This document shows positions 1 to 64,000 of a DNA stretch of 64,000 nucleotides, one piece after another. The notes beneath the pieces were generated by a model. It worked only from the letters and a program-made list of their open reading frames with translations, was not told the DNA's origin and did not search any database. How positions within the stretch are numbered: position 1 is the stretch's first letter; each line of letters starts with the position of its first letter. Location of the stretch: the IMG/VR virus record IMGVR_UViG_3300028569_002417, positions 161,528-225,527 of that record. One strand, given 5' to 3'. A program made the translations under genes and the position numbers.

Positions 1-1
1 T

Positions 2-544
2 AAAAAGAATGTCGGACCCAAGATATTCTCTTGCGGTAAGACAACCCACGCCAAGATCATGCTTGCCATGCGTGGAGACGAAGCAGCTGGTGAAAAGCCA
101 CTTGGAGACATCACTCATCCAAAGGATGGACGTGACTTCAGAGTCGTTAAGAAAGTTATCAAGGGTGGTGGAGGGATGGAATATCCCAACTACGATAACA
201 GCAAGTTTGAAGAACCAACACCTGCTGGAAACCTTGATGAATTGAAATCATGGATGGAAAGCATTCATGATCTTCAGGCTCTTCGTGTGATCAAGACTTC
301 AGATGAATTGAAGCAAGCACTTCGTGTTCATCTTGGCATGGTCAAAGAAGGACCAGCTGCCAATGATACAGAACTCGATGAATTCAGGAAAGCAGGATCT
401 GCTACTCCTTCCAAACCTAAAGCAGTTGAGACAATTCGTGAAGAATTAGTCGTCAGCAGCACTCCTCCTGTTGCTAAAGAAGAGTCAAAACCAAGCGATG
501 ATCTCGCCGATGACGACTTCCTGAAAGAACTTTCAGGCATGTAA
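2..544 (+). CDS. T4 gp32-like single-stranded DNA-binding protein (5'-truncated by window)
   Basis: Frame open from base 2 (KKNVGPKIFSCGK...); 'DITHPKDGRDFRVVK...YPNYDNSKF' and acidic tail DDLADDDFLKELSGM; directly upstream of UvsX/RecA. Confidence 0.75.
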   Translation, partial: KKNVGPKIFSCGKTTHAKIMLAMRGDEAAGEKPLGDITHPKDGRDFRVVKKVIKGGGGMEYPNYDNSKFEEPTPAGNLDELKSWMESIHDLQALRVIKTSDELKQALRVHLGMVKEGPAANDTELDEFRKAGSATPSKPKAVETIREELVVSSTPPVAKEESKPSDDLADDDFLKELSGM

Positions 545-551
545 TCAAAAC

Positions 552-593
552 AGAATGGGTGTCCAGAGCATAATCTGGACACCCATTCTTTTC
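552..593 (+). terminator. Intrinsic terminator-like hairpin
   Basis: 16-bp perfect inverted repeat agaatgggtgtccaga / tctggacacccattct, 6-nt loop, short T run. Confidence 0.7.
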
Positions 594-619
594 ATTCTCT
601 CAACATAAGGTGGTGTACT

Positions 620-1837
620 ATGGCAAAGAAAAAGATAAGCGAAGGCGTGGATGATAATTTTTTTGAAAATCTCGCAGAAGAAACCGGAGGCGATGTTCTT
701 GATGCAATCGACTCAGTCAAGTATTTTGTTGACACAGGAAGCTTAGCACTTAATTATATTTGCTCAGGTCAGTTCATCACTGGAGGAATTCCCGGTGGTA
801 AGTTGACTGAAATATATGGTCCAAACAGTTCATCCAAGTCTCTTCTTGGTGCCAATATTTTGTTTGGCACACAGAAAGTCAAAGGCATTCCTGTCCTCAT
901 GGATTGTGAAAATAGCGCCAACAAAGAATTCATTCAGATTGCAAGCCATTGTAATTTGAAGCGAATAGTAAGACATACTCCAGAAACACTGGAAGCAGTT
1001 TTTTCAACAATGTACAGGGTTATTGAAAAAGCCCGTGAAAAAACAAGCAATGAAGTTCCTATCGTCATTGTTTATGACTCGATTGGAGTAAGCCCCTCTG
1101 CCCGTGAACTTCGTGAAGTTGCTCTTCCAGAAAACTACACGAAAGAACAGTTCAAAAAGATTGTAGGGGGAAATGAACAACCCGGTGAAAGAGCTAAAAT
1201 TTGCTCAAGAGAATTAAGAAAACTCAACACGGTTATGGAGAAACATAACGCAACAGTTGTGATTCTTAACCAGACTCGTGATAAAATTGGAACTTACATC
1301 CCCACCAAAACAACTGCTGGTGGTGGAAATGCCCTTCCTTTCTACGCATCTTGTCGTCTTGAAACCAAGACAATGCAGAAAATAGAAAAGAAGATAAGCG
1401 CCAAAAAGAAGAAGATTCTTGGGATTAATGTGAAGCTCAAGAATGTTAAAAATAAGACTCACAGACCTTTTGTTGAGTCTGAGAATGTTCAGCTTCTTTT
1501 TGATAAGGGAATCAATCCAATTAGTGGACTTCTCTCTTGTTTATTAGATGCTGATAGGATTGAAATATCAGGAACAGGATCATTTAAGGTTAAGCCTGCT
1601 TTTTCTAATGGTGAAGAAGTTAAATTCCGTGCAAGCATGGATCGCAATGATGTTCCTATGGACATTTTGCTAAAATGCCCAGCACTCATTGATGCCAGCA
1701 CATCTGAACAGGTTGAGACTTATCTCGAACCTTATAAGCTGGCAATTGCTAGTAGAGCAGAAGATGATTCTGATGTTGAATTGAGTGAAACTGATTCTTA
1801 CGACGATGAAAACATCGACGAAGAATTAGAAGGATAA
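620..1837 (+). CDS. RecA/UvsX-family recombinase
   Basis: DTGSLALN..GGIPGGKLTEIYGPNSSSKS (variant Walker A), IVYDSI (Walker B), LNQTRDKIG, GGNALPFYASCRL. Confidence 0.93.
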   Translation: MAKKKISEGVDDNFFENLAEETGGDVLDAIDSVKYFVDTGSLALNYICSGQFITGGIPGGKLTEIYGPNSSSKSLLGANILFGTQKVKGIPVLMDCENSANKEFIQIASHCNLKRIVRHTPETLEAVFSTMYRVIEKAREKTSNEVPIVIVYDSIGVSPSARELREVALPENYTKEQFKKIVGGNEQPGERAKICSRELRKLNTVMEKHNATVVILNQTRDKIGTYIPTKTTAGGGNALPFYASCRLETKTMQKIEKKISAKKKKILGINVKLKNVKNKTHRPFVESENVQLLFDKGINPISGLLSCLLDADRIEISGTGSFKVKPAFSNGEEVKFRASMDRNDVPMDILLKCPALIDASTSEQVETYLEPYKLAIASRAEDDSDVELSETDSYDDENIDEELEG

Positions 1838-1845
1838 TCAAAAAA

Positions 1846-1877
1846 GTTTGAGGGGCATGAAAAAATGCCCCTCAAAC
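1846..1877. terminator. Bidirectional terminator hairpin between convergent genes
   Basis: gtttgaggggcat / atgcccctcaaac inverted repeat, A run on left. Confidence 0.65.
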
Positions 1878-2903
1878 CTCTATCATGCTATATTCTTCAT
1901 GTGTGAATTTGTCTTTTTGAAAAACAATAAGATTGTTGTGTACTTCATGTATGATTACGATCTTATTGTTTCTCACACACCAAAGACCAATTGTACGAAT
2001 AAACTCTTCATCTTTTGAATTATCATCAAAAACTTTGATTCTATGATCGTCGCAAAATTCAACCAATTCTTTGTTTTCGTTGCTTCCAAATAAGAAAGTT
2101 TTATTTTTTAGTTCTTCGCATGGACTATCATTGTAAATTTCCATCCAGTCCATGAATTGTGGATTTTTATCTCTTCCAACCCAGTGAATGTGATTGAGAT
2201 GACCACTGAAAATGCTATGATGACAAATGCTAGACTCATGTGTCAGGAATGGCACTTTAGTACCATAAATTTTACACATGCGAAGACCATATGAAAGACC
2301 ATGATCTCCATATCCTTCTGCAAATTCTTTTCTTATGTTAAAGTATTTCTTTGCATCGGTATTTTCAACGAGTCTGTTGATTGCAGCAAGGCTTGTTATC
2401 CCTACTTCTTGCTCATGTGCTGGAGCTTCCATGAACTCCGTTGATTTGCTTGTTCTGTACCACCATCCATATCCCATTTTTGTCAATATTCTTTGATCAG
2501 TGGCAAAGATGTCATATAAGAATCTTGATCCTAAATGGTATTCACGATTGTGATCGAAGTCTCTTTCAAGATTAGCCATCAATCCGCCAAGATCAGTGAT
2601 GCTGTCCTCGTCCATTCTGATGTACCATTTGGCAAAATCCTTTTGTATATGCTTGCTGTAATAGTTGTAAATTCTTTGTGCTGTAAATGAATAAGGACAT
2701 ATTATGACATCAACATCAATATTTGATGGCCAATCATTTTTTAGAAAATCAGCACTTTCACCGCAATTTTTTGTGCCAAGAAATGATATGTGAATCCGCA
2801 AATCCTTAGTGTTCAAAAGACCATATTTTTTGAAGTCTTCTAATCTCATCTTGATTTGCGGACGTGTTGTGTCTGATGGTACTGCTATTTCAAAATCATA
2901 CAT
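1872..2903 (-). CDS. Putative GT-A fold glycosyltransferase
   Basis: WYIRMDEDS (DxD-type motif) and GYGDHGL; otherwise unassigned. Confidence 0.45.
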   Translation of the reverse strand: MYDFEIAVPSDTTRPQIKMRLEDFKKYGLLNTKDLRIHISFLGTKNCGESADFLKNDWPSNIDVDVIICPYSFTAQRIYNYYSKHIQKDFAKWYIRMDEDSITDLGGLMANLERDFDHNREYHLGSRFLYDIFATDQRILTKMGYGWWYRTSKSTEFMEAPAHEQEVGITSLAAINRLVENTDAKKYFNIRKEFAEGYGDHGLSYGLRMCKIYGTKVPFLTHESSICHHSIFSGHLNHIHWVGRDKNPQFMDWMEIYNDSPCEELKNKTFLFGSNENKELVEFCDDHRIKVFDDNSKDEEFIRTIGLWCVRNNKIVIIHEVHNNLIVFQKDKFTHEEYSMIEV

Positions 2904-3361
2904 TAGGCAATCCTATATGAATCTTTATCGACTTTGGCAAAACTAAAGCCTCTGGCTGATAGTTCAGCTTTAATTTCTTTCATGTAACTGCAAAGATTCG
3001 ATGAATTAATTCCATATTTTGAGTATTTTTCCTCAAGCTGCTTGATGTTTACAACTTTTTTGGACAAAAAGGCTCGACGTATTGAATTTTTAATTTTATT
3101 GGGAACGGTTTGTTTTAACTTTTTACTTGGCTTGGAAATTATTTTATTTTCAATAACGACATAATCATAATCTTGCTTTTTTTGTTTCTGATTACAAAGG
3201 ACAGGCGCAAGTTCGTCTAGATCCAACAATTCGCCATTTTTAAGCTTTACTGTTGATAAATTTGCTTTGAAACTGTTACAAAATTCAATCAACTGGTCAA
3301 AATTTTTCTCATCCGTGAAGAATTTTCTTTTATCCTTAAGTTCGATTAAAAGGCACTTCAT
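2903..3361 (-). CDS. Hypothetical protein
   Basis: ORF with GGAG upstream of ATG 3361, abuts next gene. Confidence 0.6.
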   Translation of the reverse strand: MKCLLIELKDKRKFFTDEKNFDQLIEFCNSFKANLSTVKLKNGELLDLDELAPVLCNQKQKKQDYDYVVIENKIISKPSKKLKQTVPNKIKNSIRRAFLSKKVVNIKQLEEKYSKYGINSSNLCSYMKEIKAELSARGFSFAKVDKDSYRIA

Positions 3362-3469
3362 TGATTGCTCCTTGTGTCTTGATGACACTTGTCTAAATAA
3401 TTATAGGGAAATGCAAATAAATTGCCACTCATCTTGGCTATTCTTATAATGTAATATGGAGGCATTTCG

Positions 3470-4492
3470 ATGGATTCTTACAAAGAACATATCAACTTAA
3501 ACTGCCTCCGCAGGTTTGGTTCAGAAATTGAAATCAATGCTTTTGATTTTCGCAATAGACCAGTAGGTCATAATGAGGGCAGAATGCCCGAAGGCACACA
3601 CTATATAGCAAACTTAGTGCAAAAGTCATCTGGTAAAATTGTAAAAATACACAAGTGGTCTTATGATCATAACAACAGTAATTGGATTATAAAGCCAGAT
3701 AGCAGTTGCGGAATTGAAATATGCACACCAGTACTTAAGGGCTGGGTAGGTCTTATGGAGACTTGTAGGGTAATTGATGCCCTTGGGAACGATAATAAAG
3801 TTCATGCCGATGATAGATGCAGTTTTCATGTTCATGTCGATGTGAGCGATCTTAGCGAGCAAGAATTGGCAACGGTTATCACATGGTGGATTAAATGTGA
3901 ACCTGTTTTTATGGATTCAGTTCCAATCAACAGGAAGAGAAATCAGTATTGCCAGCTTTTGGGACAGTCTGAAATATTTGAAAATGTTGAGGACGGATTC
4001 CATCCAAATGATTATCTGATCAGAAGACTTGGCTCTTGTAAGTATTACACGATTAATACTTATCATTATCACAACAATAAGCGTAAAACAATTGAATTCA
4101 GAATAATGGATGGAGATTGCTGTCTTGATCCTTGGATAGCTAAAAATTACATCAGACTTCTTCTCCATTTTATTGATAGATCATTGAAGTATGGAATGCC
4201 TAGTTCATATTATCCGGGTGATAAGTGGTCTGGTTATTGTTGGCTTGATCCAAGAGATGTGTTAGATTTTCTTGGATTTAATGAAAAACATGTTCTTTCA
4301 CCTGCATGCAAACAGGTTCATGAATGGTTTTTAGATCGTTTGCATATGAATTGTAATTACTCTAATAATCATGGGATTATGGGAAATAATGCAAGAAGAT
4401 ATGCTTATAAGGAAATAGAAGATCTTTGCGCTGAATATGGTGATATAAACATAAATCATGATGATATATTCAGCGATAAGTTTCGCACATAA
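3470..4492 (+). CDS. Amidoligase-family (COOH-NH2 ligase) protein
   Basis: FGSEIE, IKPDSS, GIEICTPVL, CSFHVHV, TIEFR motifs; GGAGG RBS. Confidence 0.8.
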   Translation: MDSYKEHINLNCLRRFGSEIEINAFDFRNRPVGHNEGRMPEGTHYIANLVQKSSGKIVKIHKWSYDHNNSNWIIKPDSSCGIEICTPVLKGWVGLMETCRVIDALGNDNKVHADDRCSFHVHVDVSDLSEQELATVITWWIKCEPVFMDSVPINRKRNQYCQLLGQSEIFENVEDGFHPNDYLIRRLGSCKYYTINTYHYHNNKRKTIEFRIMDGDCCLDPWIAKNYIRLLLHFIDRSLKYGMPSSYYPGDKWSGYCWLDPRDVLDFLGFNEKHVLSPACKQVHEWFLDRLHMNCNYSNNHGIMGNNARRYAYKEIEDLCAEYGDININHDDIFSDKFRT

Positions 4493-4504
4493 ATTTAAGG
4501 TGTT

Positions 4505-4972
4505 ATGTATTTTTACATACAATCAAAACTAGATGATATTGTAAAAGAAATGAAATCTCTTGGTGAGGTTCTCGTTCCTTTTAACTATCCATTGAAACCG
4601 ATTAGTAGTTGGGAAGACGACTTGGCAATTTTCAAAATGCGAGAAGTAACCATAGATGGTTATCAAATTTTCATTCATTATCAAAAATCAGATTATACAG
4701 AATATTTGATTGAAACATTACAAATTCATAATATGAAACATCCATTTTTACCATTTTACATAGTTTCAAAGCTTGGTAAAAGGTTCTTTGGCAAAGATTA
4801 TCTTTCGCTTATTGAAATTTACAAAGAACATCGAAAAATTTATATTTGGTCTGTTTGTTCAGATAGAAATGGCAATAAAGTGCCAATTCCTAATCAAACT
4901 GACACTGAAATGTGTGAATTTGAGGGACTTCAGTATCTTTATATGCAACCCAAAAATATAGATTTTTTCTAA
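4505..4972 (+). CDS. Hypothetical protein
   Basis: 155-aa ORF in operon context. Confidence 0.6.
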   Translation: MYFYIQSKLDDIVKEMKSLGEVLVPFNYPLKPISSWEDDLAIFKMREVTIDGYQIFIHYQKSDYTEYLIETLQIHNMKHPFLPFYIVSKLGKRFFGKDYLSLIEIYKEHRKIYIWSVCSDRNGNKVPIPNQTDTEMCEFEGLQYLYMQPKNIDFF

Positions 4973-5038
4973 TTCGCATGGTGAATATATACCTCGTAGC
5001 GTCACTCTTGGCGCTTTCCTTTAACGAGGTGTCCAAAC

Positions 5039-5338
5039 ATGAAAAAACGAAAAATTCAGGCTCTCATCGTAGAGCATCTTCTGAAACATGGACAATTGGA
5101 AATTCTTCTCCCTGATGGAGTTAAGCTGGAAATAGGCACTACTCAGGAAAATCAGAATGGTAAACTTGTAAGGAAAGATGATTATTGTTGGGTTATTGCA
5201 TCAAGAGACGATAGGTCAACAAGTCTAGACGCTTATAACATGGGTCTTAGATTTTCTGATGACGATAAGATATTGGTTTTTGAAGATAAATTCATTGATC
5301 AGGATGGCGAAAACATTAGAAGACTTGATGTTGTCTAA
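5039..5338 (+). CDS. Hypothetical protein
   Basis: ORF with GAGGT RBS. Confidence 0.6.
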   Translation: MKKRKIQALIVEHLLKHGQLEILLPDGVKLEIGTTQENQNGKLVRKDDYCWVIASRDDRSTSLDAYNMGLRFSDDDKILVFEDKFIDQDGENIRRLDVV

Positions 5339-5661
5339 ATGATATTACCATTCATTGACATGAAATTAAATTGTCCTTGTAAATCCAAAAGAAGCTCCAT
5401 AGTTCCCTCAACATAGTTGTTGGGAACTAGAGGAGCATTGAATTCAACCCATATAATAAAACCATGAGGATTAAGGCTAAACCTTGATAAGGTCATCTTT
5501 ACACCTTTGTTTTTTATTTTTTCTGGGGATATAATATCAAGGCTGCTGGCATTTTCTTGTATTTTTTGTAATACATAGGCCATCAGTTTTGAACTGTCCA
5601 GAAAGTGTGTCCAGTTGGCAACAAGGATTTTTTCCAATTTGTCAGCATCAAAAATATTCAC
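5335..5661 (-). CDS. Hypothetical protein
   Basis: 108-aa ORF, protein-like composition. Confidence 0.55.
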   Translation of the reverse strand: MNIFDADKLEKILVANWTHFLDSSKLMAYVLQKIQENASSLDIISPEKIKNKGVKMTLSRFSLNPHGFIIWVEFNAPLVPNNYVEGTMELLLDLQGQFNFMSMNGNII

Positions 5662-5685
5662 ACTCGTGTCTCTGTGAGGATTAAA

Positions 5686-5940
5686 ATGAAGAAACCTGAA
5701 GTATATCTAAGAGAGTTCTGTCTTAAGCTTTCCGACGACAATCTCCGTTCAATTCACGGAAGATTAAGTCAACGTCTTGGTGGCGATATGGCAGAAGCTG
5801 TTGACTTTTTGAGCGGAACTCGTGAAATTGACAAGTGGCTATCGTCAGCTTCTGACTGCAATGAATTTTATGACATGATTGACCTGATTTATTTTGCAGT
5901 CAATAAGGAGCACGAAAAGAGGTCTGGAGTTGTTGTTTGA
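5686..5940 (+). CDS. Hypothetical protein
   Basis: GAGGA RBS then ATG 5686 (MKKPEVYL). Confidence 0.6.
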   Translation: MKKPEVYLREFCLKLSDDNLRSIHGRLSQRLGGDMAEAVDFLSGTREIDKWLSSASDCNEFYDMIDLIYFAVNKEHEKRSGVVV

Positions 5941-6158
5941 TTAAGTACGCATTACATTTAATTCCAATGAGCCTTGCTGGTATTACCTGCTTGGCTCTTG
6001 GATTTTGTTGGGGAAGATCTCACGGTTATCGTGAAGGCGCAGCAGACGCCATCATTATGTTTGATAGCTTTGATCGATCAACAAATAGAAACGATGGACA
6101 ACGATTCAAAGAGAACAAAAAAATCCTTGATATGTTCAATGATAAAATTCCATATTGA
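5937..6158 (+). CDS. Small membrane protein
   Basis: N-terminal hydrophobic helix; overlaps upstream stop. Confidence 0.5.
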   Translation: MIKYALHLIPMSLAGITCLALGFCWGRSHGYREGAADAIIMFDSFDRSTNRNDGQRFKENKKILDMFNDKIPY

Positions 6159-6204
6159 AAACCTTGATTGATTTGCTATAATCAAAAAAAATCAAGAGGT
6201 CTTC

Positions 6205-8229
6205 ATGCCGCCCATCATCAAAGTATCAGATCAAGATGTTTGCGTAGCCACATCAGAATTTCCATTCGCCAAATGGAAATTTGAAAAATTCAATCCTGTC
6301 CAAAGCAGGATCATGGACTTCTACAATCAAGACTGCAATACACTTGTCGCAGCAAGGACAAGTGCTGGGAAAACCGTAATTGCAGAGCAGTTCCTCTCTC
6401 AAGAAATTCGTGAAAGAGGAGGAAAAGGAATGTTCCTTGCCCCTCTCAGAGCTTTAGCCCGTGAAAAGGTAACTGATTGGACAAATCCAGAATATCACCT
6501 CTCTGACCTAAAAATAAGCATCTGCACAGGTGACTACAGGTTAACCAAAGAAAGAACTCAAGAACTTGATGATGCTGATATTATCATCATGACAAGTGAA
6601 ATGCTTAGTCATCGAAGCAGGTCACACAATTCAGAACAAAGTCAATTTCTTAAGAAAATTGGTACTCTTGTCATTGATGAATTCCACACAATTGGAGTTC
6701 ATAATCGTGGAGATCACCTTGAAGTTGGATTGATGAAATTCACTCAAATCAATCCAACAGCAAGACTTGTTCTTCTTTCCGCAACAATGCCGAATGTAGA
6801 ACAACTTGCAGAATGGGTTAGTTATAGCCTTAATCAAAAGCAAACATTTGTTCTAAGGTCAGAATATAGACCTGTTCCTCTTACAATCCATTATGAAACA
6901 TATGATGACAGTATAAGAAGATATGATCTTTTAGAACAAGAAAAAATCAATAAGGCAATGGATATTGTTGAATGGTATAAAGATGATAAGTTTATCGTCT
7001 TTACTCATACCAAAAGAACTGGCGAAATGATGAAGAAAGAACTTCAATCAGCAGGGATTGATTGCCAATTTCATAGCTCTGACCTTGAATCAGCAGAAAG
7101 AGCAAAGGTAGAAGATAAGTTCCGTAACGATCCAAAATTCAAAGTAGTTGTTGCAACAAGTACTTTGGCGGCAGGTCTTAATATGCCTGCTAGAAGAGTA
7201 ATTATTTTAGGTGTCAATCGTGGTGTTGACGAAGTAGAATCTCATGAAATTATTCAGATGTGTGGGAGATCAGGAAGATATGGCATTGATCCTATGGGAG
7301 ATGCTTACATTCTTGTCCCAGAAAGCCAAGTAAATTTATATAAGCAAAAATTCAATAAGCCTAACAGGATTGAGTCTCAGCTTCTTGAAAAATCTGGGAA
7401 TAATCATAAAACATTAGCATTTCATTTAGTTAGTGAAATTTATTTTGGTGGGATCGAAACAACAGATGATGTTCGCAAGTGGTTTAAGAGATCATTGGCT
7501 TATTTTCAGAACAAGGTATTTGATGATAGTGTTGTTGATTCTACTCTTGAGTTATTGAGGAAGTGTGGGGCTATTGGTTTAGATGATGATAAGTGGAATG
7601 CCAGAACAATTGGCAAAGTTTCCAGTATGTTTTACATGAGTCCTTTTGATGTAAGCGATTTGTATTTTAACTTTAAGTCTTTGTTTGATTCTGGAAAAGA
7701 GAATGATGATCACATTCTTTCTTTGGCATTAGGCAATATTGACAGTCAAAGGTGTAATATTGTCAATAAGGCAGAGAAAGATGAAATGAGTTTGTATGCG
7801 AATCAGGCTAGATTGAAGTTTACTGGTAAGTTTTTGGCTGATGGAGCTATTAAGGCTGGATACTGTTATTATTCACTTTTGAATGGTACTAATTCACAAG
7901 CTTTGGCTAGTTTTCAAAGAAATTTACAGTTTGATTTCAATAGATTATCTCAGATTTTGATGGCTTTGGATAGCATAGGAGGTTCTTGGAATCGTTCTGG
8001 TTGGTTAAAAACTCTTGAGGGAAGAATCGCTTATGGTGTTCCTGTACACTTGATTGATTTGTGTCGAATTCCTAATGTTGGAAAAGTTAGAGCAAATAAG
8101 CTTTATGATGCAGGAATAAAAAGCATGAAACAGTTTCAATCTTGTGAAATTGGAAAACTTAAATCTCTTTTGAATATGAAAGAAGATGCAGTTAAAAAAA
8201 TGTTAGAAAAATCCTCTGATTTGAAGTAA
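6205..8229 (+). CDS. Ski2/Hel308-like SF2 DExH helicase
   Basis: FNPVQ, ARTSAGKT, APLRALA, DEFH, LSAT, ATSTLAAGLNMPA, QMCGRSGR, C-terminal HhH (IPNVGKVRA). Confidence 0.9.
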   Translation: MPPIIKVSDQDVCVATSEFPFAKWKFEKFNPVQSRIMDFYNQDCNTLVAARTSAGKTVIAEQFLSQEIRERGGKGMFLAPLRALAREKVTDWTNPEYHLSDLKISICTGDYRLTKERTQELDDADIIIMTSEMLSHRSRSHNSEQSQFLKKIGTLVIDEFHTIGVHNRGDHLEVGLMKFTQINPTARLVLLSATMPNVEQLAEWVSYSLNQKQTFVLRSEYRPVPLTIHYETYDDSIRRYDLLEQEKINKAMDIVEWYKDDKFIVFTHTKRTGEMMKKELQSAGIDCQFHSSDLESAERAKVEDKFRNDPKFKVVVATSTLAAGLNMPARRVIILGVNRGVDEVESHEIIQMCGRSGRYGIDPMGDAYILVPESQVNLYKQKFNKPNRIESQLLEKSGNNHKTLAFHLVSEIYFGGIETTDDVRKWFKRSLAYFQNKVFDDSVVDSTLELLRKCGAIGLDDDKWNARTIGKVSSMFYMSPFDVSDLYFNFKSLFDSGKENDDHILSLALGNIDSQRCNIVNKAEKDEMSLYANQARLKFTGKFLADGAIKAGYCYYSLLNGTNSQALASFQRNLQFDFNRLSQILMALDSIGGSWNRSGWLKTLEGRIAYGVPVHLIDLCRIPNVGKVRANKLYDAGIKSMKQFQSCEIGKLKSLLNMKEDAVKKMLEKSSDLK

Positions 8230-8236
8230 ATAAATT

Positions 8237-9241
8237 ATGAAAGAATATAAGATTAAGCTTCCAAGAAATTGTTGTAGAGGAAGTAAAATTTTGGAAAACA
8301 ATCCTGTATTAAAATTGCAGAATGATCTTTTCGCTAAATTAAATAAAAATAAAGATTCAATAGAAAATAAAGATTCAATAGAAAATAAAGATTCAATAGA
8401 AAATAAAGATTCAATAGAAAATAAAGATTCAATAGAAAATAATAGTAAGGTTCAAATTCTTACATCGTCTGGACCAAGATATCCAATTGCTTGCTATACT
8501 GATGCGATACCTCCATTGCCGCCGGGTCAGTGTCAATATCAAAATACTTGCGATCAAGCTGTACCATATTTTTGTATTCAAAGTTGTTGTCAAAAATTCA
8601 AAACTAGAATTTATTATGACTGGCGTGGAACAGGTAGGCGAGATGTAGATACTGCGACTAAGGCATATTACGCATTCCGTATAGAGGATGACGGTGGAGC
8701 AGATTATTTTCCAGAAGTAGTGGGTTATTCTTGTGGGGCAACGCCAAACAACGAGGGTCAGGCTCAATATTTGCAATGGTATGGAGACAATACAGGTACT
8801 GATGGTTATGAAATTGTTGATATTTATCAAAGTAAAGTTTACAGAGATGGTTTTTCTTGTAGATACAATCAAGGCTTGGGTGGTCATGTCTCTGTCGAAT
8901 TGCATGCAGGGTTTTATCCTAGAGGAGTGTCATCAGGAACAATCAAATTAATAATTTACGCTAATGTTCCTGAAGATTATGGGAATGTTAGTGATATCGA
9001 TACAACACCGCCGGGTGCAAGAAAAAAAACTTTTAATGATTTTTATATTAATTCTACATCTAGATGTTATGTAGAATCCCCTGTTTATGAGGGATTGCAA
9101 AATAACGGAAGCTATTTTACTTTATCAATTCCAACTAATATTTTTGGTGATAGGAGGGGTAAATTGATGGTGTATAGAAATTTCGGAACTTTTGGCCCAA
9201 GTAGTCCTTATCCTTATGATTATGGACCTTGGCTTGTTTGA
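8237..9241 (+). CDS. Hypothetical (possibly virion) protein with NKDSIE repeats
   Basis: 334-aa ORF; TAAATA element 4 nt before ATG. Confidence 0.6.
   Translation: MKEYKIKLPRNCCRGSKILENNPVLKLQNDLFAKLNKNKDSIENKDSIENKDSIENKDSIENKDSIENNSKVQILTSSGPRYPIACYTDAIPPLPPGQCQYQNTCDQAVPYFCIQSCCQKFKTRIYYDWRGTGRRDVDTATKAYYAFRIEDDGGADYFPEVVGYSCGATPNNEGQAQYLQWYGDNTGTDGYEIVDIYQSKVYRDGFSCRYNQGLGGHVSVELHAGFYPRGVSSGTIKLIIYANVPEDYGNVSDIDTTPPGARKKTFNDFYINSTSRCYVESPVYEGLQNNGSYFTLSIPTNIFGDRRGKLMVYRNFGTFGPSSPYPYDYGPWLV
8348..8437 (+). repeat. 5 x 18-nt tandem repeat (aataaagattcaatagaa; NKDSIE)
   Basis: Directly visible, in frame. Confidence 0.95.
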
Positions 9242-9353
9242 ATACCACGACCTTAAAAATCGGTGTTTTTTGACAAGTTAATTTATGAAAAACAATAAGC
9301 ATGATCAATATTGATAGATGAAACTAATTGCATGTAAATAGCAAACAATTATT

Positions 9354-9617
9354 TCACTTTTCGCCGAAGAAATCTTTTGGGTATTCTATTTTTACGACAC
9401 CAGAACCTTCTACTTTATTTCCTTTTTCGTCTTCGACCCACCAGCGAACTTGTTGGACTGGAATATTTAGTTCATCCATATGACATTTGTCACGAGGAAA
9501 AACAGGAAGGTGATATTCTTTTCCTTCTACTAGAACTGCAATTTTGCATTCTTTTTTTTCATTATTGTATAGAAGGCAGTTGCCACAGATTTTTTCTATT
9601 TCTTTTTTCTTAGTCAT
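9354..9617 (-). CDS. Hypothetical Cys-containing protein
   Basis: AGGAG RBS; CxxC...C...C. Confidence 0.6.
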   Translation of the reverse strand: MTKKKEIEKICGNCLLYNNEKKECKIAVLVEGKEYHLPVFPRDKCHMDELNIPVQQVRWWVEDEKGNKVEGSGVVKIEYPKDFFGEK

Positions 9618-9656
9618 GGTCTAGACTCCTATAATCTATTATAGGAGTAAGGATTT

Positions 9657-10301
9657 ATGAAGGTAATTGCAGCACTCTCGCAAATGGCTCATGGAAAAGA
9701 TGTTTTCTGTGATTATCTTTGCGAATGTCTTAATGATATTTCTTCTAAAAAAGAATGGACAAGAAGCGCATTTGCGAATGCAGTTAAAGATACTTTCTGC
9801 AACGCTTTTAATGTAGATCGTAATTTTATTGAGAATTGGAAAAGAAATTCTGAGGCTCCTGATGGATTTCTCATGCCTATTCGTCAGTGTCTTCAGTTTA
9901 TTGGAGATGGATATCGCAAAATCCGTGAAAATATTTGGATTGAAATTGCACTTAAAGATAATGGCAAAAACATTATCATAAGCGATGGAAGATATTTCAA
10001 TGAAGCAGAAGCAGTCAGAGAAAAGAATGGATTGATGTTTTTAATTTACAGACCCGGATTTATCAATGATGATCCTAATCCAAGTGAATCACAAGTAAAA
10101 CCATTGCTTCAATGGGCTTCTGGAAATTTGAAAGAAGGTCCTGTTGATTATTCAAGCAACATAATGAGATATGGAATAACTGTCCCACATGAATTGAGAT
10201 ATTTTGATTATTTCATCAAGAATGATGGAAGCATTGAGGATTTGCACAAGAAGATAAGGGAAGATGTTGTTCCTTTTGTGCTGAAAAAAATTAAAGGATG
10301 A
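9657..10301 (+). CDS. Deoxynucleoside monophosphate kinase (T4 gp1-like)
   Basis: HGKD P-loop variant, AFANAVK, RQCLQFIGD, IISDGRYFNE. Confidence 0.75.
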   Translation: MKVIAALSQMAHGKDVFCDYLCECLNDISSKKEWTRSAFANAVKDTFCNAFNVDRNFIENWKRNSEAPDGFLMPIRQCLQFIGDGYRKIRENIWIEIALKDNGKNIIISDGRYFNEAEAVREKNGLMFLIYRPGFINDDPNPSESQVKPLLQWASGNLKEGPVDYSSNIMRYGITVPHELRYFDYFIKNDGSIEDLHKKIREDVVPFVLKKIKG

Positions 10302-10786
10302 TTATTTTTGAAGAAAAAGATGATAGGTTTTATATTGCAGAATCCAAGATAAAGGGTGCTGGTAGGGGAGTTTTTGCTTCTAGGAATATTAAAAAAGACG
10401 AATTTATTTTTATAAGTGGAGTATTAGTTGAAATAGGAAGCGAGTCTGATTCGACTACTTGTTTTATGAATAACTATAAATTTGCTGCTGATCCAAAGTG
10501 GAATGGAAATTCTGTTGATATAGGCAAGTATGTGATATGTCCTTTGGGTTATGCTGCTTTGGTTAATCATAGTAATAGTCGTGAGGAGCAGAATGTTGAG
10601 ATTAGGTATTTGGGTGAGAATTCTAAAAAGAATCATCATGGCAAGGCTGTTTATTGGTTCTTGAGGGATGTTGAAAAGGACGAGGAGATACTTGGAAACT
10701 ATGGACCTATATGGTCAGGTTTCAAGAAGAAGATAAGATGTTATCGTCCTTTTTTCAGGATTGTGGGCAAGAATGGTTCCTTGTGA
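10298..10786 (+). CDS. SET-domain protein-lysine methyltransferase
   Basis: GAGRGVFA, LVNHS, RDVEKDEEILGNYG. Confidence 0.85.
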   Translation: MIIFEEKDDRFYIAESKIKGAGRGVFASRNIKKDEFIFISGVLVEIGSESDSTTCFMNNYKFAADPKWNGNSVDIGKYVICPLGYAALVNHSNSREEQNVEIRYLGENSKKNHHGKAVYWFLRDVEKDEEILGNYGPIWSGFKKKIRCYRPFFRIVGKNGSL

Positions 10787-10915
10787 ACTTTTGAACAGTT
10801 TCGTAGCCATTTTTGCCTTCGATTATTGTTCCCATTTCGGGATGTGCTCCTTGAAGCCAGCGTATTCCGCTTTCTCGAATTGAGCATTTGTATGTGACTA
10901 TTTCGTCGAGGATTT

Positions 10916-11587
10916 TTATCGATGAAGATTTTTGATTCTTTGTTTCAGTTTGCCCATACCCACTTCCGTCAAAACCATAAATCCTAATCCTCTCTGCTGG
11001 CAATACTGGTTGCATGCTGTCCATTTCGCATTATTCCTTGGCAATGTTGTTTGGTTTGCCGGTTTGATTTCCCAAATTTCAATTCTTCCGTCATCGAACA
11101 TAACTTTTAGATCAGGGTTATATTCATGAATATTCCCTTCAAATGTATATTGGACTTTAAGTGGTTCCACTTCATATCCAATAACTTCTGGCATTGCTTC
11201 CAAGCATTCGTAGACATCGCATTCCATCCCTGATCGATAATGCATTTCCTTGCCGCCGTTCTTGTTGGACATCATGTATCCTTCTCTGAACTTCGGCTTG
11301 CGTTGTTTAAGTTTACCAGTTTTTGCGGACTGGTCTTTCCATATAATAGCCTTCATCTGTCCGTTTTTCGGTATATTTTTTTCATGCGGGTGTTTCGCTC
11401 TGTAATGAGTTCGTACACAACGAACGGGACAACCACAACGAGCAAGAGGACATAAAATGTATTCTCTGCCTTCTTCATGAGATTCAATGATATGTGTTTT
11501 ATAGTCTTCAAAATTTTCATGAACAACTCCACACACAAAGCATGTGTATTTTCTTAGGCCATTATCTTTCGGGAATGGTAGCGTCAT
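10916..11587 (-). CDS. TnsA-N/gp4-like PD-(D/E)XK endonuclease with N-terminal C2H2 fingers
   Basis: YRSGMEC, EPLKVQY, YNPDL, EIKP, F.VLTE; CxxC..H..H and CxxxxC..H..H. Confidence 0.75.
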   Translation of the reverse strand: MTLPFPKDNGLRKYTCFVCGVVHENFEDYKTHIIESHEEGREYILCPLARCGCPVRCVRTHYRAKHPHEKNIPKNGQMKAIIWKDQSAKTGKLKQRKPKFREGYMMSNKNGGKEMHYRSGMECDVYECLEAMPEVIGYEVEPLKVQYTFEGNIHEYNPDLKVMFDDGRIEIWEIKPANQTTLPRNNAKWTACNQYCQQRGLGFMVLTEVGMGKLKQRIKNLHR

Positions 11588-12252
11588 AATAATTTCTTTC
11601 TTCCTTCTTTCCATCTTTCAAAATCATGTGGATAATCGAAGTCTTCAGTCCAATCGTCGATATGTGCTACATTTGGATGATATTTTACTTCTTCTATATC
11701 AGTGCATCCTGCCAAGTCAATGATTTCTTTATTTGTGAGCTTGGCCATGAGGTGATAATTCGACAGTCTCATGATCTTTTTTTCAATAATTTCATCGATA
11801 TAATTTGATATTATTTTATTCATATCTTTTTTGAAAGACAGGGCGAATGTTTCTTTATATTCGCATCCTGTGAAGCTTGATGGTGACAATCTGGCAACCC
11901 ATCTCCAATCTAGTTCGTGATTAAAAATAAGATCAATTGCATTATCGGTGTAGTAGGCATCACCAGCCATGAGAACAGTTTCGCTGTCATTTGACCAAAG
12001 GAATTCTGAAGATTTGAAAATTGAACAATCTTCCCAATTTGGGTCTTGATGTGGTATTAGTAAATTGCATCCTTCAATTTTATATTTTTCATCAGATCCT
12101 ACGATGTGAATGTCGTTGGTGTATTTTTTAACTTGTCGAACAATTCTTTCGATTAAAATTTCGCCTTCTATTTCAATGAAATGTTTTTTAACACAGAGAT
12201 AATTATCCCATCTCTTTCCGTCTCCTCCAGCTTGTATTATGATTCTTTTCAT
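11584..12252 (-). CDS. Nucleotidyltransferase (NTP_transf/LicC-like)
   Basis: IIIQAGGDGKRW...KHFIEIEGEILIER, AGDAYY, DFDYPHD. Confidence 0.75.
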   Translation of the reverse strand: MKRIIIQAGGDGKRWDNYLCVKKHFIEIEGEILIERIVRQVKKYTNDIHIVGSDEKYKIEGCNLLIPHQDPNWEDCSIFKSSEFLWSNDSETVLMAGDAYYTDNAIDLIFNHELDWRWVARLSPSSFTGCEYKETFALSFKKDMNKIISNYIDEIIEKKIMRLSNYHLMAKLTNKEIIDLAGCTDIEEVKYHPNVAHIDDWTEDFDYPHDFERWKEGRKKLL

Positions 12253-12641
12253 TTTTTCTTTGATTTCTTTTTGGAGAATTTTATCATATTATCAACAGCT
12301 TCTTCACGGGTGCAGACACTGATTTTCGGTAGATCTTTGATTCCGAATACACTTTCTGTTGATCTTTCTGGATCATTACTTAAAAATTTAATTAAATTAA
12401 ATGCAGGAAATCGTGCTTCTTGACGAAATCCGGGCATCATTGGGTCATCTTCAGTGTCCGTTTTTAGTTTCGCAAATACAACCCTGCTGTCTTCAGGAGC
12501 TCCGAAGTAGTCATCTCCTTTTTTGAAGAAAAGTATCAATTCGTGTTTGTCTAGAAGGTCGTTCATTGAATCAATATTTTCAAGATGGATATCCCAGCGA
12601 TCCATTAAGTCACGAAATGATGAAAAAGCAGGATATTTCAT
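12249..12641 (-). CDS. Hypothetical protein
   Basis: GAGGA RBS; 130 aa. Confidence 0.6.
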   Translation of the reverse strand: MKYPAFSSFRDLMDRWDIHLENIDSMNDLLDKHELILFFKKGDDYFGAPEDSRVVFAKLKTDTEDDPMMPGFRQEARFPAFNLIKFLSNDPERSTESVFGIKDLPKISVCTREEAVDNMIKFSKKKSKKK

Positions 12642-12684
12642 TTTTTTTATTCCTCATATGGTCTTTCAATACATATATAGAATT

Positions 12685-13140
12685 ATGCGGTACAGTTTGA
12701 GTGGATTTAAGAAATTCTTTGAAGAGATGGACCCATCTCAAGAGAAAGATATTTCATCTAGCGGAGGCGGTAAAAAGCAAGATTATTGGGATTCATTGGA
12801 AGACGAAGAAAAGCTGACATGGGATGATATTAAGAATACATTCCAGTCAGAGCCATGGGTTTCATCTCACTTCCCTCTTGGTCAGGGAAAGAAAGAAATT
12901 AAATATAAGTTGCAACCATGGAAGATTGTGAAGGGTTCAATGGGGCCATCAGGAGCAGATATAGAACTTATTCATAACCAAAACGATAAGAGTTATTTGA
13001 AGGGAAATAAATTAAATAAAGGTTATAGAGACACAAAGCGATATTTTGTAAAGAGAAAAGATTTACAGGATTTCCAGACAGGTGGTTGGCAACCAGCAGT
13101 TCAGGGAGCAGCAGGAGGCGGTGGCGCTCCACCGATGTAG
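12685..13140 (+). CDS. Hypothetical protein, capsid-targeting-like N-terminus
   Basis: TATATA 5 nt before ATG; MRYSLSGFKKFFEE. Confidence 0.6.
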   Translation: MRYSLSGFKKFFEEMDPSQEKDISSSGGGKKQDYWDSLEDEEKLTWDDIKNTFQSEPWVSSHFPLGQGKKEIKYKLQPWKIVKGSMGPSGADIELIHNQNDKSYLKGNKLNKGYRDTKRYFVKRKDLQDFQTGGWQPAVQGAAGGGGAPPM

Positions 13141-13141
13141 T

Positions 13142-13315
13142 ATGAAATTTAGTGAATGGATTAAATTAAGAGAAGTTGGAACAAGCACAGCTAGTGTTGC
13201 GAATGTTCCCATGAGACTCTTTGGTGGTGCTGTGCAAAGGATGTACCCAGAGCCAGTCATTATCGGTGGAAGAGAAGTTAAACATAAGAAAAAGAAGAAA
13301 GATCATAATTCTTAA
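13142..13315 (+). CDS. Small basic protein, capsid-targeting-like N-terminus
   Basis: MKFSEWIKLRE. Confidence 0.55.
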   Translation: MKFSEWIKLREVGTSTASVANVPMRLFGGAVQRMYPEPVIIGGREVKHKKKKKDHNS

Positions 13316-13328
13316 TGAAAGGTAAATC

Positions 13329-13748
13329 ATGAATTACACAATGCGCTACACACAATATTTATCTGGCATCTTGTCAGAAGCTGATTTTCATGAAATGAGC
13401 CCTGATCAAATGTCCAATGCGGCTGCACCAATGGCTCCTCAAATGGGTGGTCCTTCTCCAGTTGTTGATGATCAGGGTCTTGGTGATGATCAGGGTCTTG
13501 GTGATGATCAGGGTCTTGGTGATGCACAAGGTGGTTCAGAACCAATTGCGGGGCTTTCTAATACTACTAAAGGTCTTTTGGATAGATTGATTGCTCAGTT
13601 GTCAGCAGCTAAGAATTTACAACCAGTTGCTTCTCAAGAAATTCTTAATCGATTTATGAAAGCGTTGCCAAATCTTAAACGTGATAAATCACTTGCAACA
13701 GTTCAAAATCGTTTCAAACCACTCAAACCATTCAAACCACTACAGTAA
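13329..13748 (+). CDS. Hypothetical protein with DDQGLG repeats
   Basis: AAGGT RBS; 3 x 18-nt repeat at 13467-13520. Confidence 0.6.
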   Translation: MNYTMRYTQYLSGILSEADFHEMSPDQMSNAAAPMAPQMGGPSPVVDDQGLGDDQGLGDDQGLGDAQGGSEPIAGLSNTTKGLLDRLIAQLSAAKNLQPVASQEILNRFMKALPNLKRDKSLATVQNRFKPLKPFKPLQ

Positions 13749-13827
13749 TCATTTAGAGATTACCGTCTTTACAGTTGAAATCAATTAGTTTATAATTTGA
13801 CAGGATCACATTTCAAGAGGTTCTGTC

Positions 13828-14736
13828 ATGTCTGACATTATGGATTCTGTTGTCAATAAGACAATTAATTGCCTTGATAAAGGGCATGTGACTCTAGTCG
13901 ATGTAATGCCAAGGAATGTTCCTGAAGGTAAAACTGCTGATTATGCCATTGTTCAGGCTGCGAGAGTAAGCTATGGAGATGGAACTAAAACTGTCAATGA
14001 AGACCGTGGACTTATTCGTTACCTTCTCAGGCACCAACATACCACTCCATTAGAAATGGTAACCCTGAAATTTCATTGCAAGATGCCTATCTTTGTTTGC
14101 CGTCAATGGGCAAGGCACCGTATGAGTTCAACAAATGAAATTTCAGGTCGTTATTCGGTTATGAAAGACGAATTTTATTTTCCTCAGGCCACTGATCTAA
14201 GATCCCAGTCTCAAATAAATAAACAAGGTGGAGAAGGCACTGTTGAGGAAATAACAGCTAACTATTCAGCAGGTAAAATTGCCGATAATTGCAATTCAGC
14301 TTATGATTTTTATGAATATATGATTCATGCAGGTGTTTCAAGAGAACAGGCAAGAATGGTTCTCCCTCTCAACTTATACACAGAATTTTATTGGAAAATT
14401 GATCTTCACAATCTTTTTCACTTTTTGGCGCTAAGAGCAGATAGCCATGCCCAAAAGGAAATCAGAGTTTATGCAGAAGCAATTATTGAGATTTTACGCC
14501 AAATTGTTCCAGTAGCACTTGAAGCATGGGAAGATTATCATCCTATGCGTGGAGCAATAAAACTCACAAGACTCGAAACAGAAGCACTAAAAAGCTACAT
14601 CCAGAAATTTCAATCTTTTGCTCATGCCGAATTCCAACATGTTGTCAGCGACAACAAGCGTGAACAGTCTGAATGGATTGAGAAAGCCAAGATTCTTGGA
14701 ATCAATGTTCCTCCGATAAAACAGAATGAGGCTTAG
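13828..14736 (+). CDS. thyX: FAD-dependent thymidylate synthase
   Basis: AARVSY, HTTPLE, RQWARHRMSSTNEISGRY, REQARMVLP, HAQKEIR. Confidence 0.97.
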   Translation: MSDIMDSVVNKTINCLDKGHVTLVDVMPRNVPEGKTADYAIVQAARVSYGDGTKTVNEDRGLIRYLLRHQHTTPLEMVTLKFHCKMPIFVCRQWARHRMSSTNEISGRYSVMKDEFYFPQATDLRSQSQINKQGGEGTVEEITANYSAGKIADNCNSAYDFYEYMIHAGVSREQARMVLPLNLYTEFYWKIDLHNLFHFLALRADSHAQKEIRVYAEAIIEILRQIVPVALEAWEDYHPMRGAIKLTRLETEALKSYIQKFQSFAHAEFQHVVSDNKREQSEWIEKAKILGINVPPIKQNEA

Positions 14737-14829
14737 GATCAACTAATTGAAAGCCATGACTGGCTATGATTTGTAATGTTAGAACAATCATTGTGATCAT
14801 GGCTTTCTCCCTTGTGGACATTATAACAG

Positions 14830-16221
14830 ATGAAAAGCATTTTGCAATTTCTCGAAAGTGATAAAAAAGGCCAAACTCTTAATATTGGAGTAATTGGCGA
14901 TGCAATGATTGATGAATACTATGATGTTAAAATTAAAAGAATAAGTCCTGAATGCCCAATTCCCATCATGCATAGCAAAGAACATGAACCAAAAATTCTT
15001 CCCGGCGGAGCCGCAAATGTCGTTCATCAATTCAAGAATTTTAATGCTAAAGTCAATCTTGGTTGCTTGTTAGATTATAAAGCGAAAAGTATATTTGAAG
15101 ATGCAAGAATCAATACTGATTATTCAGTAAATATTGCTCATGATATTTCTAGAAAGAGAAGATATTACAGCGAACATATTCAGGTTGCAAGAATTGATAT
15201 AGAAAAAAATAATTATGGTTTTAATGATGATGATTTGTTCTTAAAAACCGAATCTTTGTTTGATAAATTTGTTTTGAATGATTTTCAGGCTGTTATATTT
15301 TCAGATTATGGCAAAGGAATATTTAATTTTTTCAAAAATGAATATCTTAAAAAATTCCCAATCACAGTTGTTGATCCAAAAAATGGTGATTTGACTCGTT
15401 GGCGTGGATGTACTGTTCTGAAACCAAATCAAGAAGAAGCATTGAAATTAAGTGGTAAAGATAATGTTCGTGATGCTGGTCTTTATTTATCAGAATTATT
15501 GGAATGTTCTGTTGTCATTACTCAGGCAGCACAAGGAATTAGTGTTTTTGAAAAAGGTGGAATAACTGAGATAAGACCAACAGTAAGTCCTGCTGTTGCC
15601 GAATCTGTAATTGGCGCTGGAGATGCCTTTATAACATTCTTGACAATGGCAATGTGTAGGGGATTTTCTCTTCAAGAATCTGCTGATATTGCATTTAAGG
15701 CTGGAACATTATACGTTTTGAATAAGCATAACAAACCTTTAGATAGATTTTCCATTATTCACTCTATTGATTCAATTGGTGCAAAGGTTATACCTTATGA
15801 TGAAACTAATATGTTTTGCAATAGAGATTATAAATTGGTTTTTACTAATGGCTGTTTTGATATCATGCATATGGGGCATATTGATTGCTTGAAATTTGCC
15901 AAATTACAAGGCGACAAACTTATGGTTGGATTGAATTCAGACGAGAGTGTCTCAAGATTAAAGCCCGGAAGACCGATCATGTCGGTTAAGGATCGTGCCT
16001 CTGTTCTTGCAGCATGTGAATATGTTGATTATATTGTTGTTTTTGATGATGACACACCATTAGAACTTATCAAAAAGATCAGTCCTGATGTTTTAGTAAA
16101 GGGTGCAGATTATAAGGAAGAAGATGTTGTTGGTTATGGAATTGTCCCAGAAATAAAAAGATGTCCTCTTGTGGAAGGCATCAGCACAACAAACATTATT
16201 GAAAAAATTAAAAAACTTTAG
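14830..16221 (+). CDS. hldE: Bifunctional heptose-7-P kinase / heptose-1-P adenylyltransferase
   Basis: GDAMIDEY..RISPECP, PGGAANV, SDYGKG, GAGD (PfkB); FTNGCFDIMHMGH, GLNSDESV, VKGADY. Confidence 0.92.
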   Translation: MKSILQFLESDKKGQTLNIGVIGDAMIDEYYDVKIKRISPECPIPIMHSKEHEPKILPGGAANVVHQFKNFNAKVNLGCLLDYKAKSIFEDARINTDYSVNIAHDISRKRRYYSEHIQVARIDIEKNNYGFNDDDLFLKTESLFDKFVLNDFQAVIFSDYGKGIFNFFKNEYLKKFPITVVDPKNGDLTRWRGCTVLKPNQEEALKLSGKDNVRDAGLYLSELLECSVVITQAAQGISVFEKGGITEIRPTVSPAVAESVIGAGDAFITFLTMAMCRGFSLQESADIAFKAGTLYVLNKHNKPLDRFSIIHSIDSIGAKVIPYDETNMFCNRDYKLVFTNGCFDIMHMGHIDCLKFAKLQGDKLMVGLNSDESVSRLKPGRPIMSVKDRASVLAACEYVDYIVVFDDDTPLELIKKISPDVLVKGADYKEEDVVGYGIVPEIKRCPLVEGISTTNIIEKIKKL

Positions 16222-17477
16222 CGTCTCCTTCTTCTTTTCAGATTATCTTCTGCTTGTTCAATTGTCAAAACACCAGAAAGAACTAGAAGCTGCTCACTCA
16301 TGTTCAAGCCGGGATGGAATCTTCTTTCTAATTTGGAGCCTTGAGTAAGGCCTGTGCTAATTGACGTTGCGTCATCAGGATTGACATTTACAATACCTCC
16401 TGACAACATAGTATCAAATTTGGTGTCACCAGTTTGAGGCATCGTTGTTCTTGTATTTGCTTGATCCGCTCCTGCTTTTAATTCTTTCACAATCATGGCA
16501 TTTTTTGCAATATAATTTGCAACATCTTGTGGGCTTGCGGTTTTTGCATTAGGTAGTTTTTCTTCAGGAATGTTGTCTCTAAACATCTTCAAAATTGGTT
16601 GTTGATTTTTTGCAAGTGAACCTTTGACAGGTTTATTTTTTTCATCTCTTTCCATGGTTGCTGTTTGAGTGTTTTCATTGCCCAATAGTCTCAAAACATG
16701 TTGTGAAACTTGTTCTTCACTTAAATCAAATAGATTGCTTTTTGCATCGCCACCTTCTGATGGAACTGACCCTTTTTCTGCGGCAATAGCTAAATGTACT
16801 GCTTTCAATGACTTTAGGGCGCTTGGCAAACCACTTATTATTTTTGCGCTAATTTGTTGATCTGGATTAAAACAACAGAATTGTGACCATCTATGATGTC
16901 CATCAATGATATGATATTTGTCTCCGACTTTTGAAACTATTATAGCTCCAGCAGCATTAGGGTTTGTTCCCTTGAGCATATCTGGCGTGCTTCCGTATTG
17001 GTCTTTTATTCCGGCATCAACTGAATTTTCTAGAAAAACTTCTGCTTGGGTTGGAACAACTGATCTAATACTAACATTTGCACTTGTTACTGATAGCTTA
17101 TCATTTTCGGAACCATCTTTAATTGTGGCTTGAAATTTTGGATTTGATATATACTTGTTAAGCTGTGACCAAAAGTTTCCTAAGTCGGTGCCATCATTCA
17201 TCATATTCTTGAGAATTTCTAAATATTTTGGGTCAGCAGGTGCTTTTCCATAACCGCTGACAGAAGAACCGGCAGGTTGATTATTTGGTTGATTAATTGT
17301 TAGTGGGTTTGCATTAGCGGTAGAGGCTTTATTGGAAGTATTAGTGCCTGTAAAACTATATCCACTTGGAACAGAGCCGCTATTGTTTGGAATTTGGGTT
17401 ATTGGCCCCTGCATAGATTGATTGTTTATTTCCTCTTCTTCTTTCATTTGCTGATAAAACTCAAAAAATGTCTTCAT
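16218..17477 (-). CDS. ParB/Srx-like domain protein with capsid-targeting-like N-terminus
   Basis: VPTQ...IIDGHHRW; MKTFFEFYQQMKEE. Confidence 0.6.
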   Translation of the reverse strand: MKTFFEFYQQMKEEEEINNQSMQGPITQIPNNSGSVPSGYSFTGTNTSNKASTANANPLTINQPNNQPAGSSVSGYGKAPADPKYLEILKNMMNDGTDLGNFWSQLNKYISNPKFQATIKDGSENDKLSVTSANVSIRSVVPTQAEVFLENSVDAGIKDQYGSTPDMLKGTNPNAAGAIIVSKVGDKYHIIDGHHRWSQFCCFNPDQQISAKIISGLPSALKSLKAVHLAIAAEKGSVPSEGGDAKSNLFDLSEEQVSQHVLRLLGNENTQTATMERDEKNKPVKGSLAKNQQPILKMFRDNIPEEKLPNAKTASPQDVANYIAKNAMIVKELKAGADQANTRTTMPQTGDTKFDTMLSGGIVNVNPDDATSISTGLTQGSKLERRFHPGLNMSEQLLVLSGVLTIEQAEDNLKRRRRR

Positions 17478-17489
17478 ATTATTTTCCTT

Positions 17490-17720
17490 TTATTTGCAAA
17501 AACAGTCTGTTTTTCCACATGATTCGCAGCAAGTGCAAAGATCGCAGCAAGAACCTTTTAATTCACAGCAACCTTCAACAGCACAACAGGAACAACCACA
17601 TTGGCAAATGCATTTTTCGCACAAGCATTTTGTAGATGATTTTACAAAACCAGCGCAAATAAAACCTGTAATTATAATTACAGCAATTGCTCCAAGTAAC
17701 GAATCAATCCAATTAGACAT
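17490..17720 (-). CDS. Membrane-anchored Cys-rich metallothionein-like protein
   Basis: Hydrophobic N-terminus then dense CxC/CC clusters; AAGGAG RBS. Confidence 0.55.
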   Translation of the reverse strand: MSNWIDSLLGAIAVIIITGFICAGFVKSSTKCLCEKCICQCGCSCCAVEGCCELKGSCCDLCTCCESCGKTDCFCK

Positions 17721-17772
17721 GTTTGCTCCTTTAATATATAATTATTTAGGCTATTACAGTTATAATTACATT

Positions 17773-18024
17773 ATGAGTAAGAAAAAAATTAACAAAAAAT
17801 ATGTTAAGTTGTCTTATGGAAAATGCCCTTCTTGACTGCCACAAAATAATCGAAGGAAACAAGAAGGAAGGACCGGGTTATGTGAAAGAAAATGTAGTTG
17901 TTTGCTGCGCTCTTTGTCACAGAAAATACATGCAAATATAATTAAAATCGATAGATATTACACAACAACTTTAGGAAAACAGATTTTGCACTATTGGCTC
18001 GATGGAGTTGAACATTGGGATTGA
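17773..18024 (+). pseudogene. Frameshifted HNH endonuclease remnant
   Basis: Three frames join to MSKKKINKK..GKC / LDCHKIIEG..GYVKENVVVCCALCHR / IHANIIKIDRYY..HYWLDGVEHWD. Confidence 0.65.
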
Positions 18025-18034
18025 TATATAGATC

Positions 18035-18223
18035 ATGCTTACTTTTCAACAATTTCTAGAATCTAGAAAAAGTGCCACAGGAACTTTTGGAATGGGTACT
18101 GGACAGAGTCCAGCAAAAATCATGGCCAGAGGAGCAGTTAGTCCTGCAAGTCCTACTCGTCCAAAATATCATGGATTAAGTGTTGCAAAATCTTATCCTG
18201 TTGCTAAAATTGGTAAGGTTTGA
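18035..18223 (+). CDS. Small basic protein, capsid-targeting-like N-terminus
   Basis: TATATA 4 nt before ATG; MLTFQQFLES. Confidence 0.6.
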   Translation: MLTFQQFLESRKSATGTFGMGTGQSPAKIMARGAVSPASPTRPKYHGLSVAKSYPVAKIGKV

Positions 18224-18253
18224 TCGGTAATGGCTAAAGATAGAGGGTTTTTT

Positions 18254-18664
18254 ATGCGTACATTTCATGAGTTTTGCGAGATTAAGAAAAATATTTTGAA
18301 TGAATCTGATCTGGATCATTATGCACAAATTAGTGATGAAGCATTAGATAATGCTTACCATTATGGGCGTTCAAAGCCGGGCACTTTTGGCTACGAAGCC
18401 AACAAGGGAAGTGCTAAGTTTGCTTTAGATCTAATGAAAACAGGCGAGACAGATATAGAAATGATTGCAGATGCTATCCACAAAGGCTGGGCAAGTGTCG
18501 CAACTACATACGATGATCCAATTTACGCTGTCAAGCCTGAGAAAAAAGCCAATAGATTAAATTTGGCTGATACACATTATAGTCAGCTTTCTGAAGAAGA
18601 AAAAGAAAAGGATAGAGTTGTCGCAAGAGCGTTGTTACAGGCCTATCAAGCAGAAAATGAATGA
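18254..18664 (+). CDS. RyR-repeat-like domain protein
   Basis: IHKGW...YSQLSEEEKEKDRVVA; N-terminus MRTFHEFCE. Confidence 0.6.
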   Translation: MRTFHEFCEIKKNILNESDLDHYAQISDEALDNAYHYGRSKPGTFGYEANKGSAKFALDLMKTGETDIEMIADAIHKGWASVATTYDDPIYAVKPEKKANRLNLADTHYSQLSEEEKEKDRVVARALLQAYQAENE

Positions 18665-18695
18665 TGGAATTAATATACAGGCACTATGTTAAGGC

Positions 18696-19289
18696 ATGGC
18701 TGTATCAAGTATTGGAAACGGACTTACTGTTGTAATTGAATGTGATTTTTTACCACATCATGAGTGGATGTCCTTTCTGGCATATTGGTCACTTAAAAAT
18801 AACTTGCCAGAAGCAAAAGTGATAGTTACATGTGTCAGAAGGGACATGAATATTGATATATTAAATTGGCCAAGGAAGTGTAACGTCCCAATTCTCTTCC
18901 ACAAGCCAATGGATCAAGATAATCTTAGTCATTTTGTTGCAACTCATCCAAAAATAAAGGTAACACAAGATTTTGTCTTTATAAAACCTACAATTGTTTT
19001 TCTTCGTGATTTTGAAGAATCTTCTACAAATCCTGATGTTTTTGAAAGAGGAAAAAATATTTCTGAAATACAAGGAATTGTCTCAAAAATAAATTCTGAA
19101 AATCCTACCATTTGCTGTGATTATTCTGAAGGATGGGGTAAGTTTGTGACTTCAGATTGGATAAATAAAAAAAGCATACCCTTCTCGTCAGTTAATTTTG
19201 TCGATGCAGATATGAGCTTAAACGAGAATAGGCTTGCTAGGCTTTGGAAGTCAGCTACGAAAATATACCCAAGTGTATCAAGGGGATAA
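18696..19289 (+). CDS. Hypothetical protein
   Basis: 197-aa ORF. Confidence 0.6.
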   Translation: MAVSSIGNGLTVVIECDFLPHHEWMSFLAYWSLKNNLPEAKVIVTCVRRDMNIDILNWPRKCNVPILFHKPMDQDNLSHFVATHPKIKVTQDFVFIKPTIVFLRDFEESSTNPDVFERGKNISEIQGIVSKINSENPTICCDYSEGWGKFVTSDWINKKSIPFSSVNFVDADMSLNENRLARLWKSATKIYPSVSRG

Positions 19290-19290
19290 A

Positions 19291-19569
19291 ATGAGACATT
19301 TCAATTACGACGACAATGATGAATTTCACGAAGACATTGATAAGTTTTTCGATAATGAAGATTCAGGCGGCTATGACGATCTCATTAAAGAAGAATTTGC
19401 TCTTCAAGAAGCAAGACTTGATGTTCAACATCGTGAAATCAACTATAAGATGATGAGAACAGCAATCAGGTTTTGTGAAAAAACTTTTCTTTGGTCTTTT
19501 TATTCAATACCTACTCGTTTGAAGATGATCTCTGAAACTTATAAAAGACTTCGCAAATTAGAGGAATGA
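19291..19569 (+). CDS. Hypothetical protein
   Basis: AGGGG RBS, ATG 19291. Confidence 0.6.
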   Translation: MRHFNYDDNDEFHEDIDKFFDNEDSGGYDDLIKEEFALQEARLDVQHREINYKMMRTAIRFCEKTFLWSFYSIPTRLKMISETYKRLRKLEE

Positions 19570-19570
19570 A

Positions 19571-19906
19571 ATGCCAACTTATCAGTTTTCCTGTAAACAA
19601 TGCAATACCGTTTATGAGGAACTTTGTTCACATGATCCTAAGGGCAAATATAAAGGCGTTATTTGCCCAAAATGTAAAAGTAAATCAAAAACAAAATTGA
19701 TGTCAGCTTGTAGTTATCAATTTTCAAACCCAGAAGGTACTGATCGCTGGAATAACGAATCCAGCGGTCATGATTATAGATTCAATCATAATTTGCCCAA
19801 GGTTCTGTCAGAAAGACAACGTGCCGAAGAAGCTGGTAAAAATCCAAATCCCTATAATAATATCAATGATATTGCTAATAATGACGCTTGGGGCGATGTT
19901 AAGTAA
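19571..19906 (+). CDS. FmdB-family zinc-ribbon protein
   Basis: MPTYQFSCKQC...CPKC. Confidence 0.8.
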   Translation: MPTYQFSCKQCNTVYEELCSHDPKGKYKGVICPKCKSKSKTKLMSACSYQFSNPEGTDRWNNESSGHDYRFNHNLPKVLSERQRAEEAGKNPNPYNNINDIANNDAWGDVK

Positions 19907-19910
19907 TTAT

Positions 19911-20999
19911 TTATTTTCTTTTCAGCAAGCGACTTTCCTGATAAAACCATTCTTTGAAATTTAACTTTTGTTCTGCCATTTTGCCTAAATTTCTCTGACC
20001 GACTAACGATCTTATTGATTTAGCATATCCTTCAGGATCTCTATTGTAACTGGGATTTGAGAATGGTAAATTTTCTTTTCTTGGCTCATTACTCATTGGA
20101 ACGCCTTGAGTAGGATGATATCGTACTTGTTTAACTAAAGAAGCAGCACCACTCATTACGTCTTTTATTGGAACAGTTCCTAAATCAGGTGTTGAAACAT
20201 ATACTTCTAACGATCTTTTTGTTTCTAAAAGTTTTCTTCTCTCTGCTTGCAGATTGTCTATGCTCTGATTGATTTTTTCGTCAATGTTTAGACCTCTTGG
20301 GTCTTTTTTTCCTAATTGTTTCTCAAGATCAAGTACCCACTTGTCCAATTCACTAATTCTATCAAATTTGGTTCTGTCTAAACTTATAATTTGATCATAT
20401 TCATTTTGTAAATTTTTTATACTTGATCTGATGTGTTCTTCGCTGTCGTATTTGAATTCTTTATTTTTTAATTTCTCTTCTTGAGAAGATATCCATTTTA
20501 GTAATTCTTGTGTTCTTATATATTTTTCTTCATCCAAACCTGATTTAATCTTATGATTATCTAAGCTTATAAGCTTTTCATTTATCAATGCGTTTAAGCA
20601 AGGAATTAGTTCTTTTTTCAACATGTTGCCAGAAGCAGATTTTTCGTCCCAAAAACTTACAATAATTTTATTTATACTTCTATTACCATAGCCAATTCTT
20701 CCCATCACCATATGATCATATATGTCTTTATTGTTTCGATAGCTTGCTGCTAAATCTTTTTTTCTATCTTTTACAGAAGCTAATCCTTTTTTTCTTAAAT
20801 CTTTTTCAAGCTCATCTTCAGATAGTTCTCCATATATCTTTTTAAGTTCGTTAAGAATAAATTCATTATCTTTAATAATATGGACGTGAGTGTCGGAGGA
20901 TATTTTACTGTAAAATAACCTATTCTTAAACCATATAAAAGTAATCATGTTGTCATAATCATTATGGTAATCATACATTTCATCAGGACTTTTGTACAT
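19911..20999 (-). CDS. Hypothetical protein (paralogous domain with next gene)
   Basis: GR..IVSFW..LIPCLN motif; coiled coil. Confidence 0.65.
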   Translation of the reverse strand: MYKSPDEMYDYHNDYDNMITFIWFKNRLFYSKISSDTHVHIIKDNEFILNELKKIYGELSEDELEKDLRKKGLASVKDRKKDLAASYRNNKDIYDHMVMGRIGYGNRSINKIIVSFWDEKSASGNMLKKELIPCLNALINEKLISLDNHKIKSGLDEEKYIRTQELLKWISSQEEKLKNKEFKYDSEEHIRSSIKNLQNEYDQIISLDRTKFDRISELDKWVLDLEKQLGKKDPRGLNIDEKINQSIDNLQAERRKLLETKRSLEVYVSTPDLGTVPIKDVMSGAASLVKQVRYHPTQGVPMSNEPRKENLPFSNPSYNRDPEGYAKSIRSLVGQRNLGKMAEQKLNFKEWFYQESRLLKRK

Positions 21000-21085
21000 A
21001 ATTTTTTCCTTAAATTTCTCTTATACGATCTGGCGTTATAGCATAAATAACGGGTCCCAAATTTCTTCCTAATTTATCTTTTCTT

Positions 21086-22480
21086 TCACATTAATGCTAT
21101 CTTTTCTGGAGTAGTAATATGACCCTGAGCTCCTAGCAGATCGTTTGTGATAATTATTTGTTTTCCGTTAAAAATGCCGCCGGATAATGTCCCATTCCTT
21201 TTCATTTCATAGAATGCTTTGAATTTTTCTTGAGAATAATTTCCGTAAAATGTGGCTAATGGCCTATTTTTAAGTTCTTTTGCGAGTTGTTCTTTATCAC
21301 ATTTTTTTGCAAAATCAGAATTTTCAATTACTTTTTCAACAGATAAGCCATCAGGAACAATTCTGCCAACAATATCTTCATTGCCCCCTCTTGATAGCGC
21401 ATACCAAGCTTGCTGCGCTCTTTTTGCAGCACCATATGAAATTTTGTCAAGATAGGTGATGTAGTCGGAATGACTCATATTATATCTGGGTGCTATTCCT
21501 AAACCATCAGTAGTTTTTTCACCGTTTATTTCCTTGTCGCCATTAAAGTAAAAAAATGATTTGTGAGAATTTGCCATCTTGCCATCAGATATTGCTGATG
21601 GATTAAGTAGTTGTTTTTTGAACAACTCTACAATAATTTTTTTCATATATGAGCTTATTTCCCAATCTTCCATTTTTTCAAAATTTACTTTTTCCGTTTG
21701 AATATTATTGTCAGATGCAGGAATTGCACTAGGTGCGTAGCCAAGTTTTTTACCTAGTTCTTCTTTTTCAGATGGCGTCATAACTTTTCCATTTGGCCAT
21801 CTACCTTGATGAAAAGCAAGCATTTCTGCCGTTTTATCTTTTTCATCTTCTTTGTTATAAGTCATTGATCCGCCACCAATGTAATAAGTGATCGGACGCA
21901 ATGGTTCATTTGGTATTGCAACAAATATATTTTCAATTTTACTAAAAAATACCTTGCCACCTTGATTAACCATATCGTTCAGGCAAGGTATAAGAAGAGT
22001 ATCATATAGTTTTTTGCCCGTATTTCTCAATCCTTTTTTATGTAAATAGCCACTTTCTTTTTGCTGTTCATCAGAATTACTATTCCAAAAAGAAACAATT
22101 GTTGCATATTCTTTATTGTCTGCTCCTAATTTTGAAAGAGCTTTTAATATTGGTTCATTTTTTTGATAAGGATTATCTTTTATATGCTTTTTATAATTTT
22201 CTAAAGGAAGATAAGAATATCTTCCAATTAAGCAAAATTGCATCAAATCATCATTAAAGTCAGCCCACAAATCATCGCCATATTCTTTTTTTAATGATTC
22301 GTAATTGTAAGCCATGATATCTTGGTGCGTTCCTCCTTCATAGTATTTATTTCCTATGGTGTAAACAAATCCTTTTTTTCTCATTCCTTCTATATCAAAA
22401 GACAATGCTTCGAGTGTGTGAGGGCTTATATTGCTGCTTTCCTCACTTAACAACCATTTTCTAAAACTTAAATTAATCAT
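21086..22480 (-). CDS. Hypothetical protein, capsid-targeting-like N-terminus
   Basis: MINLSFRKWLLSEE; GR..IVSFW..LIPCLN motif. Confidence 0.65.
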   Translation of the reverse strand: MINLSFRKWLLSEESSNISPHTLEALSFDIEGMRKKGFVYTIGNKYYEGGTHQDIMAYNYESLKKEYGDDLWADFNDDLMQFCLIGRYSYLPLENYKKHIKDNPYQKNEPILKALSKLGADNKEYATIVSFWNSNSDEQQKESGYLHKKGLRNTGKKLYDTLLIPCLNDMVNQGGKVFFSKIENIFVAIPNEPLRPITYYIGGGSMTYNKEDEKDKTAEMLAFHQGRWPNGKVMTPSEKEELGKKLGYAPSAIPASDNNIQTEKVNFEKMEDWEISSYMKKIIVELFKKQLLNPSAISDGKMANSHKSFFYFNGDKEINGEKTTDGLGIAPRYNMSHSDYITYLDKISYGAAKRAQQAWYALSRGGNEDIVGRIVPDGLSVEKVIENSDFAKKCDKEQLAKELKNRPLATFYGNYSQEKFKAFYEMKRNGTLSGGIFNGKQIIITNDLLGAQGHITTPEKIALM

Positions 22481-22595
22481 GAATTTATGTATAGGTTTTC
22501 AAAAAAATATTCTCAGATTTGTTCTTGATTTGTTGTTATCTTATAATTAATCTGGGAAGCCGTGGAAACCCAAAAAGCCGACAATCGGAGTAATC

Positions 22596-24674
22596 ATGAC
22601 AAGCAAACTTAAAAAAGCAATTGTAAATTTCAATCGGGATCAATTCCGTGCAATTAACACAGAAATGTCATTTGGCGAATATCTTGACTTGTGTTATGAA
22701 AATCCAAAACTTCTTCGTAACTCATGGCAAACCATTTATGACATGATTATGGATAAGGGCAGCTACACAATCGAAGAGTATCGCAAGACTTATGTGAATT
22801 ATAAGTTTTTCGATGATCCAGATTGTCCAATCGTTGGCTTGGCTCCAATGAAAGATGCACTCGTTAAGTTCATCAAGGGTGCAGCTGGAGGATATGGCAC
22901 AGAACGAAGAATCCTTCTTCTCCACGGTCCTGTTGGCTCAAGTAAGTCCACAATTCTTCGTCTTTTTAAGCGCAGTATGGAGAAATATAGCCATACAGAA
23001 GAAGGATCTTGGTACAGCTTCAAATGGGTAAACCTACCTACAGGACCAGATGGCATTTATAATGATCCTGAATGCGAATGCCCAATGCATGAACAACCTC
23101 TTAAACTTTTGCCTGTTGATATTCGTGGACCAATTCTTTTTGAACTAAATAAAATTCACGAACAACAGACATCAGAAGAACAAAGATCTGATATTTATAC
23201 ACTCAAGTGCGCTGATGAACTTGATCCTCTTTGCAAAAAGTTCATGACTGTTCTTCTCAAGAAGTATGACGGCGATATTGAGAAGGTCCTAGAAAATCAC
23301 ATCAGAGTTATCCGCAAAGTCTACTCAGAAGCTGATCGTTGCGGAATTGCAACATTCCAGCCAAAAGATGAGAAAAATCAAGATAGCACCGAACTTACAG
23401 GAGATATAAATTTCCGTAATATTGGTAATTTCGGTAGCGATTCTGATCCAAGAGCATTCAACTTTGATGGTGAATTTTGTGTCGGCAACAGAGGAATCAT
23501 CGAGTTTATTGAAGCTCTAAAGCTTGATACTGCTTTCCTTTATGATCTTCTTGGTGCTTCTCAAGAACAAAGCATCAAGCCTAAGAAGTTTGCTCAGGTA
23601 AGTATCGATGAGGCAATCTGGTGCCATACCAATGATCCAGAATTCCAGAAGTTGAAATCAAATCAATACATGGAAGCTTTCCGTGATCGCACGACAAAGA
23701 TTGATGTTCCTTACACTCTGAGGTGGAGCGAAGAGCTTAGAATCCTTGAGAAGGATTACGGTCCCGGTAAGGTTCGTCAGCACATCGCCCCTCACACTCT
23801 TGAGATTGCCGCTCTTTGGAGCATTCTCACTCGTCTTGCTGATGACAAAGATGGCAAACTCAGCTTGGTCGAGAAGGCAGAACTTTATGACGGCAAGCTT
23901 CTTCCCGGTTGGACAGAAGACAGTGTTAAAGAACTAAAGGACAAGTATCCTGATGAAGGTATGAACAGTGGAGTATCAGTTCGATACCTTCAGGATAAGA
24001 TATCCAACTGTCTTGCGAATAATCATGATTATGTGAATATGTTCATGGTTTTGAACGAACTTCGTGATGGACTTGAAAATAGTAGTCTTCTTACCAATAA
24101 GGAACAGGTGAGTCGATACATTACATGTGTTGATTTGGCGGTGAAAAAGTTGACAGAAATACTTAAAAATGAGGTTCAAAAAGCTCTTGTCGGCGACAAG
24201 GAAGCTGTTAAGCGTCTTTGCACAAATTATATTGACAACGTGATGGCTTATATCAATAAGAATAAAATTAAGGACCAAATCACTGGTCAAGATCGCAAGC
24301 CAGATGAAAGGCTTATGCGTCAAATCGAAGAAAAGATTCAAATCCCAGATACTGGATGCGATGACTTCCGCCGCCAAATCGCAGCTTTCATTGGTCATCT
24401 TGCTCATGAAGGCAAGACATTCGCTTGGGACAGTAATCCAAAGCTAAGGAAGGCTCTTGAGGCAAAGCTCTTTGAAGATGTCCGTGATACTATCAAGCTT
24501 TCTGCCTTGACAATGAGTGGAGCAGCAGTCGTTGATAAGGACTTGCAGGAAAAGATCGATGCAGTCAAGACAAGACTTGTTAAGGATTTTGGATATAACG
24601 ACAGGTCTGCCACAGACGTTTTGGACTTTGTTTCCGGTATATTCTCCAGAGGCGACTTAGCCGAAGACGAATAA
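22596..24674 (+). CDS. prkA: PrkA/YeaG-family AAA+ serine protein kinase
   Basis: LLLHGPVGSSKST, CPMHEQPL, PKDEKNQDSTELTG, SDPRAFNFDGE, IAPHTLE, PDERLMRQIEE. Confidence 0.95.
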   Translation: MTSKLKKAIVNFNRDQFRAINTEMSFGEYLDLCYENPKLLRNSWQTIYDMIMDKGSYTIEEYRKTYVNYKFFDDPDCPIVGLAPMKDALVKFIKGAAGGYGTERRILLLHGPVGSSKSTILRLFKRSMEKYSHTEEGSWYSFKWVNLPTGPDGIYNDPECECPMHEQPLKLLPVDIRGPILFELNKIHEQQTSEEQRSDIYTLKCADELDPLCKKFMTVLLKKYDGDIEKVLENHIRVIRKVYSEADRCGIATFQPKDEKNQDSTELTGDINFRNIGNFGSDSDPRAFNFDGEFCVGNRGIIEFIEALKLDTAFLYDLLGASQEQSIKPKKFAQVSIDEAIWCHTNDPEFQKLKSNQYMEAFRDRTTKIDVPYTLRWSEELRILEKDYGPGKVRQHIAPHTLEIAALWSILTRLADDKDGKLSLVEKAELYDGKLLPGWTEDSVKELKDKYPDEGMNSGVSVRYLQDKISNCLANNHDYVNMFMVLNELRDGLENSSLLTNKEQVSRYITCVDLAVKKLTEILKNEVQKALVGDKEAVKRLCTNYIDNVMAYINKNKIKDQITGQDRKPDERLMRQIEEKIQIPDTGCDDFRRQIAAFIGHLAHEGKTFAWDSNPKLRKALEAKLFEDVRDTIKLSALTMSGAAVVDKDLQEKIDAVKTRLVKDFGYNDRSATDVLDFVSGIFSRGDLAEDE

Positions 24675-24690
24675 TAAAATAACTAATATT

Positions 24691-24734
24691 AAAAATAATT
24701 GACGGTAATGTTAAAGTTACCGTCAATTATTTTT
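24691..24734 (+). terminator. Intrinsic terminator after prkA
   Basis: aaaaataattgacggtaa / ttaccgtcaattattttt inverted repeat. Confidence 0.75.
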
Positions 24735-24815
24735 AGCTAGGTTTGCTTTATCGAAATCAATGGTTTATAATTTGATAAAGGCCAATCTTTGGCTTATCCG
24801 CTAAGAGGAATTATC

Positions 24816-25031
24816 ATGCAAAACCATTGGTTAGGTACTGCCCAAAGCAGGCAACTCATGAAAGAAATTGATGATGTTGCTTTGGATATTTGGGCTCAAG
24901 ATGGCACTCTTGGCGATCTTTTAGCAGCACTTACTGATGATCATACTGACCTTTTATTCGCAATGAAAATTAAAGATTTTACAAGTGATTCAAATAATGT
25001 TACTTGTGGAATCGAACTTATTTCTCCTTGA
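24816..25031 (+). CDS. Small hypothetical protein
   Basis: GAGGA RBS, ATG 24816. Confidence 0.55.
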   Translation: MQNHWLGTAQSRQLMKEIDDVALDIWAQDGTLGDLLAALTDDHTDLLFAMKIKDFTSDSNNVTCGIELISP

Positions 25032-25072
25032 ACATTAACAAGTACTGAGAGCTAAAAAAATAGAGGTGATTC

Positions 25073-26299
25073 ATGCCAAGAAGAATAGAGGAGGATTGGT
25101 CACATTTTCGTGATGTTGTTTCTGGACGAATCCGTAAGGCTCTCAAGAAATTTATAAAAAGTGGACAAATTGTAAAAAATCGTGGGAAAAATGGCAAAAT
25201 TTCCATCACAATCCCAAAGATTGATATCCCTCATATTGTCTACGGAAGCAACGGTGAAGGTGTTGGACGTGGACAAGGCAAAGAAGGCGATGTTATCGGT
25301 AAAGATCCAAAGAACGGAAAAGGAAAAGGAAATAGCGCAGGACAAGGTGAATCAGAAGGAATCACCATCAACCTCGATCTTGATGAAGTCCTAAAATTCA
25401 TGCAGTATGAGCTTCAACTTCCTAATCTGAAGAAGAAGCCTAATGAAATTTATGATGAAATAAAAATTAAATATAACAATATTTCTTTGATTGGTCCTGA
25501 GTCCCTCAGACACAATCGTCGTACTCTTATGCAAACACTTAAGCGTCAGGCTGCTGAAGGAACTCTTGATAAGATGAAGTATGTGGCAGGAGTCAAAGAT
25601 CCTGTTCGTGTTCTTCAGCCAATCAATGAAGATAAGCGTTACAGACAGTTCAACGAAATAAAGATTCCAAGCAGCAATGCACTTATTGTTTTCGCCCGTG
25701 ATGGATCTGGATCTATGGATCAAGCTAAATGTGAAATCGTAAGCGATATGGCTTGGTGGATTGATGTCTGGATTCGTCGATTCTATGACAGAGTTGATCG
25801 CCTCTACGTCTGGCATGACAGCGAAGCAATGGAAGTAGATGAGCAAAAGTTTTATAAGTATCGATTCGGAGGAGGAACAACTTGTTCTTCAGCATTAAAA
25901 TTTGTCACTAAACAATTTGAAAACAGATATCCTCCAAATAAATGGAACATTTATGTTTTCTATTTCACAGATGGCGAAAATTGGGGTGAAGATAATCAAA
26001 TATTCATCAATTCTTTAGCTGAAGATTTCAAACCTCATGTAGTTAATTTTACAGGAATCACTCAGATTCTTGCTTCAAGTTATAATGATTCAGTCAAATT
26101 TCATGTTGATGAAGCAATCAAATCAGGAAAATTAGATAAAGAATGCGTTCGCACAGTTGCAATTGGAGGAAGCCCCGATGGAAAATCGATGTGGTCTGCC
26201 CCAGCTTTGAGCGAAGAAAATAGAAACGAACAAGTAATTGAGGCTATTCAACAATTATTGGGCAATTCAAATAAAATAGTTCAGGATTACAAGGATTGA
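25073..26299 (+). CDS. yeaH: YeaH/YhbH (DUF444) vWA-domain protein
   Basis: G-rich linker, LQLPNL, RDGSGSM, GGGTTCSSAL, WNIYVFYFTDGENW; between prkA and spoVR. Confidence 0.92.
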   Translation: MPRRIEEDWSHFRDVVSGRIRKALKKFIKSGQIVKNRGKNGKISITIPKIDIPHIVYGSNGEGVGRGQGKEGDVIGKDPKNGKGKGNSAGQGESEGITINLDLDEVLKFMQYELQLPNLKKKPNEIYDEIKIKYNNISLIGPESLRHNRRTLMQTLKRQAAEGTLDKMKYVAGVKDPVRVLQPINEDKRYRQFNEIKIPSSNALIVFARDGSGSMDQAKCEIVSDMAWWIDVWIRRFYDRVDRLYVWHDSEAMEVDEQKFYKYRFGGGTTCSSALKFVTKQFENRYPPNKWNIYVFYFTDGENWGEDNQIFINSLAEDFKPHVVNFTGITQILASSYNDSVKFHVDEAIKSGKLDKECVRTVAIGGSPDGKSMWSAPALSEENRNEQVIEAIQQLLGNSNKIVQDYKD

Positions 26300-26308
26300 G
26301 GACTCATC

Positions 26309-29107
26309 ATGTCAAGTAAATTCTTTCACGGCTCAAGTCTTCTACTTGGTGATAACACCGTTCCCGGTGTTCAATTATCAAAAGAACTTAAAGAGTATAT
26401 CCCTGTAATTCTTAAAGCCTGCCGTGATTGGGGACTCGATTTCTATCCAACCGTTGTTCAACTTCTGACATATGATGAGATCAGCGAAATTGCCGCCTAT
26501 GGTGGTTTCCCAGTCCGCTTCCCACATTGGTCCTTCGGAATGGAATACGAAGAACTTCAACGTGGATATGAATTCGGTGGCCATAAAATATACGAAATGG
26601 TAGTGAATACAGATCCCTGTTATATCTATAATCTTAGTTCTAATACTCTTGCTGATCACTTGACTGTAGTCGCACATGCAACTGGTCATAATGATTTTTT
26701 CAAAAACAATATTCACTTCAGCGCCACTGATACGAATATGTTAAATAAAATGGCGAACCATGGGACCAGAATTCGCAATTACATGGCCAGATGGGGTAAG
26801 GAAAGGGTAACTGAGTTTCTTGATCATGTCATGAGACTCGAAACCCTTATAGATGGATCTGATGCTTGGACAGAAAAAGTTGTCAAAGATAAAAACATCT
26901 ATGACGAAAGAAAATATCATAAAGCCCGCAGACTTACTGTTGATCGTGAACGCATGTATATGGAACCATTTTTGAACACGCCTGAATTCAGGCAAAAAGA
27001 AAATCAAAAGGTTCATGATAAAGATATTGCTGATGAAATTGGTTTGTTTAAGAATCCAACTAAGAACATTCTTGGATACATTCGAGACAATGCTCCACTG
27101 AAGCCTTGGCAAGCAGATATTGTTTCGATGTTGTACGAAGAGGCTATTTATTTCTTCCCACAGAGGCAAACTAAGACTTTGAACGAAGGATGGGCCTGTG
27201 GGAAAAGGGATACTCTTGTTTGTAGTGATTTGGGTATTTTGACTTTAGGAGAAATAGTTGACAATAGAATGCCAGTCACCATTTATGATGGAGAACAAGA
27301 AAGAAAAGTTACGAATTGGTTTACTTTTGAAAATCGAGATGTGTATCGCATAGAGACTCGTCGTGGATATGTTTTTGAGGGGTCTAACAATCATCGCATC
27401 ATGGGCAGTGATGATTGGATTCGTCTGGATGGAATGTCAGTTGGACAGTCATTGAAGTTGTCTTATTCGGATATTTGGTCAAATGAATTGCAAGAAATTA
27501 CTTATGAATTACCAGAAAAAAGAATTGAACTTGATGAGATTGCCGAAATGGCATCTGTTACAAAATATCAAGTAAGTTATAGGAAATATCATTACAAAGG
27601 TGAAGAAAAAAATGATGTTTTAGGAAATCTGATTCAAGAATATGATAATCAAAAAACTACTTTCATGCGAAATAAGAGGAACATGATTAGTGTTCCTGAG
27701 TATATGAGTGAAGACTTTGCTTCATTTGTTGGGTATATGATTGGTGATGGACATATTTCCCTAGTGAAAAGAACTATGGGTTTGACATCTGGGGACAAAT
27801 CACAAATTGATCATTATGCTACTTTGCTGAAAGATTTATTTGGATTGGAATGTAAGATAAGATGGGATGGATCATCGAAAAATGGCAGGTATAGGGCTTC
27901 GATTAGCTCTAAAGATTTAGAACAACTTCTTATTCATCTTGGCATGAAAACAGGAGTTTGTGCTAGAATTAAAAATATACCAGAAATTATATTGAAGTCG
28001 CCAAAGAATGTTGTTGCGGCATTTATCAGATCTTATTTTGACTGTGATGGTTATGCTGGAAATGCAGGAGTCATACTCTCCACATCGAGCGATAGTATGT
28101 CTCGACAAATCCAGAATGTGCTTTTGAATTTCAAGATTTTGTCAACAAGAAGAAAGCAAAAGGATTCATGTTGGCATATTCGGATTACTGGTTCAGAAGC
28201 GGTTAAATTTGAAGAACAAATTGGATTTAATCTTCAAAGAAAACAAGATAAATTAAGAAAATATATTTCTGATCACAAATGGTTTGTGGAACAGAAGCTT
28301 GAAGATGAGATTGTTTCTGTTGAAAAAACTGGCACAGACACAGTTTATGATATTACAGTTGAAACAAGTCATCGATATTCATCTTGCGGATTTATAAATC
28401 ATAACAGCACCGTAGATTCTGTTATCATGGCAGAGAACGGGCATATCAGTCTTGGTCAAAATTCTGATGATTGTGGTATTATTGAATATTCTAATCACAA
28501 GATGGGAGTTCTTGGCGGTAAATACAGCATGAATCCCTATAAGATGGGATATTATTTGCTTAATGACATTCGTGAGCGTTGGGACAAAGGTCAGTTTGGA
28601 GAAGAGTGGGAAGAGTGTAACGATATCCACAAAAAAGAAAACTGGAACATCCAAACAAATAAGGGTAAAGAAAAGATTTTTGAAGTCAGGAAGTTTTATG
28701 ATGATTTGACATTTATCCATGAATTTTTCACTGAGGATTTTTGTCGCAAGCAAGAGTATTTCCATTGGAAATATTATCCCAATGGTGAATACAGGTTGGA
28801 TAGTCGAGATTATCAGGTAATCAAAAAGAATCTTATGGCTAGGCATATCAATGGTGGATTGCCATCAATTAAATTGATGGAGCCCAATTATGCTGGTCGT
28901 GGGATTATGATGTTGCAGCATGAGTCTGATGGTCGAAGTCTTTACGATCCTTATATCGGTGACGTTCTTCAATCATTAAGAGCCATTTGGGGCAATGATA
29001 TCATTCTTGCCACAGCTGATGATAACGGCAAGGAAAAAATTTATTGGCAGAGATCAGCAATATTAGAGATCATGGATCGAAGCCGTCTTTCTAAACATCT
29101 TGATTAG
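26309..29107 (+). CDS. spoVR: SpoVR/YcgB-family protein containing an intein
   Basis: GFPVRFPHWSFG, KIYEMVVN, AHATGHNDFFKNN, YFFPQRQTKTLNEGWA, NPYKMG. Confidence 0.93.
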   Translation: MSSKFFHGSSLLLGDNTVPGVQLSKELKEYIPVILKACRDWGLDFYPTVVQLLTYDEISEIAAYGGFPVRFPHWSFGMEYEELQRGYEFGGHKIYEMVVNTDPCYIYNLSSNTLADHLTVVAHATGHNDFFKNNIHFSATDTNMLNKMANHGTRIRNYMARWGKERVTEFLDHVMRLETLIDGSDAWTEKVVKDKNIYDERKYHKARRLTVDRERMYMEPFLNTPEFRQKENQKVHDKDIADEIGLFKNPTKNILGYIRDNAPLKPWQADIVSMLYEEAIYFFPQRQTKTLNEGWACGKRDTLVCSDLGILTLGEIVDNRMPVTIYDGEQERKVTNWFTFENRDVYRIETRRGYVFEGSNNHRIMGSDDWIRLDGMSVGQSLKLSYSDIWSNELQEITYELPEKRIELDEIAEMASVTKYQVSYRKYHYKGEEKNDVLGNLIQEYDNQKTTFMRNKRNMISVPEYMSEDFASFVGYMIGDGHISLVKRTMGLTSGDKSQIDHYATLLKDLFGLECKIRWDGSSKNGRYRASISSKDLEQLLIHLGMKTGVCARIKNIPEIILKSPKNVVAAFIRSYFDCDGYAGNAGVILSTSSDSMSRQIQNVLLNFKILSTRRKQKDSCWHIRITGSEAVKFEEQIGFNLQRKQDKLRKYISDHKWFVEQKLEDEIVSVEKTGTDTVYDITVETSHRYSSCGFINHNSTVDSVIMAENGHISLGQNSDDCGIIEYSNHKMGVLGGKYSMNPYKMGYYLLNDIRERWDKGQFGEEWEECNDIHKKENWNIQTNKGKEKIFEVRKFYDDLTFIHEFFTEDFCRKQEYFHWKYYPNGEYRLDSRDYQVIKKNLMARHINGGLPSIKLMEPNYAGRGIMMLQHESDGRSLYDPYIGDVLQSLRAIWGNDIILATADDNGKEKIYWQRSAILEIMDRSRLSKHLD
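27197..28405 (+). mobile_element. Intein (403 aa) with LAGLIDADG homing endonuclease in SpoVR
   Basis: NEGWA|CGKRDTLV ... VYDITVETSHRYSSCGFINHN|S; FVGYMIGDG and FIRSYFDCDG motifs. Confidence 0.92.
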
Positions 29108-29116
29108 GAGACTTAA

Positions 29117-29761
29117 ATGTCAACTTACGAGAAAAATGGTCATATTCATGGTTCATTTGATGTAATCCGTCATGGGAAGTTTGAGCATGTCGGACGTGAA
29201 GCAGTAACTATGTTTTGGAAAAGTAAGGATTGGTCTGTATTTGACAATGATATTGATGAAAACGGAGAAGTTATCAAGAATCGTGCTGACTTAAGAATTG
29301 AGTTTAATGATAAAGTGATATTAATGGAAGCTGCGACTAAAAGGCATGATCTTTTCCGTTATGCTAAGTCTGGTGTGGATGTTGAAACAAGAAAATTAAA
29401 ATACAGACGTGAAGGTCAAAAAGCTTTTGTCGCAATGTGTGATTATCATTTAGATGATAATAGAAACGCTTATTTTGGCAACGAGATGCTTATTATTCCA
29501 ATGGAATGCTTGGAATTAGCACAAAGAGATTGTGGTTCAGAATTCAAGGGAATGGGTTCTGTTGGTTCATCATTTCGCTTTGTCATGCCAGATCATGGAT
29601 GTCATCGTGTGAGAAAGAAGTGCGAAAAAGGCTATAGACAGAATGGAATGGCTGAGGATTTTTACAGAATTCCTTATGAATACATCGTGCATTATAGAAA
29701 AAACGAAGAAGGATACTATCAATTAATTAGTAAACCAATTTGGAGTGCGAAAAATGGATGA
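29117..29761 (+). CDS. Hypothetical protein, possible PD-(D/E)XK nuclease fold
   Basis: AGGAG RBS; RADLRIE..LMEAATK. Confidence 0.5.
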   Translation: MSTYEKNGHIHGSFDVIRHGKFEHVGREAVTMFWKSKDWSVFDNDIDENGEVIKNRADLRIEFNDKVILMEAATKRHDLFRYAKSGVDVETRKLKYRREGQKAFVAMCDYHLDDNRNAYFGNEMLIIPMECLELAQRDCGSEFKGMGSVGSSFRFVMPDHGCHRVRKKCEKGYRQNGMAEDFYRIPYEYIVHYRKNEEGYYQLISKPIWSAKNG

Positions 29762-29972
29762 CAATTTTCTTTTGACTGATGAATTTATTGCTTTTTCGAG
29801 CAAGATTAAAACTATTTATGAAAATAAGAAGATTAAGAAGGCAGAGTTGAAGTCCTTCTACGACAAGACTCAGGCTGAGATCAAGGCACTTGATAATCAG
29901 GCCAAGTCTGTTGAGGATGAGTTCAATAAGTGGAAGGCAAGCCAGAAGGGTAGTGTAAAAACAGATGAGTGA
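29754..29972 (+). CDS. Small coiled-coil protein
   Basis: GGAG RBS; overlaps neighbours. Confidence 0.55.
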   Translation: MDDNFLLTDEFIAFSSKIKTIYENKKIKKAELKSFYDKTQAEIKALDNQAKSVEDEFNKWKASQKGSVKTDE

Positions 29973-30240
29973 AAAAAATCAACTAGGTTATTACGAACCT
30001 TGTATTCACTTGTCTGCTTTTGTCTTAGGTGTAAGTTTAATTATTTCACCTAATGGTCTTTTTTATTCTTGCGCTAATCTTGTCGCTTGTTTCTTTGTCT
30101 TATCTTTCTATTGGTGTCTTTGCCTCATTCATTGGGGCCAAGACAGAGATTGGCGAAATACATTTTATATAAGCTTGGTTTGGCTTGCCAATTTAATCTT
30201 ACAAGGCTATCACGCTTATATGTTGTCTAAACCTTATTGA
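29965..30240 (+). CDS. Small membrane protein
   Basis: Three hydrophobic segments. Confidence 0.55.
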   Translation: MSEKNQLGYYEPCIHLSAFVLGVSLIISPNGLFYSCANLVACFFVLSFYWCLCLIHWGQDRDWRNTFYISLVWLANLILQGYHAYMLSKPY

Positions 30241-30259
30241 TTATTACCAGTTGATCATG

Positions 30260-30291
30260 AATGCCTAGAAATTATTTTCTAGGCATTTTTT
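30260..30291 (+). terminator. Intrinsic terminator upstream of cas12i
   Basis: aatgcctagaaa / tttctaggcatt plus T run. Confidence 0.75.
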
Positions 30292-30292
30292 C

Positions 30293-30321
30293 TTTACAAA
30301 AAAATAAAAGTGTTGTACACT
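30293..30321 (+). promoter_or_regulatory. Sigma70-like promoter of cas12i
   Basis: TTTACA (30293-30298), 17 nt, TACACT (30316-30321); same boxes at 52716-52744. Confidence 0.65.
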
Positions 30322-30362
30322 GCTCAGTAGAAATCCGCCACAAGGGCTACAGGAGCAGTGTC

Positions 30363-33300
30363 ATGGTCAGCGATAGCACTATTCGTCCTTATGCCAGCAA
30401 ATTGGCACCAAATGATCCTAAGCTGAAAATGCTTAACGATACATTCAATTGGCTAGACCATGCATACAAGGTATTCTTTGATGTATCAGTAGCACTTTTT
30501 GGTGCTATTGAACATGAAACTGCTCAAGAATTGATAGGTGAAAAAAGTAAATTCGACGCAGATCTAATCTGTGCTATCATGTGGTTTCGCCTAGAAGAAA
30601 AATCCGATAACCCCGGACCTCTCCAAACAGTAGAACAAAGAATGAGACTGTTCCAGAAATACTCTGGACACGAACCATCTTCTTTCACACAAGAATACAT
30701 CAAAGGAAACATAGATTCAGAAAAATATGAATGGGTAGATTGTCGTCTCAAATTTATAGACTTAGCTAGAAATATTAACACAACCCAAGAATCACTCAAA
30801 ATTGATGCATACACTCTTTTCATGAATAAATTAATTCCTGTAAGCAAAGATGATGAATTCAACGCTTATGGCTTGATTTCACAACTTTTTGGAACAGGAA
30901 AGAAAGAAGACAGATCAATCAAAGCAGCAATGCTTGAAGAAATCTCAAATATTCTCGCAGACAAAAAGCCAGATACTTGGGAAGAATATCATGATTTAAT
31001 TAAAAAAAATTTCAATGTTGATAATTACAAAGAACTTAAAGAAAAATTAAGCGCAGGAAGCAGTGGCCGTGATAGTTCTCTAGTAATTGACCTCAAAGAA
31101 GAAAAAACAGGACTACTTCAACCTAACTTTATCAAAAATCGTATTGTTAAATTCAGAGAAGATGCTGATAAAAAGAAAACTGTATTTTTATTGCCCAATA
31201 GAATGAAATTGAGAGAATTTATTGCTTCACAAATTGGACCATTTGAACAAAATAGCTGGTCAGCTGTTCTAAACAGGTCTATGGCTGCAATTCAATCTAA
31301 AAATAGCAGCAACATTCTATACACTAATGAAAAAGAAGAACGTAATAATGAAATTCAGGAATTGTTAAAAAAAGACATCTTGTCAGCAGCAAGTATATTA
31401 GGCGATTTTCGTCGTGGAGAATTTAACAGATCAGTGGTTTCAAAAAACCACTTGGGAGCAAGACTCAATGAGCTTTTTGAAATATGGCAAGACTTAACAA
31501 TGGATGATGGCATTAGAAAATATGTTGATCTTTGTAAAGATAAGTTTTCCAGAAGACCTGTAAAGGCATTGCTTCAATACATTTATCCATATTTCGATAA
31601 AATTACTGCAAAGCAATTCCTTGATGCAGCTAGTTACAACACACTTGTTGAAACCAATAATCGTAAGAAGATTCATCCAACTGTCACAGGACCAACAGTT
31701 TGTAATTGGGGGCCTAAGTCTACAATTAATGGATCAATAACACCACCAAATCAAATGGTCAAAGGAAGACCAGCAGGATCTCATGGAATGATCTGGGTCA
31801 CAATGACAGTCATAGATAATGGACGTTGGATCAAGCATCACCTTCCATTCTATAACTCACGCTATTATGAAGAACACTATTGCTACAGAGAAGGTCTGCC
31901 TACAAAAAATCAACCTCGTACTAAACAACTTGGAACTCAAGTAGGATCAACAATTTCTGCCACAAGTCTTGCTGCTCTTAAATCTCAAGAAGAGCAAGAC
32001 AGAAGGAATGATCGTAAAAATCGATTCAAAGCCCATAAATCTATCATCAGATCACAAGAGAACATTGAATATAATGTTGCTTTTGATAAGTCAACTAATT
32101 TTGATGTAACACGAAAAAATGGTGAGTTTTTCATCACTATCTCTTCTAGAGTTGCTACTCCAAAATATAGTTATAAATTAAATATTGGCGATATGATCAT
32201 GGGACTGGATAATAACCAAACAGCCCCATGCACATATTCAATTTGGCGTGTAGTGGAAAAAGATACAGAAGGTAGCTTCTTTCATAATAAAATTTGGCTT
32301 CAATTGGTAACTGACGGGAAAATAACAAGCATTGTTGACAATAACCGTCAAGTCGATCAGCTTTCTTATGCTGGCATCGAATACTCCAATTTTGCAGAAT
32401 GGAGAAAAGATCGTCGCCAATTCCTTCGATCAATTAACGAAGATTACGTTAAAAAATCAGATAATTGGCGTAATATGAATCTTTATCAATGGAATGCTGA
32501 ATATTCTCGTTTGCTTCTTGATGTCATGAAAGAAAATAAGGGCAAAAATATTCAAAATACATTCCGTGCAGAAATAGAAGAATTAATTTGTGGTAAGTTC
32601 GGTATAAGATTGGGAAGTCTTTTTCATCATTCACTCCAATTTCTTACTAATTGTAAGAGTCTTATATCATCTTACTTTATGCTTAACAATAAAAAAGAAG
32701 AGTATGATCAAGAGTTGTTTGACAGTGATTTCTTTAGGTTGATGAAAAGTATTGGGGACAAACGTGTTAGGAAACGCAAAGAGAAATCCTCAAGGATTTC
32801 ATCTACAGTATTGCAAATTGCAAGGGAAAATAATATCAAGTCTTTGTGTGTTGAAGGTGATTTACCTACAGCCACAAAGAAGACTAAGCCAAAACAAAAT
32901 CAAAAATCAATAGATTGGTGCGCCCGTGCTGTTGTCAAAAAATTGAATGATGGCTGTAAGGTATTGGGAATTAATTTACAGGCCATTGATCCAAGAGACA
33001 CAAGTCACTTAGATCCATTTGTTTATTATGGAAAGAAATCTACTAAAGTTGGAAAAGAAGCTCGATATACAATTGTTGAGCCATCCAATATAAAGGAATA
33101 CATGACAAATAGATTCGATGACTGGCATCGAGGGGTTACCAAAAAGTCAAAAAAGGGTGATGTTCAAACAAGCACTACTGTTCTTCTTTATCAAGAAGCT
33201 TTAAGGCAATTTGCTAGTCATTACGAACTTGATTTTGACTCTTTGCCAAAAATGAAATTCTATGATTTGGCTAAAAGATTGGGAGATCATGAAAAAGTGA

Positions 33301-33503
33301 TTATCCCTTGTCGTGGAGGAAGAGCTTATCTGTCTACTTATCCAGTGACAAAAGATTCCTCGAAAATAACTTTCAATGGTAGAGAAAGATGGTATAATGA
33401 ATCAGATGTGGTAGCTGCTGTTAACATCGTGCTGAGAGGCATAAGAGATGAAGACGAGCAGCCTGATGATGCCAAAAAACAGGCACTCGCTCGCACAAAG
33501 TAA
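30363..33503 (+). CDS. cas12i: Type V-I CRISPR effector Cas12i (1046 aa)
   Basis: AGGAG RBS then MVSDSTIRPY; LFQKYSGHEPS, FGTGKK, RuvC I IMGLDNN, RuvC II LCVEGDL, DWCARAV, TSHLDPFV, RGGRAYL, RuvC III SDVVAAVNI; adjacent array with AGAAATCCGTC..TTGACGG handle. Confidence 0.93.
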   Translation: MVSDSTIRPYASKLAPNDPKLKMLNDTFNWLDHAYKVFFDVSVALFGAIEHETAQELIGEKSKFDADLICAIMWFRLEEKSDNPGPLQTVEQRMRLFQKYSGHEPSSFTQEYIKGNIDSEKYEWVDCRLKFIDLARNINTTQESLKIDAYTLFMNKLIPVSKDDEFNAYGLISQLFGTGKKEDRSIKAAMLEEISNILADKKPDTWEEYHDLIKKNFNVDNYKELKEKLSAGSSGRDSSLVIDLKEEKTGLLQPNFIKNRIVKFREDADKKKTVFLLPNRMKLREFIASQIGPFEQNSWSAVLNRSMAAIQSKNSSNILYTNEKEERNNEIQELLKKDILSAASILGDFRRGEFNRSVVSKNHLGARLNELFEIWQDLTMDDGIRKYVDLCKDKFSRRPVKALLQYIYPYFDKITAKQFLDAASYNTLVETNNRKKIHPTVTGPTVCNWGPKSTINGSITPPNQMVKGRPAGSHGMIWVTMTVIDNGRWIKHHLPFYNSRYYEEHYCYREGLPTKNQPRTKQLGTQVGSTISATSLAALKSQEEQDRRNDRKNRFKAHKSIIRSQENIEYNVAFDKSTNFDVTRKNGEFFITISSRVATPKYSYKLNIGDMIMGLDNNQTAPCTYSIWRVVEKDTEGSFFHNKIWLQLVTDGKITSIVDNNRQVDQLSYAGIEYSNFAEWRKDRRQFLRSINEDYVKKSDNWRNMNLYQWNAEYSRLLLDVMKENKGKNIQNTFRAEIEELICGKFGIRLGSLFHHSLQFLTNCKSLISSYFMLNNKKEEYDQELFDSDFFRLMKSIGDKRVRKRKEKSSRISSTVLQIARENNIKSLCVEGDLPTATKKTKPKQNQKSIDWCARAVVKKLNDGCKVLGINLQAIDPRDTSHLDPFVYYGKKSTKVGKEARYTIVEPSNIKEYMTNRFDDWHRGVTKKSKKGDVQTSTTVLLYQEALRQFASHYELDFDSLPKMKFYDLAKRLGDHEKVIIPCRGGRAYLSTYPVTKDSSKITFNGRERWYNESDVVAAVNIVLRGIRDEDEQPDDAKKQALARTK

Positions 33504-33630
33504 GTCCTTGTCTTCAAAAGACTTACGAAATTTGCTCTTTGACAAGTAGGTTATTCTCATGTGGGTTAAGCATAACCTCTCGCTAATTGGATCGTAAGTC
33601 CTTACTCAGTATGGTATTGTGGGACAAGCC

Positions 33631-34554
33631 CCCACAATACCTGAGAAATCCGTCCTTCGTTGACGGTGCAATCCATCATGCATAATATAATTTTCATCGC
33701 TTCCCACAATACCTGAGAAATCCGTCCTTCGTTGACGGACCTATTGCTCGCCTGCCAGTGCCTTTCCCAGCGAGTTCCCACAATACCTGAGAAATCCGTC
33801 CTACGTTGACGGCGATGAAAATATACTATGTTATGCAGAAGATTTTATCCCACAATACCTGAGAAATCCGTCCTACGTTGACGGCTATGAGTAATTTTGA
33901 AGCTACAGATAGTTTTCCATACCCACCCACAATACCTGAGAAATCCGTCCTACGTTGACGGTCAAGTAATTCGATGCGTGTTTTATTTGTTTGAACCACC
34001 CACAATACCTGAGAAATCCGTCCTACGTTGACGGCTCCATCGAGACTTGTCGGCCCCACAATACCTGAGAAATCCGTCCTACGTTGACGGCTTGGGCAGT
34101 CCCGAAGGGTCTAACTGCAAAACGCTACCCACAATACCTAAGAAATCCGTCCTACGTTGACGGGGACTAGAGGCGCAGCAGGCTGAAGTTGAAGCTTATG
34201 CCCACAATACCTGAGAAATCCGTCCTCCGTTGACGGCCTGAGCCATGCCGCCAGTTGCTTGGCTTTAGAATTCCCACAATACCTGAGAAATCCGTCCTAC
34301 GTTGACGGGGTTGGAAGAAAAGAAGGGACGATCTTTTTGTTTTGTCCCACAATACCTGAGAAATCCGTCCTACGTTGACGGTGCGATTCAAAAGAGAATG
34401 TTGGGCTTGGCCAGTGGGCCCCACAATACCTGAGAAATCCGTCCTACGTTGATGGGCCGTGTTCTCGATGACGACCCACAATACCTGAGAAATCCGTCCT
34501 GCGTTGACGGAATGAGGTGACCTTCGTAAAGGTAGGCCCACAACACCCAAGAAA
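33631..34554 (+). CRISPR. CRISPR array: 13 full 36-nt repeats, 1 truncated terminal repeat, 13 spacers
   Basis: Consensus CCCACAATACCTGAGAAATCCGTCCTACGTTGACGG starting at 33631, 33703, 33777, 33849, 33926, 33999, 34055, 34128, 34201, 34273, 34346, 34420, 34475; degenerate at 34537. Spacer lengths 36,38,36,41,37,20,37,37,36,37,38,19,26. Confidence 0.98.
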
Positions 34555-34567
34555 GAAGAGGTAAAAG

Positions 34568-35002
34568 ATGTTAAGTCTTGGTCTTTGTGAAGAAGAATCA
34601 TCTTCCGTTGAATTGACTTGCAGTAAAAATTGTTTTGGTATCAAAGGATATCATGGCAGTTGTTGTCGATTGGAAGACAGAGATTTTATAATTGGTCCAA
34701 TTCATGACCCAAAAGAATTTTTAGAAAGATTGAATCGTCATTTTAACCGTGAATTTTCTTGGTCAGATGTTTTTATTGACTATGAAGAAGGTTCTAAAAT
34801 GTTTCCTAACAAATCAACATGGCAAAGCACAACAGCCTATCCTGCTCTGAAAATTGATCTTGATTCTTACGACAAGCGTTGTATATTCTATAATAATCAC
34901 TTAAGGGCCTGTTCAGTTTACGAAATAAGGTCAGTGACGTGTTCACGATTCCAATGCGATCACCTCAAATCAGTTCTGAAGTCGAATGAAGTGAAAGGGT
35001 AG
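34568..35002 (+). CDS. YkgJ-family cysteine-cluster protein
   Basis: CSKNC...SCC, CIFY...CSVYEIRSVTCSRFQC. Confidence 0.75.
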   Translation: MLSLGLCEEESSSVELTCSKNCFGIKGYHGSCCRLEDRDFIIGPIHDPKEFLERLNRHFNREFSWSDVFIDYEEGSKMFPNKSTWQSTTAYPALKIDLDSYDKRCIFYNNHLRACSVYEIRSVTCSRFQCDHLKSVLKSNEVKG

Positions 35003-35042
35003 TCAGATGACTCAAATTTTTACGAAAGGAGGCCAGTCGCAA

Positions 35043-36457
35043 GTGGAGATAGTCGGTTTTGAACATCTTCACTTGCACTAGTTTACTCCGATTTTTCTGT
35101 ATTAGATGGTTTTGGATCTGTAGAAGAGTATTGTGTTCGTGCTCCTCAGATCAATCAAAAGTTTTTAACAATTAGCGATCACGGTATGATGGGAGCAATT
35201 CCACGTCAGATTCGTGGATGTGAAAAAATTAATGACAAGTATGGCAAAGACACTCTTAGCCCCATATTTGCAGTCGAACTGTATATGAATCGTCTTCAGC
35301 CTGAGATGACAGAGCAGGACGAAGGAAAGAAAATATATTCAAGTCTGACAGAAGAAGAGCAAAGCGAATTTAAGTCTAGCAGTCATTTGCTCGCTATTGC
35401 CTACAGCAACGAAGGATATAAGAATCTTGTTCGTCTTTCTAGTTGGGGCTGGACAAAGGGATTTTATCGTCGCCCAAGAGTCAACTACGAACAATTACTG
35501 AAATATAAAGAAGGAATTATTTTCACAAGTTGTTGTTATGCCAGTGAGATTGGAAGAGCATTTGACAAAGGTGGAGAAGAAGCTGGATTCGCTATGGTCG
35601 AGCGTTATGTTGAAATGTTCGGCAAAGAACATTTCTATCTCGAAATAATGCTTTTGGATTTCAAAAAGCAAAAACCATATGATGAATTTATTGTAAAAGC
35701 AAAGGAAAAGTATGGTCTTAAAATCATACTCACAAATGATTGCCATTATTGCAACAAAGAAGATAGTCAATATCAGAGACTTATGTTGATGATGCAGACT
35801 AATCGTACTATTGCCGAAATTGAAAAGGCAATGAAGGAAGATTCAAATCAAGATTTCTTTGAGTTGCAGGATGCGAATCTTTGGATGAAGAGCGAAGAGG
35901 AATTGAATGATAAGTGGTTGAGTGATTATCAAGATTCAATTCCTTATGAGATTTTTTGCGAGGCCAAGAGGACAACTGTTGATATTTGCAAAAAGGCAAA
36001 GGGAGTTCAGCTTGATCGTAGTTTGAAATTACCATTTATTCCCGATGGTGATGAAAAATTGAGGGAAGAAATCATGATTGGTTTCCAAAAAAGGAAGCTC
36101 CCAAAGACAAGGGAATATCTTGATAGAATCAAGGAAGAATACAGTCTTATCATCAGGAAGGGATTTACGAGTTACTTTTTGATTCAAAAGATGATGACAG
36201 ATGAGGCTCGTAGAGTCTGTCGTGATTTGCTTGGATTTGGTGACGGCTCACAGGCTGTTGGTCCCGCTAGAGGCTCAGCAGCAGGTTCACTTATTTGCTA
36301 TTGTCTAGGCATCACTAGTGTCGATCCTGTGCGTGAAGGCTTACTCTTCAGTCGTTTCATGAGTGAAGCTCGTGGAGGAAGAAGCTTGCAGTTAGAATTC
36401 AAGAATATCGATCCTCTTCCACTAGAGGAGTTGGAATTGAGGCAGTCGGGGTTGTGA
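35043..36457 (+). CDS. dnaE: DNA polymerase III alpha, N-terminal PHP part; frame interrupted by 8 nt at 35079-35086
   Basis: AGGAGG + GTG gives MEIVGFEHLHLH, stop; second frame SDFSVLDG..ISDHG..HLLAIA..EGYKNL..TNDCHY..RGSAAGSLICYCLGIT..LLFSRF. Confidence 0.88.
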
Positions 36458-36462
36458 ATAAG

Positions 36463-37080
36463 TCAAGCATTGATTGCAGTGATGTCAGCTTCTTTTTCTG
36501 GTTCTGGAGAAACAGGTTCTTCTATGCAGCCCCTGTAACTTATTTGACCCTCTACTTCTCTTGTTTTATCTGTCATTTGTCTTGAATTTTCTCTTGCTAG
36601 ATCAGCTTGATATGTTGCTTCGTCATCGTTCGGAATTAGTATGCTGTGTGGAAGCCCAGACAACATTGTGTTAATGAGGTTTGAAACTTTTGTAAATAGT
36701 TCTTTTTCCATGAAAAGTTTTTGGCAAATTGTGATTTGTCTTCTTGTTGTTGCTTCACTTATTGAATCTCTTACTTCATCATAATTCATAAGACGATGTC
36801 TCATCATGTTGATGAAAACAGTTTTTGAGTTTGAAAAACCTCTTTCTCTGCCTCTCATTTCTGCTTCTAGTTCTTTTACATATTGTTCTTTGCTTTCTCT
36901 TTCAATGTTTTTTATAGAGAAAAATCGTTTATCTCTTTTACCACTTGATTTCATCGCACCTATGATGACCATTTCAAGCTTTGGAAAAGATACAACTTTT
37001 GTTCTTGTTGCTGCTTCAAAGAGAAACTGATTGCATTCAAGTATTTCTCTTTCAACAAGCCATTCAATGAATGAAAACAT
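36463..37080 (-). CDS. Hypothetical protein, capsid-targeting-like N-terminus
   Basis: MFSFIEWLVERE. Confidence 0.6.
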   Translation of the reverse strand: MFSFIEWLVEREILECNQFLFEAATRTKVVSFPKLEMVIIGAMKSSGKRDKRFFSIKNIERESKEQYVKELEAEMRGRERGFSNSKTVFINMMRHRLMNYDEVRDSISEATTRRQITICQKLFMEKELFTKVSNLINTMLSGLPHSILIPNDDEATYQADLARENSRQMTDKTREVEGQISYRGCIEEPVSPEPEKEADITAINA

Positions 37081-37105
37081 ATTTTACCTTTTTTAGAAAC
37101 TTTAA

Positions 37106-37912
37106 TTATTTATGCATGGTTGACAACAGTTTTTGAGGACAAACTTTATTATTTATTGTTATAATTTGATAATTATCTGGGTTGCAGCAAGGAATGGTAG
37201 ATGGTTCATAATCCATAATTTCAGGGACGTTAAATATAAATTTAACTATATCTTTCTGCCAACTTATTCTTTCACGAACTTTAGTTTCATCTGGATAAAG
37301 AAGAGTCATTCTTGGATGGTTAATAGAACCAGCATAATGGCTTGTTCCTGTATCGCATCCAACATAGTATTTTGATTTTTGAATATATTTGAATGTTGTG
37401 TGGATATCATCACTATAAACAACATTCTTGTCATTCAAAGGAAATAAATTTTTCTTTTCCGAATCGATCACACAGATTGTATCTTTGAATTTAGATTTAA
37501 GTGCGTAAAATAATTCTTGTGGGTTATTTATTGCTCTGGGAGTATTGTATTCAGGTGAAAGACAAGGTATGAAAACACAGTCATACTGAATTTCTGATTC
37601 ATTATATTTATATTGGCTTTCTGTGTAAAAGCCATTTTTCGACAGAAAAGGCGACCAAATCCATAAGTTTATGAAATTAACATTTGGATTTGAATTGATG
37701 TTATCAGGCAAGAAACGAACAAGATTGTCTGGAAACAATGATAATGCTGATATATGTGTGTTTGAATCTTTGTAGTCAATATTTATATTTTTTGATTTGA
37801 TGTATTTGTACAAAGCAGTACATTGAATTTCATCTCCAATCCTATTGGTGTAATTGGATTGGTAGATTGAATGACTGACAGAATCCCAGATTTCTTTGAA
37901 TTTATTAAACAT
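37106..37912 (-). CDS. GT9-like (heptosyltransferase-type) glycosyltransferase
   Basis: RIGDEI, YYVGCDTGTSHYAG. Confidence 0.65.
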   Translation of the reverse strand: MFNKFKEIWDSVSHSIYQSNYTNRIGDEIQCTALYKYIKSKNINIDYKDSNTHISALSLFPDNLVRFLPDNINSNPNVNFINLWIWSPFLSKNGFYTESQYKYNESEIQYDCVFIPCLSPEYNTPRAINNPQELFYALKSKFKDTICVIDSEKKNLFPLNDKNVVYSDDIHTTFKYIQKSKYYVGCDTGTSHYAGSINHPRMTLLYPDETKVRERISWQKDIVKFIFNVPEIMDYEPSTIPCCNPDNYQIITINNKVCPQKLLSTMHK

Positions 37913-37922
37913 ATAAAAAAAA

Positions 37923-37948
37923 TTAAGGGGAGAAAAATCTCCCCTTAA
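37923..37948. terminator. Hairpin, probable terminator on minus strand
   Basis: ttaaggggaga / tctccccttaa with A run on left. Confidence 0.6.
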
Positions 37949-37972
37949 CAATTGAGTTATGATTATTTATTT

Positions 37973-38893
37973 TCACTCATCTTCATCTTCATCTTCATCT
38001 TCATCTTCATCTTCATCTTCATCTTCATCTTCATCTTCATCTTCATCTTCATCTTCATCTTCATCTTCATCTTCATCTTCATCTTCGTCTTCTTCTTCAT
38101 CTTCGTCTTCGTCTTCATCTTCATCTTCATCTTCATCTTCATCTTCATCTTCATCTTCATCTTCATCTTCATCTTCATCTTCATCTTCATCTTCATCTTC
38201 GTCTTCATCTTCGTCTTCGTCTTCATCTTCATCTTCGTCTTCATTTGAAGCTATTTCAAAGATTGATTGGTTGAGTTTACGATTGAAGGATTCGTTGGTG
38301 GCAACTAGTGTTGCGATTGTTTCTATTGCTTCTGGCTGTTGTGACATGGTTAGCAAGAAAGCTTCAAAAAGACCTGTGCGCTTCATTTGGAGAACTGCGT
38401 CAAGGATATACTTTTCGTTTTCTTCGCAAACAGAGATTGCCTCTTTGATTGCTTCGTAGGCATGAGAAGGGTTGACGCTAAGACCAGCAAGTCTTTCGTT
38501 ACGAACCTTTTTTGTGAATTCGGCAAGGCTTAGTCTTTTGTTGCTATCAAGCCATTCTTGAGTCGTTTTGACATGAGGATAGCTACCTTTTTCTTTTGGT
38601 TCTTCGCCATGTGCTTTGGTTGGCATTTTTTCATAACCTTTGCCACCTTTATGACCAAGACCGTCAGAACCGAATCCTTTGTTGCGGTCAGCAGCATCTT
38701 TTCCGCCCTTGTAGGGAGAAACGCTACCGCTTTGGCTTTTGCCACCTGCATTTTTAGGGGTTTTGCCAAGACTTGGTGCTGTTGGTGTTGGGCCTTCATA
38801 ATCTGCTACGATATCGACTCTTGCTTTTTGTCCTTTGTCGTGAGCCTTTTTTCTCATTGACTCAACATAGGACTGAAAATTTTGGTTTACCAT
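37973..38893 (-). CDS. Protein with 89-residue Asp/Glu C-terminal tract
   Basis: GGAG RBS, MVNQNFQSYVES; (ED)n tail. Confidence 0.7.
   Translation of the reverse strand: MVNQNFQSYVESMRKKAHDKGQKARVDIVADYEGPTPTAPSLGKTPKNAGGKSQSGSVSPYKGGKDAADRNKGFGSDGLGHKGGKGYEKMPTKAHGEEPKEKGSYPHVKTTQEWLDSNKRLSLAEFTKKVRNERLAGLSVNPSHAYEAIKEAISVCEENEKYILDAVLQMKRTGLFEAFLLTMSQQPEAIETIATLVATNESFNRKLNQSIFEIASNEDEDEDEDEDEDEDEDEDEDEDEDEDEDEDEDEDEDEDEDEDEDEDEDEEEDEDEDEDEDEDEDEDEDEDEDEDEDEDEDEDEDEDEDE
37976..38242 (-). repeat. Hexanucleotide microsatellite (GAAGAT)n encoding (ED)n
   Basis: Directly visible; occasional GAC variants and one EEE. Confidence 0.97.
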
Positions 38894-38972
38894 TTTTTCT
38901 CCGTTTGCGTAAAACAACCTGTTAATCTATATAATCAATTAAAATTAAAAAAAACGTACTAAATAAAATTAC

Positions 38973-39324
38973 GGGGCCGTATTTAGAATTCGATTCGGAT
39001 GGACGGCTTGTGAGTGGCATGTAGAGGTTGGTCAGAAGGCCTCTTAAAAAATCTGACTAAAGCCTTAACTGGCGAAACTGTTTACGCTATGGCTGCATAA
39101 GTGCAACCACAGACTTAGGTAGCGATGCTAGTAGCGACCGAAAGTTTGATGTAAAATCTGGCTGGTCATATGCATTTCAATGGGCAAATGACGAGATAAA
39201 GTTGATAGTGCTGAAAAAGGTTTTATTTGTTGTACCTTTTCAGATGACATCAAGCAATAAAATAAACATGTAGAGGCTCACAGGTAGTTATGCGAAGACA
39301 GCGGGGCGGGTCCGCTCGGCTCCA
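38973..39324 (+). ncRNA. ssrA: tmRNA; tag peptide (A)GETVYAMAA
   Basis: 5' GGGGCCG pairs with 3' CGGCTCC-A including G3-U; ATTCGA motif; TAACT-GGC resume codon 39071, stop 39098-39100; 352 nt. Confidence 0.9.
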
Positions 39325-39370
39325 CTTGCCATGAAGACCTCTTGTTCATAAAATAGAACAAGGGGTCTTT

Positions 39371-40591
39371 ATGCTTATTTCTATTTTCACGCCAACTCAT
39401 AATACAAAATATCTTAATCGTTTATATCAAACCATAAAAAATCAAACTTACCAGCAATGGGAATGGATTATTTGTCCCAATAATGGTGCTGTTGTTGATA
39501 TTAAGGATGATCCTAGAGTTAAGGTTTTTCCAACAAACGGCTCTACCAATATTGGTTATTTGAAGAAATATGCTGCGAGTAAGTGTAAGGGCGAAGCAAT
39601 CATGGAAGTTGACCATGATGATGAGCTTTTTCCTAATGCTGTTGAGGAATGTGCAAAGGCATTTGAAGATTCGACTGTTGATTTTGCATATTCAAATTGC
39701 TGTGACGTGCAGGAAAATTATGAGCCAAGATTTTTTAATGAGAAATTTGGCTGGGTAAACAGACCATGTGTTTATGATGGTCGTAATCTTGTTGAGATGG
39801 TTGCATTTCCTCCTGATCCTGCGAGTATAAGCAAGATTTGGTATGCTCCCAACCATTTTAGATCTTGGCGCAAATCATTTTATGATCGTATTGGTGGTCA
39901 CGATGAGAGCATGGATGTTCTTGATGATCAAGATATAATGTGTAGAACTTATATTCATGGCAAGATGTTTCATATTGACAAGCCATTATATGTTTATCAT
40001 TTGCATCCAGAAAACACTTGTTATGGCGAAAAGAATGCTAAGATTCAGGAATTGTGCGTTGAATTGCATGACAAATACATTTACAAACTTGTTGAAAAGT
40101 GGTGTGATGTCAACAATTTGAGAAAAATTGATTTATGTGGTGGATTTAGCAGGCCAATTGGATATGAAAGTGTCGATCTTGAAGGTGCTGATATTACTGC
40201 TGATTTGAATGAGCGTTGGCCTTTTGAAGATGGAAGTGTTGGTGTTTTTAGGGCTCATGATGCTCTTGAACATTTGAAAAATCCTATTCACGCTATGAAA
40301 GAAGCATATCGTTGTCTTGCTCCTAATGGTTGGTTTTTAACATTAACTCCAAGTACTGATGGTCGTGGTGCTTTCCAAGATCCTACTCACATTTCTTTTT
40401 GGAACAGCAATAGTTTTTGGTATTATACAAAAGCAGAGCAGGCCAAATATATTGGCACTCCTGTTAAGTTTCAGTTGAATAGGATCAAGAATTTTTATCC
40501 AAGTGATTGGCATAAGTTTCATCAGATTTTGTATGTAAAAGCAGATTTGCTGAAATTTTCTGGTCGTGTTGCAGGTGGGGTTGAGATTTAA
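39371..40591 (+). CDS. GT2 glycosyltransferase fused to SAM-methyltransferase-like domain
   Basis: ISIFTPTHN, EVDHDD, IGGHDE; IDLCGG, ADLNERWPF, HDALEHL, AFQDPTH. Confidence 0.85.
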   Translation: MLISIFTPTHNTKYLNRLYQTIKNQTYQQWEWIICPNNGAVVDIKDDPRVKVFPTNGSTNIGYLKKYAASKCKGEAIMEVDHDDELFPNAVEECAKAFEDSTVDFAYSNCCDVQENYEPRFFNEKFGWVNRPCVYDGRNLVEMVAFPPDPASISKIWYAPNHFRSWRKSFYDRIGGHDESMDVLDDQDIMCRTYIHGKMFHIDKPLYVYHLHPENTCYGEKNAKIQELCVELHDKYIYKLVEKWCDVNNLRKIDLCGGFSRPIGYESVDLEGADITADLNERWPFEDGSVGVFRAHDALEHLKNPIHAMKEAYRCLAPNGWFLTLTPSTDGRGAFQDPTHISFWNSNSFWYYTKAEQAKYIGTPVKFQLNRIKNFYPSDWHKFHQILYVKADLLKFSGRVAGGVEI

Positions 40592-40670
40592 TGATGGATG
40601 TTGTTTTTTCACATGAATATGGCGGGGAAATAGTCTTGTTTTGAGGATTGTTTCTTTGTATTATCGGGTG

Positions 40671-41990
40671 ATGAGCAAGCAAAGATTCCTAGATGTTTGT
40701 GTCGCTTCTCTTCGTGCAAAGGGTTTGTACGAAGAGCAGCGTTATGCCAAAAGATTGAAGTGGGAAACAGAAGAGATCATTGCGAAGGAAAAGCACGAAT
40801 ATTTCCTTGATTTGTATGATAAGAAGGTGAAGTATCCTAAAAATCAAAACAATCTTTTGGTTTGTTGGCTTTTAGGTTTAGTTCCAGATCATGACATTGA
40901 GAAAGATCCTTCAAATGTATTCACGGGTGACTTGCCCGATGTAGACATTGATTATATTCCAATGGTTCGTGATTATTTGAAGAATGAATGGGCACCGAAA
41001 ACATTTGGCGAAGATTATGTTTGTAACATTGGTAACTATACGACATTTGGAATTAAATCGGCATTGATTGACATGGCTCGTGTTCATGGCGAAAGTCGTG
41101 AAGAGGTCATGGCAATCACTAAGAATCTTGATGCTAAGGATGATGAAGGCAAACCAATCACATGGGATGCAGCATTAAGGCTTGACCCTGAATTCAAAGC
41201 ATATACTGAGAAATATCCGTCAATTGCTCAAGCAACAAAAAAATTAATTAATCGCAATCGTGGCATGGGAGTACATGCTGGTGGATTGATTGTTTCGAGA
41301 ATTCCACTTCATGATCTTGTTCCTTTGGTTAAAAGGAAAGGTAATCCTCAAGCTAGTGCATGGGTAGAGGGACTACATGGGCAGGATTTGCAGCCTGTTG
41401 GCCTTGTTAAATTTGACTTACTTGTGATTAGTAATCTTTTGCAAATTGCTCGTTGTTGCGAGACTGTTAGAATCAATCATGGTGTTACTTCAATTTGTGC
41501 CAAGCCCGGAGAGCCAGATTGGTCTGATGTTGATTGTTGGAGGAATGATCCTGATTCAATTGCAATGGCTAATCGTGGTGATTTGAAATGTATATTTCAA
41601 TTTGATTCTGAGGGAATGAGGGCATTGGTTAGGGCTGGAGGAGTTGATCGATTTGAAGATTTAGTGGCATATTCCAGTTTATTCCGACCCGGCTGTATTA
41701 AATGTTTGCAAAAAGATTCTTTTGTTATGTTATACAATGGTCAAAAAGAAATAAAAAATTTGCAGCCGGGCCTTGATAATATAGCGTATCTAAATTCTCA
41801 AAGAAAAGTAAATTACACAAAAAGATATTTTGTCATAAATTCTGGTTATAAAAAAATATTGAGAATCACAACTAAAAGTGGCAAAGTCTTGCTTCTCTCG
41901 CCTGATCATCCAGTCTTGACTGATAAATTGAAATATATAAAGGCAGGAGTTCTTAAAATTGGAGATAAAGTTGGAGTAATTAAAAAATAA
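40671..41990 (+). CDS. dnaE: DnaE middle part (catalytic palm) ending in N-intein
   Basis: LPDVDIDY, GVHAGGL, GLVKFDLL, IFQFDSEG, LFRPG then intein block A. Confidence 0.92.
   Translation: MSKQRFLDVCVASLRAKGLYEEQRYAKRLKWETEEIIAKEKHEYFLDLYDKKVKYPKNQNNLLVCWLLGLVPDHDIEKDPSNVFTGDLPDVDIDYIPMVRDYLKNEWAPKTFGEDYVCNIGNYTTFGIKSALIDMARVHGESREEVMAITKNLDAKDDEGKPITWDAALRLDPEFKAYTEKYPSIAQATKKLINRNRGMGVHAGGLIVSRIPLHDLVPLVKRKGNPQASAWVEGLHGQDLQPVGLVKFDLLVISNLLQIARCCETVRINHGVTSICAKPGEPDWSDVDCWRNDPDSIAMANRGDLKCIFQFDSEGMRALVRAGGVDRFEDLVAYSSLFRPGCIKCLQKDSFVMLYNGQKEIKNLQPGLDNIAYLNSQRKVNYTKRYFVINSGYKKILRITTKSGKVLLLSPDHPVLTDKLKYIKAGVLKIGDKVGVIKK
41703..41987 (+). mobile_element. Split intein N-half (95 aa)
   Basis: CLQKDSFV (block A), GKVLLLSPDHPVLT (block B), LKIGDKV then stop. 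Confidence 0.88.
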
Positions 41991-42025
41991 TTCATATATA
42001 TCCTTGCACAGAGCGGGAGATATAT

Positions 42026-43039
42026 ATGATTTGTAAAATATGCAATAAAGAGGTATCAGAAAAATTTTATCGCCATCTAAATAGTAGTCATAAGATGAAA
42101 AAAGGAGATTATCTAAATTTGTTTCCAGAGCAAAAAGAGGAGTACAAAAGTCAAATTTCTGTTTTGTGGAACAAAGGAAAAACCAAGTGCGATGATGATC
42201 GCATCATGGCGATTGCCGATAAGATAAAAAAATTCACAGGACAGGAACACATACGAAAGCAAAGATCGGAAAACATGAAAAAAATGTATCAAAATGGTGA
42301 TATGTTGTCCCCTGAGATGAGAGCTTATGTGCAAAAAAAAGGCACAGATGGATGGGTCAAAAAGGTTAAGGAATCTTCTTTTGAAGAAAGAAAGATATTA
42401 TTAAAGAATTTTTCTGATGCTGGCAACAAAAAAATACAAGAAAATAAAATAAATCGCACGCCTGAAGATTATATGCGAATTTGCAAAAATGCCAAAGGAA
42501 AAGCTCAATATGGTAATTGTGCAGAATGCGGAAATCAAATTGTAATATGGGTTGGAGGCAAGCCACGACCTAAACAAAGATTTTGTAATCAATCATGTCA
42601 AAAAATATATCAAAAAAAACATCCTTTTTATACATTATCTCATGTTGGAAAGCATTATTTTTCAGAAAAAATGCAATGTGAATTTTATCTAAGATCAAAA
42701 TTAGAAATTTGGCTTGCAGAAATGTTAGATGTAAATGAAAAAGTGAATTCTTGGCATATTACACCATTCGCTGTAAGCTACGAGTTTCATGGAAAAAAAC
42801 GATTGTATTACCCAGATTTCATGATAAACTCAAAGTGGGTTGTTGAATTGAAATCTGGTTATATATTTGACATCGATGCCGACAAAAATAGAGCAAAGTT
42901 TATGGCTGCACAAGATTATTCAGAGGAGATAAATTGTGAGTTTTTTTATTGGCAATTTGATAATCACAATATGACAAAAAAGTTATTTGAAAAAGATCAA
43001 AGGGTGATTGATTTCTTTTCATTTTTACAGGAAGCATGA
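42026..43039 (+). CDS. Free-standing putative homing endonuclease (Zn fingers + TnsA-N-like PD-(D/E)XK)
   Basis: CKIC..HL..H, GKTK..D.RI, CAEC..FCNQSC, LRSKLE, YYPDF, VELKS; lies between split-intein halves. Confidence 0.8.
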   Translation: MICKICNKEVSEKFYRHLNSSHKMKKGDYLNLFPEQKEEYKSQISVLWNKGKTKCDDDRIMAIADKIKKFTGQEHIRKQRSENMKKMYQNGDMLSPEMRAYVQKKGTDGWVKKVKESSFEERKILLKNFSDAGNKKIQENKINRTPEDYMRICKNAKGKAQYGNCAECGNQIVIWVGGKPRPKQRFCNQSCQKIYQKKHPFYTLSHVGKHYFSEKMQCEFYLRSKLEIWLAEMLDVNEKVNSWHITPFAVSYEFHGKKRLYYPDFMINSKWVVELKSGYIFDIDADKNRAKFMAAQDYSEEINCEFFYWQFDNHNMTKKLFEKDQRVIDFFSFLQEA

Positions 43040-43040
43040 A

Positions 43041-43172
43041 ATGCTTGATTTTGAAGAAATAGTTCAGATTGAAGAGGTTGGTGAAGATGATTGTTATGAT
43101 ATTATGTTGTTAGAAAAAGACTTGTATTTGGACGAGCCAAATTTTATAGCTAACGATATTGTTGTTCACAAT
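43041..43172 (+). mobile_element. Split intein C-half (44 aa)
   Basis: EIVQIEEVGEDDCYDI...NFIANDIVVHN followed by Cys+1. Confidence 0.9.
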
Positions 43173-45560
43173 TGTGGCATGGACAAGCGTTATGTTGAGC
43201 GTAAGAAGGGTCATGAAAAATATGAAATTCATCATTTAATCAAGCCTATTCTTGAAAAAACATATGGAGTTATGATTTATCAAGAGCAAATCATGCAGAT
43301 ATTGAATGTTGTTGGTGAAATTCCTTTGAAGGATTGTGAAGCTGTAAGAAAAGCTATATCAAAGAAGAAAATAGAATCTATTGAAAAATATAAAGATATG
43401 TTTATTAAGAATGGGCAGAAAAATTTAAGTTTTACAAAAGAACAAATGGAAGAGTTTTTTAATCAAATATTGTCTTGGAGTGAATATGGCTTTAATAAAA
43501 CTTTGACCGAAGACACAATTATAAATTGTGTTGATGGCGCAAAGCAAATAAAAGACATTTGTGCCGGAGACATAGTTTATTCTATAAATGAAAAGGGAGA
43601 ACAGGTACAAACTGAAGTTGCGGCAGTTCATGATCATGGCGTGGTCAATGTTGTGGAGGCGACATTTGATGACGGCTATGTTGTGAGGTGTACTTATGAT
43701 CACAAATTTTTGACTGAAGAAGGACAAGTTCCTCTTTGGTTAATTGTTAAAGACAACATGGTTGTGCTGAGTTCTCCGTTGGGAGAACATGCAGGGGAAG
43801 AAAAAGAATGGTCATCTGGCAAGGTGTGGACAAATAATAAAAACTCTGGAAAAGATGAAAGAGCATCGAGAGAATTGCAAGGAGTGCAACTATCTGAAGT
43901 GGAGGCTGGAGGGAAAGAAATACATTTCCAGATGCGGAGTGGAATTTCTGCGTTCACCTCAACTGGTCCAAAATCATCAGAAAACTGGAGAAATGAATTC
44001 GGAGTGGTTCACTTCACTCCAGAGTATGCTTCTATCACCAATACCCGGAATTTGGTGTCTAGGAGAATATTACGAGTTGTGACCGTGGGTAAAAGACAAT
44101 GTTACGATCTTGAAGTCGCCATCTCAACTCACAACTTTATTCTTCCGAATGGAATAATCACATCGAACTCACATGCTGTGGCTTATACTTACATCAGCAT
44201 GTATCTTTTGTATTTGAAGGTTCATTACCCTCATGAATTTTATGCTAGCATGTTATCATGTGAGACTTTGGCTGAGAAGATAAAAGACATTAAGATGGAG
44301 GCTAAGATACATGGTGTTGAGATGCATCGTCTTGACATTAACAAATCTGGCATTAATTTTGAGCTTAAGGATAATTTAATTTATTTTGGTTTTAGTAATG
44401 TGAAGGGTATAGGAGAGGGTCCTGCTCAAAAGATAGTGGCTGGTCAGCCGTATCGTAGTTTTGAGGATTTCCTTTATCGATGTGGAACAGATGCTTCGAT
44501 GTTGAAGCCGATACTTGGTTTAAGATGTTTTAGGGATCGTGATCCAATTACTTTGTGGAAATTTGCAGAGCATTTCAAAGAATGTTTTAAGAAAAACGAA
44601 GAGAAGCGCAAGCGTTTTGGTACTTCTTTGGAGAGGTACGAAGACGAGTTAAGGGAGCTTATTCCTGAAGTTGAATTCAAATTATCTGATTTGAGTGGTG
44701 ATTCACCATTTGATAACATTGAGTATCAGCAAAAATATGATAAGGAAGAGGAGATTACTGTTCTCAAGGAGTATGAGTGTAAGGAAGGGGATGGTGTTGG
44801 AAGGATTGAGATGGTATATGTTCCTGTTGATGGGACTGATGTTGTGATTGAGCGTGAGGTGATGAGATATTACAAGAAGATTGCTACTAAGAGGCCTTGG
44901 AACAGGTGGAAGGATCTTAAGAATCTTTGGAATAAAAGAAAGAGAACTATAGCGAGATTTTCTGATGCTGATTTCAAGACATTGCCAAGATTGATTGATT
45001 TCGATCCAGACCAATATGATATACCTAAGGATTTGGCTAAGGAGTTTAAGAATCCGGTTGTTTCAGAAGAAAAGTTTTATGGATTTGCTTGGATTCATGA
45101 GCTTGAGAGAAGTCCTGATTATAGAGGGAATTTGACATTTGATTCTTTGAGAAGTGACATTGACAGTTCTTCTGGTCCTGTTGAGTTGAGGGTTAAGAAA
45201 GTAATTCAGATGACTAGTAAAAAGGGTTCTACTTATTCTCAGGTATTGGCGGAAGATGTTACTGGTCAAGAGAATAAGATTAATGTTTGGTCTGATGACT
45301 GGGATCGTTGGCATAAAGAATTAAGTGAAGGTAACTTAATTAGGATAAGATTGCAACCTCCTTCTGGTGGTTTCAATACATTCTTGTTGGAATCAAATCA
45401 GAATGGCAAGTATAGAGGTCAGAAGAGATATCGAGACAAGGATGATGATCCTCGTGTTATTGTCATGAGAGTTGGCTTAAAAGAAGAAGAGAAATTCATG
45501 ACAGATGAAGAGGTTTTGGAACTTTTTAATAATTTAGGTATGGAAAATAAAAATGACTGA
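43041..45560 (+). CDS. dnaE: DnaE C-terminal part, starting with C-intein and containing a cis intein
   Basis: ILEKTYGVMIYQEQIMQ, YGFNK..SHAVAY, YLKVHYP, DINKS, VKGIG, OB-fold end. Confidence 0.92.
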   Translation: MLDFEEIVQIEEVGEDDCYDIMLLEKDLYLDEPNFIANDIVVHNCGMDKRYVERKKGHEKYEIHHLIKPILEKTYGVMIYQEQIMQILNVVGEIPLKDCEAVRKAISKKKIESIEKYKDMFIKNGQKNLSFTKEQMEEFFNQILSWSEYGFNKTLTEDTIINCVDGAKQIKDICAGDIVYSINEKGEQVQTEVAAVHDHGVVNVVEATFDDGYVVRCTYDHKFLTEEGQVPLWLIVKDNMVVLSSPLGEHAGEEKEWSSGKVWTNNKNSGKDERASRELQGVQLSEVEAGGKEIHFQMRSGISAFTSTGPKSSENWRNEFGVVHFTPEYASITNTRNLVSRRILRVVTVGKRQCYDLEVAISTHNFILPNGIITSNSHAVAYTYISMYLLYLKVHYPHEFYASMLSCETLAEKIKDIKMEAKIHGVEMHRLDINKSGINFELKDNLIYFGFSNVKGIGEGPAQKIVAGQPYRSFEDFLYRCGTDASMLKPILGLRCFRDRDPITLWKFAEHFKECFKKNEEKRKRFGTSLERYEDELRELIPEVEFKLSDLSGDSPFDNIEYQQKYDKEEEITVLKEYECKEGDGVGRIEMVYVPVDGTDVVIEREVMRYYKKIATKRPWNRWKDLKNLWNKRKRTIARFSDADFKTLPRLIDFDPDQYDIPKDLAKEFKNPVVSEEKFYGFAWIHELERSPDYRGNLTFDSLRSDIDSSSGPVELRVKKVIQMTSKKGSTYSQVLAEDVTGQENKINVWSDDWDRWHKELSEGNLIRIRLQPPSGGFNTFLLESNQNGKYRGQKRYRDKDDDPRVIVMRVGLKEEEKFMTDEEVLELFNNLGMENKND
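43500..44168 (+). mobile_element. Cis intein (223 aa) at YGFNK|SH, begins with Thr
   Basis: TLTEDT, CTYDHKFLT, CYDLEV..HNFILPNGIITSN|S. Confidence 0.88.
43789..44082 (+). CDS. Overprinted alternative-frame ORF inside the intein (Cys/His-rich)
   Basis: GGGAG RBS + ATG; spans the intein linker and ends just inside the C-terminal splicing region. Confidence 0.45.
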   Translation: MQGKKKNGHLARCGQIIKTLEKMKEHRENCKECNYLKWRLEGKKYISRCGVEFLRSPQLVQNHQKTGEMNSEWFTSLQSMLLSPIPGIWCLGEYYEL

Positions 45561-46047
45561 TGAATTAATTATCGATGAAAATAATTTTAGTACTTATTTC
45601 AGGGATTGTCGTTTGCATCGTCCTGAAAGAAGTGATGTCATGGCAAGATATTCTGCAATTGCAGAGTTTATTGATGGTCAGATGAAGAAAGATATCATTA
45701 ATTTGCTTTCAAGTTATGACAGTAAGGCTATTGCTGCTACTCAGGTTATGAGGAAGCTTGGATGTGCTACAGAAGGCGAATCTATAAGAATATGCAGGGA
45801 GGTAGCAGAAGATTTAGCTAATGGTATGGGGCCATTGGAAGTTGAGAATAAAGTTTACAAATATAAGATGGAAGTTTTTTATTATACGAAGAGGGAATAC
45901 GTTCCTGTTGATGATCCACATTGGACAGTAATTAGTATTGCAAATTTGGATAAATTCTTGGATAATGCAAATCAATTGGTTTCGATTAAGTCAAAAATCA
46001 TTGAACCGGAGAGTTCAAATGAGATACAAGTTGAGCAACATGTCTGA
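45553..46047 (+). CDS. Hypothetical protein
   Basis: Overlaps dnaE stop. Confidence 0.6.
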   Translation: MTDELIIDENNFSTYFRDCRLHRPERSDVMARYSAIAEFIDGQMKKDIINLLSSYDSKAIAATQVMRKLGCATEGESIRICREVAEDLANGMGPLEVENKVYKYKMEVFYYTKREYVPVDDPHWTVISIANLDKFLDNANQLVSIKSKIIEPESSNEIQVEQHV

Positions 46048-46594
46048 TGAAGTTGTTCTGATTGATACTCCTTACTGTCCTGATGCTGGTAATTTTGCAA
46101 GAACTCGAAAGATTGTTGAAGAAAAATATAAAATTGATAATTGGTTTTATTGTCGTGATCTTTTCCATAATGTTTTATGGAATTTGAAAATATTTTTCTT
46201 TAGCCACAATTGGAACAGGGGTTCTTCTGTGGCTGCTTTTATGAAAAAAATTGAAGATATTCTTGATGTTGAACCAAGATCTCAGTTTGGTCGAACCCAA
46301 ATAAAAAGGGTTATGTGGGTCAAACCGAGTGTTTGGTGGATAAAGCAAGGAATGAGAAGATCTTTGTTTACGATACTTTTGCGTGTAGGCGTTAAGTATG
46401 TGGTTTCCAAAGATAATTTTGAAGAAGTTATCAAATCAGAAAAATATTTACATCAAACTTATTATGCTTTTGAAAGATTTATGAATGGCAATACGAAGTA
46501 CAAAGGTCATAAACGTGGTTGGTACAAGCAATTTTGTGAAATAAATATGTCGAATGAAGAGATAGATAAGTTGTTAGTTATGCCAAAAAAATAA
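46040..46594 (+). CDS. Hypothetical protein
   Basis: Overlaps upstream stop. Confidence 0.6.
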   Translation: MSDEVVLIDTPYCPDAGNFARTRKIVEEKYKIDNWFYCRDLFHNVLWNLKIFFFSHNWNRGSSVAAFMKKIEDILDVEPRSQFGRTQIKRVMWVKPSVWWIKQGMRRSLFTILLRVGVKYVVSKDNFEEVIKSEKYLHQTYYAFERFMNGNTKYKGHKRGWYKQFCEINMSNEEIDKLLVMPKK

Positions 46595-46681
46595 TTTTAT
46601 CGGCATAGATAAGAATAATTCTTTATTAAAGAAAAAAGACTGATTAAAAGGATTTTTAAGTTGCCGGAAAAAGGACAAAAT

Positions 46682-47308
46682 ATGAACAGTATGAGTAGCA
46701 TGATGGATGATATCAACAAATATGCAGATATTTGGGACAAGGCTTTAGCAAAGGGCATTTTTAATGGTGCTCCTAAGCCTCCTACTCCAATTGAGCCAGA
46801 AGCTAGTGCTGATTTCTTTGGTCAGATGAAGACTGGCGAGTATGACATTGATGCTCCTTTGAATGAAGGAGAGGCCAAATACTGGAGGGATGTTTCCCGC
46901 AGTGCTGCTGGTCGTTCTTCCTATCATATGCCTCTTAATGAAGAGCGTGAAGTAGACAAGAAGTCGATTAAGAAGGCTTCTAACCGTCTTGGAAGCACCT
47001 TTAATCCTGTCTACAACAATACTGTTGGCAAGGATCAAGATTTGGGTACTCCTGACAAGGTTACCAAGAATTGGGGTGTTGGTGGTAAGGATCTGAATGA
47101 TCTAGAAGACCTTAAGAAGCGCCTTTATAATCTTGAAGTAGAATTAAGTAAGGCTGGTATCATTAAGGGTGAAAAGGGCAAAAAAAAGGCTGATTCAGAA
47201 AGCACCATCCTTAAGAGCATGGACGATTTGAAGAAAGACATTGATGGTCTTAGCGACAAGTTAAATGGCAATCGCACAGACGAGAGCATTCGTCGCAGAA
47301 GAAAATAA
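46682..47308 (+). CDS. Hypothetical protein
   Basis: AAGGA RBS; PLNE motif twice; coiled coil. Confidence 0.6.
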   Translation: MNSMSSMMDDINKYADIWDKALAKGIFNGAPKPPTPIEPEASADFFGQMKTGEYDIDAPLNEGEAKYWRDVSRSAAGRSSYHMPLNEEREVDKKSIKKASNRLGSTFNPVYNNTVGKDQDLGTPDKVTKNWGVGGKDLNDLEDLKKRLYNLEVELSKAGIIKGEKGKKKADSESTILKSMDDLKKDIDGLSDKLNGNRTDESIRRRRK

Positions 47309-47364
47309 CTTTGATTTAATGTTATGTCCCCCTTAGAATTTTATAAGTTCTAAGGGGTATTTTT

Positions 47365-47907
47365 ATGTCTGCTAATCCGTGGAAAGCATCTGATGAGGTC
47401 ATTCAGATTCTAAATCTTGTCAAGTCTAAGCATCATTCTCCTAGACTTGATGATTTTAGAGTTGCTGTTTGTTTTGATGACAGCAAGCCTTTTGTTAAGA
47501 ATAAGCTTAATCTTGGAAAATTGAGTAAGTTTAGTGCCACTGCTAGGTTATGGCAGAGGGAGAAGTATGATTTTTGTTTGATTATTCCGATGGAGTTGTG
47601 GACTACTGCTTTGAAGGTTGATCAGAGGGAAGCATATCTTGATCTTATGTTGACTCGTTGTGACATGGAATATGTTCCAGAAGTTATTGAGGAGAACGGG
47701 AAAAAAATCAAGCTTACGGATGAATTTGGCAGGATTAAATACAGTAAAGTTCCGAAAGAGGATAAGGAAGGAAATGTTAAGTGGAAAATAGATCCTTTGG
47801 ATCTTGAGGTTTTTGCCAAGAATGTTCGTAAATATGGATTATGGCAAGAAGATTTGTTGATTTTCAAAGAAGCGATCTTAGCCGTTGATGGGGGCTTAGG
47901 TGGGTAA
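47365..47907 (+). CDS. Phage metallopeptidase-like protein lacking HExxH
   Basis: YDFCLII..W..QREAYLDLMLTRC..PLDLEVF..VRKYGLW. Confidence 0.5.
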   Translation: MSANPWKASDEVIQILNLVKSKHHSPRLDDFRVAVCFDDSKPFVKNKLNLGKLSKFSATARLWQREKYDFCLIIPMELWTTALKVDQREAYLDLMLTRCDMEYVPEVIEENGKKIKLTDEFGRIKYSKVPKEDKEGNVKWKIDPLDLEVFAKNVRKYGLWQEDLLIFKEAILAVDGGLGG

Positions 47908-48316
47908 ATCAAAACTGATTGAGATTGTTGTGCTGGGTTTGTGGCTTCTTATTGCTATTGTTTTATTTGTAAGGTTGCAGCCCAGCGCACAATATGTTCC
48001 TTCTTCTCCGGAAGGCATTATTAATCCAGAAAAATCTTATGATGTTAAGAAAATATCGATAGTTGATGGTAATACTTTTGATTTAATTTTGAATGATAAT
48101 TCTGTTTCGAGGATATTGGCGGAAATTCCTGTGAAGACTGTAATTGAAGCAAAGAAAAAATTAATTGATCTTTTCAACAATTGTGAGAAGCCAAGAGTTG
48201 TTTTGAAGAAAAAAGATTCTGATGGGAAGTGGATTGTAGATTTCTATATTCATATTAATTCTAAAGAAATTGATCTTATTGATTGGATGAGGTCTAATAA
48301 TTTGGTATATCAATAA
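47900..48316 (+). CDS. Membrane-anchored thermonuclease (SNase)-like protein
   Basis: TM helix; ISIVDGNTFDL; KDSDGKWIVD. Confidence 0.45.
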   Translation: MGKSKLIEIVVLGLWLLIAIVLFVRLQPSAQYVPSSPEGIINPEKSYDVKKISIVDGNTFDLILNDNSVSRILAEIPVKTVIEAKKKLIDLFNNCEKPRVVLKKKDSDGKWIVDFYIHINSKEIDLIDWMRSNNLVYQ

Positions 48317-48328
48317 CTCTTGTAAGTT

Positions 48329-48517
48329 ATGGAAAAGAACTTCATGGTTAGGTGTCACAAGTGCAGATGGGCGAGGTTATCAACAGGTTTATCCTCTGAT
48401 CTTGCCGATTTGAAGGAAATTATTTCTTGTCCAACTTGTGGCAAGGCTAGACAATTTAAGTGTCCAAAGTGTGGTCTTGTGGCTAAGTTGACTAGAGTCA
48501 AGAGAACTGATGGATGA
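48329..48517 (+). CDS. Small zinc-ribbon protein
   Basis: Three CxxC pairs. Confidence 0.6.
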   Translation: MEKNFMVRCHKCRWARLSTGLSSDLADLKEIISCPTCGKARQFKCPKCGLVAKLTRVKRTDG

Positions 48518-49686
48518 AATTAATTAGTTTTTGTCGGCGCAATCCCGGCAATGGTAAGTTGCTATCCAAAGAAGTATTAATTCCTTCTTTGAAATTTACT
48601 GTATTCAAATTCAATAAAAGACCTAAGCCAGAGAATGTTAAAAGAATACTGATAATTAGTTGTTTTTCTGAGTTTGGTTGTGAAACAATTGGTTTGATGT
48701 ATTGTATTCCCAAGATCATTTCGAGTAATCCCGGTGCTTATGTAATTTGTGTTGGTTGGTATGGGAGAGAATATCTTTACAGGCATCTTGTTGATGAGTT
48801 TTGGGAAATTGAAGAAAACGTCATGAATTTGCGTGAATATTCAAATGCTTTTTATAATTCTTCTTTTAATATTCGTCGTCTTGAAAAGTGTCTTGAAAAT
48901 TATGGTGTAGTTTTCAAGTGTGCCAATATGGGACAATTATGTGTCAATAATACTTGTGAAATTTGTAAAAAAGTTTGGGCTTCTGACAATGTTTCCACTG
49001 GATGTCCTTCTTGTTATTCTCAAAAAATAAAAAAAGGTTATCTTGCCGATGTTGCTTATCATCGTAAGTTTGCTGTACAGATTCCAAGACCATCTATGAA
49101 AGTTCAGAATAAAGCTAAAGATTATTTGAAGCCAAATTCTGTTGGTATTTTTGCAAGAGGCAGGACGATGTATGGTCGTAATCTATCTCCAGAATTTTAT
49201 ATAAAGCTTATAAAATGTTTGGAGGAAAAGGGTTACAATCCTATATGGCTGGGTGAAAAGCAGAGTGTCATTCCTTGTCCTGTTGATCACATCATTGATT
49301 TTAGTCGTCTTCCTGAATCAAGGGATTTGGAACTTACTTTGGCGATTATATCAAATTTGCAATTTACTGTTCAGTTTTGGACAGCTTCTACGAGGCTGGC
49401 TGGAATGATGGGTGTTCCTTGGATATTATTTGAAAGTCCTGATCAAATAGCGGGTAATGGGCAAGAGGGCAAGAGGATTGTTCTTACGACTGATTACAAC
49501 AAGAAAAAATTAATTTTGGCTCATTATTTTAATGTTGTTGAAGATCATGAAAAAGCATTGAAAATCTTGGATCAGGCTATAGACGAAATGAATGAAGACA
49601 ATTGGGAAGATATGCTGGGTTTGATAGAAGATGCTGGCATAGTTAACGATATGCTTAAAAAACAACTTGAATGGAGGTCGATGTGA
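48514..49686 (+). CDS. GT9-like (GT-B) glycosyltransferase with Zn-ribbon insert
   Basis: RILII..EFG, RNLSPEFY, IWLGE, TASTRLAGMMGVP. Confidence 0.55.
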   Translation: MKLISFCRRNPGNGKLLSKEVLIPSLKFTVFKFNKRPKPENVKRILIISCFSEFGCETIGLMYCIPKIISSNPGAYVICVGWYGREYLYRHLVDEFWEIEENVMNLREYSNAFYNSSFNIRRLEKCLENYGVVFKCANMGQLCVNNTCEICKKVWASDNVSTGCPSCYSQKIKKGYLADVAYHRKFAVQIPRPSMKVQNKAKDYLKPNSVGIFARGRTMYGRNLSPEFYIKLIKCLEEKGYNPIWLGEKQSVIPCPVDHIIDFSRLPESRDLELTLAIISNLQFTVQFWTASTRLAGMMGVPWILFESPDQIAGNGQEGKRIVLTTDYNKKKLILAHYFNVVEDHEKALKILDQAIDEMNEDNWEDMLGLIEDAGIVNDMLKKQLEWRSM

Positions 49687-50825
49687 GTTCGGTTGCTGAT
49701 TTTTTACGCAGGGCAGCGGAGCGTAATGGTTTCCATAGAGATCGTTATGAAGAGAAGAGGATTCCAACTGACTTCACGAATGTTTGCATTTTGCCTTTTT
49801 TTGGTGATTTGAGAAGCATGACGATTTTGTCAAGTTATATTCTGCATCGATATCGTGATGAGTCAAGAGGTTCAAAATATTTTATAGTTGCTTCATGGCC
49901 CGGATTTCAGGGTTTGTTTCCATATGCTGATGAGTATTGGTCTTTGACTGATGATTCGATTATGAAGAGGTTTTACGATCATTCTGAGGGAATGCGTAAT
50001 AGTTCTGATTTGAATGTTTCGTACATGAGGAATATGAATGAGTTTTTCAGGGATGTGATTGATGCGGTTGAGATTCAGAAGTATTATCGGAATGGATTTA
50101 CTAATTACTTTTTTGATAAATTTCAGGACACGAAAAGATTTTTACCTTTTATTCCGAGTTCATCAATTATTGGTAAGGAATTCAATAGAAGTTTGATAAC
50201 GAAGCCGGGTTATAAGGTATTTTTACATCCATCTATTTATTGTAGGTTTTGGCATAATGGTATAAGCGACCACATGAAGGTCAAGAAAGAATTTTATATT
50301 GATTTGGTTAATTTCTTGTCCAATAAGGATGTTACTTGTGTTTTGTGGCAAAATGCATTTTCTTATGATCTTGCTGATTCTCTTGAAGAAAAGTGTGTGT
50401 TTTTGAGAGAGCAGGACGTAACAAAGGCTTTGGCAGCGATGCGTGCTTGTGGTTGTGTTCTTGACACGTTCAATGGTTTGTCGAGGTTGTCTTTGCTGGC
50501 AAGAACTCCCTTTTTGTCTATTGATGAAAGGTCGAGGTTTTCAGGAACGAAGGAATTCGAGATTGATCATTTGAGTGGCAATCAAATTCCGTATCAGTAT
50601 ATTTTTTCATTTTCTACTATCATAACTGATGGCGATGCTGGTTTGTGGAAGAGTGATATTTTTCCAAGTATTTATCGAAAGCTTGAGGAATTTTTACCTA
50701 GCCTAAACCGTGATGAATGGCCTTCTACTGCGGAGAGTATTGAAAATTTACCTTATGAAGATTTTGTGCAACCGCAGAAAAAAAAGAAACTTGGCACAAG
50801 ATTTATCAAGGTAGCAAAAGAATAA
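49683..50825 (+). CDS. GT9-like (GT-B) glycosyltransferase
   Basis: FFGDL, PYADEYW, VFLHP, NGLSRLSLLARTP. Confidence 0.5.
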   Translation: MSSVADFLRRAAERNGFHRDRYEEKRIPTDFTNVCILPFFGDLRSMTILSSYILHRYRDESRGSKYFIVASWPGFQGLFPYADEYWSLTDDSIMKRFYDHSEGMRNSSDLNVSYMRNMNEFFRDVIDAVEIQKYYRNGFTNYFFDKFQDTKRFLPFIPSSSIIGKEFNRSLITKPGYKVFLHPSIYCRFWHNGISDHMKVKKEFYIDLVNFLSNKDVTCVLWQNAFSYDLADSLEEKCVFLREQDVTKALAAMRACGCVLDTFNGLSRLSLLARTPFLSIDERSRFSGTKEFEIDHLSGNQIPYQYIFSFSTIITDGDAGLWKSDIFPSIYRKLEEFLPSLNRDEWPSTAESIENLPYEDFVQPQKKKKLGTRFIKVAKE

Positions 50826-50835
50826 GGAATAAAGT

Positions 50836-51123
50836 ATGGCTTGTAAAGTTGAATTGCGTGATCTTCCTATGAATCCAAGTTGGTATGAAAAGGAGATTGC
50901 ATTCAAAAAAATGTTTACTGCTTTCAAAAAGCAGGTTGCGGAAGCTGGTATTCTGCATGATTTTAAGAAGAGAGAGTACTATGAGACTCCCGGTCAAATT
51001 CGTCGCCGTAAGAGTCGTGAGGCGGAAAATGTGCGTTTGAAGGAAAAGCTGCGTGAGAATTTCCCAGAAAGACGTAAGCCGAAGAAGTCTGATAACAAGA
51101 AAACAAAAGCCAAGGGTGAATAA
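50836..51123 (+). CDS. rpsU: Ribosomal protein bS21-like
   Basis: FKKQVAEAGILHDFKKREYYETPGQIRRRK. Confidence 0.85.
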   Translation: MACKVELRDLPMNPSWYEKEIAFKKMFTAFKKQVAEAGILHDFKKREYYETPGQIRRRKSREAENVRLKEKLRENFPERRKPKKSDNKKTKAKGE

Positions 51124-51386
51124 TGCCATCTAAAAAAGGTACGATCATGAGCCTGAATGTTGATCCCAGCATTCAGGAAAAGATGAAGGCAGTTGCCAAG
51201 AGGCGAAACATTAGTGTTTCCAAGCTTGTTCGTGATTTGGTTGACAATAATCTTCCAGATGCTGACGAGGAAGTAGATGTTGTGATCTTTAAGATTCCAA
51301 CTGCCATGAGGACAACTCCTGATTCTCTTAAGCAATGGCTGCAAAATCGTATTGATGCTGTAGTAAGGGCTTTGACAACATCATGA
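51123..51386 (+). CDS. Ribbon-helix-helix DNA-binding protein
   Basis: MSLNVDPSIQEKMKAVAKRRNISVSKLVRDLV. Confidence 0.7.
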   Translation: MPSKKGTIMSLNVDPSIQEKMKAVAKRRNISVSKLVRDLVDNNLPDADEEVDVVIFKIPTAMRTTPDSLKQWLQNRIDAVVRALTTS

Positions 51387-51877
51387 AATTCAAAGAACCT
51401 CTGAAAATTGTTCCAGTTGCTGATATCCCTAAGGCAAAAGATGTTCCTCTTGAAAGCCTTATGGATATATTCCGTCTTTGCACAAAGATGGAAAAAATTT
51501 GCGATGAAAATGATGGAATAGGTTTATCAGCAGTTCAAGTTGGAGTTCCATGGAATCTTTTCATTGTTAAGCGCAATCGTCATTTTGAATATTATGTCAA
51601 TTGCGAGTATACAGGCCATGGAGACAAGATAAAGTCAGTTGAGGGCTGCTTGTCTCTTAGGAATGAGGATGGCACTTTTAGAAGGTTTGAGGTTGAGAGA
51701 TTTTCTAAGACACGAATAAAAGGCAAGCAACTTGTTGTTTCAGGGATGCCTTCTCTTGTTTTGAATGATGTTGATCGTGAAGAGATTAATCTTTTCAGTA
51801 TTGTTTTTCAGCATGAATGCGATCACAGTCGAGATGTACTCGTTTCGCAAATAGGTCGTGAGGTGGAATTGGCCTAA
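51383..51877 (+). CDS. def: Peptide deformylase
   Basis: GIGLSAVQVG, EGCLS, QHECDH. Confidence 0.92.
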   Translation: MKFKEPLKIVPVADIPKAKDVPLESLMDIFRLCTKMEKICDENDGIGLSAVQVGVPWNLFIVKRNRHFEYYVNCEYTGHGDKIKSVEGCLSLRNEDGTFRRFEVERFSKTRIKGKQLVVSGMPSLVLNDVDREEINLFSIVFQHECDHSRDVLVSQIGREVELA

Positions 51878-51903
51878 GAAATCCGTCTTCCGTTAAAGGA
51901 CGG
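51873..51903 (+). repeat. Solitary degenerate Cas12i repeat
   Basis: CCTAAGAAATCCGTC-TTCCGTTAAAG-GACGG; first 15 nt identical to part of array repeat 8; CCGTC/GACGG stem intact. Confidence 0.7.
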
Positions 51904-51920
51904 AGCTAAGGGAATGAATT

Positions 51921-52199
51921 ATGTTAAGTCTCAAACAATTAGAAGATGTGTGTCTGAATTCAGATGCGACTTCTCAAAAATGTCGATATATTTGTCAAGA
52001 TGAAGTTGACAAAAATAAGTTTTACTGCTTAAAACTTTCTGCTAAAGCTAGCAAAATAGATAATGAAATTGAAAATTATATCAAAGTAATTAGCTTAAAA
52101 GGCAGAGATCCTTCTGATGAAAATTTACCATTAGGGGACAATTGTTCTGGTTATCCTTTTCTTAGGCATATCGAACAAGGTTACGACAAGAAAAATTAG
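51921..52199 (+). CDS. Hypothetical Cys-containing protein
   Basis: AAGGGA RBS; 92 aa. Confidence 0.6.
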   Translation: MLSLKQLEDVCLNSDATSQKCRYICQDEVDKNKFYCLKLSAKASKIDNEIENYIKVISLKGRDPSDENLPLGDNCSGYPFLRHIEQGYDKKN

Positions 52200-52696
52200 A
52201 GACTTTCTAGTCTCTCTCTGATTATCTGGTAGATATCCTTTCCTTTGTTTTCTTCAACAGCAGAGGAAAGGATATTTGCTTCTAGCTCATTACTGTTAAA
52301 TCTTGCTATCTCTCTTACCATTAGTTCGTTCGTCTTTTCGCTGCTTATAGCTCTGTTTCGATAGTAGAACAATAGCATTGCTATGACAACTAATGCGAAG
52401 ATGAAGATTAGTGCTCCATCGCCTTGGATTATTTGAACTCCTGTGTTTTCGTTTCGTGAAATTGCGCCGTTTATGTTGACTAGGCCGCTTTGTATTTCTT
52501 TCAGAAGACTATTTTGGGCTGATAGATCTTGCCTAGTCTTCATGAGTTCGGCCATTACCCCATTTTGGTTTGTGCGTATATCCTCTATTTTACCATTTTG
52601 ATTTTGTATTTTGGGGTTGTTTCTTGGGTTGAAGTTTGCACATCCTACCAAGTTTAACAAGGTTGCGGCTGCAATAATCAACAAAAATTTGTACAT
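52196..52696 (-). CDS. Putative lipoprotein with second TM helix
   Basis: GGAGG RBS; MYKFLLII..LVGC lipobox. Confidence 0.6.
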   Translation of the reverse strand: MYKFLLIIAAATLLNLVGCANFNPRNNPKIQNQNGKIEDIRTNQNGVMAELMKTRQDLSAQNSLLKEIQSGLVNINGAISRNENTGVQIIQGDGALIFIFALVVIAMLLFYYRNRAISSEKTNELMVREIARFNSNELEANILSSAVEENKGKDIYQIIRERLESL

Positions 52697-52715
52697 ACAT
52701 CCTCCACAATATGTA

Positions 52716-52744
52716 TTTACAAGTGGGGAATTTCTTTGTACACT
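52716..52744 (+). promoter_or_regulatory. Sigma70-like promoter, same boxes as cas12i promoter
   Basis: TTTACA (52716-52721), 17 nt, TACACT (52739-52744). Confidence 0.65.
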
Positions 52745-52747
52745 ATG

Positions 52748-52773
52748 CTGAGAAATCCGTTTCATGTTGACGG
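52748..52773 (+). repeat. Solitary Cas12i repeat handle (crRNA-like leader)
   Basis: CTGAGAAATCCGTTTCATGTTGACGG vs array CTGAGAAATCCGTCCTACGTTGACGG: 22/26 identical, same length, stem kept by a U-G pair. Confidence 0.85.
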
Positions 52774-52799
52774 ATGATCAACCCGCTGGAGGATTTGGC

Positions 52800-53210
52800 G
52801 TGGCTCAAGGCAAGGATGTTTTTTTCTTTGGTGATGAATTTGATGATGAAAATTCATCAAGTGAAAGCGCACAGATTGCAAATGAATTTAAGCAGAATGC
52901 TAATTCATTAGTTGTACATCATTTGTCAAATTACTTCAAGGACAAGATGTTGCACACAGGAGGAAATGTTCCTGATCAATTACTAAATAGTCATAAAAGA
53001 ATATCTATGGTTTTGAACTACACTGTTTCTAATGGTGTAGATCATGCTCATGAAAGACTAGAATTTTCTGAGGGGAGAAACAATGATGATGAGAATTCAG
53101 AGCTTATCGTCACTGTTCTTCATGGAATAGCCAAAAGTGGTGTTCCGAAGGAATTTGCTGGTGGTATGCTTTGTCTGCACTTGGAATTAATAGAAGGGAT
53201 AGATTTTTGA
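52800..53210 (+). CDS. Hypothetical acidic protein
   Basis: GGAGGA 52788-52793 then GTG (MAQGKDVFFFG). Confidence 0.6.
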   Translation: MAQGKDVFFFGDEFDDENSSSESAQIANEFKQNANSLVVHHLSNYFKDKMLHTGGNVPDQLLNSHKRISMVLNYTVSNGVDHAHERLEFSEGRNNDDENSELIVTVLHGIAKSGVPKEFAGGMLCLHLELIEGIDF

Positions 53211-53521
53211 ATCTTGATTTATTATTGTTGTCAAGGCAATTTGAGACTGTCGAATTGCCGAAGGAAAAGAAATACCTCCTGAGATATTTTGAAAATCCAG
53301 TTCAGGAGGCTTTTCTTAAATATTTCTTTGTATTTGGTAATTATGTTAATTTTTGTGACCACACTGGTCATTTCGTGCAGAAAAAATGGTTAAAACATCT
53401 GCATGAAAAATTAAAAACAATTGAAAAAGCCCACAAAGATGCCAGATCTAACTTTGACATGGCTGGACTTGTTGAAATTGAAAAAGGTGAATTCAAATTC
53501 AGTCGTCATCTTCCTAAATAG
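53207..53521 (+). CDS. Hypothetical protein
   Basis: TTG overlapping upstream stop. Confidence 0.55.
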   Translation: MNLDLLLLSRQFETVELPKEKKYLLRYFENPVQEAFLKYFFVFGNYVNFCDHTGHFVQKKWLKHLHEKLKTIEKAHKDARSNFDMAGLVEIEKGEFKFSRHLPK

Positions 53522-53524
53522 TGT

Positions 53525-53767
53525 ATGGCACTAATATCATTCGGCGATTGGCGTAAAAAATTTGATGAAGCAAGCCCTACTACAAGATTAAGGGCTGGAA
53601 TTGAGGCGGGTAATTATCCCATGTCTGCTGGGGTGGCTATGTCTCGATCCACACCAAGCCCATCTTTTGTAAAGAAGGCAATTGAAGAATTAGGATCACC
53701 TGAACATCCTAAAAGGAAAAATAAGACTAAAAAGAAACGTAGGAATTCCAAGAAAAGGGAAAAATGA
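53525..53767 (+). CDS. Small basic protein, capsid-targeting-like N-terminus
   Basis: TAAATA 4 nt before ATG; MALISFGDWRKKFDE. Confidence 0.6.
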   Translation: MALISFGDWRKKFDEASPTTRLRAGIEAGNYPMSAGVAMSRSTPSPSFVKKAIEELGSPEHPKRKNKTKKKRRNSKKREK

Positions 53768-54162
53768 TTTTTTTCAATGAATGGATGCAGGAAAGATTCG
53801 ATGAGGCTAAAAAGTCTCGTCGCACCCCTGTTCCTCATTCTGATATTGAAAAATGGATGCGTTCTTTAGAGCTTCTCAAGAAAGATCTTGAGGAATTGCA
53901 GAAAGCCAAGAAGAATGCTGCCCAAAGATTTGCTAGAGAAGCAAAAATCAAGAAGGAAAAAGAAAAGAAGGCTAAAGATGCCAAGAAGTTAAAAAAGAAA
54001 AAAGATTCAGAAATAGATAAAAAATCTGAAAAAGAACCTGAAGTTGAGAAGAAAGATAAAAAACCTGAAGTCAAAAAATATGATTCCAAGAAAAATGTTG
54101 TATCTGATAAGTTCAGACAGATTAAGAGTCAAAGGCGTAAAAATAATAAGCCTAGAGACTAA
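53764..54162 (+). CDS. Lys-rich protein, capsid-targeting-like N-terminus
   Basis: MIFFNEWMQERFDE. Confidence 0.6.
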   Translation: MIFFNEWMQERFDEAKKSRRTPVPHSDIEKWMRSLELLKKDLEELQKAKKNAAQRFAREAKIKKEKEKKAKDAKKLKKKKDSEIDKKSEKEPEVEKKDKKPEVKKYDSKKNVVSDKFRQIKSQRRKNNKPRD

Positions 54163-54212
54163 TTATTTTTAAGTTGGCAGTCTCCACTATAATTAAATAG
54201 CGGAGATAGATC

Positions 54213-54659
54213 ATGAGTACTGAAAATATTTGCAACGATGATTCCTTAGATCAATCTAAGGCAAAAAATGCCAGAGATGTTCTGAAAGGCATTATTGTTT
54301 CAGAATCAAATCTTGAAACATATTTAATTGCAGTAGCTGTTCATAAAGATTCATCCAAGAATTTTATCAATAGAATAAGTTGTAAGAAGGGCATACCTCT
54401 TGATGGATATGTTTATGATGCTCAATCAGACAGTTATTTCATAGAATGCACTGATTTTTTGCATGTAGGGGTAATTCCTGTTTCTTTTGTTGCTACTGCT
54501 AAAGATTCTTATTTTTGGAAAATGAATATACCTTTGCCTGAAGCTGTCATTAAAAAGTATTTGACTGAGATCCAAAAGAAGGATTTGAAAAACTTTAAGA
54601 GTCATTTTAGCTCTCAAGATTACATGATTAATTATGTTCAAATGGTTAATCCAAACTGA
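54213..54659 (+). CDS. Hypothetical protein
   Basis: GGAG RBS. Confidence 0.6.
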   Translation: MSTENICNDDSLDQSKAKNARDVLKGIIVSESNLETYLIAVAVHKDSSKNFINRISCKKGIPLDGYVYDAQSDSYFIECTDFLHVGVIPVSFVATAKDSYFWKMNIPLPEAVIKKYLTEIQKKDLKNFKSHFSSQDYMINYVQMVNPN

Positions 54660-54697
54660 ATTCATGTTTTTCTGGTTCTTCTGCCATAAATAATTTC

Positions 54698-55525
54698 ATG
54701 GCATGCTCATCTACTGGAATAGGCTGTACTACTACAACTGCAAAAAGTTGTCCTGACGAATATGGATGCGTTAGCGGCGTATGTGCCGATTTCATCATTC
54801 GTAGGCATGATACTAAACCATCTTTCAAGGTTAAGATCGAAGATTGCGATGGACCTCTTGATCTTACAGATCTTGTTCTTGAGGCCACAATGTGGGCCAA
54901 GGGGAAGCTTAAGGTTTCTCTTGATCAGAATGATTCAGTTATTGGTTTGGCTGATAATATTGGCTTTAATCAAGTAATGCAGGGCGATGTGATTATCATG
55001 GATCAGGCTAGATTGCCTGAGAAGATGCTTGTTGTTGGATTTGATGAAGTAAATCGCCTCATTCGTGTCCAGAGAGGTTATCATGGAACCCCAGTGCAAA
55101 ACTGGAGACGTGGCACAGGATTGAAAATCATTAAGTTTTCTAACGCAACTGCTACAACTGAAATGTTGTATCAGGACATCATTAACATTGATGGAACAAC
55201 GACTAAGGATGTTTTAGTCGATAGTTTTTTAATTTATGATTGGCAGAGTGAAGACACATGTCTTCCGGGTTGTTATTATTTGGAATTTAAGCTTTTGAAA
55301 ATGGTGGTTTCTTTTGCTCTTGCTTATGATTCTTCTGTCCCAAGCAATCAAATTCCTAGTAATCTTTTGCCTGATGGAGTTATTCCGAGTTTTACTGATC
55401 CAAGTTTTATACCTTCCGATTTTGGTTGTTCTATGAATCCACTTGTTGAATGGATAAGAAGGTTTCCTATTGATAAAGAAGGCTTTATAATTAAAATAAC
55501 GAATACTTTTACGGCTGATGATTGA
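54698..55525 (+). CDS. Probable virion structural protein (BppU-N-like)
   Basis: FIIRRHDTKP..PLDLT..YDWQSEDT..GCYYLEFK; TAAATA before ATG. Confidence 0.5.
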   Translation: MACSSTGIGCTTTTAKSCPDEYGCVSGVCADFIIRRHDTKPSFKVKIEDCDGPLDLTDLVLEATMWAKGKLKVSLDQNDSVIGLADNIGFNQVMQGDVIIMDQARLPEKMLVVGFDEVNRLIRVQRGYHGTPVQNWRRGTGLKIIKFSNATATTEMLYQDIINIDGTTTKDVLVDSFLIYDWQSEDTCLPGCYYLEFKLLKMVVSFALAYDSSVPSNQIPSNLLPDGVIPSFTDPSFIPSDFGCSMNPLVEWIRRFPIDKEGFIIKITNTFTADD

Positions 55526-55591
55526 CATCATAGAATTTAAGTCGTATTTTTGTATAGGGTCTTTTTTATGTTGGAGCATGGATTTCACAAG

Positions 55592-56137
55592 ATGCAGCAA
55601 AACAAATTTCCTAGAGAGCGAAGCGAAGATCAAAACAGAGTTAACTGGCAGATAAGAGTGCCACAAGTTAGGGTTGTTCGTGAAGAAGAGCAACTTGGCA
55701 TTATGGCTACTGATGAGGCAAGAAAACTTGCCATGGACAATGGTCTTGATCTAGTAGAGATCGCTCCTACTGCGAAGCCTCCTGTTTGTAGGATTATGGA
55801 TTATGGTCGTTATAAATACGAACTGAAAATCAAGAAAAAAGAAGCTGCAAAGAAGCAGCGTGAGTCACAAGTCCAGATAAAGGAAATTAGACTTCGTCCT
55901 GCTATTCAAGATCATGATATTGAAACAAAAATTAATCAGGCGAAGAATTTTCTTGAAGAAGGTTGTAAGGTTCAATTTTACCTTCAATTCAAGGGTTACC
56001 GTGAATTGAATCATAAAGAGCAGGGTTTCGCTGTTATGAAAAAAATTGTTGAAACAATGGAGCAATTTGGAGTCGTAGAGAAAAGACCTGCGATGGAAGG
56101 CAATCGAATTACATGCTTTTTTACTCCCAAAGTATAG
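55592..56137 (+). CDS. infC: Translation initiation factor IF-3 (start could be 55568)
   Basis: VNWQIRVPQVRVV, LDLVEIAPTAKPPVCRIMDYGRYKYE, KEIRLRPAIQDHD. Confidence 0.95.
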   Translation: MQQNKFPRERSEDQNRVNWQIRVPQVRVVREEEQLGIMATDEARKLAMDNGLDLVEIAPTAKPPVCRIMDYGRYKYELKIKKKEAAKKQRESQVQIKEIRLRPAIQDHDIETKINQAKNFLEEGCKVQFYLQFKGYRELNHKEQGFAVMKKIVETMEQFGVVEKRPAMEGNRITCFFTPKV

Positions 56138-56148
56138 TGGGAAACATC

Positions 56149-57357
56149 ATGATTGATAATGTTTTGGCCAAAAAGGTCAACGATGTTCAGAATGAATTCA
56201 ATCGTCGATTATATCATCATGTTCAACTAAGAGATAATTCATCAGGTCCTCCTCTTTTTTTTAGAATGATTCATGATTCCAATCAGGATCTTCTTGAATT
56301 TGCATTTGGTCATTTTGGTAAGAATCTTGGTGATTTGACTCATGTCCTAGACATGACTCATCCAGACCTTGTAACCATATTTGATGGTAGTTTTTCAGAC
56401 GAGCATATTTTTTCAAAGCAATGTATAGAATTTTTGGCGATGGCACAATATGCTAAAAACAATGGAATGAGTCATATTTTCCCGTTATTGGGAAATCTTT
56501 TGATCAAAGAATCATTAGATAAAACTATTGTCAAAAAGATTGATGGTGCAAATTACAATAAATCTTATGTTCGTCTTATTCTCGATTCAGAAGAGAGAGA
56601 TGCAATAAGATTTTGCAAGAAAATGCAAGTTATTGATCTTCAGGCCTTTTATAAAAAAGGCGAAGAATCATGGAATGCACAGCCAGATTCTTTTAAGCAA
56701 TTTATCAGATATGATTCTGCATATATGCGTGAATTAAAGCAAGCTGAAAAGAAAATGAAGAGATATGAGGATTTGGGTTGTCAAAGTCTTGCTTCTGAAA
56801 TTTCTAAGAGTATTGAAGTTTTCCGTGAAAACATGGAACAGGCATATTATGGATTCAATCGCATTACAATGACTAATGCTGCTATTATTTTAGCAAAATC
56901 AATGTCTTACAACTATAGTCCTTCCTGCCAGATTTCTGCTGGTGGGCATATAATGAAAATTGAAGCTCAGGTTACAATAAATCGTTCATTCTTCAAAGAT
57001 ATTTATTTTGATTCTTCCCTTGTAGTTGACGCAACTTATCATTATGAGCCAAAAGTATATCCTTTCCATGAACTTAAAGATGTGGCTTCGGATGAAGTTC
57101 TCCAAACGATAAAAATGCTTGAAAACTTCCCAGAAGCAAACAATAAACCAATATTCGATCATTTTGGCGTTATTGTGCCTTCAATAGCTTATAGGAATAA
57201 AATGTTTAAGAATGAGAAAGGTATATTGCAGGATTATGCCGTTTTAGAAGATTGTCAAAAAGAAATGGACAAAATGTTCATCAGGAATAAATGTTTTTAT
57301 CCGATAATTGTTGGCGAGAAAGATGGAAAATGCTTTTTTATATGTTATTGGACTTGA
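56149..57357 (+). CDS. Hypothetical protein
   Basis: About 400-aa ORF; C-terminal PIIVGE..FFICYW. Confidence 0.65.
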   Translation: MIDNVLAKKVNDVQNEFNRRLYHHVQLRDNSSGPPLFFRMIHDSNQDLLEFAFGHFGKNLGDLTHVLDMTHPDLVTIFDGSFSDEHIFSKQCIEFLAMAQYAKNNGMSHIFPLLGNLLIKESLDKTIVKKIDGANYNKSYVRLILDSEERDAIRFCKKMQVIDLQAFYKKGEESWNAQPDSFKQFIRYDSAYMRELKQAEKKMKRYEDLGCQSLASEISKSIEVFRENMEQAYYGFNRITMTNAAIILAKSMSYNYSPSCQISAGGHIMKIEAQVTINRSFFKDIYFDSSLVVDATYHYEPKVYPFHELKDVASDEVLQTIKMLENFPEANNKPIFDHFGVIVPSIAYRNKMFKNEKGILQDYAVLEDCQKEMDKMFIRNKCFYPIIVGEKDGKCFFICYWT

Positions 57358-57366
57358 GGTTGCGTA

Positions 57367-57618
57367 ATGATTTATAATTTAACGAAGGAAGAACTTCTGG
57401 AATTTGCACATGTGATTTACGAGCAATCTGTGAATGGTTATTTAGATCTGAAAGAAAGTACTTGTCACAAGTTGCTAGTAAATTTTTTAGCAAACAAAAA
57501 AACTTCTATTCCAGATACTAATGTAAACATGAGTACTAATTTTGTGGATACAAATCAGATTTTTAATTCTGATGTTTTCACGGTAACAGAAAGTTTCATC
57601 ATCAGTCAAACTCAATGA
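57367..57618 (+). CDS. Hypothetical protein
   Basis: GAGGT RBS. Confidence 0.55.
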   Translation: MIYNLTKEELLEFAHVIYEQSVNGYLDLKESTCHKLLVNFLANKKTSIPDTNVNMSTNFVDTNQIFNSDVFTVTESFIISQTQ

Positions 57619-57642
57619 GTTTGTAAATTTACGGGGATAATT

Positions 57643-58014
57643 ATGTCGAAGAGTAAGATTCTCACTCCTATGGGTTCAGTTTATGATTCTACTATTATTG
57701 GTGGTGGATCAAAAGTTCCTAAAATCAAATCTGTCAAGCCAACTGGTTCGCAGGTTCTAATTGAATTCTTGACATCTCAGGAAATGCTTGGGACAAGTCT
57801 AGCTGTCAATGAAAAAACAGATTTGAAAGTTCCTTTGCAAGGCTATGTTCGCTCTGTAGGCCCTAACTTCAAATCATCAGATTATGGGTTTAATATAGGC
57901 GACAGAGTCACTGTTTCAGGTCCCGGTATTCATGTTCCTAATTGGGACAATATTCACCGTGATCGCTTCCTTATGGAACCTTCTTCAATTAAAGGCGTGA
58001 TCATAGAAGAATGA
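57643..58014 (+). CDS. GroES/gp31-like co-chaperonin
   Basis: VKPTGSQVLIE, GYVRSVGP, IGDRV, IKGVI. Confidence 0.7.
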   Translation: MSKSKILTPMGSVYDSTIIGGGSKVPKIKSVKPTGSQVLIEFLTSQEMLGTSLAVNEKTDLKVPLQGYVRSVGPNFKSSDYGFNIGDRVTVSGPGIHVPNWDNIHRDRFLMEPSSIKGVIIEE

Positions 58015-59066
58015 AAGACTACTATGTCGTTCTAGGTATTCCTAGAAATGCATCTAAAGAAGATATTGTTAGGGCATACCGCAAGGGTGCCCAAACACAT
58101 CATCCTGACCGTAATCCCGGCGACTCAGAAGCCGAAAAGAGATTTCGTGAAATTCAGGAAGCGTATGAGATATTAAACGATCCAGAAAAACGTGCTGAAT
58201 ATGACAGTGGAGGCCACTCCATGCATTTCAGGATGCGTGGATTTGAGGGTAATCCTTTCAGTGGTTCATTTGGTGATATTTTCCAGAATAGTTCTTATCG
58301 TGGAAGAAATCTAACAGTAAGATTAGAAATTGATTTATCAGAAGCTTATAACGGTTGTAACAAAGAAATAATTATAAAAGTTAAAAATACATGCACGACA
58401 TGTAAGGGTCAAGGCCAGATAAGTAATGAATCATGTGCTAATTGTAATGGTCAAGGATTCACTAAAGTAAATAATGCTCCTTTTGAATTCAGAACAAATT
58501 GTCCAATTTGTAATGGTTTGGGAAAGATAAATCCAATCACATGCGTTGATTGCAGTGGTTCTGGAATGCTTTCTGGATATAAGGAAAAAAAGATACAGGT
58601 TCAAATTCCATGTGGAGTTGACAGTGGAATTAATCTGAGAATGCCCGGTCAAGGAGAGGAATCAATCAGGGGAGGAAATCCCGGTGATTTAATTATTCAT
58701 GTCTTGGTTAAAGAACATGAATATTTTCAAAGAGAAGGAATAGATCTTCTTGTTGATGTCCCTCTTTCCTTTTCCCAGTTGACATTTGGCTGTGAAGTCG
58801 AAATACCTACAATTTGCGACGAGACGCTTACTTGTAAAATTCCATTGGGAACACAAAGCCACGCCAAGTTTAAGCTTGGAGGCAAAGGAATGAAACTTCC
58901 AAATGGTGTTTATGGTGATATGATTGTTACTGTAAAAGTTGAGATACCAAAAGGAATAACAGGTGAATATAAAGAAGCAATTTTGAAACTACAGGATTTT
59001 GAAAAAAATAACTTTGGATCTAGAAGACAAAGATGGCAAAAAATTGTAGGCAAAAAAGATAAATAA
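58011..59066 (+). CDS. dnaJ: DnaJ chaperone
   Basis: DYYVVLG..HPDRN J-domain, four CxxCxGxG, C-terminal domain. Confidence 0.95.
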   Translation: MKDYYVVLGIPRNASKEDIVRAYRKGAQTHHPDRNPGDSEAEKRFREIQEAYEILNDPEKRAEYDSGGHSMHFRMRGFEGNPFSGSFGDIFQNSSYRGRNLTVRLEIDLSEAYNGCNKEIIIKVKNTCTTCKGQGQISNESCANCNGQGFTKVNNAPFEFRTNCPICNGLGKINPITCVDCSGSGMLSGYKEKKIQVQIPCGVDSGINLRMPGQGEESIRGGNPGDLIIHVLVKEHEYFQREGIDLLVDVPLSFSQLTFGCEVEIPTICDETLTCKIPLGTQSHAKFKLGGKGMKLPNGVYGDMIVTVKVEIPKGITGEYKEAILKLQDFEKNNFGSRRQRWQKIVGKKDK

Positions 59067-59086
59067 AAGTTAACTAGGAGAAGAAA

Positions 59087-59290
59087 ATGAATGCTTTGCA
59101 CAATAAGTTTTTTTGGGTAGTCGCCGCTCTTACCGCAGCACTTTTAATTTTTGGAATTGGCGGTAAGTTATTTGTGGACAAGGTTGCTGATGTTGTTATT
59201 GAAAAGCTGAAAAAAGACTATAGCCCTTCTCCTTACGGTCCCGGTATTGATCCTGATAAGATTGATGTTACTAAAATTAAGAAAAATTAA
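59087..59290 (+). CDS. Small membrane protein
   Basis: GGAG RBS; TM helix. Confidence 0.55.
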   Translation: MNALHNKFFWVVAALTAALLIFGIGGKLFVDKVADVVIEKLKKDYSPSPYGPGIDPDKIDVTKIKKN

Positions 59291-59637
59291 ATAACGTGAC
59301 AGCTTTTTATTTGAGAAGGAGCGAGGCTGTTGTCATGCGACAGCCTTAACATTTTTATTACCATTGTTTTTCCAGTTTCTGGTTGGCCCTTTATCCTTCT
59401 AAATTCATCATGTGTAAAATAAAGTTTTGTCCCATCACCTAGTTGAATATAAATAGGGTTCTTTTTTCGTATGATGATGTGAATTTTTGCTCTTTTTTCT
59501 ATTACTGGTAAGTCTAAATCAATATTTGGCAAAATATAAGATTTTGCCCAATCAAAATTTTCTGAAACAGAAAAAGCCCCAATTCTATCTAGGCAATCTC
59601 TTATATTGATAAATTCTTGAAAATTACTGCTCATCAT
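59287..59637 (-). CDS. Hypothetical protein, capsid-targeting-like N-terminus
   Basis: TAAATA 4 nt before ATG; MMSSNFQEFIN. Confidence 0.6.
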   Translation of the reverse strand: MMSSNFQEFINIRDCLDRIGAFSVSENFDWAKSYILPNIDLDLPVIEKRAKIHIIIRKKNPIYIQLGDGTKLYFTHDEFRRIKGQPETGKTMVIKMLRLSHDNSLAPSQIKSCHVI

Positions 59638-59654
59638 TACTTATTTAGTTTACT

Positions 59655-59957
59655 ATGTCTGGAAAATACAAGATTGTTTCATCTTCCAATATTATCACGA
59701 TGGTCATCAATTTCAAGGATGAGAATGATGAAAATAGAACTGTTAATGTTGGAGTTGATTATTTGATGAGCAAAGTATATTTTTTCGACGAAATTTCAAA
59801 AAAAATAGATTATGATGAACTAGAAAAGACTATTCTAAATCATATCATTCCTGATATATGCGATTTACCTGAAATACCAGAAGATTTATTGATCAAGGTT
59901 GATGAAATTCGTCAGGGCAAGTTTGACAATGAAAGTCTTTTTAACATGCAAGGATAA
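59655..59957 (+). CDS. Hypothetical protein
   Basis: 100-aa ORF. Confidence 0.55.
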   Translation: MSGKYKIVSSSNIITMVINFKDENDENRTVNVGVDYLMSKVYFFDEISKKIDYDELEKTILNHIIPDICDLPEIPEDLLIKVDEIRQGKFDNESLFNMQG

Positions 59958-59959
59958 AG

Positions 59960-60334
59960 ATGGCAAATAATAATACAGAAAGATTTGGATTTAGTGTATC
60001 TGCTGGAAACAATAGGCCAGATCCATGTAACTTGAGAATTATGACTTTGGAGCGTGTCAATAAAATCATAGAAAATAAAAGATACGAGCCAAAACTAACT
60101 TCTCAACTTAAGAAAATGGCATCTTTGTATCCACAACAAGCATTGGAAAATTTTGTTCAAAATTTTGATCATCATTTACTAAAGGCAAGACAAGCGATAA
60201 GAATAAGTAAGCCAACTACATCGCCTGTAGAAGTCACTGAGGTTGCTGAAATAACTGAAGTCACTGAGGTTGCTGTAGAAGAAATTGTCACTCACGAGAA
60301 TTCACATGCCCCGTCAGTCGAAGAATTTGAGTAA
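59960..60334 (+). CDS. Hypothetical protein
   Basis: AAGGA RBS; EVTEVA repeats. Confidence 0.55.
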   Translation: MANNNTERFGFSVSAGNNRPDPCNLRIMTLERVNKIIENKRYEPKLTSQLKKMASLYPQQALENFVQNFDHHLLKARQAIRISKPTTSPVEVTEVAEITEVTEVAVEEIVTHENSHAPSVEEFE

Positions 60335-60809
60335 AGAACTACCTTTGCCGGGATCAAAAATTCCAGTAAAGATTGTAGCAGATAGCCCACAGTTTGTGCC
60401 GAAATATAAAACTTCTGGTGCGGCAGCAGCAGACTTAGTTGCTAATATTCCCACAAATGATGCTGGTCATAATTTTGTCAGTGTCATGCCAAGCCAGACA
60501 GAAGTGATCGATTGTGGATTCAGCATGTCTCTTCCTCAAGGCTGGGAAGCGCAAATCAGAGCAAGAAGCGGTCTTGCAGTTCAAGGTCTACAAGTAACCA
60601 ATGGACCCGGAACTATCGATAGTGATTTTACCGGAAGAATCAAAGTAATTGTCAATAGTGCAAGCAAAAACATCATCAGGATCACTCATGGTGATCGTGT
60701 AGCACAGATTTTAATAAAACCTGTGTGGCAAATTGATTGGGTTGAAGTTGATTCTTTAGAAGTTACTGAGCGTGGTGATAAAGGTTTTGGTTCAACAGGA
60801 AAAAATTGA
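60327..60809 (+). CDS. dut: dUTPase (start uncertain)
   Basis: AAAADL, RSGLA, GTIDSDFTG, GDRVAQ, RGDKGFGSTG. Confidence 0.95.
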   Translation: MSKELPLPGSKIPVKIVADSPQFVPKYKTSGAAAADLVANIPTNDAGHNFVSVMPSQTEVIDCGFSMSLPQGWEAQIRARSGLAVQGLQVTNGPGTIDSDFTGRIKVIVNSASKNIIRITHGDRVAQILIKPVWQIDWVEVDSLEVTERGDKGFGSTGKN

Positions 60810-60816
60810 GGTTAAA

Positions 60817-61032
60817 ATGAAAATATTTGCTGTAATTAGCGTTGCCAGACAAGTAGACGGAGAATGGGTCTGTGTCAAAACAGAAAAAGCATTCAAGAGT
60901 TCTTCTTCGGCAGAAAAATATGCAAATAATTTAGCAAGAAATTATGCAGAAAAGATCACTACTGCTAGTGGTGTAATGAATTGTATTTGTGAAAGAGGAG
61001 TTTTTGAAATAGATGTTGATGAACAGGAATAA
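60817..61032 (+). CDS. Hypothetical protein
   Basis: GAGGT RBS. Confidence 0.55.
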   Translation: MKIFAVISVARQVDGEWVCVKTEKAFKSSSSAEKYANNLARNYAEKITTASGVMNCICERGVFEIDVDEQE

Positions 61033-61070
61033 TCAACATTAACCCCATTATAATTAACTGAGGAGAATCC

Positions 61071-61808
61071 ATGGCCACACAGAATAATTACAATCCACTT
61101 GAAGGCGACCGTCCAGAAATGACGGTAAAGCTTCACGAAAATTCTGACGATCATATTTCAATTATTGTCGTCCATAGAGATAGACCTGAATATTTGAACA
61201 TTTGCCTTCAGTCAATTGCAGTCACCAGCTTCAACAACAACTACGAAATCATCGTTGTCGATAACGGAAGCGGCAAGGAATCACAAGAATTCCTTAAGGA
61301 TATCGAAGGGGAAGTCAAGGTCGTAAAGAATGAGAAGAATCTTTACTGGTCAGCAGCTTGTAATAAAGGCGTACAGGCTGCTGATAAAAACAGTAAATAT
61401 TTTATCTTCATGCATTGTGACATCGTAGTAATCAATCCTGCTTGGATTGACTTGCTTGTAAATGTGTCAGAAGCACAACATTCAGGATTCGTTGGGGTTG
61501 ACACTCAATCCTATATGATGGGAAATCAAAAGGTTGATTTCCTCCAAGATCATATTACCTTGATAACAAGAGAAGCTTGGAGTGATATTGGTCCTTGGCC
61601 AGAACAACTTCCACAAATAGGCCCATCTTTCATTCTCACAATCAGAGCTCAACAGAAGGGCCATAAGCCTCAGATTATGAAAAATCCAATCATCCATCAC
61701 TACAAGATTTTTAGCATGGATATTTCAGAATATGAAAGAATGACAGAGCAGGCGATGACAACATTACCAAAACTAATGACTGATGTTTACTCAAAGGCTG
61801 TTTCATGA
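61071..61808 (+). CDS. GT2 glycosyltransferase
   Basis: ISIIVV, EIIVVDNGS, ACNKG, FMHCD. Confidence 0.85.
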   Translation: MATQNNYNPLEGDRPEMTVKLHENSDDHISIIVVHRDRPEYLNICLQSIAVTSFNNNYEIIVVDNGSGKESQEFLKDIEGEVKVVKNEKNLYWSAACNKGVQAADKNSKYFIFMHCDIVVINPAWIDLLVNVSEAQHSGFVGVDTQSYMMGNQKVDFLQDHITLITREAWSDIGPWPEQLPQIGPSFILTIRAQQKGHKPQIMKNPIIHHYKIFSMDISEYERMTEQAMTTLPKLMTDVYSKAVS

Positions 61809-62458
61809 AACAGGTCGTAAGGACCGATAAATTCGCAATTTTTGATGATGTGTTCAAACAAGATTTGTTTGACACATTGGTTAGACATTTTTGCGAAATT
61901 GATTTCGTAAAACATAATCAAAACTTGATTAAAGTTTGGAAAATAAGCGATGGAGAAATTTTTGGTGGAGAATCTCATAGCTCCAAAAAATTTCCCTTTA
62001 ACAGTCCTTTGGATTTTGTCCATAATACTGTTTACTATCTTGCTAAAAATAATATTCAAGATTTGGTTGGAAAAGAAGGAGAAGAATGGACAGAAATAAT
62101 TTATCGTCCTTACATTTACCCAGTAGGAACAAAAATATCTTGGCATAATGATTCAGGTTATACTGCTGCATGTATTTTTTATTGCCATAGAGAATGGAGT
62201 CCTTTTTGGGGTGGCGAATTAATGATTGCAAACACTCCAAATAGCGAACAATATCCAGAATTGAAATCTAGCCCAGACGATCTTTTTTCTAAAGACTATA
62301 CTAAACCTTTTTTGAATTACTTTGGATTTGGTCAATACATCACACCTATTCCAAATAGAATGGTTTTCACTAAAGGTGGAGTTTGGCATGGGATTAACAG
62401 AGTCGATGTGGCAGCAGGAGATAACCTTAGATTTTCAATTGTAGCTTTCTTCAAGTGA
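61805..62458 (+). CDS. 2OG-Fe(II) oxygenase
   Basis: WHND, WGGEL, PNRMVF, WHG, RFSI. Confidence 0.85.
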   Translation: MKQVVRTDKFAIFDDVFKQDLFDTLVRHFCEIDFVKHNQNLIKVWKISDGEIFGGESHSSKKFPFNSPLDFVHNTVYYLAKNNIQDLVGKEGEEWTEIIYRPYIYPVGTKISWHNDSGYTAACIFYCHREWSPFWGGELMIANTPNSEQYPELKSSPDDLFSKDYTKPFLNYFGFGQYITPIPNRMVFTKGGVWHGINRVDVAAGDNLRFSIVAFFK

Positions 62459-62462
62459 GAAA

Positions 62463-62942
62463 CTAATCTTTCTTTGTATTTTCTAAATTCTTGACAAAAT
62501 TAATCCAATCTTCATTAACCCATATAACTGGTGAATGGGTGCAGTATGCTGCTGCATAACTCATGCAGAAAATTTCTTCTGCATTTTGTTGCAAGGCATG
62601 TTTTTGTTCCTTATGTGGGAATTTATCTATTTGCGTTTGCTTAGTCTTCTTGACTAATTCTTCCCATTTCTTCTTCAAATCTTTGGTCATAATATATTCC
62701 CAGACCAAATGAGCAATTTCATGCAATGTTGTGAACGCTCTGCTGTAGTTCCATGGAGCAGCTACAACGATCCTGTTTTTGAAAATATAACCAATATGAT
62801 CATTATCGCCGTCTAAAGTGTTGCCACTTGTATATTTGAATTTATATCCATTGAGAAGATCACGATGTTTCTTAGGAAGAGAAGAAATTAACTTCTCAAC
62901 ATCTTTTTGTTCTTCAGATTCAAGAAAAGTTTTGAATTCCAT
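62463..62942 (-). CDS. HExxH zinc-metalloprotease-like protein, capsid-targeting-like N-terminus
   Basis: TLHEIAH..EEIFC; MEFKTFLESEE. Confidence 0.6.
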   Translation of the reverse strand: MEFKTFLESEEQKDVEKLISSLPKKHRDLLNGYKFKYTSGNTLDGDNDHIGYIFKNRIVVAAPWNYSRAFTTLHEIAHLVWEYIMTKDLKKKWEELVKKTKQTQIDKFPHKEQKHALQQNAEEIFCMSYAAAYCTHSPVIWVNEDWINFVKNLENTKKD

Positions 62943-63026
62943 CTTTTTCTCCCAAGATATAAATGATTCAACCATATTATTTAACAATAAATTCGACTAT
63001 ATTGTTTTCAAATTCCTAATACATAA

Positions 63027-63269
63027 CATCACAATGGAAATGTTCAATATGATACTTCAGCGACATCTTTGGCAAGTGGAAGTGGTACTGATGTCATAGG
63101 TGGTTATGTGAATAAACAAGGCAGTTTGGATATTACTAGCATAAATCAATTCAACTTCCAGATTGGAAGGTTTTTGGATGGCACGAGTGAAGTTATCACA
63201 GTTGCTTTTGCCCCAACATCAGCAAACACTAAGGTTTTGGCTGATTTGGCTTGGTTTGAAATTGTTTGA
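63027..63269 (+). pseudogene. Probable C-terminal gene fragment
   Basis: Protein-like HNGNVQYDTSATSL..LADLAWFEIV with no plausible start or RBS. Confidence 0.35.
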
Positions 63270-63334
63270 TAATTTGGTAAAAAAAACCACTCAAATATTT
63301 TTATTTGAGTGGTTTTACTGTAAAAAATAAATTT

Positions 63335-64000
63335 TTAGACTATTGCAGATGTGTCAACACTCTTCCATGCTCCGCCAACATAGACCTCTATGTTGCCTGT
63401 CGCTGTGTTGTAGCAGAACATACCGTTAGTTGCAGTGCCAGCAGCAGCGTTTCTTGCAGTATTGTCTGCATAGACTGGCATTCTTGGCATAGAATTCAAA
63501 TAAATATGACCATTTCTACCAGCACCAGAATTAGTGCCACAAGTAAGGTTCATATCACCAGCACGATCTGTGCCAACGCTATTACCAGAAATCAAGGTTA
63601 AATCGCCACCACGACCATCAACAGTGCCATCTCCAGCTTCAATAGCAATATCTCCACCATCTATATCTGTAGTGGCTAATGAATTACCAGCATATATAAA
63701 TATGTCACCTGCTTCTGGATCATCTCCAGTGCTACCATCTCCATTGCCACTATCGCCAGCACGAATAGTTACATCTCCAGCTTGACCATCATCACCAGCT
63801 ACGCCAGCTTCTAATGTAATATTGCCACCATCGCTGTCACCAATGCCAGTAGATGCGGAACCACCATATATGAATACATCTCCTGCATCGGAATTATCGG
63901 CAGCATCTGCATTGCCACCTCTAATCGTTACATCTCCAGCGTTTGCATCTGGACCATCTCCAGTATTGCCAGCTTCGATGTTGATGTTTCCGCCTTCGCC
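63335..64000 (-). CDS. Gly-rich repeat tail-fibre-like protein (5'-truncated by window)
   Basis: Repeated (A/G)GD.xI.AG units; C-terminal GMFCYNTATGNIEVYVGGAW. Confidence 0.65.
   Translation of the reverse strand, partial: GEGGNINIEAGNTGDGPDANAGDVTIRGGNADAADNSDAGDVFIYGGSASTGIGDSDGGNITLEAGVAGDDGQAGDVTIRAGDSGNGDGSTGDDPEAGDIFIYAGNSLATTDIDGGDIAIEAGDGTVDGRGGDLTLISGNSVGTDRAGDMNLTCGTNSGAGRNGHIYLNSMPRMPVYADNTARNAAAGTATNGMFCYNTATGNIEVYVGGAWKSVDTSAIV

What the first reader, a model, noticed from the sequence alone, without database searches (positions are those of the whole stretch)
51873..51923. Solitary repeat between def and the next gene
CCTAAGAAATCCGTC is identical to part of array repeat 8, and the CCGTC/GACGG stem is intact and extended, with 4 extra nt inside. 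It overlaps the def stop, lacks a U tract, and the next 17 nt hold the RBS of ORF 51921. It could be a Cas12i cut site that splits the rpsU-RHH-def transcript from downstream genes.
Basis: partly seen in the sequence, partly recalled or inferred. Interest (0 to 1): 0.7.

Follow-up and report, generated by a model that had tools for sequence, protein, structure and literature searches.

The report
Cas12i repeat copies in phage mRNA leaders
The hairpin after the deformylase gene is a genuine stray copy of this giant phage's own Cas12i CRISPR repeat, one of at least ten such copies that sit just ahead of phage genes, which suggests (but does not prove) that the phage uses its Cas12i protein to cut or bind its own messenger RNAs.

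Summary
Window 51873-51903 is a copy of the 3' 27 nt of the Cas12i array repeat (array 33631-34510), with 4 extra nt. A covariance model built without it scores it at 31.4 bits, E 1.6e-4.

It is a 32-nt insertion that the closest relatives lack. It supplies the last codon and the stop codon of def, and lies 17 nt ahead of ORF 51921.

It is not solitary. At least 10 such copies score 22 bits or more outside the array in this huge phage. Most lie 0-30 nt upstream of a same-strand gene start, and half follow a promoter that would start the RNA at the crRNA 5' end. One of them (52747-52773) is only 874 nt downstream.

In 32 related phage records (5.06 Mb), none has Cas12i and none has a hit above 20.8 bits.

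The finding's copy keeps the A-G-A tail that Cas12i2 needs for pre-crRNA cutting, and the phage Cas12i keeps the cutting residues. The predicted cut is at 51876|51877, inside the def stop codon. The 4 extra nt, however, lie at the bulge that Cas12i2 reads, and no cleavage is shown. The RNA data are too thin to decide.

Most likely these are Cas12i-responsive leaders that cut the mRNA, block translation, or both. The kind is known (solitary repeat units); this arrangement is a new variant.

The parts
51873..51903 (+). Solitary Cas12i repeat copy (SRU-C), the finding. It matches the 3' 27 nt of the repeat plus 4 extra nt.
   Evidence: identity to the repeat. (covariance model hit, 31.4 bits, E 1.6e-4; the model was built without it). 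(a 32-nt insertion relative to L076/L077).
51876..51877 (+). Predicted Cas12i scissile bond, between the 2nd and 3rd nt of the def stop codon. The downstream product would start at A51877.
   Evidence: Inference from the 23-nt mature repeat and the A(-23) rule for Cas12i2 (PMC7567891), applied to the sequence. Not observed.
51877..51882 (+). 6-nt single-stranded 5' tail AGAAAT, equivalent to repeat positions -23 to -18.
   Evidence: This tail is conserved in 7 of the 10 non-array copies of 22 bits or more (also in J), although it does not pair.
51883..51887 (+). 5' stem arm CCGTC.
51895..51898 (+). The 4 extra nt AAAG, between the conserved UU and the 3' arm.
   Evidence: insertion relative to the model. 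(they extend the stem by 2 bp in the predicted fold).
51899..51903 (+). 3' stem arm GACGG.
51383..51877 (+). Peptide deformylase gene. Its last codon (GCC) and stop codon (TAA) are supplied by the inserted element.
   Evidence: Pfam PF01327; the C-terminus is ...VELA in variants carrying the insertion and ...VELS in those without it.
51908..51914 (+). Ribosome-binding site of ORF 51921. It lies at positions 5-11 of what would be the guide part of a crRNA.
   Evidence: The stretch is conserved in L076/L077.
51921..52199 (+). 92-aa Cys-containing ORF of unknown function. It is the gene behind the element and is conserved in all relatives.
52716..52744 (+). Sigma-70-like promoter TTTACA-17-TACACT. 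The A of AGAAAT (52751) lies 7 nt after the -10 hexamer.
   Evidence: the only + strand promoter-like site in 50700-53300. It is conserved in L076, where the -10 is TATAAT.
52747..52773 (+). Second repeat copy (SRU-D), of canonical length, with stem CCGTT/GACGG.
   Evidence: 34.5 bits. The L105 variant changes the loop G to A, which keeps the 6th pair. A hairpin lies at the same place in L080-82.
52788..53210 (+). RBS GGAGGA (52788-93) and the probable true start GTG 52800 of the ORF behind SRU-D.
   Evidence: RBS plus GTG are conserved in relatives, and gene callers give 136 aa.
30261..33503 (+). cas12i gene (1080 aa).
   Evidence: Cas12i2 6ltp, E 1e-101. (processing residues conserved).
33631..34510 (+). 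CRISPR array: 13 repeats of 36 nt, on the same strand as all the copies in the window.

Best explanation
SRU-C is a recently inserted copy of the crRNA handle of the phage's own type V-I (Cas12i) system. It belongs to a set of at least 10 handle copies placed in the leaders of phage genes.

Proposed mechanism, all of it inferred:
1. Cas12i recognises the AGAAAU tail plus the hairpin on the rpsU-RHH-def-ORF51921 transcript.
2. It cuts between 51876 and 51877 with its metal-independent RNase site.
3. It stays bound to the new 5' end. The first ~15-20 nt downstream, which hold the RBS (51908-14) and the start codon (51921), then lie in the guide channel.

The effect would be to uncouple ORF 51921 from def and, most likely, to repress its translation once Cas12i has accumulated. 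The upstream def mRNA would lose its stop codon.

In the other copies a promoter provides the 5' end, so binding alone would be enough.

Shown here: the element's origin, its anatomy, its status as an insertion, the existence of the family, and the restriction of the family to the Cas12i-bearing lineage. Inferred: binding, cutting and the effect on translation.
For: 1. Origin and significance.

2. The family. There are 10 non-array hits of 22 bits or more in 0.276 Mb of this phage (G000 plus the G002 extension), against none above 20.8 bits in 5.06 Mb of 32 related records. None of those 32 records encodes Cas12i (positive control).

3. Placement. In 7 of 10 loci the hairpin ends 0-30 nt before a same-strand start codon. 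My estimate of the chance probability is about 1e-10.

4. Promoters. In 6 of 12 copies a tool-called promoter ends at most 12 nt upstream, P about 2.5e-7. This places the transcription start at or within a few nt of the mature crRNA 5' end.

5. The unpaired tail AGAAAU is conserved. Cas12i2 reads this part base-specifically and needs it for cutting (PMC7567891).

6. Processing determinants. Copies with their own promoter (A, B, E) have lost A(-23), G(-22) or A(-21). C, which has no tool-called promoter, keeps all three.

7. The Cas12i processing residues are conserved.

8. A pair-preserving change (U.G to U-A) occurs at the 6th pair of SRU-D in L105.

9. SRU-C is fixed and unchanged in a sub-lineage sampled in several lakes and years.

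10. RNA, weak evidence: 3 of 4 metatranscriptomes hold contigs on ORF 51921, and none holds one on def or the RHH gene.

11. Engineered precedent: Cas proteins repress mRNAs that carry their crRNA motif in the 5' UTR, and Cas12a does so without its RNase activity (PMC10115826).
Against: - No cleavage or binding has been observed.
- The AAAG insertion enlarges the bulge, or extends the stem, exactly where Cas12i2 makes base contacts.
- One RNA contig (51870-52027) crosses the predicted cut.
- SRU-C is young and is absent from all relatives outside one sub-lineage, so it could be neutral.
- In the nearest sister lineage SRU-D is degenerate (15 bits) and the SRU-A loop is changed. Constraint on these elements is therefore not strong, or that lineage differs.
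- The genes behind the copies share no function.
- One copy (I) lies inside a gene, and one (F) is antisense to the 3' end of mscL.
Confidence: 0.4

Rival explanations
1. RNA decoys of the Racr type. The handle copies are transcribed in quantity and soak up Cas12i. The target would be the Cas12i of competing Cas12i-carrying phages during co-infection, or the phage's own Cas12i, to buffer its activity. The downstream ORFs are simply co-transcribed, and some might be Acr proteins.
For: - Solitary repeat units placed directly after promoters in viruses are known, and several act as RNA anti-CRISPRs. One of them is co-transcribed with an acr gene (PMC10651486).
- This phage has many copies with promoters.
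- Related phages carry arrays of about 30 spacers with the same handle.
Against: - The phage itself encodes the matching Cas12i and array, so decoys would disarm its own system.
- Known Racrs are usually found in elements without cas genes.
- The hairpins are placed tightly before RBS and start codons, which a pure decoy does not need.
- The downstream genes include an amidoligase and an AAA ATPase, not typical small Acr genes.
- SRU-C has no tool-called promoter.
Confidence: 0.2
2. SRU-C is a neutral relic. A repeat fragment was copied into the def/ORF 51921 junction by microhomology-mediated recombination or template switching, and it has no function at this site, even if other copies are functional.
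For: - It is a precise 32-nt insertion flanked by CTAAG microhomology, and all outgroups lack it.
- It deviates from the canonical geometry by 4 nt.
- It has no promoter.
- The carrier lineage is only about 1% divergent, so its conservation says nothing about constraint.
Against: - It landed in the same position class as the other copies (17 nt before a start codon, same strand).
- It retains every nucleotide known to matter for cutting.
- It had to supply an in-frame stop codon for def.
- It is fixed across samples from different years and studies.
Confidence: 0.22
3. Cas-independent leader hairpins. The promoter-plus-stem-loop units stabilise mRNA 5' ends, or serve as recombination cassettes like the promoter-early stem-loops of T4-type phages. 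Their likeness to the repeat then only reflects where the hairpin sequence came from.
For: - Promoter and hairpin are duplicated as a unit in copies F and J.
- Mobile promoter-stem-loop cassettes exist in T4-type phages (PMC2839356; title and abstract seen).
- 5' hairpins generally stabilise bacterial mRNAs (general knowledge).
Against: - The unpaired tail AGAAAU and the loop/bulge nucleotides are conserved, which a plain stabilising hairpin does not require.
- The elements are absent from 5.06 Mb of relatives that lack Cas12i.
- Gene order around C and D is the same in relatives without the elements, so there is no sign of cassette shuffling here.
Confidence: 0.1
4. crRNA-like guides of the crlRNA, CreA or CreR type. 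The sequence after each hairpin would act as a partial guide that directs Cas12i to repress a promoter in the phage or the host.
For: Regulatory cr-like RNAs with solitary repeats are described for several CRISPR types (PMC10120712; bioRxiv 2024.12.27.630466).
Against: - The first 20 nt after each of 11 copies have no match better than 4-5 mismatches anywhere in 0.276 Mb of the phage, and no TTN-flanked candidate stands out.
- These stretches are RBS and start regions under coding constraint.
- The host genome is unknown, so host targets could not be tested.
Confidence: 0.05

Closest known systems
Solitary repeat units (SRUs) of viruses and RNA anti-CRISPRs (Racrs) (Faure et al. 2019, as cited in PMC10651486; Camara-Wilpert et al. 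2023, PMC10651486)
   Same: Single CRISPR-repeat copies outside arrays in a viral genome, often directly downstream of a promoter and sometimes co-transcribed with a downstream gene. They are expected to bind the cognate Cas protein.
   Different: Here the virus itself encodes the cognate effector and array. There are at least 10 dispersed copies. They sit at a fixed short distance before RBS and start codons of ordinary phage genes. The finding's copy lies inside an operon and overlaps a stop codon. Type V-I is not among the cases tested in that work, as far as I could read.
Standalone repeat-like elements in CRISPR-cas loci (tracr-L, CreA/CreR, crlRNA, and the V-A SRUs next to cas12a; PMC10120712)
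   Same: Repeat-derived RNAs that redirect or occupy the effector for regulation rather than defence.
   Different: Those elements lie within or beside the cas locus and work through a partially matching pseudo-spacer on a promoter. Here the copies lie 18 kb to more than 150 kb from cas12i, and no pseudo-spacer target was found.
Canonical Cas12i2 pre-crRNA repeat (PMC7567891)
   Same: A 6-nt tail AGAAAU, a 5-bp stem CCGUC/GACGG, an inner pair, a 3-nt loop and UU. The cut is predicted 5' of A(-23).
   Different: There are 4 extra nt before the 3' arm. No spacer or next repeat follows. What follows the hairpin is an mRNA leader.
Engineered Cas-responsive 5'-UTR switches (CARTRIDGE, PMC10115826; Cas12a direct repeat in mRNAs, PMC9943656)
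   Same: A crRNA motif in an mRNA leader makes translation or stability depend on the Cas protein.
   Different: Those are synthetic and were tested in eukaryotic cells. This would be a natural counterpart in a phage, and it is untested.

Membership tests
Cas12i (type V-I) pre-crRNA processing substrate | A(-23), G(-22) and A(-21) directly 3' of the scissile bond, within a 6-nt unpaired tail (PMC7567891). | tested here: met
   AGAAAT at 51877-51882, identical to the array repeats.
Cas12i (type V-I) pre-crRNA processing substrate | 5-bp stem CCGUC/GACGG at the fixed distance from the tail. | tested here: met
   51883-87 and 51899-903.
Cas12i (type V-I) pre-crRNA processing substrate | Inner geometry: a 6th pair, a 3-nt loop and a 2-nt bulge, 17 nt in all between tail and guide. 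| tested here: not met
   The 6th pair (U.G), the loop UCC and UU are present, but AAAG follows, giving 21 nt. The predicted fold is instead an 8-bp stem with a 7-nt loop. Whether the protein tolerates this is unknown.
Cas12i (type V-I) pre-crRNA processing substrate | A cognate Cas12i with intact RNase residues (K18, H485, H486 of Cas12i2). | tested here: met
   K54, H526 and H527 align to them.
Cas12i (type V-I) pre-crRNA processing substrate | It is actually cut by Cas12i. | not testable with these tools
   Only sparse assembled metatranscriptome contigs were available. One of them spans the site.
CRISPR array repeat | Regular repeat-spacer periodicity (about 72 nt here). | tested here: not met
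   The nearest other copy is 874 nt away.
Solitary repeat unit (SRUFinder sense, PMC10651486) | Matches a known repeat, has no other repeat within 100 bp, and is intergenic. | tested here: met
   It overlaps def by only 5 nt.
Solitary repeat unit (SRUFinder sense, PMC10651486) | Usually directly downstream of a promoter and in an element without cas genes. | tested here: not met
   There is no tool-called promoter before C, only TGGAAT, which is TAGAAT in variants L104-106. cas12i and its array lie 18 kb upstream.
Racr (RNA anti-CRISPR) | Expressed as an abundant small RNA that inhibits the cognate effector. | not testable with these tools
   No small-RNA data and no interference assay are available.
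crlRNA / CreA / CreR regulatory guides | A pseudo-spacer partially complementary to a PAM-flanked promoter target. | tested here: not met
   There is no candidate in 0.276 Mb of the phage. The host was not available.
Intrinsic terminator | A G+C-rich hairpin followed by a T run. | tested here: not met
   One search lists no terminator-like site at 51873-51925. The sequence after the stem is AGCTAAGG.

The most novel reading that the evidence does not exclude
A huge phage has turned its Cas12i into a sequence-specific RNA-binding and RNA-cutting regulator of its own genes. At least ten crRNA-handle copies in mRNA leaders would form a Cas12i-responsive regulon, a natural version of engineered Cas-responsive UTR switches. 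The copy at the end of def would, in addition, be cut inside the stop codon. That would create a non-stop def mRNA, which would feed the phage-encoded tmRNA (38973-39327) and so couple CRISPR, mRNA processing and ribosome rescue.
Probability: 0.25. Interest if true: 0.85.

Novelty: new variant of a known kind. Interest (0 to 1): 0.66.

Why it matters
Solitary repeat units in viruses have so far been read as weapons against a host's CRISPR system. Here the virus owns the matching Cas12i, and the copies sit where they could control translation of its own genes.

If Cas12i binds or cuts these leaders, three things follow:
- It would be a natural case of a DNA-targeting class 2 effector that doubles as a post-transcriptional regulator.
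- It would give a reason why huge phages keep compact, adaptation-less CRISPR systems.
- It would provide ready-made, orthogonal RNA switches for a nuclease already used in genome editing.

It is also directly testable with one protein and a few short RNAs.

Tried and rejected
1. Are ORF 51921 and the gene after the array (34568) paralogues, which would imply duplication of terminal repeat plus gene? No: BLASTP E 0.21. The shared ATGTTAAGTCT is probably chance.

2. A scan of viral contigs for the handle pattern gave 33 single hits. My own arithmetic, using an assumed collection size, puts that at about the chance level. Inspection showed coding-region matches. The 256-kb record G001 has no Cas12i, and its hits look like chance.

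3. Relatives were sought with Cas12i and with the 384-aa neighbour gene in viral contigs and metagenome contigs. Only the window's own record and one near-identical record (G002) came back.

4. Contigs holding Cas12i homologues mostly break at the array. Two of them span it.

5. Pseudo-spacer targets within the phage: none. Array spacers against all fetched loci: none.

6. Intrinsic terminator at the site: none.

7. RNA evidence: only Logan contigs of four metatranscriptomes, at depth 2-4, with no ends table. This is suggestive but not decisive.

8. Function of ORF 51921: no Pfam or PHROG hit, and the ESM Atlas model is poor (pLDDT 0.44).

9. The literal Cas12i2 repeat sequence, as I recalled it, was not found in the paper library. 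I relied instead on the nucleotide identities named in PMC7567891.

10. Complex prediction was not run. Cas12i plus RNA exceeds the 1000-residue limit, and a truncated protein would not test whether the enlarged hairpin is tolerated.

Full report
**Context**

The window is the last 64 kb of a 225.5-kb IMG/VR virus record, which CheckV estimates at 52% complete. It carries a tmRNA, ribosomal protein S21, a ribbon-helix-helix protein and a peptide deformylase.

It also carries a 1080-aa Cas12i, whose best solved relative is Cas12i2 at E 1e-101. The Cas12i gene is followed by a 13-repeat array at 33631-34510 on the + strand. A near-identical 168-kb record (G002) overlaps the window's record and extends it by 50 kb.

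The phage is common in lake metagenomes from many studies.

**The observation**

- The 15-mer at 51873-87 equals part of repeat 8.
- Both stem arms are intact, and there are 4 extra nt (AAAG, 51895-98).
- The element overlaps the def stop codon (TAA, 51875-77).
- No T run follows.
- The 17 nt before the ATG at 51921 hold an RBS.

A covariance model (R1) was built from six array repeats, three repeats of a relative and six other solitary copies, without this one. It finds the element full-length at 31.4 bits, E 1.6e-4.

Folded alone, the extra nucleotides lengthen the stem to 8 bp and leave a 7-nt loop.

**Origin**

Homologues of def define a large clade of huge phages with conserved gene order: S21, RHH, def, the 92-aa ORF, a lipoprotein on the minus strand, then the next ORF.

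In the closest sister lineage (L076/L077; Def 94% identical) the def stop codon is followed directly by the same RBS and ATG. Relative to that lineage the window has a precise 32-nt insertion that coincides with the model hit. The insertion is flanked by a CTAAG microhomology, and it supplies a new last codon and stop codon for def. More distant relatives also lack it.

The C-terminal residue of Def marks the two states. Eight variants at 160-164/164 identity end in A and carry the insertion where the DNA was seen. Six variants at 153-155/164 end in S.

The element is therefore young, discrete and fixed in one sub-lineage. At about 1% divergence, its own sequence conservation is uninformative.

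**It is not solitary**

Hamming scans, pattern scans and model R1 find further copies.
- A: G000 40655-81.
- B1 and B2: a tandem pair at G000 49369-49427, minus strand.
- D: window 52747-73.
- E, F, G, H and I in the G002 extension, at 123592, 145192, 154446, 139546 and 150193.
- Two weak copies, J and K.

Ten copies score 22 bits or more in 0.276 Mb.

Seven of the ten loci have the hairpin ending 0-30 nt before a same-strand start codon. The rough chance probability is 1e-10.

The promoter scan places a sigma-70-like site ending at most 12 nt upstream of A, B, D, F, J and K. That gives P of about 2.5e-7. For D the A of AGAAAU lies 7 nt after the -10 hexamer, so transcription would start at the mature crRNA 5' end.

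F and J share both promoter and hairpin. C and K share the inner sequence.

**Link to Cas12i**

An alignment of the conserved gene behind copy A retrieved 43 related viral loci. In the 32 records that could be searched (5.06 Mb, four of them complete genomes), none encodes a Cas12i homologue. The same search does find Cas12i in G002. The best R1 hit in those 32 records is 20.8 bits.

At the orthologous leaders of genes A and D, relatives have the promoter and the RBS but no hairpin (L100-103, L083/84). Intermediate relatives have a diverged hairpin (L080-82) or a decayed one (L076).

The copies therefore arose with, and depend on, the CRISPR-Cas12i module.

**What Cas12i needs**

For Cas12i2 the following are established (PMC7567891).
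- The mature repeat is 23 nt: a 6-nt 5' tail, then a stem-loop described as a 6-bp stem, a 2-nt bulge and a 3-nt loop.
- The cut is metal-independent and lies 5' of A(-23).
- A(-23) is essential, and G(-22) and A(-21) are important. Nucleotides upstream of the cut are not.
- K18, H485 and H486 catalyse the cut.
- The protein makes unusually many base contacts to the tail, bulge and loop.

The same layout holds for Cas12i1 (PMC8190297).

The window's Cas12i has K54, H526 and H527 at the aligned positions.

Read with this layout, the array loop C-U-N-N-G-U-U becomes a C-G pair, a variable 3-nt loop and a conserved UU bulge. That matches the variation seen among repeats. It also fits the U.G to U-A change at the inner pair of copy D in variant L105.

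SRU-C keeps the tail AGAAAU, the 5-bp stem, a U.G inner pair, a 3-nt loop and UU. It then has AAAG before the 3' arm. The determinants for cutting are therefore all present, but the geometry at the bulge is altered.

Copies that have their own promoter (A, B1, B2, E) have lost A(-23), G(-22) or A(-21). C has no tool-called promoter, so it would need cutting, and it keeps all three.

**Predicted consequence at the finding**

The cut would fall between 51876 and 51877, inside the UAA stop codon of def. The downstream RNA would begin with the handle, with the RBS at guide positions 5-11 and the AUG at positions 18-20. In the Cas12i1 binary complex about 15 guide nucleotides are held by the protein. 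The upstream def mRNA would end without a stop codon. That is notable in a phage that encodes a tmRNA, but it is pure inference.

**RNA data**

Only assembled contigs from four lake or marine metatranscriptomes were available, at depth 2-4. Three runs have a contig on ORF 51921 (51870-52027, 51958-52122, 52012-52162). None has one on def or the RHH gene (51170-51869). The most 5' contig starts at about 51868-70, so it crosses the predicted cut.

This fits a more abundant or more stable downstream RNA. It also shows uncut molecules (or DNA carry-over), and it proves nothing either way.

In variants L104-106 a synonymous G-to-A change turns TGGAAT (51864-69) into TAGAAT, 7 nt before AGAAAU. A weak internal promoter is therefore an alternative source of the downstream RNA.

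**Alternatives**

Decoy RNAs of the Racr type are the nearest known function. They fit poorly with a phage that owns the cognate system, and with the tight placement before start codons.

Guide-like regulation found no target.

A Cas-independent hairpin does not explain the conserved unpaired tail, or the absence of the elements from Cas12i-less relatives.

For SRU-C alone, neutrality cannot be excluded.

**Verdict**

The element belongs to a known kind (solitary repeat units) in a new arrangement. The copies match the virus's own Cas12i, are dispersed through the genome and sit in gene leaders. The finding's copy lies at an operon junction and overlaps a stop codon.

Noticed in passing
window 33613-33641: In the array leader, an 11-nt stretch (33613-23) is the exact reverse complement of the 5' part of the first repeat (33631-41), giving a -20.9 kcal/mol hairpin. 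The same arrangement, with different and compensating sequences, occurs before the first repeat in two other Cas12i loci (L074 at 89% and L075 at 46% protein identity). This is a conserved leader 'anti-repeat' of unknown role.
   Followed up: partly
window 52747-52773 and 52716-52744: A second Cas12i repeat copy lies 874 nt downstream of the finding. It has a sigma-70-like promoter placed so that transcription would start at the crRNA 5' end. The ATG at 52764 in its loop is probably not a start codon. The conserved RBS plus GTG at 52800 fits better.
   Followed up: yes
G000:C1:49369-49427 (L010 3369-3427, minus strand): Two repeat copies lie in tandem with only 8 nt between the hairpins (no spacer). 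They sit directly after a TTGACT-17-TAGAAT promoter and about 30 nt before a 120-aa ORF.
   Followed up: partly
G002:C1:149729-149790 (L096 11829-11890): A weak family member (K) forms a 13-bp perfect hairpin starting with GGAAATCC. It is followed by four tandem GGAGGGC units, downstream of a ClpX-like gene.
   Followed up: no
window 34035-34063 and 34456-34474: Two of the 13 spacers are only 20 and 19 nt long, against 36-41 nt for the others. A decayed 14th repeat follows at about 34537.
   Followed up: no
window 38973-39327: A phage-encoded tmRNA (Rfam RF00023, 100 bits) that ARAGORN did not report.
   Followed up: no
window 52196-52765 (minus strand): The longest ORF overlaps the start of the next gene. 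A lipoprotein signal (lipobox LVGC) and a GGAGG RBS point to a real start at 52696. Gene callers in relatives agree, giving 166 aa.
   Followed up: partly
window 37977-38244: A 6-nt unit TCATCT is repeated about 45 times, inside overlapping ORFs on both strands.
   Followed up: no
window 53535-54236: This is the most strongly represented stretch in two metatranscriptomes (word depth 21-68, against 2-4 nearby). It covers two small lysine-rich ORFs (53525-53767 and 53764-54162). The RNA contigs carry a 153-nt replaced segment at 54013-54167 relative to the window.
   Followed up: no

What the first reader, a model, noticed from the sequence alone, without database searches (positions are those of the whole stretch)
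52716..52802. Promoter-driven orphan crRNA-like unit fused to an mRNA leader
The predicted +1 (about 52751) coincides with the expected 5' end of a mature crRNA handle, AGAAAUCCGUUUCAUGUUGACGG (23 nt, 5-bp stem, 7-nt loop), so no processing would be needed. The guide region that follows contains the GGAGGA RBS (positions 15-20) and GTG of ORF 52800. Possible roles: Cas12i-repressed gene (addiction or toxin-like), regulatory guide, or decoy RNA.
Basis: partly seen in the sequence, partly recalled or inferred. Interest (0 to 1): 0.9.

Follow-up and report, generated by a model that had tools for sequence, protein, structure and literature searches.

The report
Solitary Cas12i repeat heading a phage mRNA
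A single copy of this huge phage's own Cas12i CRISPR repeat sits exactly at the predicted start of a gene's mRNA, one of several such copies in this phage and its relatives, which suggests that Cas12i binds selected phage mRNAs (perhaps its own too) rather than only guiding DNA cutting.

Summary
Window 52751-52773 (AGAAATCCGTTTCATGTTGACGG) is a solitary copy of the 23-nt crRNA handle of the Cas12i array in the same window (cas12i 30363-33503, array 33631-34510). It follows a TTTACA-17-TACACT promoter by 6 nt, and the GGAGGA RBS and GTG 52800 lie inside the would-be guide.

It is not an orphan:
- A second unit lies at 51877-51903.
- At least two more lie elsewhere in the same phage.
- Further units sit in front of other genes (IF3, a glycosyltransferase) in related huge phages.
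- Stems stay paired while loops drift.

The cas12i gene has a paralogous promoter followed by AGAAATCCG. A relative has a RuvC-dead, array-less Cas12i with an intact handle in its own 5' UTR.

Best reading (about 0.4): a Cas12i-binding mRNA leader that couples translation or stability of the downstream gene to Cas12i. Rivals:
- a Racr-like decoy;
- a CreR-like guide, based on a 9-nt seed plus TTC PAM near the cas12i promoter;
- a neutral relic.

Nothing supports a toxin or addiction role: ORF 52800 is a conserved core gene that relatives keep without the unit.

I class it as a new variant of a known kind (solitary repeat units, crRNA-like RNAs).

The parts
52716..52744 (+). Sigma-70-like promoter TTTACA-17-TACACT of the unit and of ORF 52800
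   Evidence: Position conserved in relatives. The TTGTACACT box is shared only with the cas12i promoter.
52751..52773 (+). Solitary repeat unit SRU2 (the finding): Cas12i crRNA handle, 6-nt tail AGAAAU, stem CCGUU/GACGG, 7-nt loop
52774..52802 (+). Would-be guide, which is also the mRNA leader: RBS GGAGGA 52788-52793, start GTG 52800
52800..53210 (+). ORF 52800 (136 aa): conserved all-alpha protein of unknown function, found in this clade of huge phages with or without the unit
51877..51903 (+). SRU1: second solitary unit (AGAAATCCGTCTTCCGTTAAAGGACGG, 7-bp stem) between the deformylase stop and ORF 51921. It is a 32-nt insertion relative to three relatives and is flanked by TAAG
51921..52199 (+). 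ORF 51921 (92 aa). Its RBS lies at guide nt 5-10 and its ATG at guide nt 18-20 of SRU1
30293..30337 (+). cas12i promoter TTTACA-17-TACACT followed 7 nt later by AGAAATCCG (30329-30337), a degenerate handle at the start of the cas12i leader. Paralogous to the SRU2 module
30363..33503 (+). cas12i, with the true start at ATG 30363. RuvC D/E/D and the pre-crRNA processing K and HH residues are conserved
33631..34510 (+). CRISPR array: 13 repeats of CCCACAATACCTGAGAAATCCGTCCTACGTTGACGG
30235..30261 (-). Possible DNA target of the SRU2 guide: TTC PAM plus a 9-nt PAM-proximal match (ATGATCAAC), 32 nt upstream of the cas12i -35 box, at the foot of the terminator 30259-30288
   Evidence: The chance of a 9-nt seed somewhere in the window is about 0.06 per guide.

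Best explanation
SRU2 is a solitary copy of the phage's own Cas12i repeat handle, built into the 5' end of the ORF 52800 mRNA.

Proposed mechanism:
- The RNA starts at, or 1-3 nt before, A(-23) of the handle, so Cas12i can load it like a crRNA with little or no processing.
- The segment Cas12i then holds as 'guide' is the ribosome-binding site and start codon.
- Occupancy by Cas12i therefore controls translation, most likely by repression, and possibly protects the 5' end of the mRNA.
- SRU1 does the same for ORF 51921 after Cas12i cuts the operon transcript.
- The degenerate handle at the start of the cas12i mRNA gives feedback on Cas12i itself.

The own DNA locus is not attacked, because the handle occupies the place of the TTN PAM.

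What is shown: homology to the repeat, a preserved stem, promoter and RBS geometry, recurrence in relatives, co-residence with the cognate array or Cas12i, and a nuclease-dead, array-less Cas12i that carries a handle in its own leader.

What is inferred: transcription from this start, binding by Cas12i, and the direction of the effect on expression.
For: - The handle is real. It has 19/23 identity, 0 of 300 shuffles match, and all 75 stem cells pair across 15 distinct units while the loops vary.
- The nucleotides needed for Cas12i2 processing, A(-23), G(-22) and A(-21), are kept, as are the processing residues of the window's Cas12i.
- The start codon of an ORF of 60 aa or more lies within guide nt 4-32 in 7 of 10 solitary units, in front of unrelated genes: ORF 51921, ORF 52800, IF3, a GT2 glycosyltransferase, and 119-aa, 82-aa and 418-aa ORFs. 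The 418-aa case is counted from a TTG start at guide nt 32; the RBS-backed ATG lies at guide nt 59.
- Units appear and disappear at orthologous sites. SRU1 is a clean 32-nt insertion, and the IF3 unit is present only in L138.
- The cas12i promoter and leader are paralogous to the SRU2 module.
- L165 has a syntenic Cas12i with RuvC D>N and E>T, no array, and an intact handle-like hairpin in its own 5' UTR, with the RBS at guide nt 10-14 and the ATG at 21-23. L166 has a degenerate repeat in front of its cas12i.
- The second lineage that carries such units also carries the window-type array.
- No cellular genome among 185,579 species representatives has an array with this handle.
Against: - There are no expression or binding data.
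- The promoter is a 9/12 consensus match in a region with no excess of such matches.
- Closeness to a start codon is partly expected for anything inserted into short phage intergenic regions.
- Some units are not followed by a gene: L152 is followed by a hairpin, L162a by no ORF, and L162c by a distant ORF.
- The handle at the window's own cas12i leader lacks the stem, and 89% relatives lack even the tail.
- Whether the L138, L150 and L152 phages encode Cas12i is unknown.
- Translational control by a Cas12 bound to a repeat in an mRNA has no natural precedent that I could find.
Confidence: 0.4

Rival explanations
1. RNA anti-CRISPR (Racr-like decoy). The units are transcribed to soak up Cas12i delivered by rival Cas12i-carrying huge phages. 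They load it with non-targeting 'guides'. Their position in mRNA leaders merely borrows existing promoters.
For: - Viral solitary repeat units just downstream of promoters are known, and many act as Racrs. RacrIC1 shares a bicistronic RNA with an Acr gene (PMC10651486).
- Several copies per genome would raise the dose.
- Some units are not followed by a gene (L152, L162a).
- A Cas12i that is 89% identical and uses the same handle sits in a different genomic context (L126, L127), so a plausible rival exists.
Against: - The window's phage, and the L133/L135-type relative, carry the cognate array or Cas12i themselves. A decoy would blunt their own system.
- No cellular genome has this repeat.
- No spacer of three arrays matches any related locus in hand.
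- SRU1 has no promoter of its own.
- It does not explain the handle in the 5' UTR of a dead, array-less cas12i.
Confidence: 0.27
2. CreR-like regulatory guide. The SRU2 RNA guides Cas12i to a partly matching DNA site next to the cas12i promoter. Cas12i binds without cutting and represses cas12i or the upstream operon.
For: - The best PAM-flanked match of the SRU2 guide in the whole window is TTC plus a 9-nt seed at 30258-30250, 32 nt upstream of the cas12i -35 box.
- Nine PAM-proximal pairs is the criterion used for viral crRNA-like regulators.
- V-A CreR targets lie within or next to the cas12a promoter.
- A 13-nt match does not activate Cas12i2.
Against: - A 9-nt seed somewhere in the window is expected about 0.06 times per guide, and five guides were tested.
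- The site lies beyond a terminator and does not overlap the -35 or -10 box.
- The unit is 22 kb from cas12i and is a single repeat, not a mini-array.
- The guides of SRU1, the L162 units and L165 have no comparable target.
Confidence: 0.1
3. Neutral ectopic repeat copies. Fragments of the repeat are scattered by recombination or microhomology-mediated insertion and persist for a while without function.
For: - An excess and rapid turnover of ectopic repeat copies in genomes with active CRISPR systems has been reported (PMC10120712).
- SRU1 is flanked by a TAAG duplication.
- SRU2 has decayed in L120 and L138.
Against: - Only the mature 23-nt handle part is kept.
- Every stem change is pair-preserving, while the loops vary.
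- Units are co-oriented with the downstream genes.
- Three units lie 6-7 nt after a -10-like box (SRU2, cas12i leader, L162a).
Confidence: 0.12

Closest known systems
Viral solitary repeat units / RNA anti-CRISPRs (Racr; Faure 2019; Camara-Wilpert 2023, PMC10651486)
   Same: A single CRISPR repeat in a viral genome, just downstream of a promoter, with the repeat's hairpin kept. It may share a transcript with a protein gene, as RacrIC1 does with AcrIC5.
   Different: - The cognate effector and array are in the same phage genome, and no host system with this repeat was found.
- The subtype is V-I.
- The units abut ribosome-binding sites of ordinary conserved genes.
- One unit sits inside an operon.
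CreR / CreA / tracr-L crRNA-like regulators and repeat-like units upstream of cas12a (PMC10120712; 10.1101/2023.03.10.532045)
   Same: A degenerate repeat next to the effector gene (the cas12i leaders of the window, L165 and L166), suggesting autoregulation. The SRU2 guide has a 9-nt PAM-proximal match near the cas12i promoter.
   Different: - The known cases act on promoter DNA through a separate small RNA.
- Here the handle is part of the mRNA, the 'guide' is the gene's own translation start, and the own locus has no PAM.
- SRU1 and SRU2 lie about 18-19 kb downstream of the cas12i-array cassette (SRU2 is 22 kb from the cas12i promoter).
Viral crRNA-like anti-defence RNAs (Cracr; 10.1101/2024.10.29.618823)
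   Same: Phage-encoded crRNA-like RNAs that reprogram a Cas12 effector.
   Different: Cracrs target host cas or creT promoters. No host target is known here, and the effector is the phage's own.
Phage mRNA punctuation and translational operators (RNase III sites of T7; RegA, gp32 and coat-protein operators). Recalled from general knowledge, not tested here.
   Same: A protein-recognised hairpin just upstream of a ribosome-binding site that processes the mRNA or represses translation, including of the protein's own mRNA.
   Different: Here the RNA-binding protein would be a CRISPR effector and the operator a CRISPR repeat.

Membership tests
Type V-I (Cas12i) crRNA handle | 23-nt 3' part of the repeat: a 6-nt tail starting A(-23)G(-22)A(-21), then a stem-loop ending at G(-1) | tested here: met
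   AGAAAU tail, CCGUU/GACGG stem and 7-nt loop. 19/23 identical to the array handle.
Type V-I (Cas12i) crRNA handle | A cognate Cas12i with processing residues in the same genome | tested here: met
   Cas12i at 30363-33503, E 1e-101 to Cas12i2. K, HH and RuvC D/E/D are conserved.
Type V-I (Cas12i) crRNA handle | Bound and processed by Cas12i | not testable with these tools
   Needs RIP, EMSA or a processing assay.
Solitary repeat unit / Racr | A repeat match in a viral intergenic region with no second repeat nearby | tested here: met
   The nearest other unit is 874 nt away and the array is 18 kb away.
Solitary repeat unit / Racr | Not associated with cas genes, and mimics the host's CRISPR system | tested here: not met
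   The cognate cas12i and array are in the same phage. No array with this handle was found in 185,579 cellular genomes.
Solitary repeat unit / Racr | [quoted passage not shown] | not testable with these tools
   No terminator lies before ORF 52800, which predicts an mRNA leader. Inhibition was not assayed.
CreR / CreA crRNA-like regulator | A degenerate mini-array (repeat-spacer-repeat) inside or beside the cas locus | tested here: not met
   SRU2 is a single unit, about 18 kb downstream of the cas12i-array cassette and 22 kb from the cas12i promoter. The cas12i leader itself does carry a degenerate handle.
CreR / CreA crRNA-like regulator | A spacer partly complementary, PAM-proximal, to a cas or toxin promoter with a proper PAM | tested here: inconclusive
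   TTC plus a 9-nt seed, 32 nt upstream of the cas12i -35 box and not overlapping the promoter. Window-wide expectation is about 0.06 per guide.
CreTA (CRISPR-repressed toxin) | An adjacent toxin whose promoter is the target of the crRNA-like RNA | tested here: not met
   ORF 52800 and ORF 53207 are conserved syntenic genes in relatives without the unit. They have no toxin family or fold match, and the guide does not match their promoter.

The most novel reading that the evidence does not exclude
In a clade of huge phages, Cas12i has been co-opted as a sequence-specific RNA-binding regulator. crRNA handles placed at the 5' ends of mRNAs, including its own, would form a Cas12i-controlled set of genes. 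In one lineage, a nuclease-dead Cas12i without any array keeps only this role.
Probability: 0.3. Interest if true: 0.85.

Novelty: new variant of a known kind. Interest (0 to 1): 0.65.

Why it matters
If Cas12i really binds these leaders, this would be a natural case of a class 2 CRISPR effector controlling genes at the RNA level through its repeat handle. That differs from the DNA-level autorepression known for CreR and tracr-L, and from the pure decoy role of Racrs.

It would also:
- explain what an array-less, nuclease-dead Cas12i does in a phage;
- show how phages without Cas1-Cas2 still spread repeats through their genomes;
- offer a compact, natural protein-RNA switch (a 23-nt handle placed next to a ribosome-binding site) for use with Cas12i tools.

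If the decoy reading is right instead, these are the first candidate type V-I RNA anti-CRISPRs. They would point to Cas12i-mediated warfare between huge phages.

Tried and rejected
- Full-length DNA targets of the SRU1 and SRU2 guides or of the array spacers inside the window: only chance-level matches.
- Spacers of three arrays (window, L127, L170) against all fetched loci: no genuine protospacer and no shared spacers.
- The guide as a weapon against unit-less relatives: the orthologous sites in L120, L123 and L124 lack a TTN PAM and mismatch in the seed (read).
- Toxin or addiction role: no Pfam or PHROG family and no PDB fold match for ORF 52800; the genes are conserved and syntenic without the unit.
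- A loose pattern scan of IMG/VR gave mostly chance hits and wasted a scan. The tighter pattern worked.
- Rfam found no family for the unit, only a tmRNA.
- Cas12i is absent from the GenBank phage collection.
- More distant homologues of the CxxCxxCC gene sit in other contexts without Cas12i.
- The L165 guide has no target in 43 kb of its own contig.
- The ORF call 30261-33503 was rejected in favour of a start at 30363, because 30259-30288 is a terminator.

Full report
**Setting.** The window (36% GC) looks like part of a huge phage.
- It carries a tmRNA, a PolIII alpha, a peptide deformylase, S21, IF3 and DnaJ.
- It is identical to IMG/VR contigs of 168 and 225 kb.
- The ORF at 30261-33503 is a Cas12i (E 1e-101 to Cas12i2, PDB 6ltp).
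- It is followed by a 13-repeat array at 33631-34510, with repeat CCCACAATACCTGAGAAATCCGTCCTACGTTGACGG.
- The real start of cas12i is ATG 30363. All 55 homologues align from about residue 36, and 30259-30288 is an intrinsic terminator of the upstream gene.
- The RuvC D/E/D residues, and the K and HH residues that Cas12i2 uses for pre-crRNA processing, are conserved.

**The observation.** 52751-52773 (AGAAATCCGTTTCATGTTGACGG) matches the last 23 nt of the repeat at 19 positions.
- Those 23 nt are exactly the handle of mature Cas12i2 crRNA. Cas12i2 cuts before A(-23); A(-23) is essential, G(-22) and A(-21) are important, and the upstream sequence is irrelevant (PMC7567891).
- The differences are three loop positions and one stem change that keeps a U.G pair. 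The fold is the same as that of the array repeat.
- Outside the array only two sites reach 4 or fewer mismatches. None did so in 300 shuffles.
- The promoter TTTACA-17-TACACT puts position +1 at about 52751.
- GGAGGA (guide nt 15-20) and GTG 52800 (nt 27-29) follow, with no terminator in between.
- Homologues show that translation starts at the GTG.
- So the description is right.

**It is not an orphan.**
- A second unit, SRU1 (51877-51903), has the same tail and a stem lengthened to 7 bp.
  - It sits between the deformylase stop and ORF 51921, whose RBS is at guide nt 5-10 and whose ATG is at guide nt 18-20.
  - Three relatives lack it. It is a clean 32-nt insertion flanked by TAAG.
- An exact-pattern scan of IMG/VR and a relaxed scan of the related loci (0 hits in reversed-sequence controls over 593 kb) found further units.
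  - Two or three are elsewhere in the same phage (L162; one of them lies 6 nt after a TTGATT-17-TATGAT promoter).
  - In related huge phages, one lies right before the IF3 gene (L138).
  - Others lie before a GT2 glycosyltransferase, a 409-aa ParB-like gene and an 82-aa ORF (L159, L155, L151).
  - One lies before a 119-aa ORF (L150), and one after a PolIII fragment, followed by a hairpin (L152).
  - Four other hits lie in coding sequence of unrelated contigs and look like chance.
- Across 15 distinct array and solitary handles, all 75 stem cells pair, while the loops vary freely.
- In 7 of 10 solitary units, the start codon of an ORF of 60 aa or more lies within guide nt 4-32. For the ParB-like gene this counts a TTG start at nt 32; the RBS-backed ATG is at nt 59.
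- At orthologous sites the units come and go.
  - SRU2 is intact in the window and decayed in L120 and L138.
  - It is absent in L123, L124 and more distant relatives, although they keep the promoter and the GCTGGAGGATT-GGCGTG start region.
  - The IF3 unit exists only in L138.

**Link to cas12i.**
- TTGTACACT occurs exactly twice in the window: in the SRU2 promoter and in the cas12i promoter.
- Both promoters read TTTACA-N14-TTGTACACT-N6/7-AGAAATCCG.
- The cas12i leader therefore starts with the handle tail, although its stem has degenerated, and 89% relatives lack the tail.
- L165 is the same contig as the unit-free relative L123. It has a syntenic Cas12i (39% identity) with several notable features.
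  - RuvC-I is D>N and RuvC-II is E>T, while the processing residues are intact.
  - There is no array at all: a terminator is followed directly by the CxxCxxCC gene.
  - A well-formed handle-like hairpin (GAAAAUCCUGUAU-UUUUAU-AUACAGG) sits in its own 5' UTR, with the RBS at guide nt 10-14 and the ATG at 21-23.
  - This is the only such hairpin in 43 kb of that contig.
- A 27% relative with its own array (L166) has a degenerate repeat 25 nt before its cas12i RBS.
- The L133/L135-type phage carries three units. It also carries the window-type array, because L170 overlaps L171 at 99.5%.
- No array with this handle exists in the 185,579 representative cellular genomes; the one match is probably chance.

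**Targets.**
- Neither the guides nor the spacers have full-length targets in the sequences in hand.
- With a TTN PAM required, the best match of the SRU2 guide in the window is TTC plus 9 contiguous nt at 30258-30250 (minus strand).
- That site lies between the stop of a small membrane ORF and the terminator, 32 nt upstream of the cas12i -35 box.
- Nine PAM-proximal pairs is the published criterion for regulatory crRNA-like RNAs.
- Such a seed is expected about 0.06 times per guide in this window, and the site does not overlap the promoter. I keep this as a minor rival.

**Interpretation.** All readings share a first step: Cas12i binds the handle in the transcript. They differ in what follows.
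- I rank a cis-acting, Cas12i-responsive mRNA leader first (0.4). The reasons are:
  - the translation start region repeatedly falls inside the guide segment;
  - SRU1 sits in an operon without a promoter of its own;
  - the units co-reside with the cognate system in the two lineages where this could be checked;
  - cas12i genes themselves carry handles in their leaders, including a dead, array-less one.
- A Racr-like decoy (0.27) has strong precedent. It fits the units that are not followed by genes. A rival phage with the same handle exists (L127). But a decoy would also blunt the phage's own system.
- The CreR-like reading gets 0.1 and neutral relics 0.12.
- The toxin or addiction idea finds no support. 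ORF 52800 and its neighbours are conserved, syntenic core genes of the clade, with or without the unit. The product is an all-alpha protein (pLDDT 83) with no family or fold match.

**Comparison with known systems.**
- The element belongs to the known class of solitary repeat units and crRNA-like RNAs.
- It fails the Racr criterion of being unlinked to cas genes and mimicking a host system.
- It fails the CreR criterion of being a mini-array beside the cas genes.
- I found no description of type V-I units, of units that share a genome with their own effector, or of a handle inside an effector's own mRNA leader.
- Hence 'new variant of a known kind'. Its value depends on experiments that are simple to run.

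**Limits.**
- There are no expression data.
- Most relatives are partial contigs, so the absence of Cas12i cannot be shown.
- Promoter calls are consensus-based.
- My statement that the L152 handle equals the published Cas12i2 repeat rests on memory. The text search did not find the string.

Noticed in passing
L165:9956-13009 (IMG/VR 3300047481_002095): A syntenic Cas12i homologue with RuvC D>N and E>T, intact processing residues, no CRISPR array, and a handle-like hairpin in its own 5' UTR. It looks like a natural dead Cas12i.
   Followed up: partly
window 30259-30362: The mechanical ORF start 30261 is wrong. 30259-30288 is a 13-bp terminator, 30293-30321 is the cas12i promoter, and the true start is ATG 30363.
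   Followed up: yes
window 33614-33640: The array leader (GTATTGTGGG) can pair with the first 10 nt of the first repeat (CCCACAATAC). This recalls the leader-repeat hairpins described for Cas13 arrays.
   Followed up: no
window 34035-34054 and 34456-34474: Two spacers of only 20 and 19 nt in an array whose other spacers are 36-41 nt. No target was found for them.
   Followed up: partly
window 34537-34567: A degenerate terminal repeat (CCCACAACACCCAAGAAAGAAGAGG...) supplies the ribosome-binding site of the CxxCxxCC gene 34568-35002.
   Followed up: no
window 38973-39327: A phage-encoded tmRNA (Rfam RF00023, 100 bits). tmRNA-like sequences also sit next to the CxxCxxCC gene in distant relatives (L174, L177).
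   Followed up: no
window 35186-36457 and 43008-45560: PolIII alpha appears split into two genes about 6.5 kb apart, with the tmRNA and other genes between them. Relatives (L123, L165) have a single 908-aa gene.
   Followed up: no
window 50836-59066: A cluster of translation-related genes: S21, peptide deformylase, IF3 and DnaJ. It is interleaved with the repeat units.
   Followed up: partly
window 37917-38312 and 8328-8460: Long tandem arrays with 9/12-nt and 18-nt periods inside ORFs (repetitive proteins).
   Followed up: no
L126, L127: The Cas12i plus array cassette (89% identical protein, nearly the same repeat, 29 repeats) sits between genes unrelated to the window's flanks. The cassette has therefore moved between phage genomes or lies in a variable region.
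   Followed up: partly
L162:4605, 9606, 13859 (IMG/VR 3300028571_002266, 140.6-155.3 kb): Further handle copies in the same phage outside the window. One lies inside an ORF and is doubtful.
   Followed up: partly
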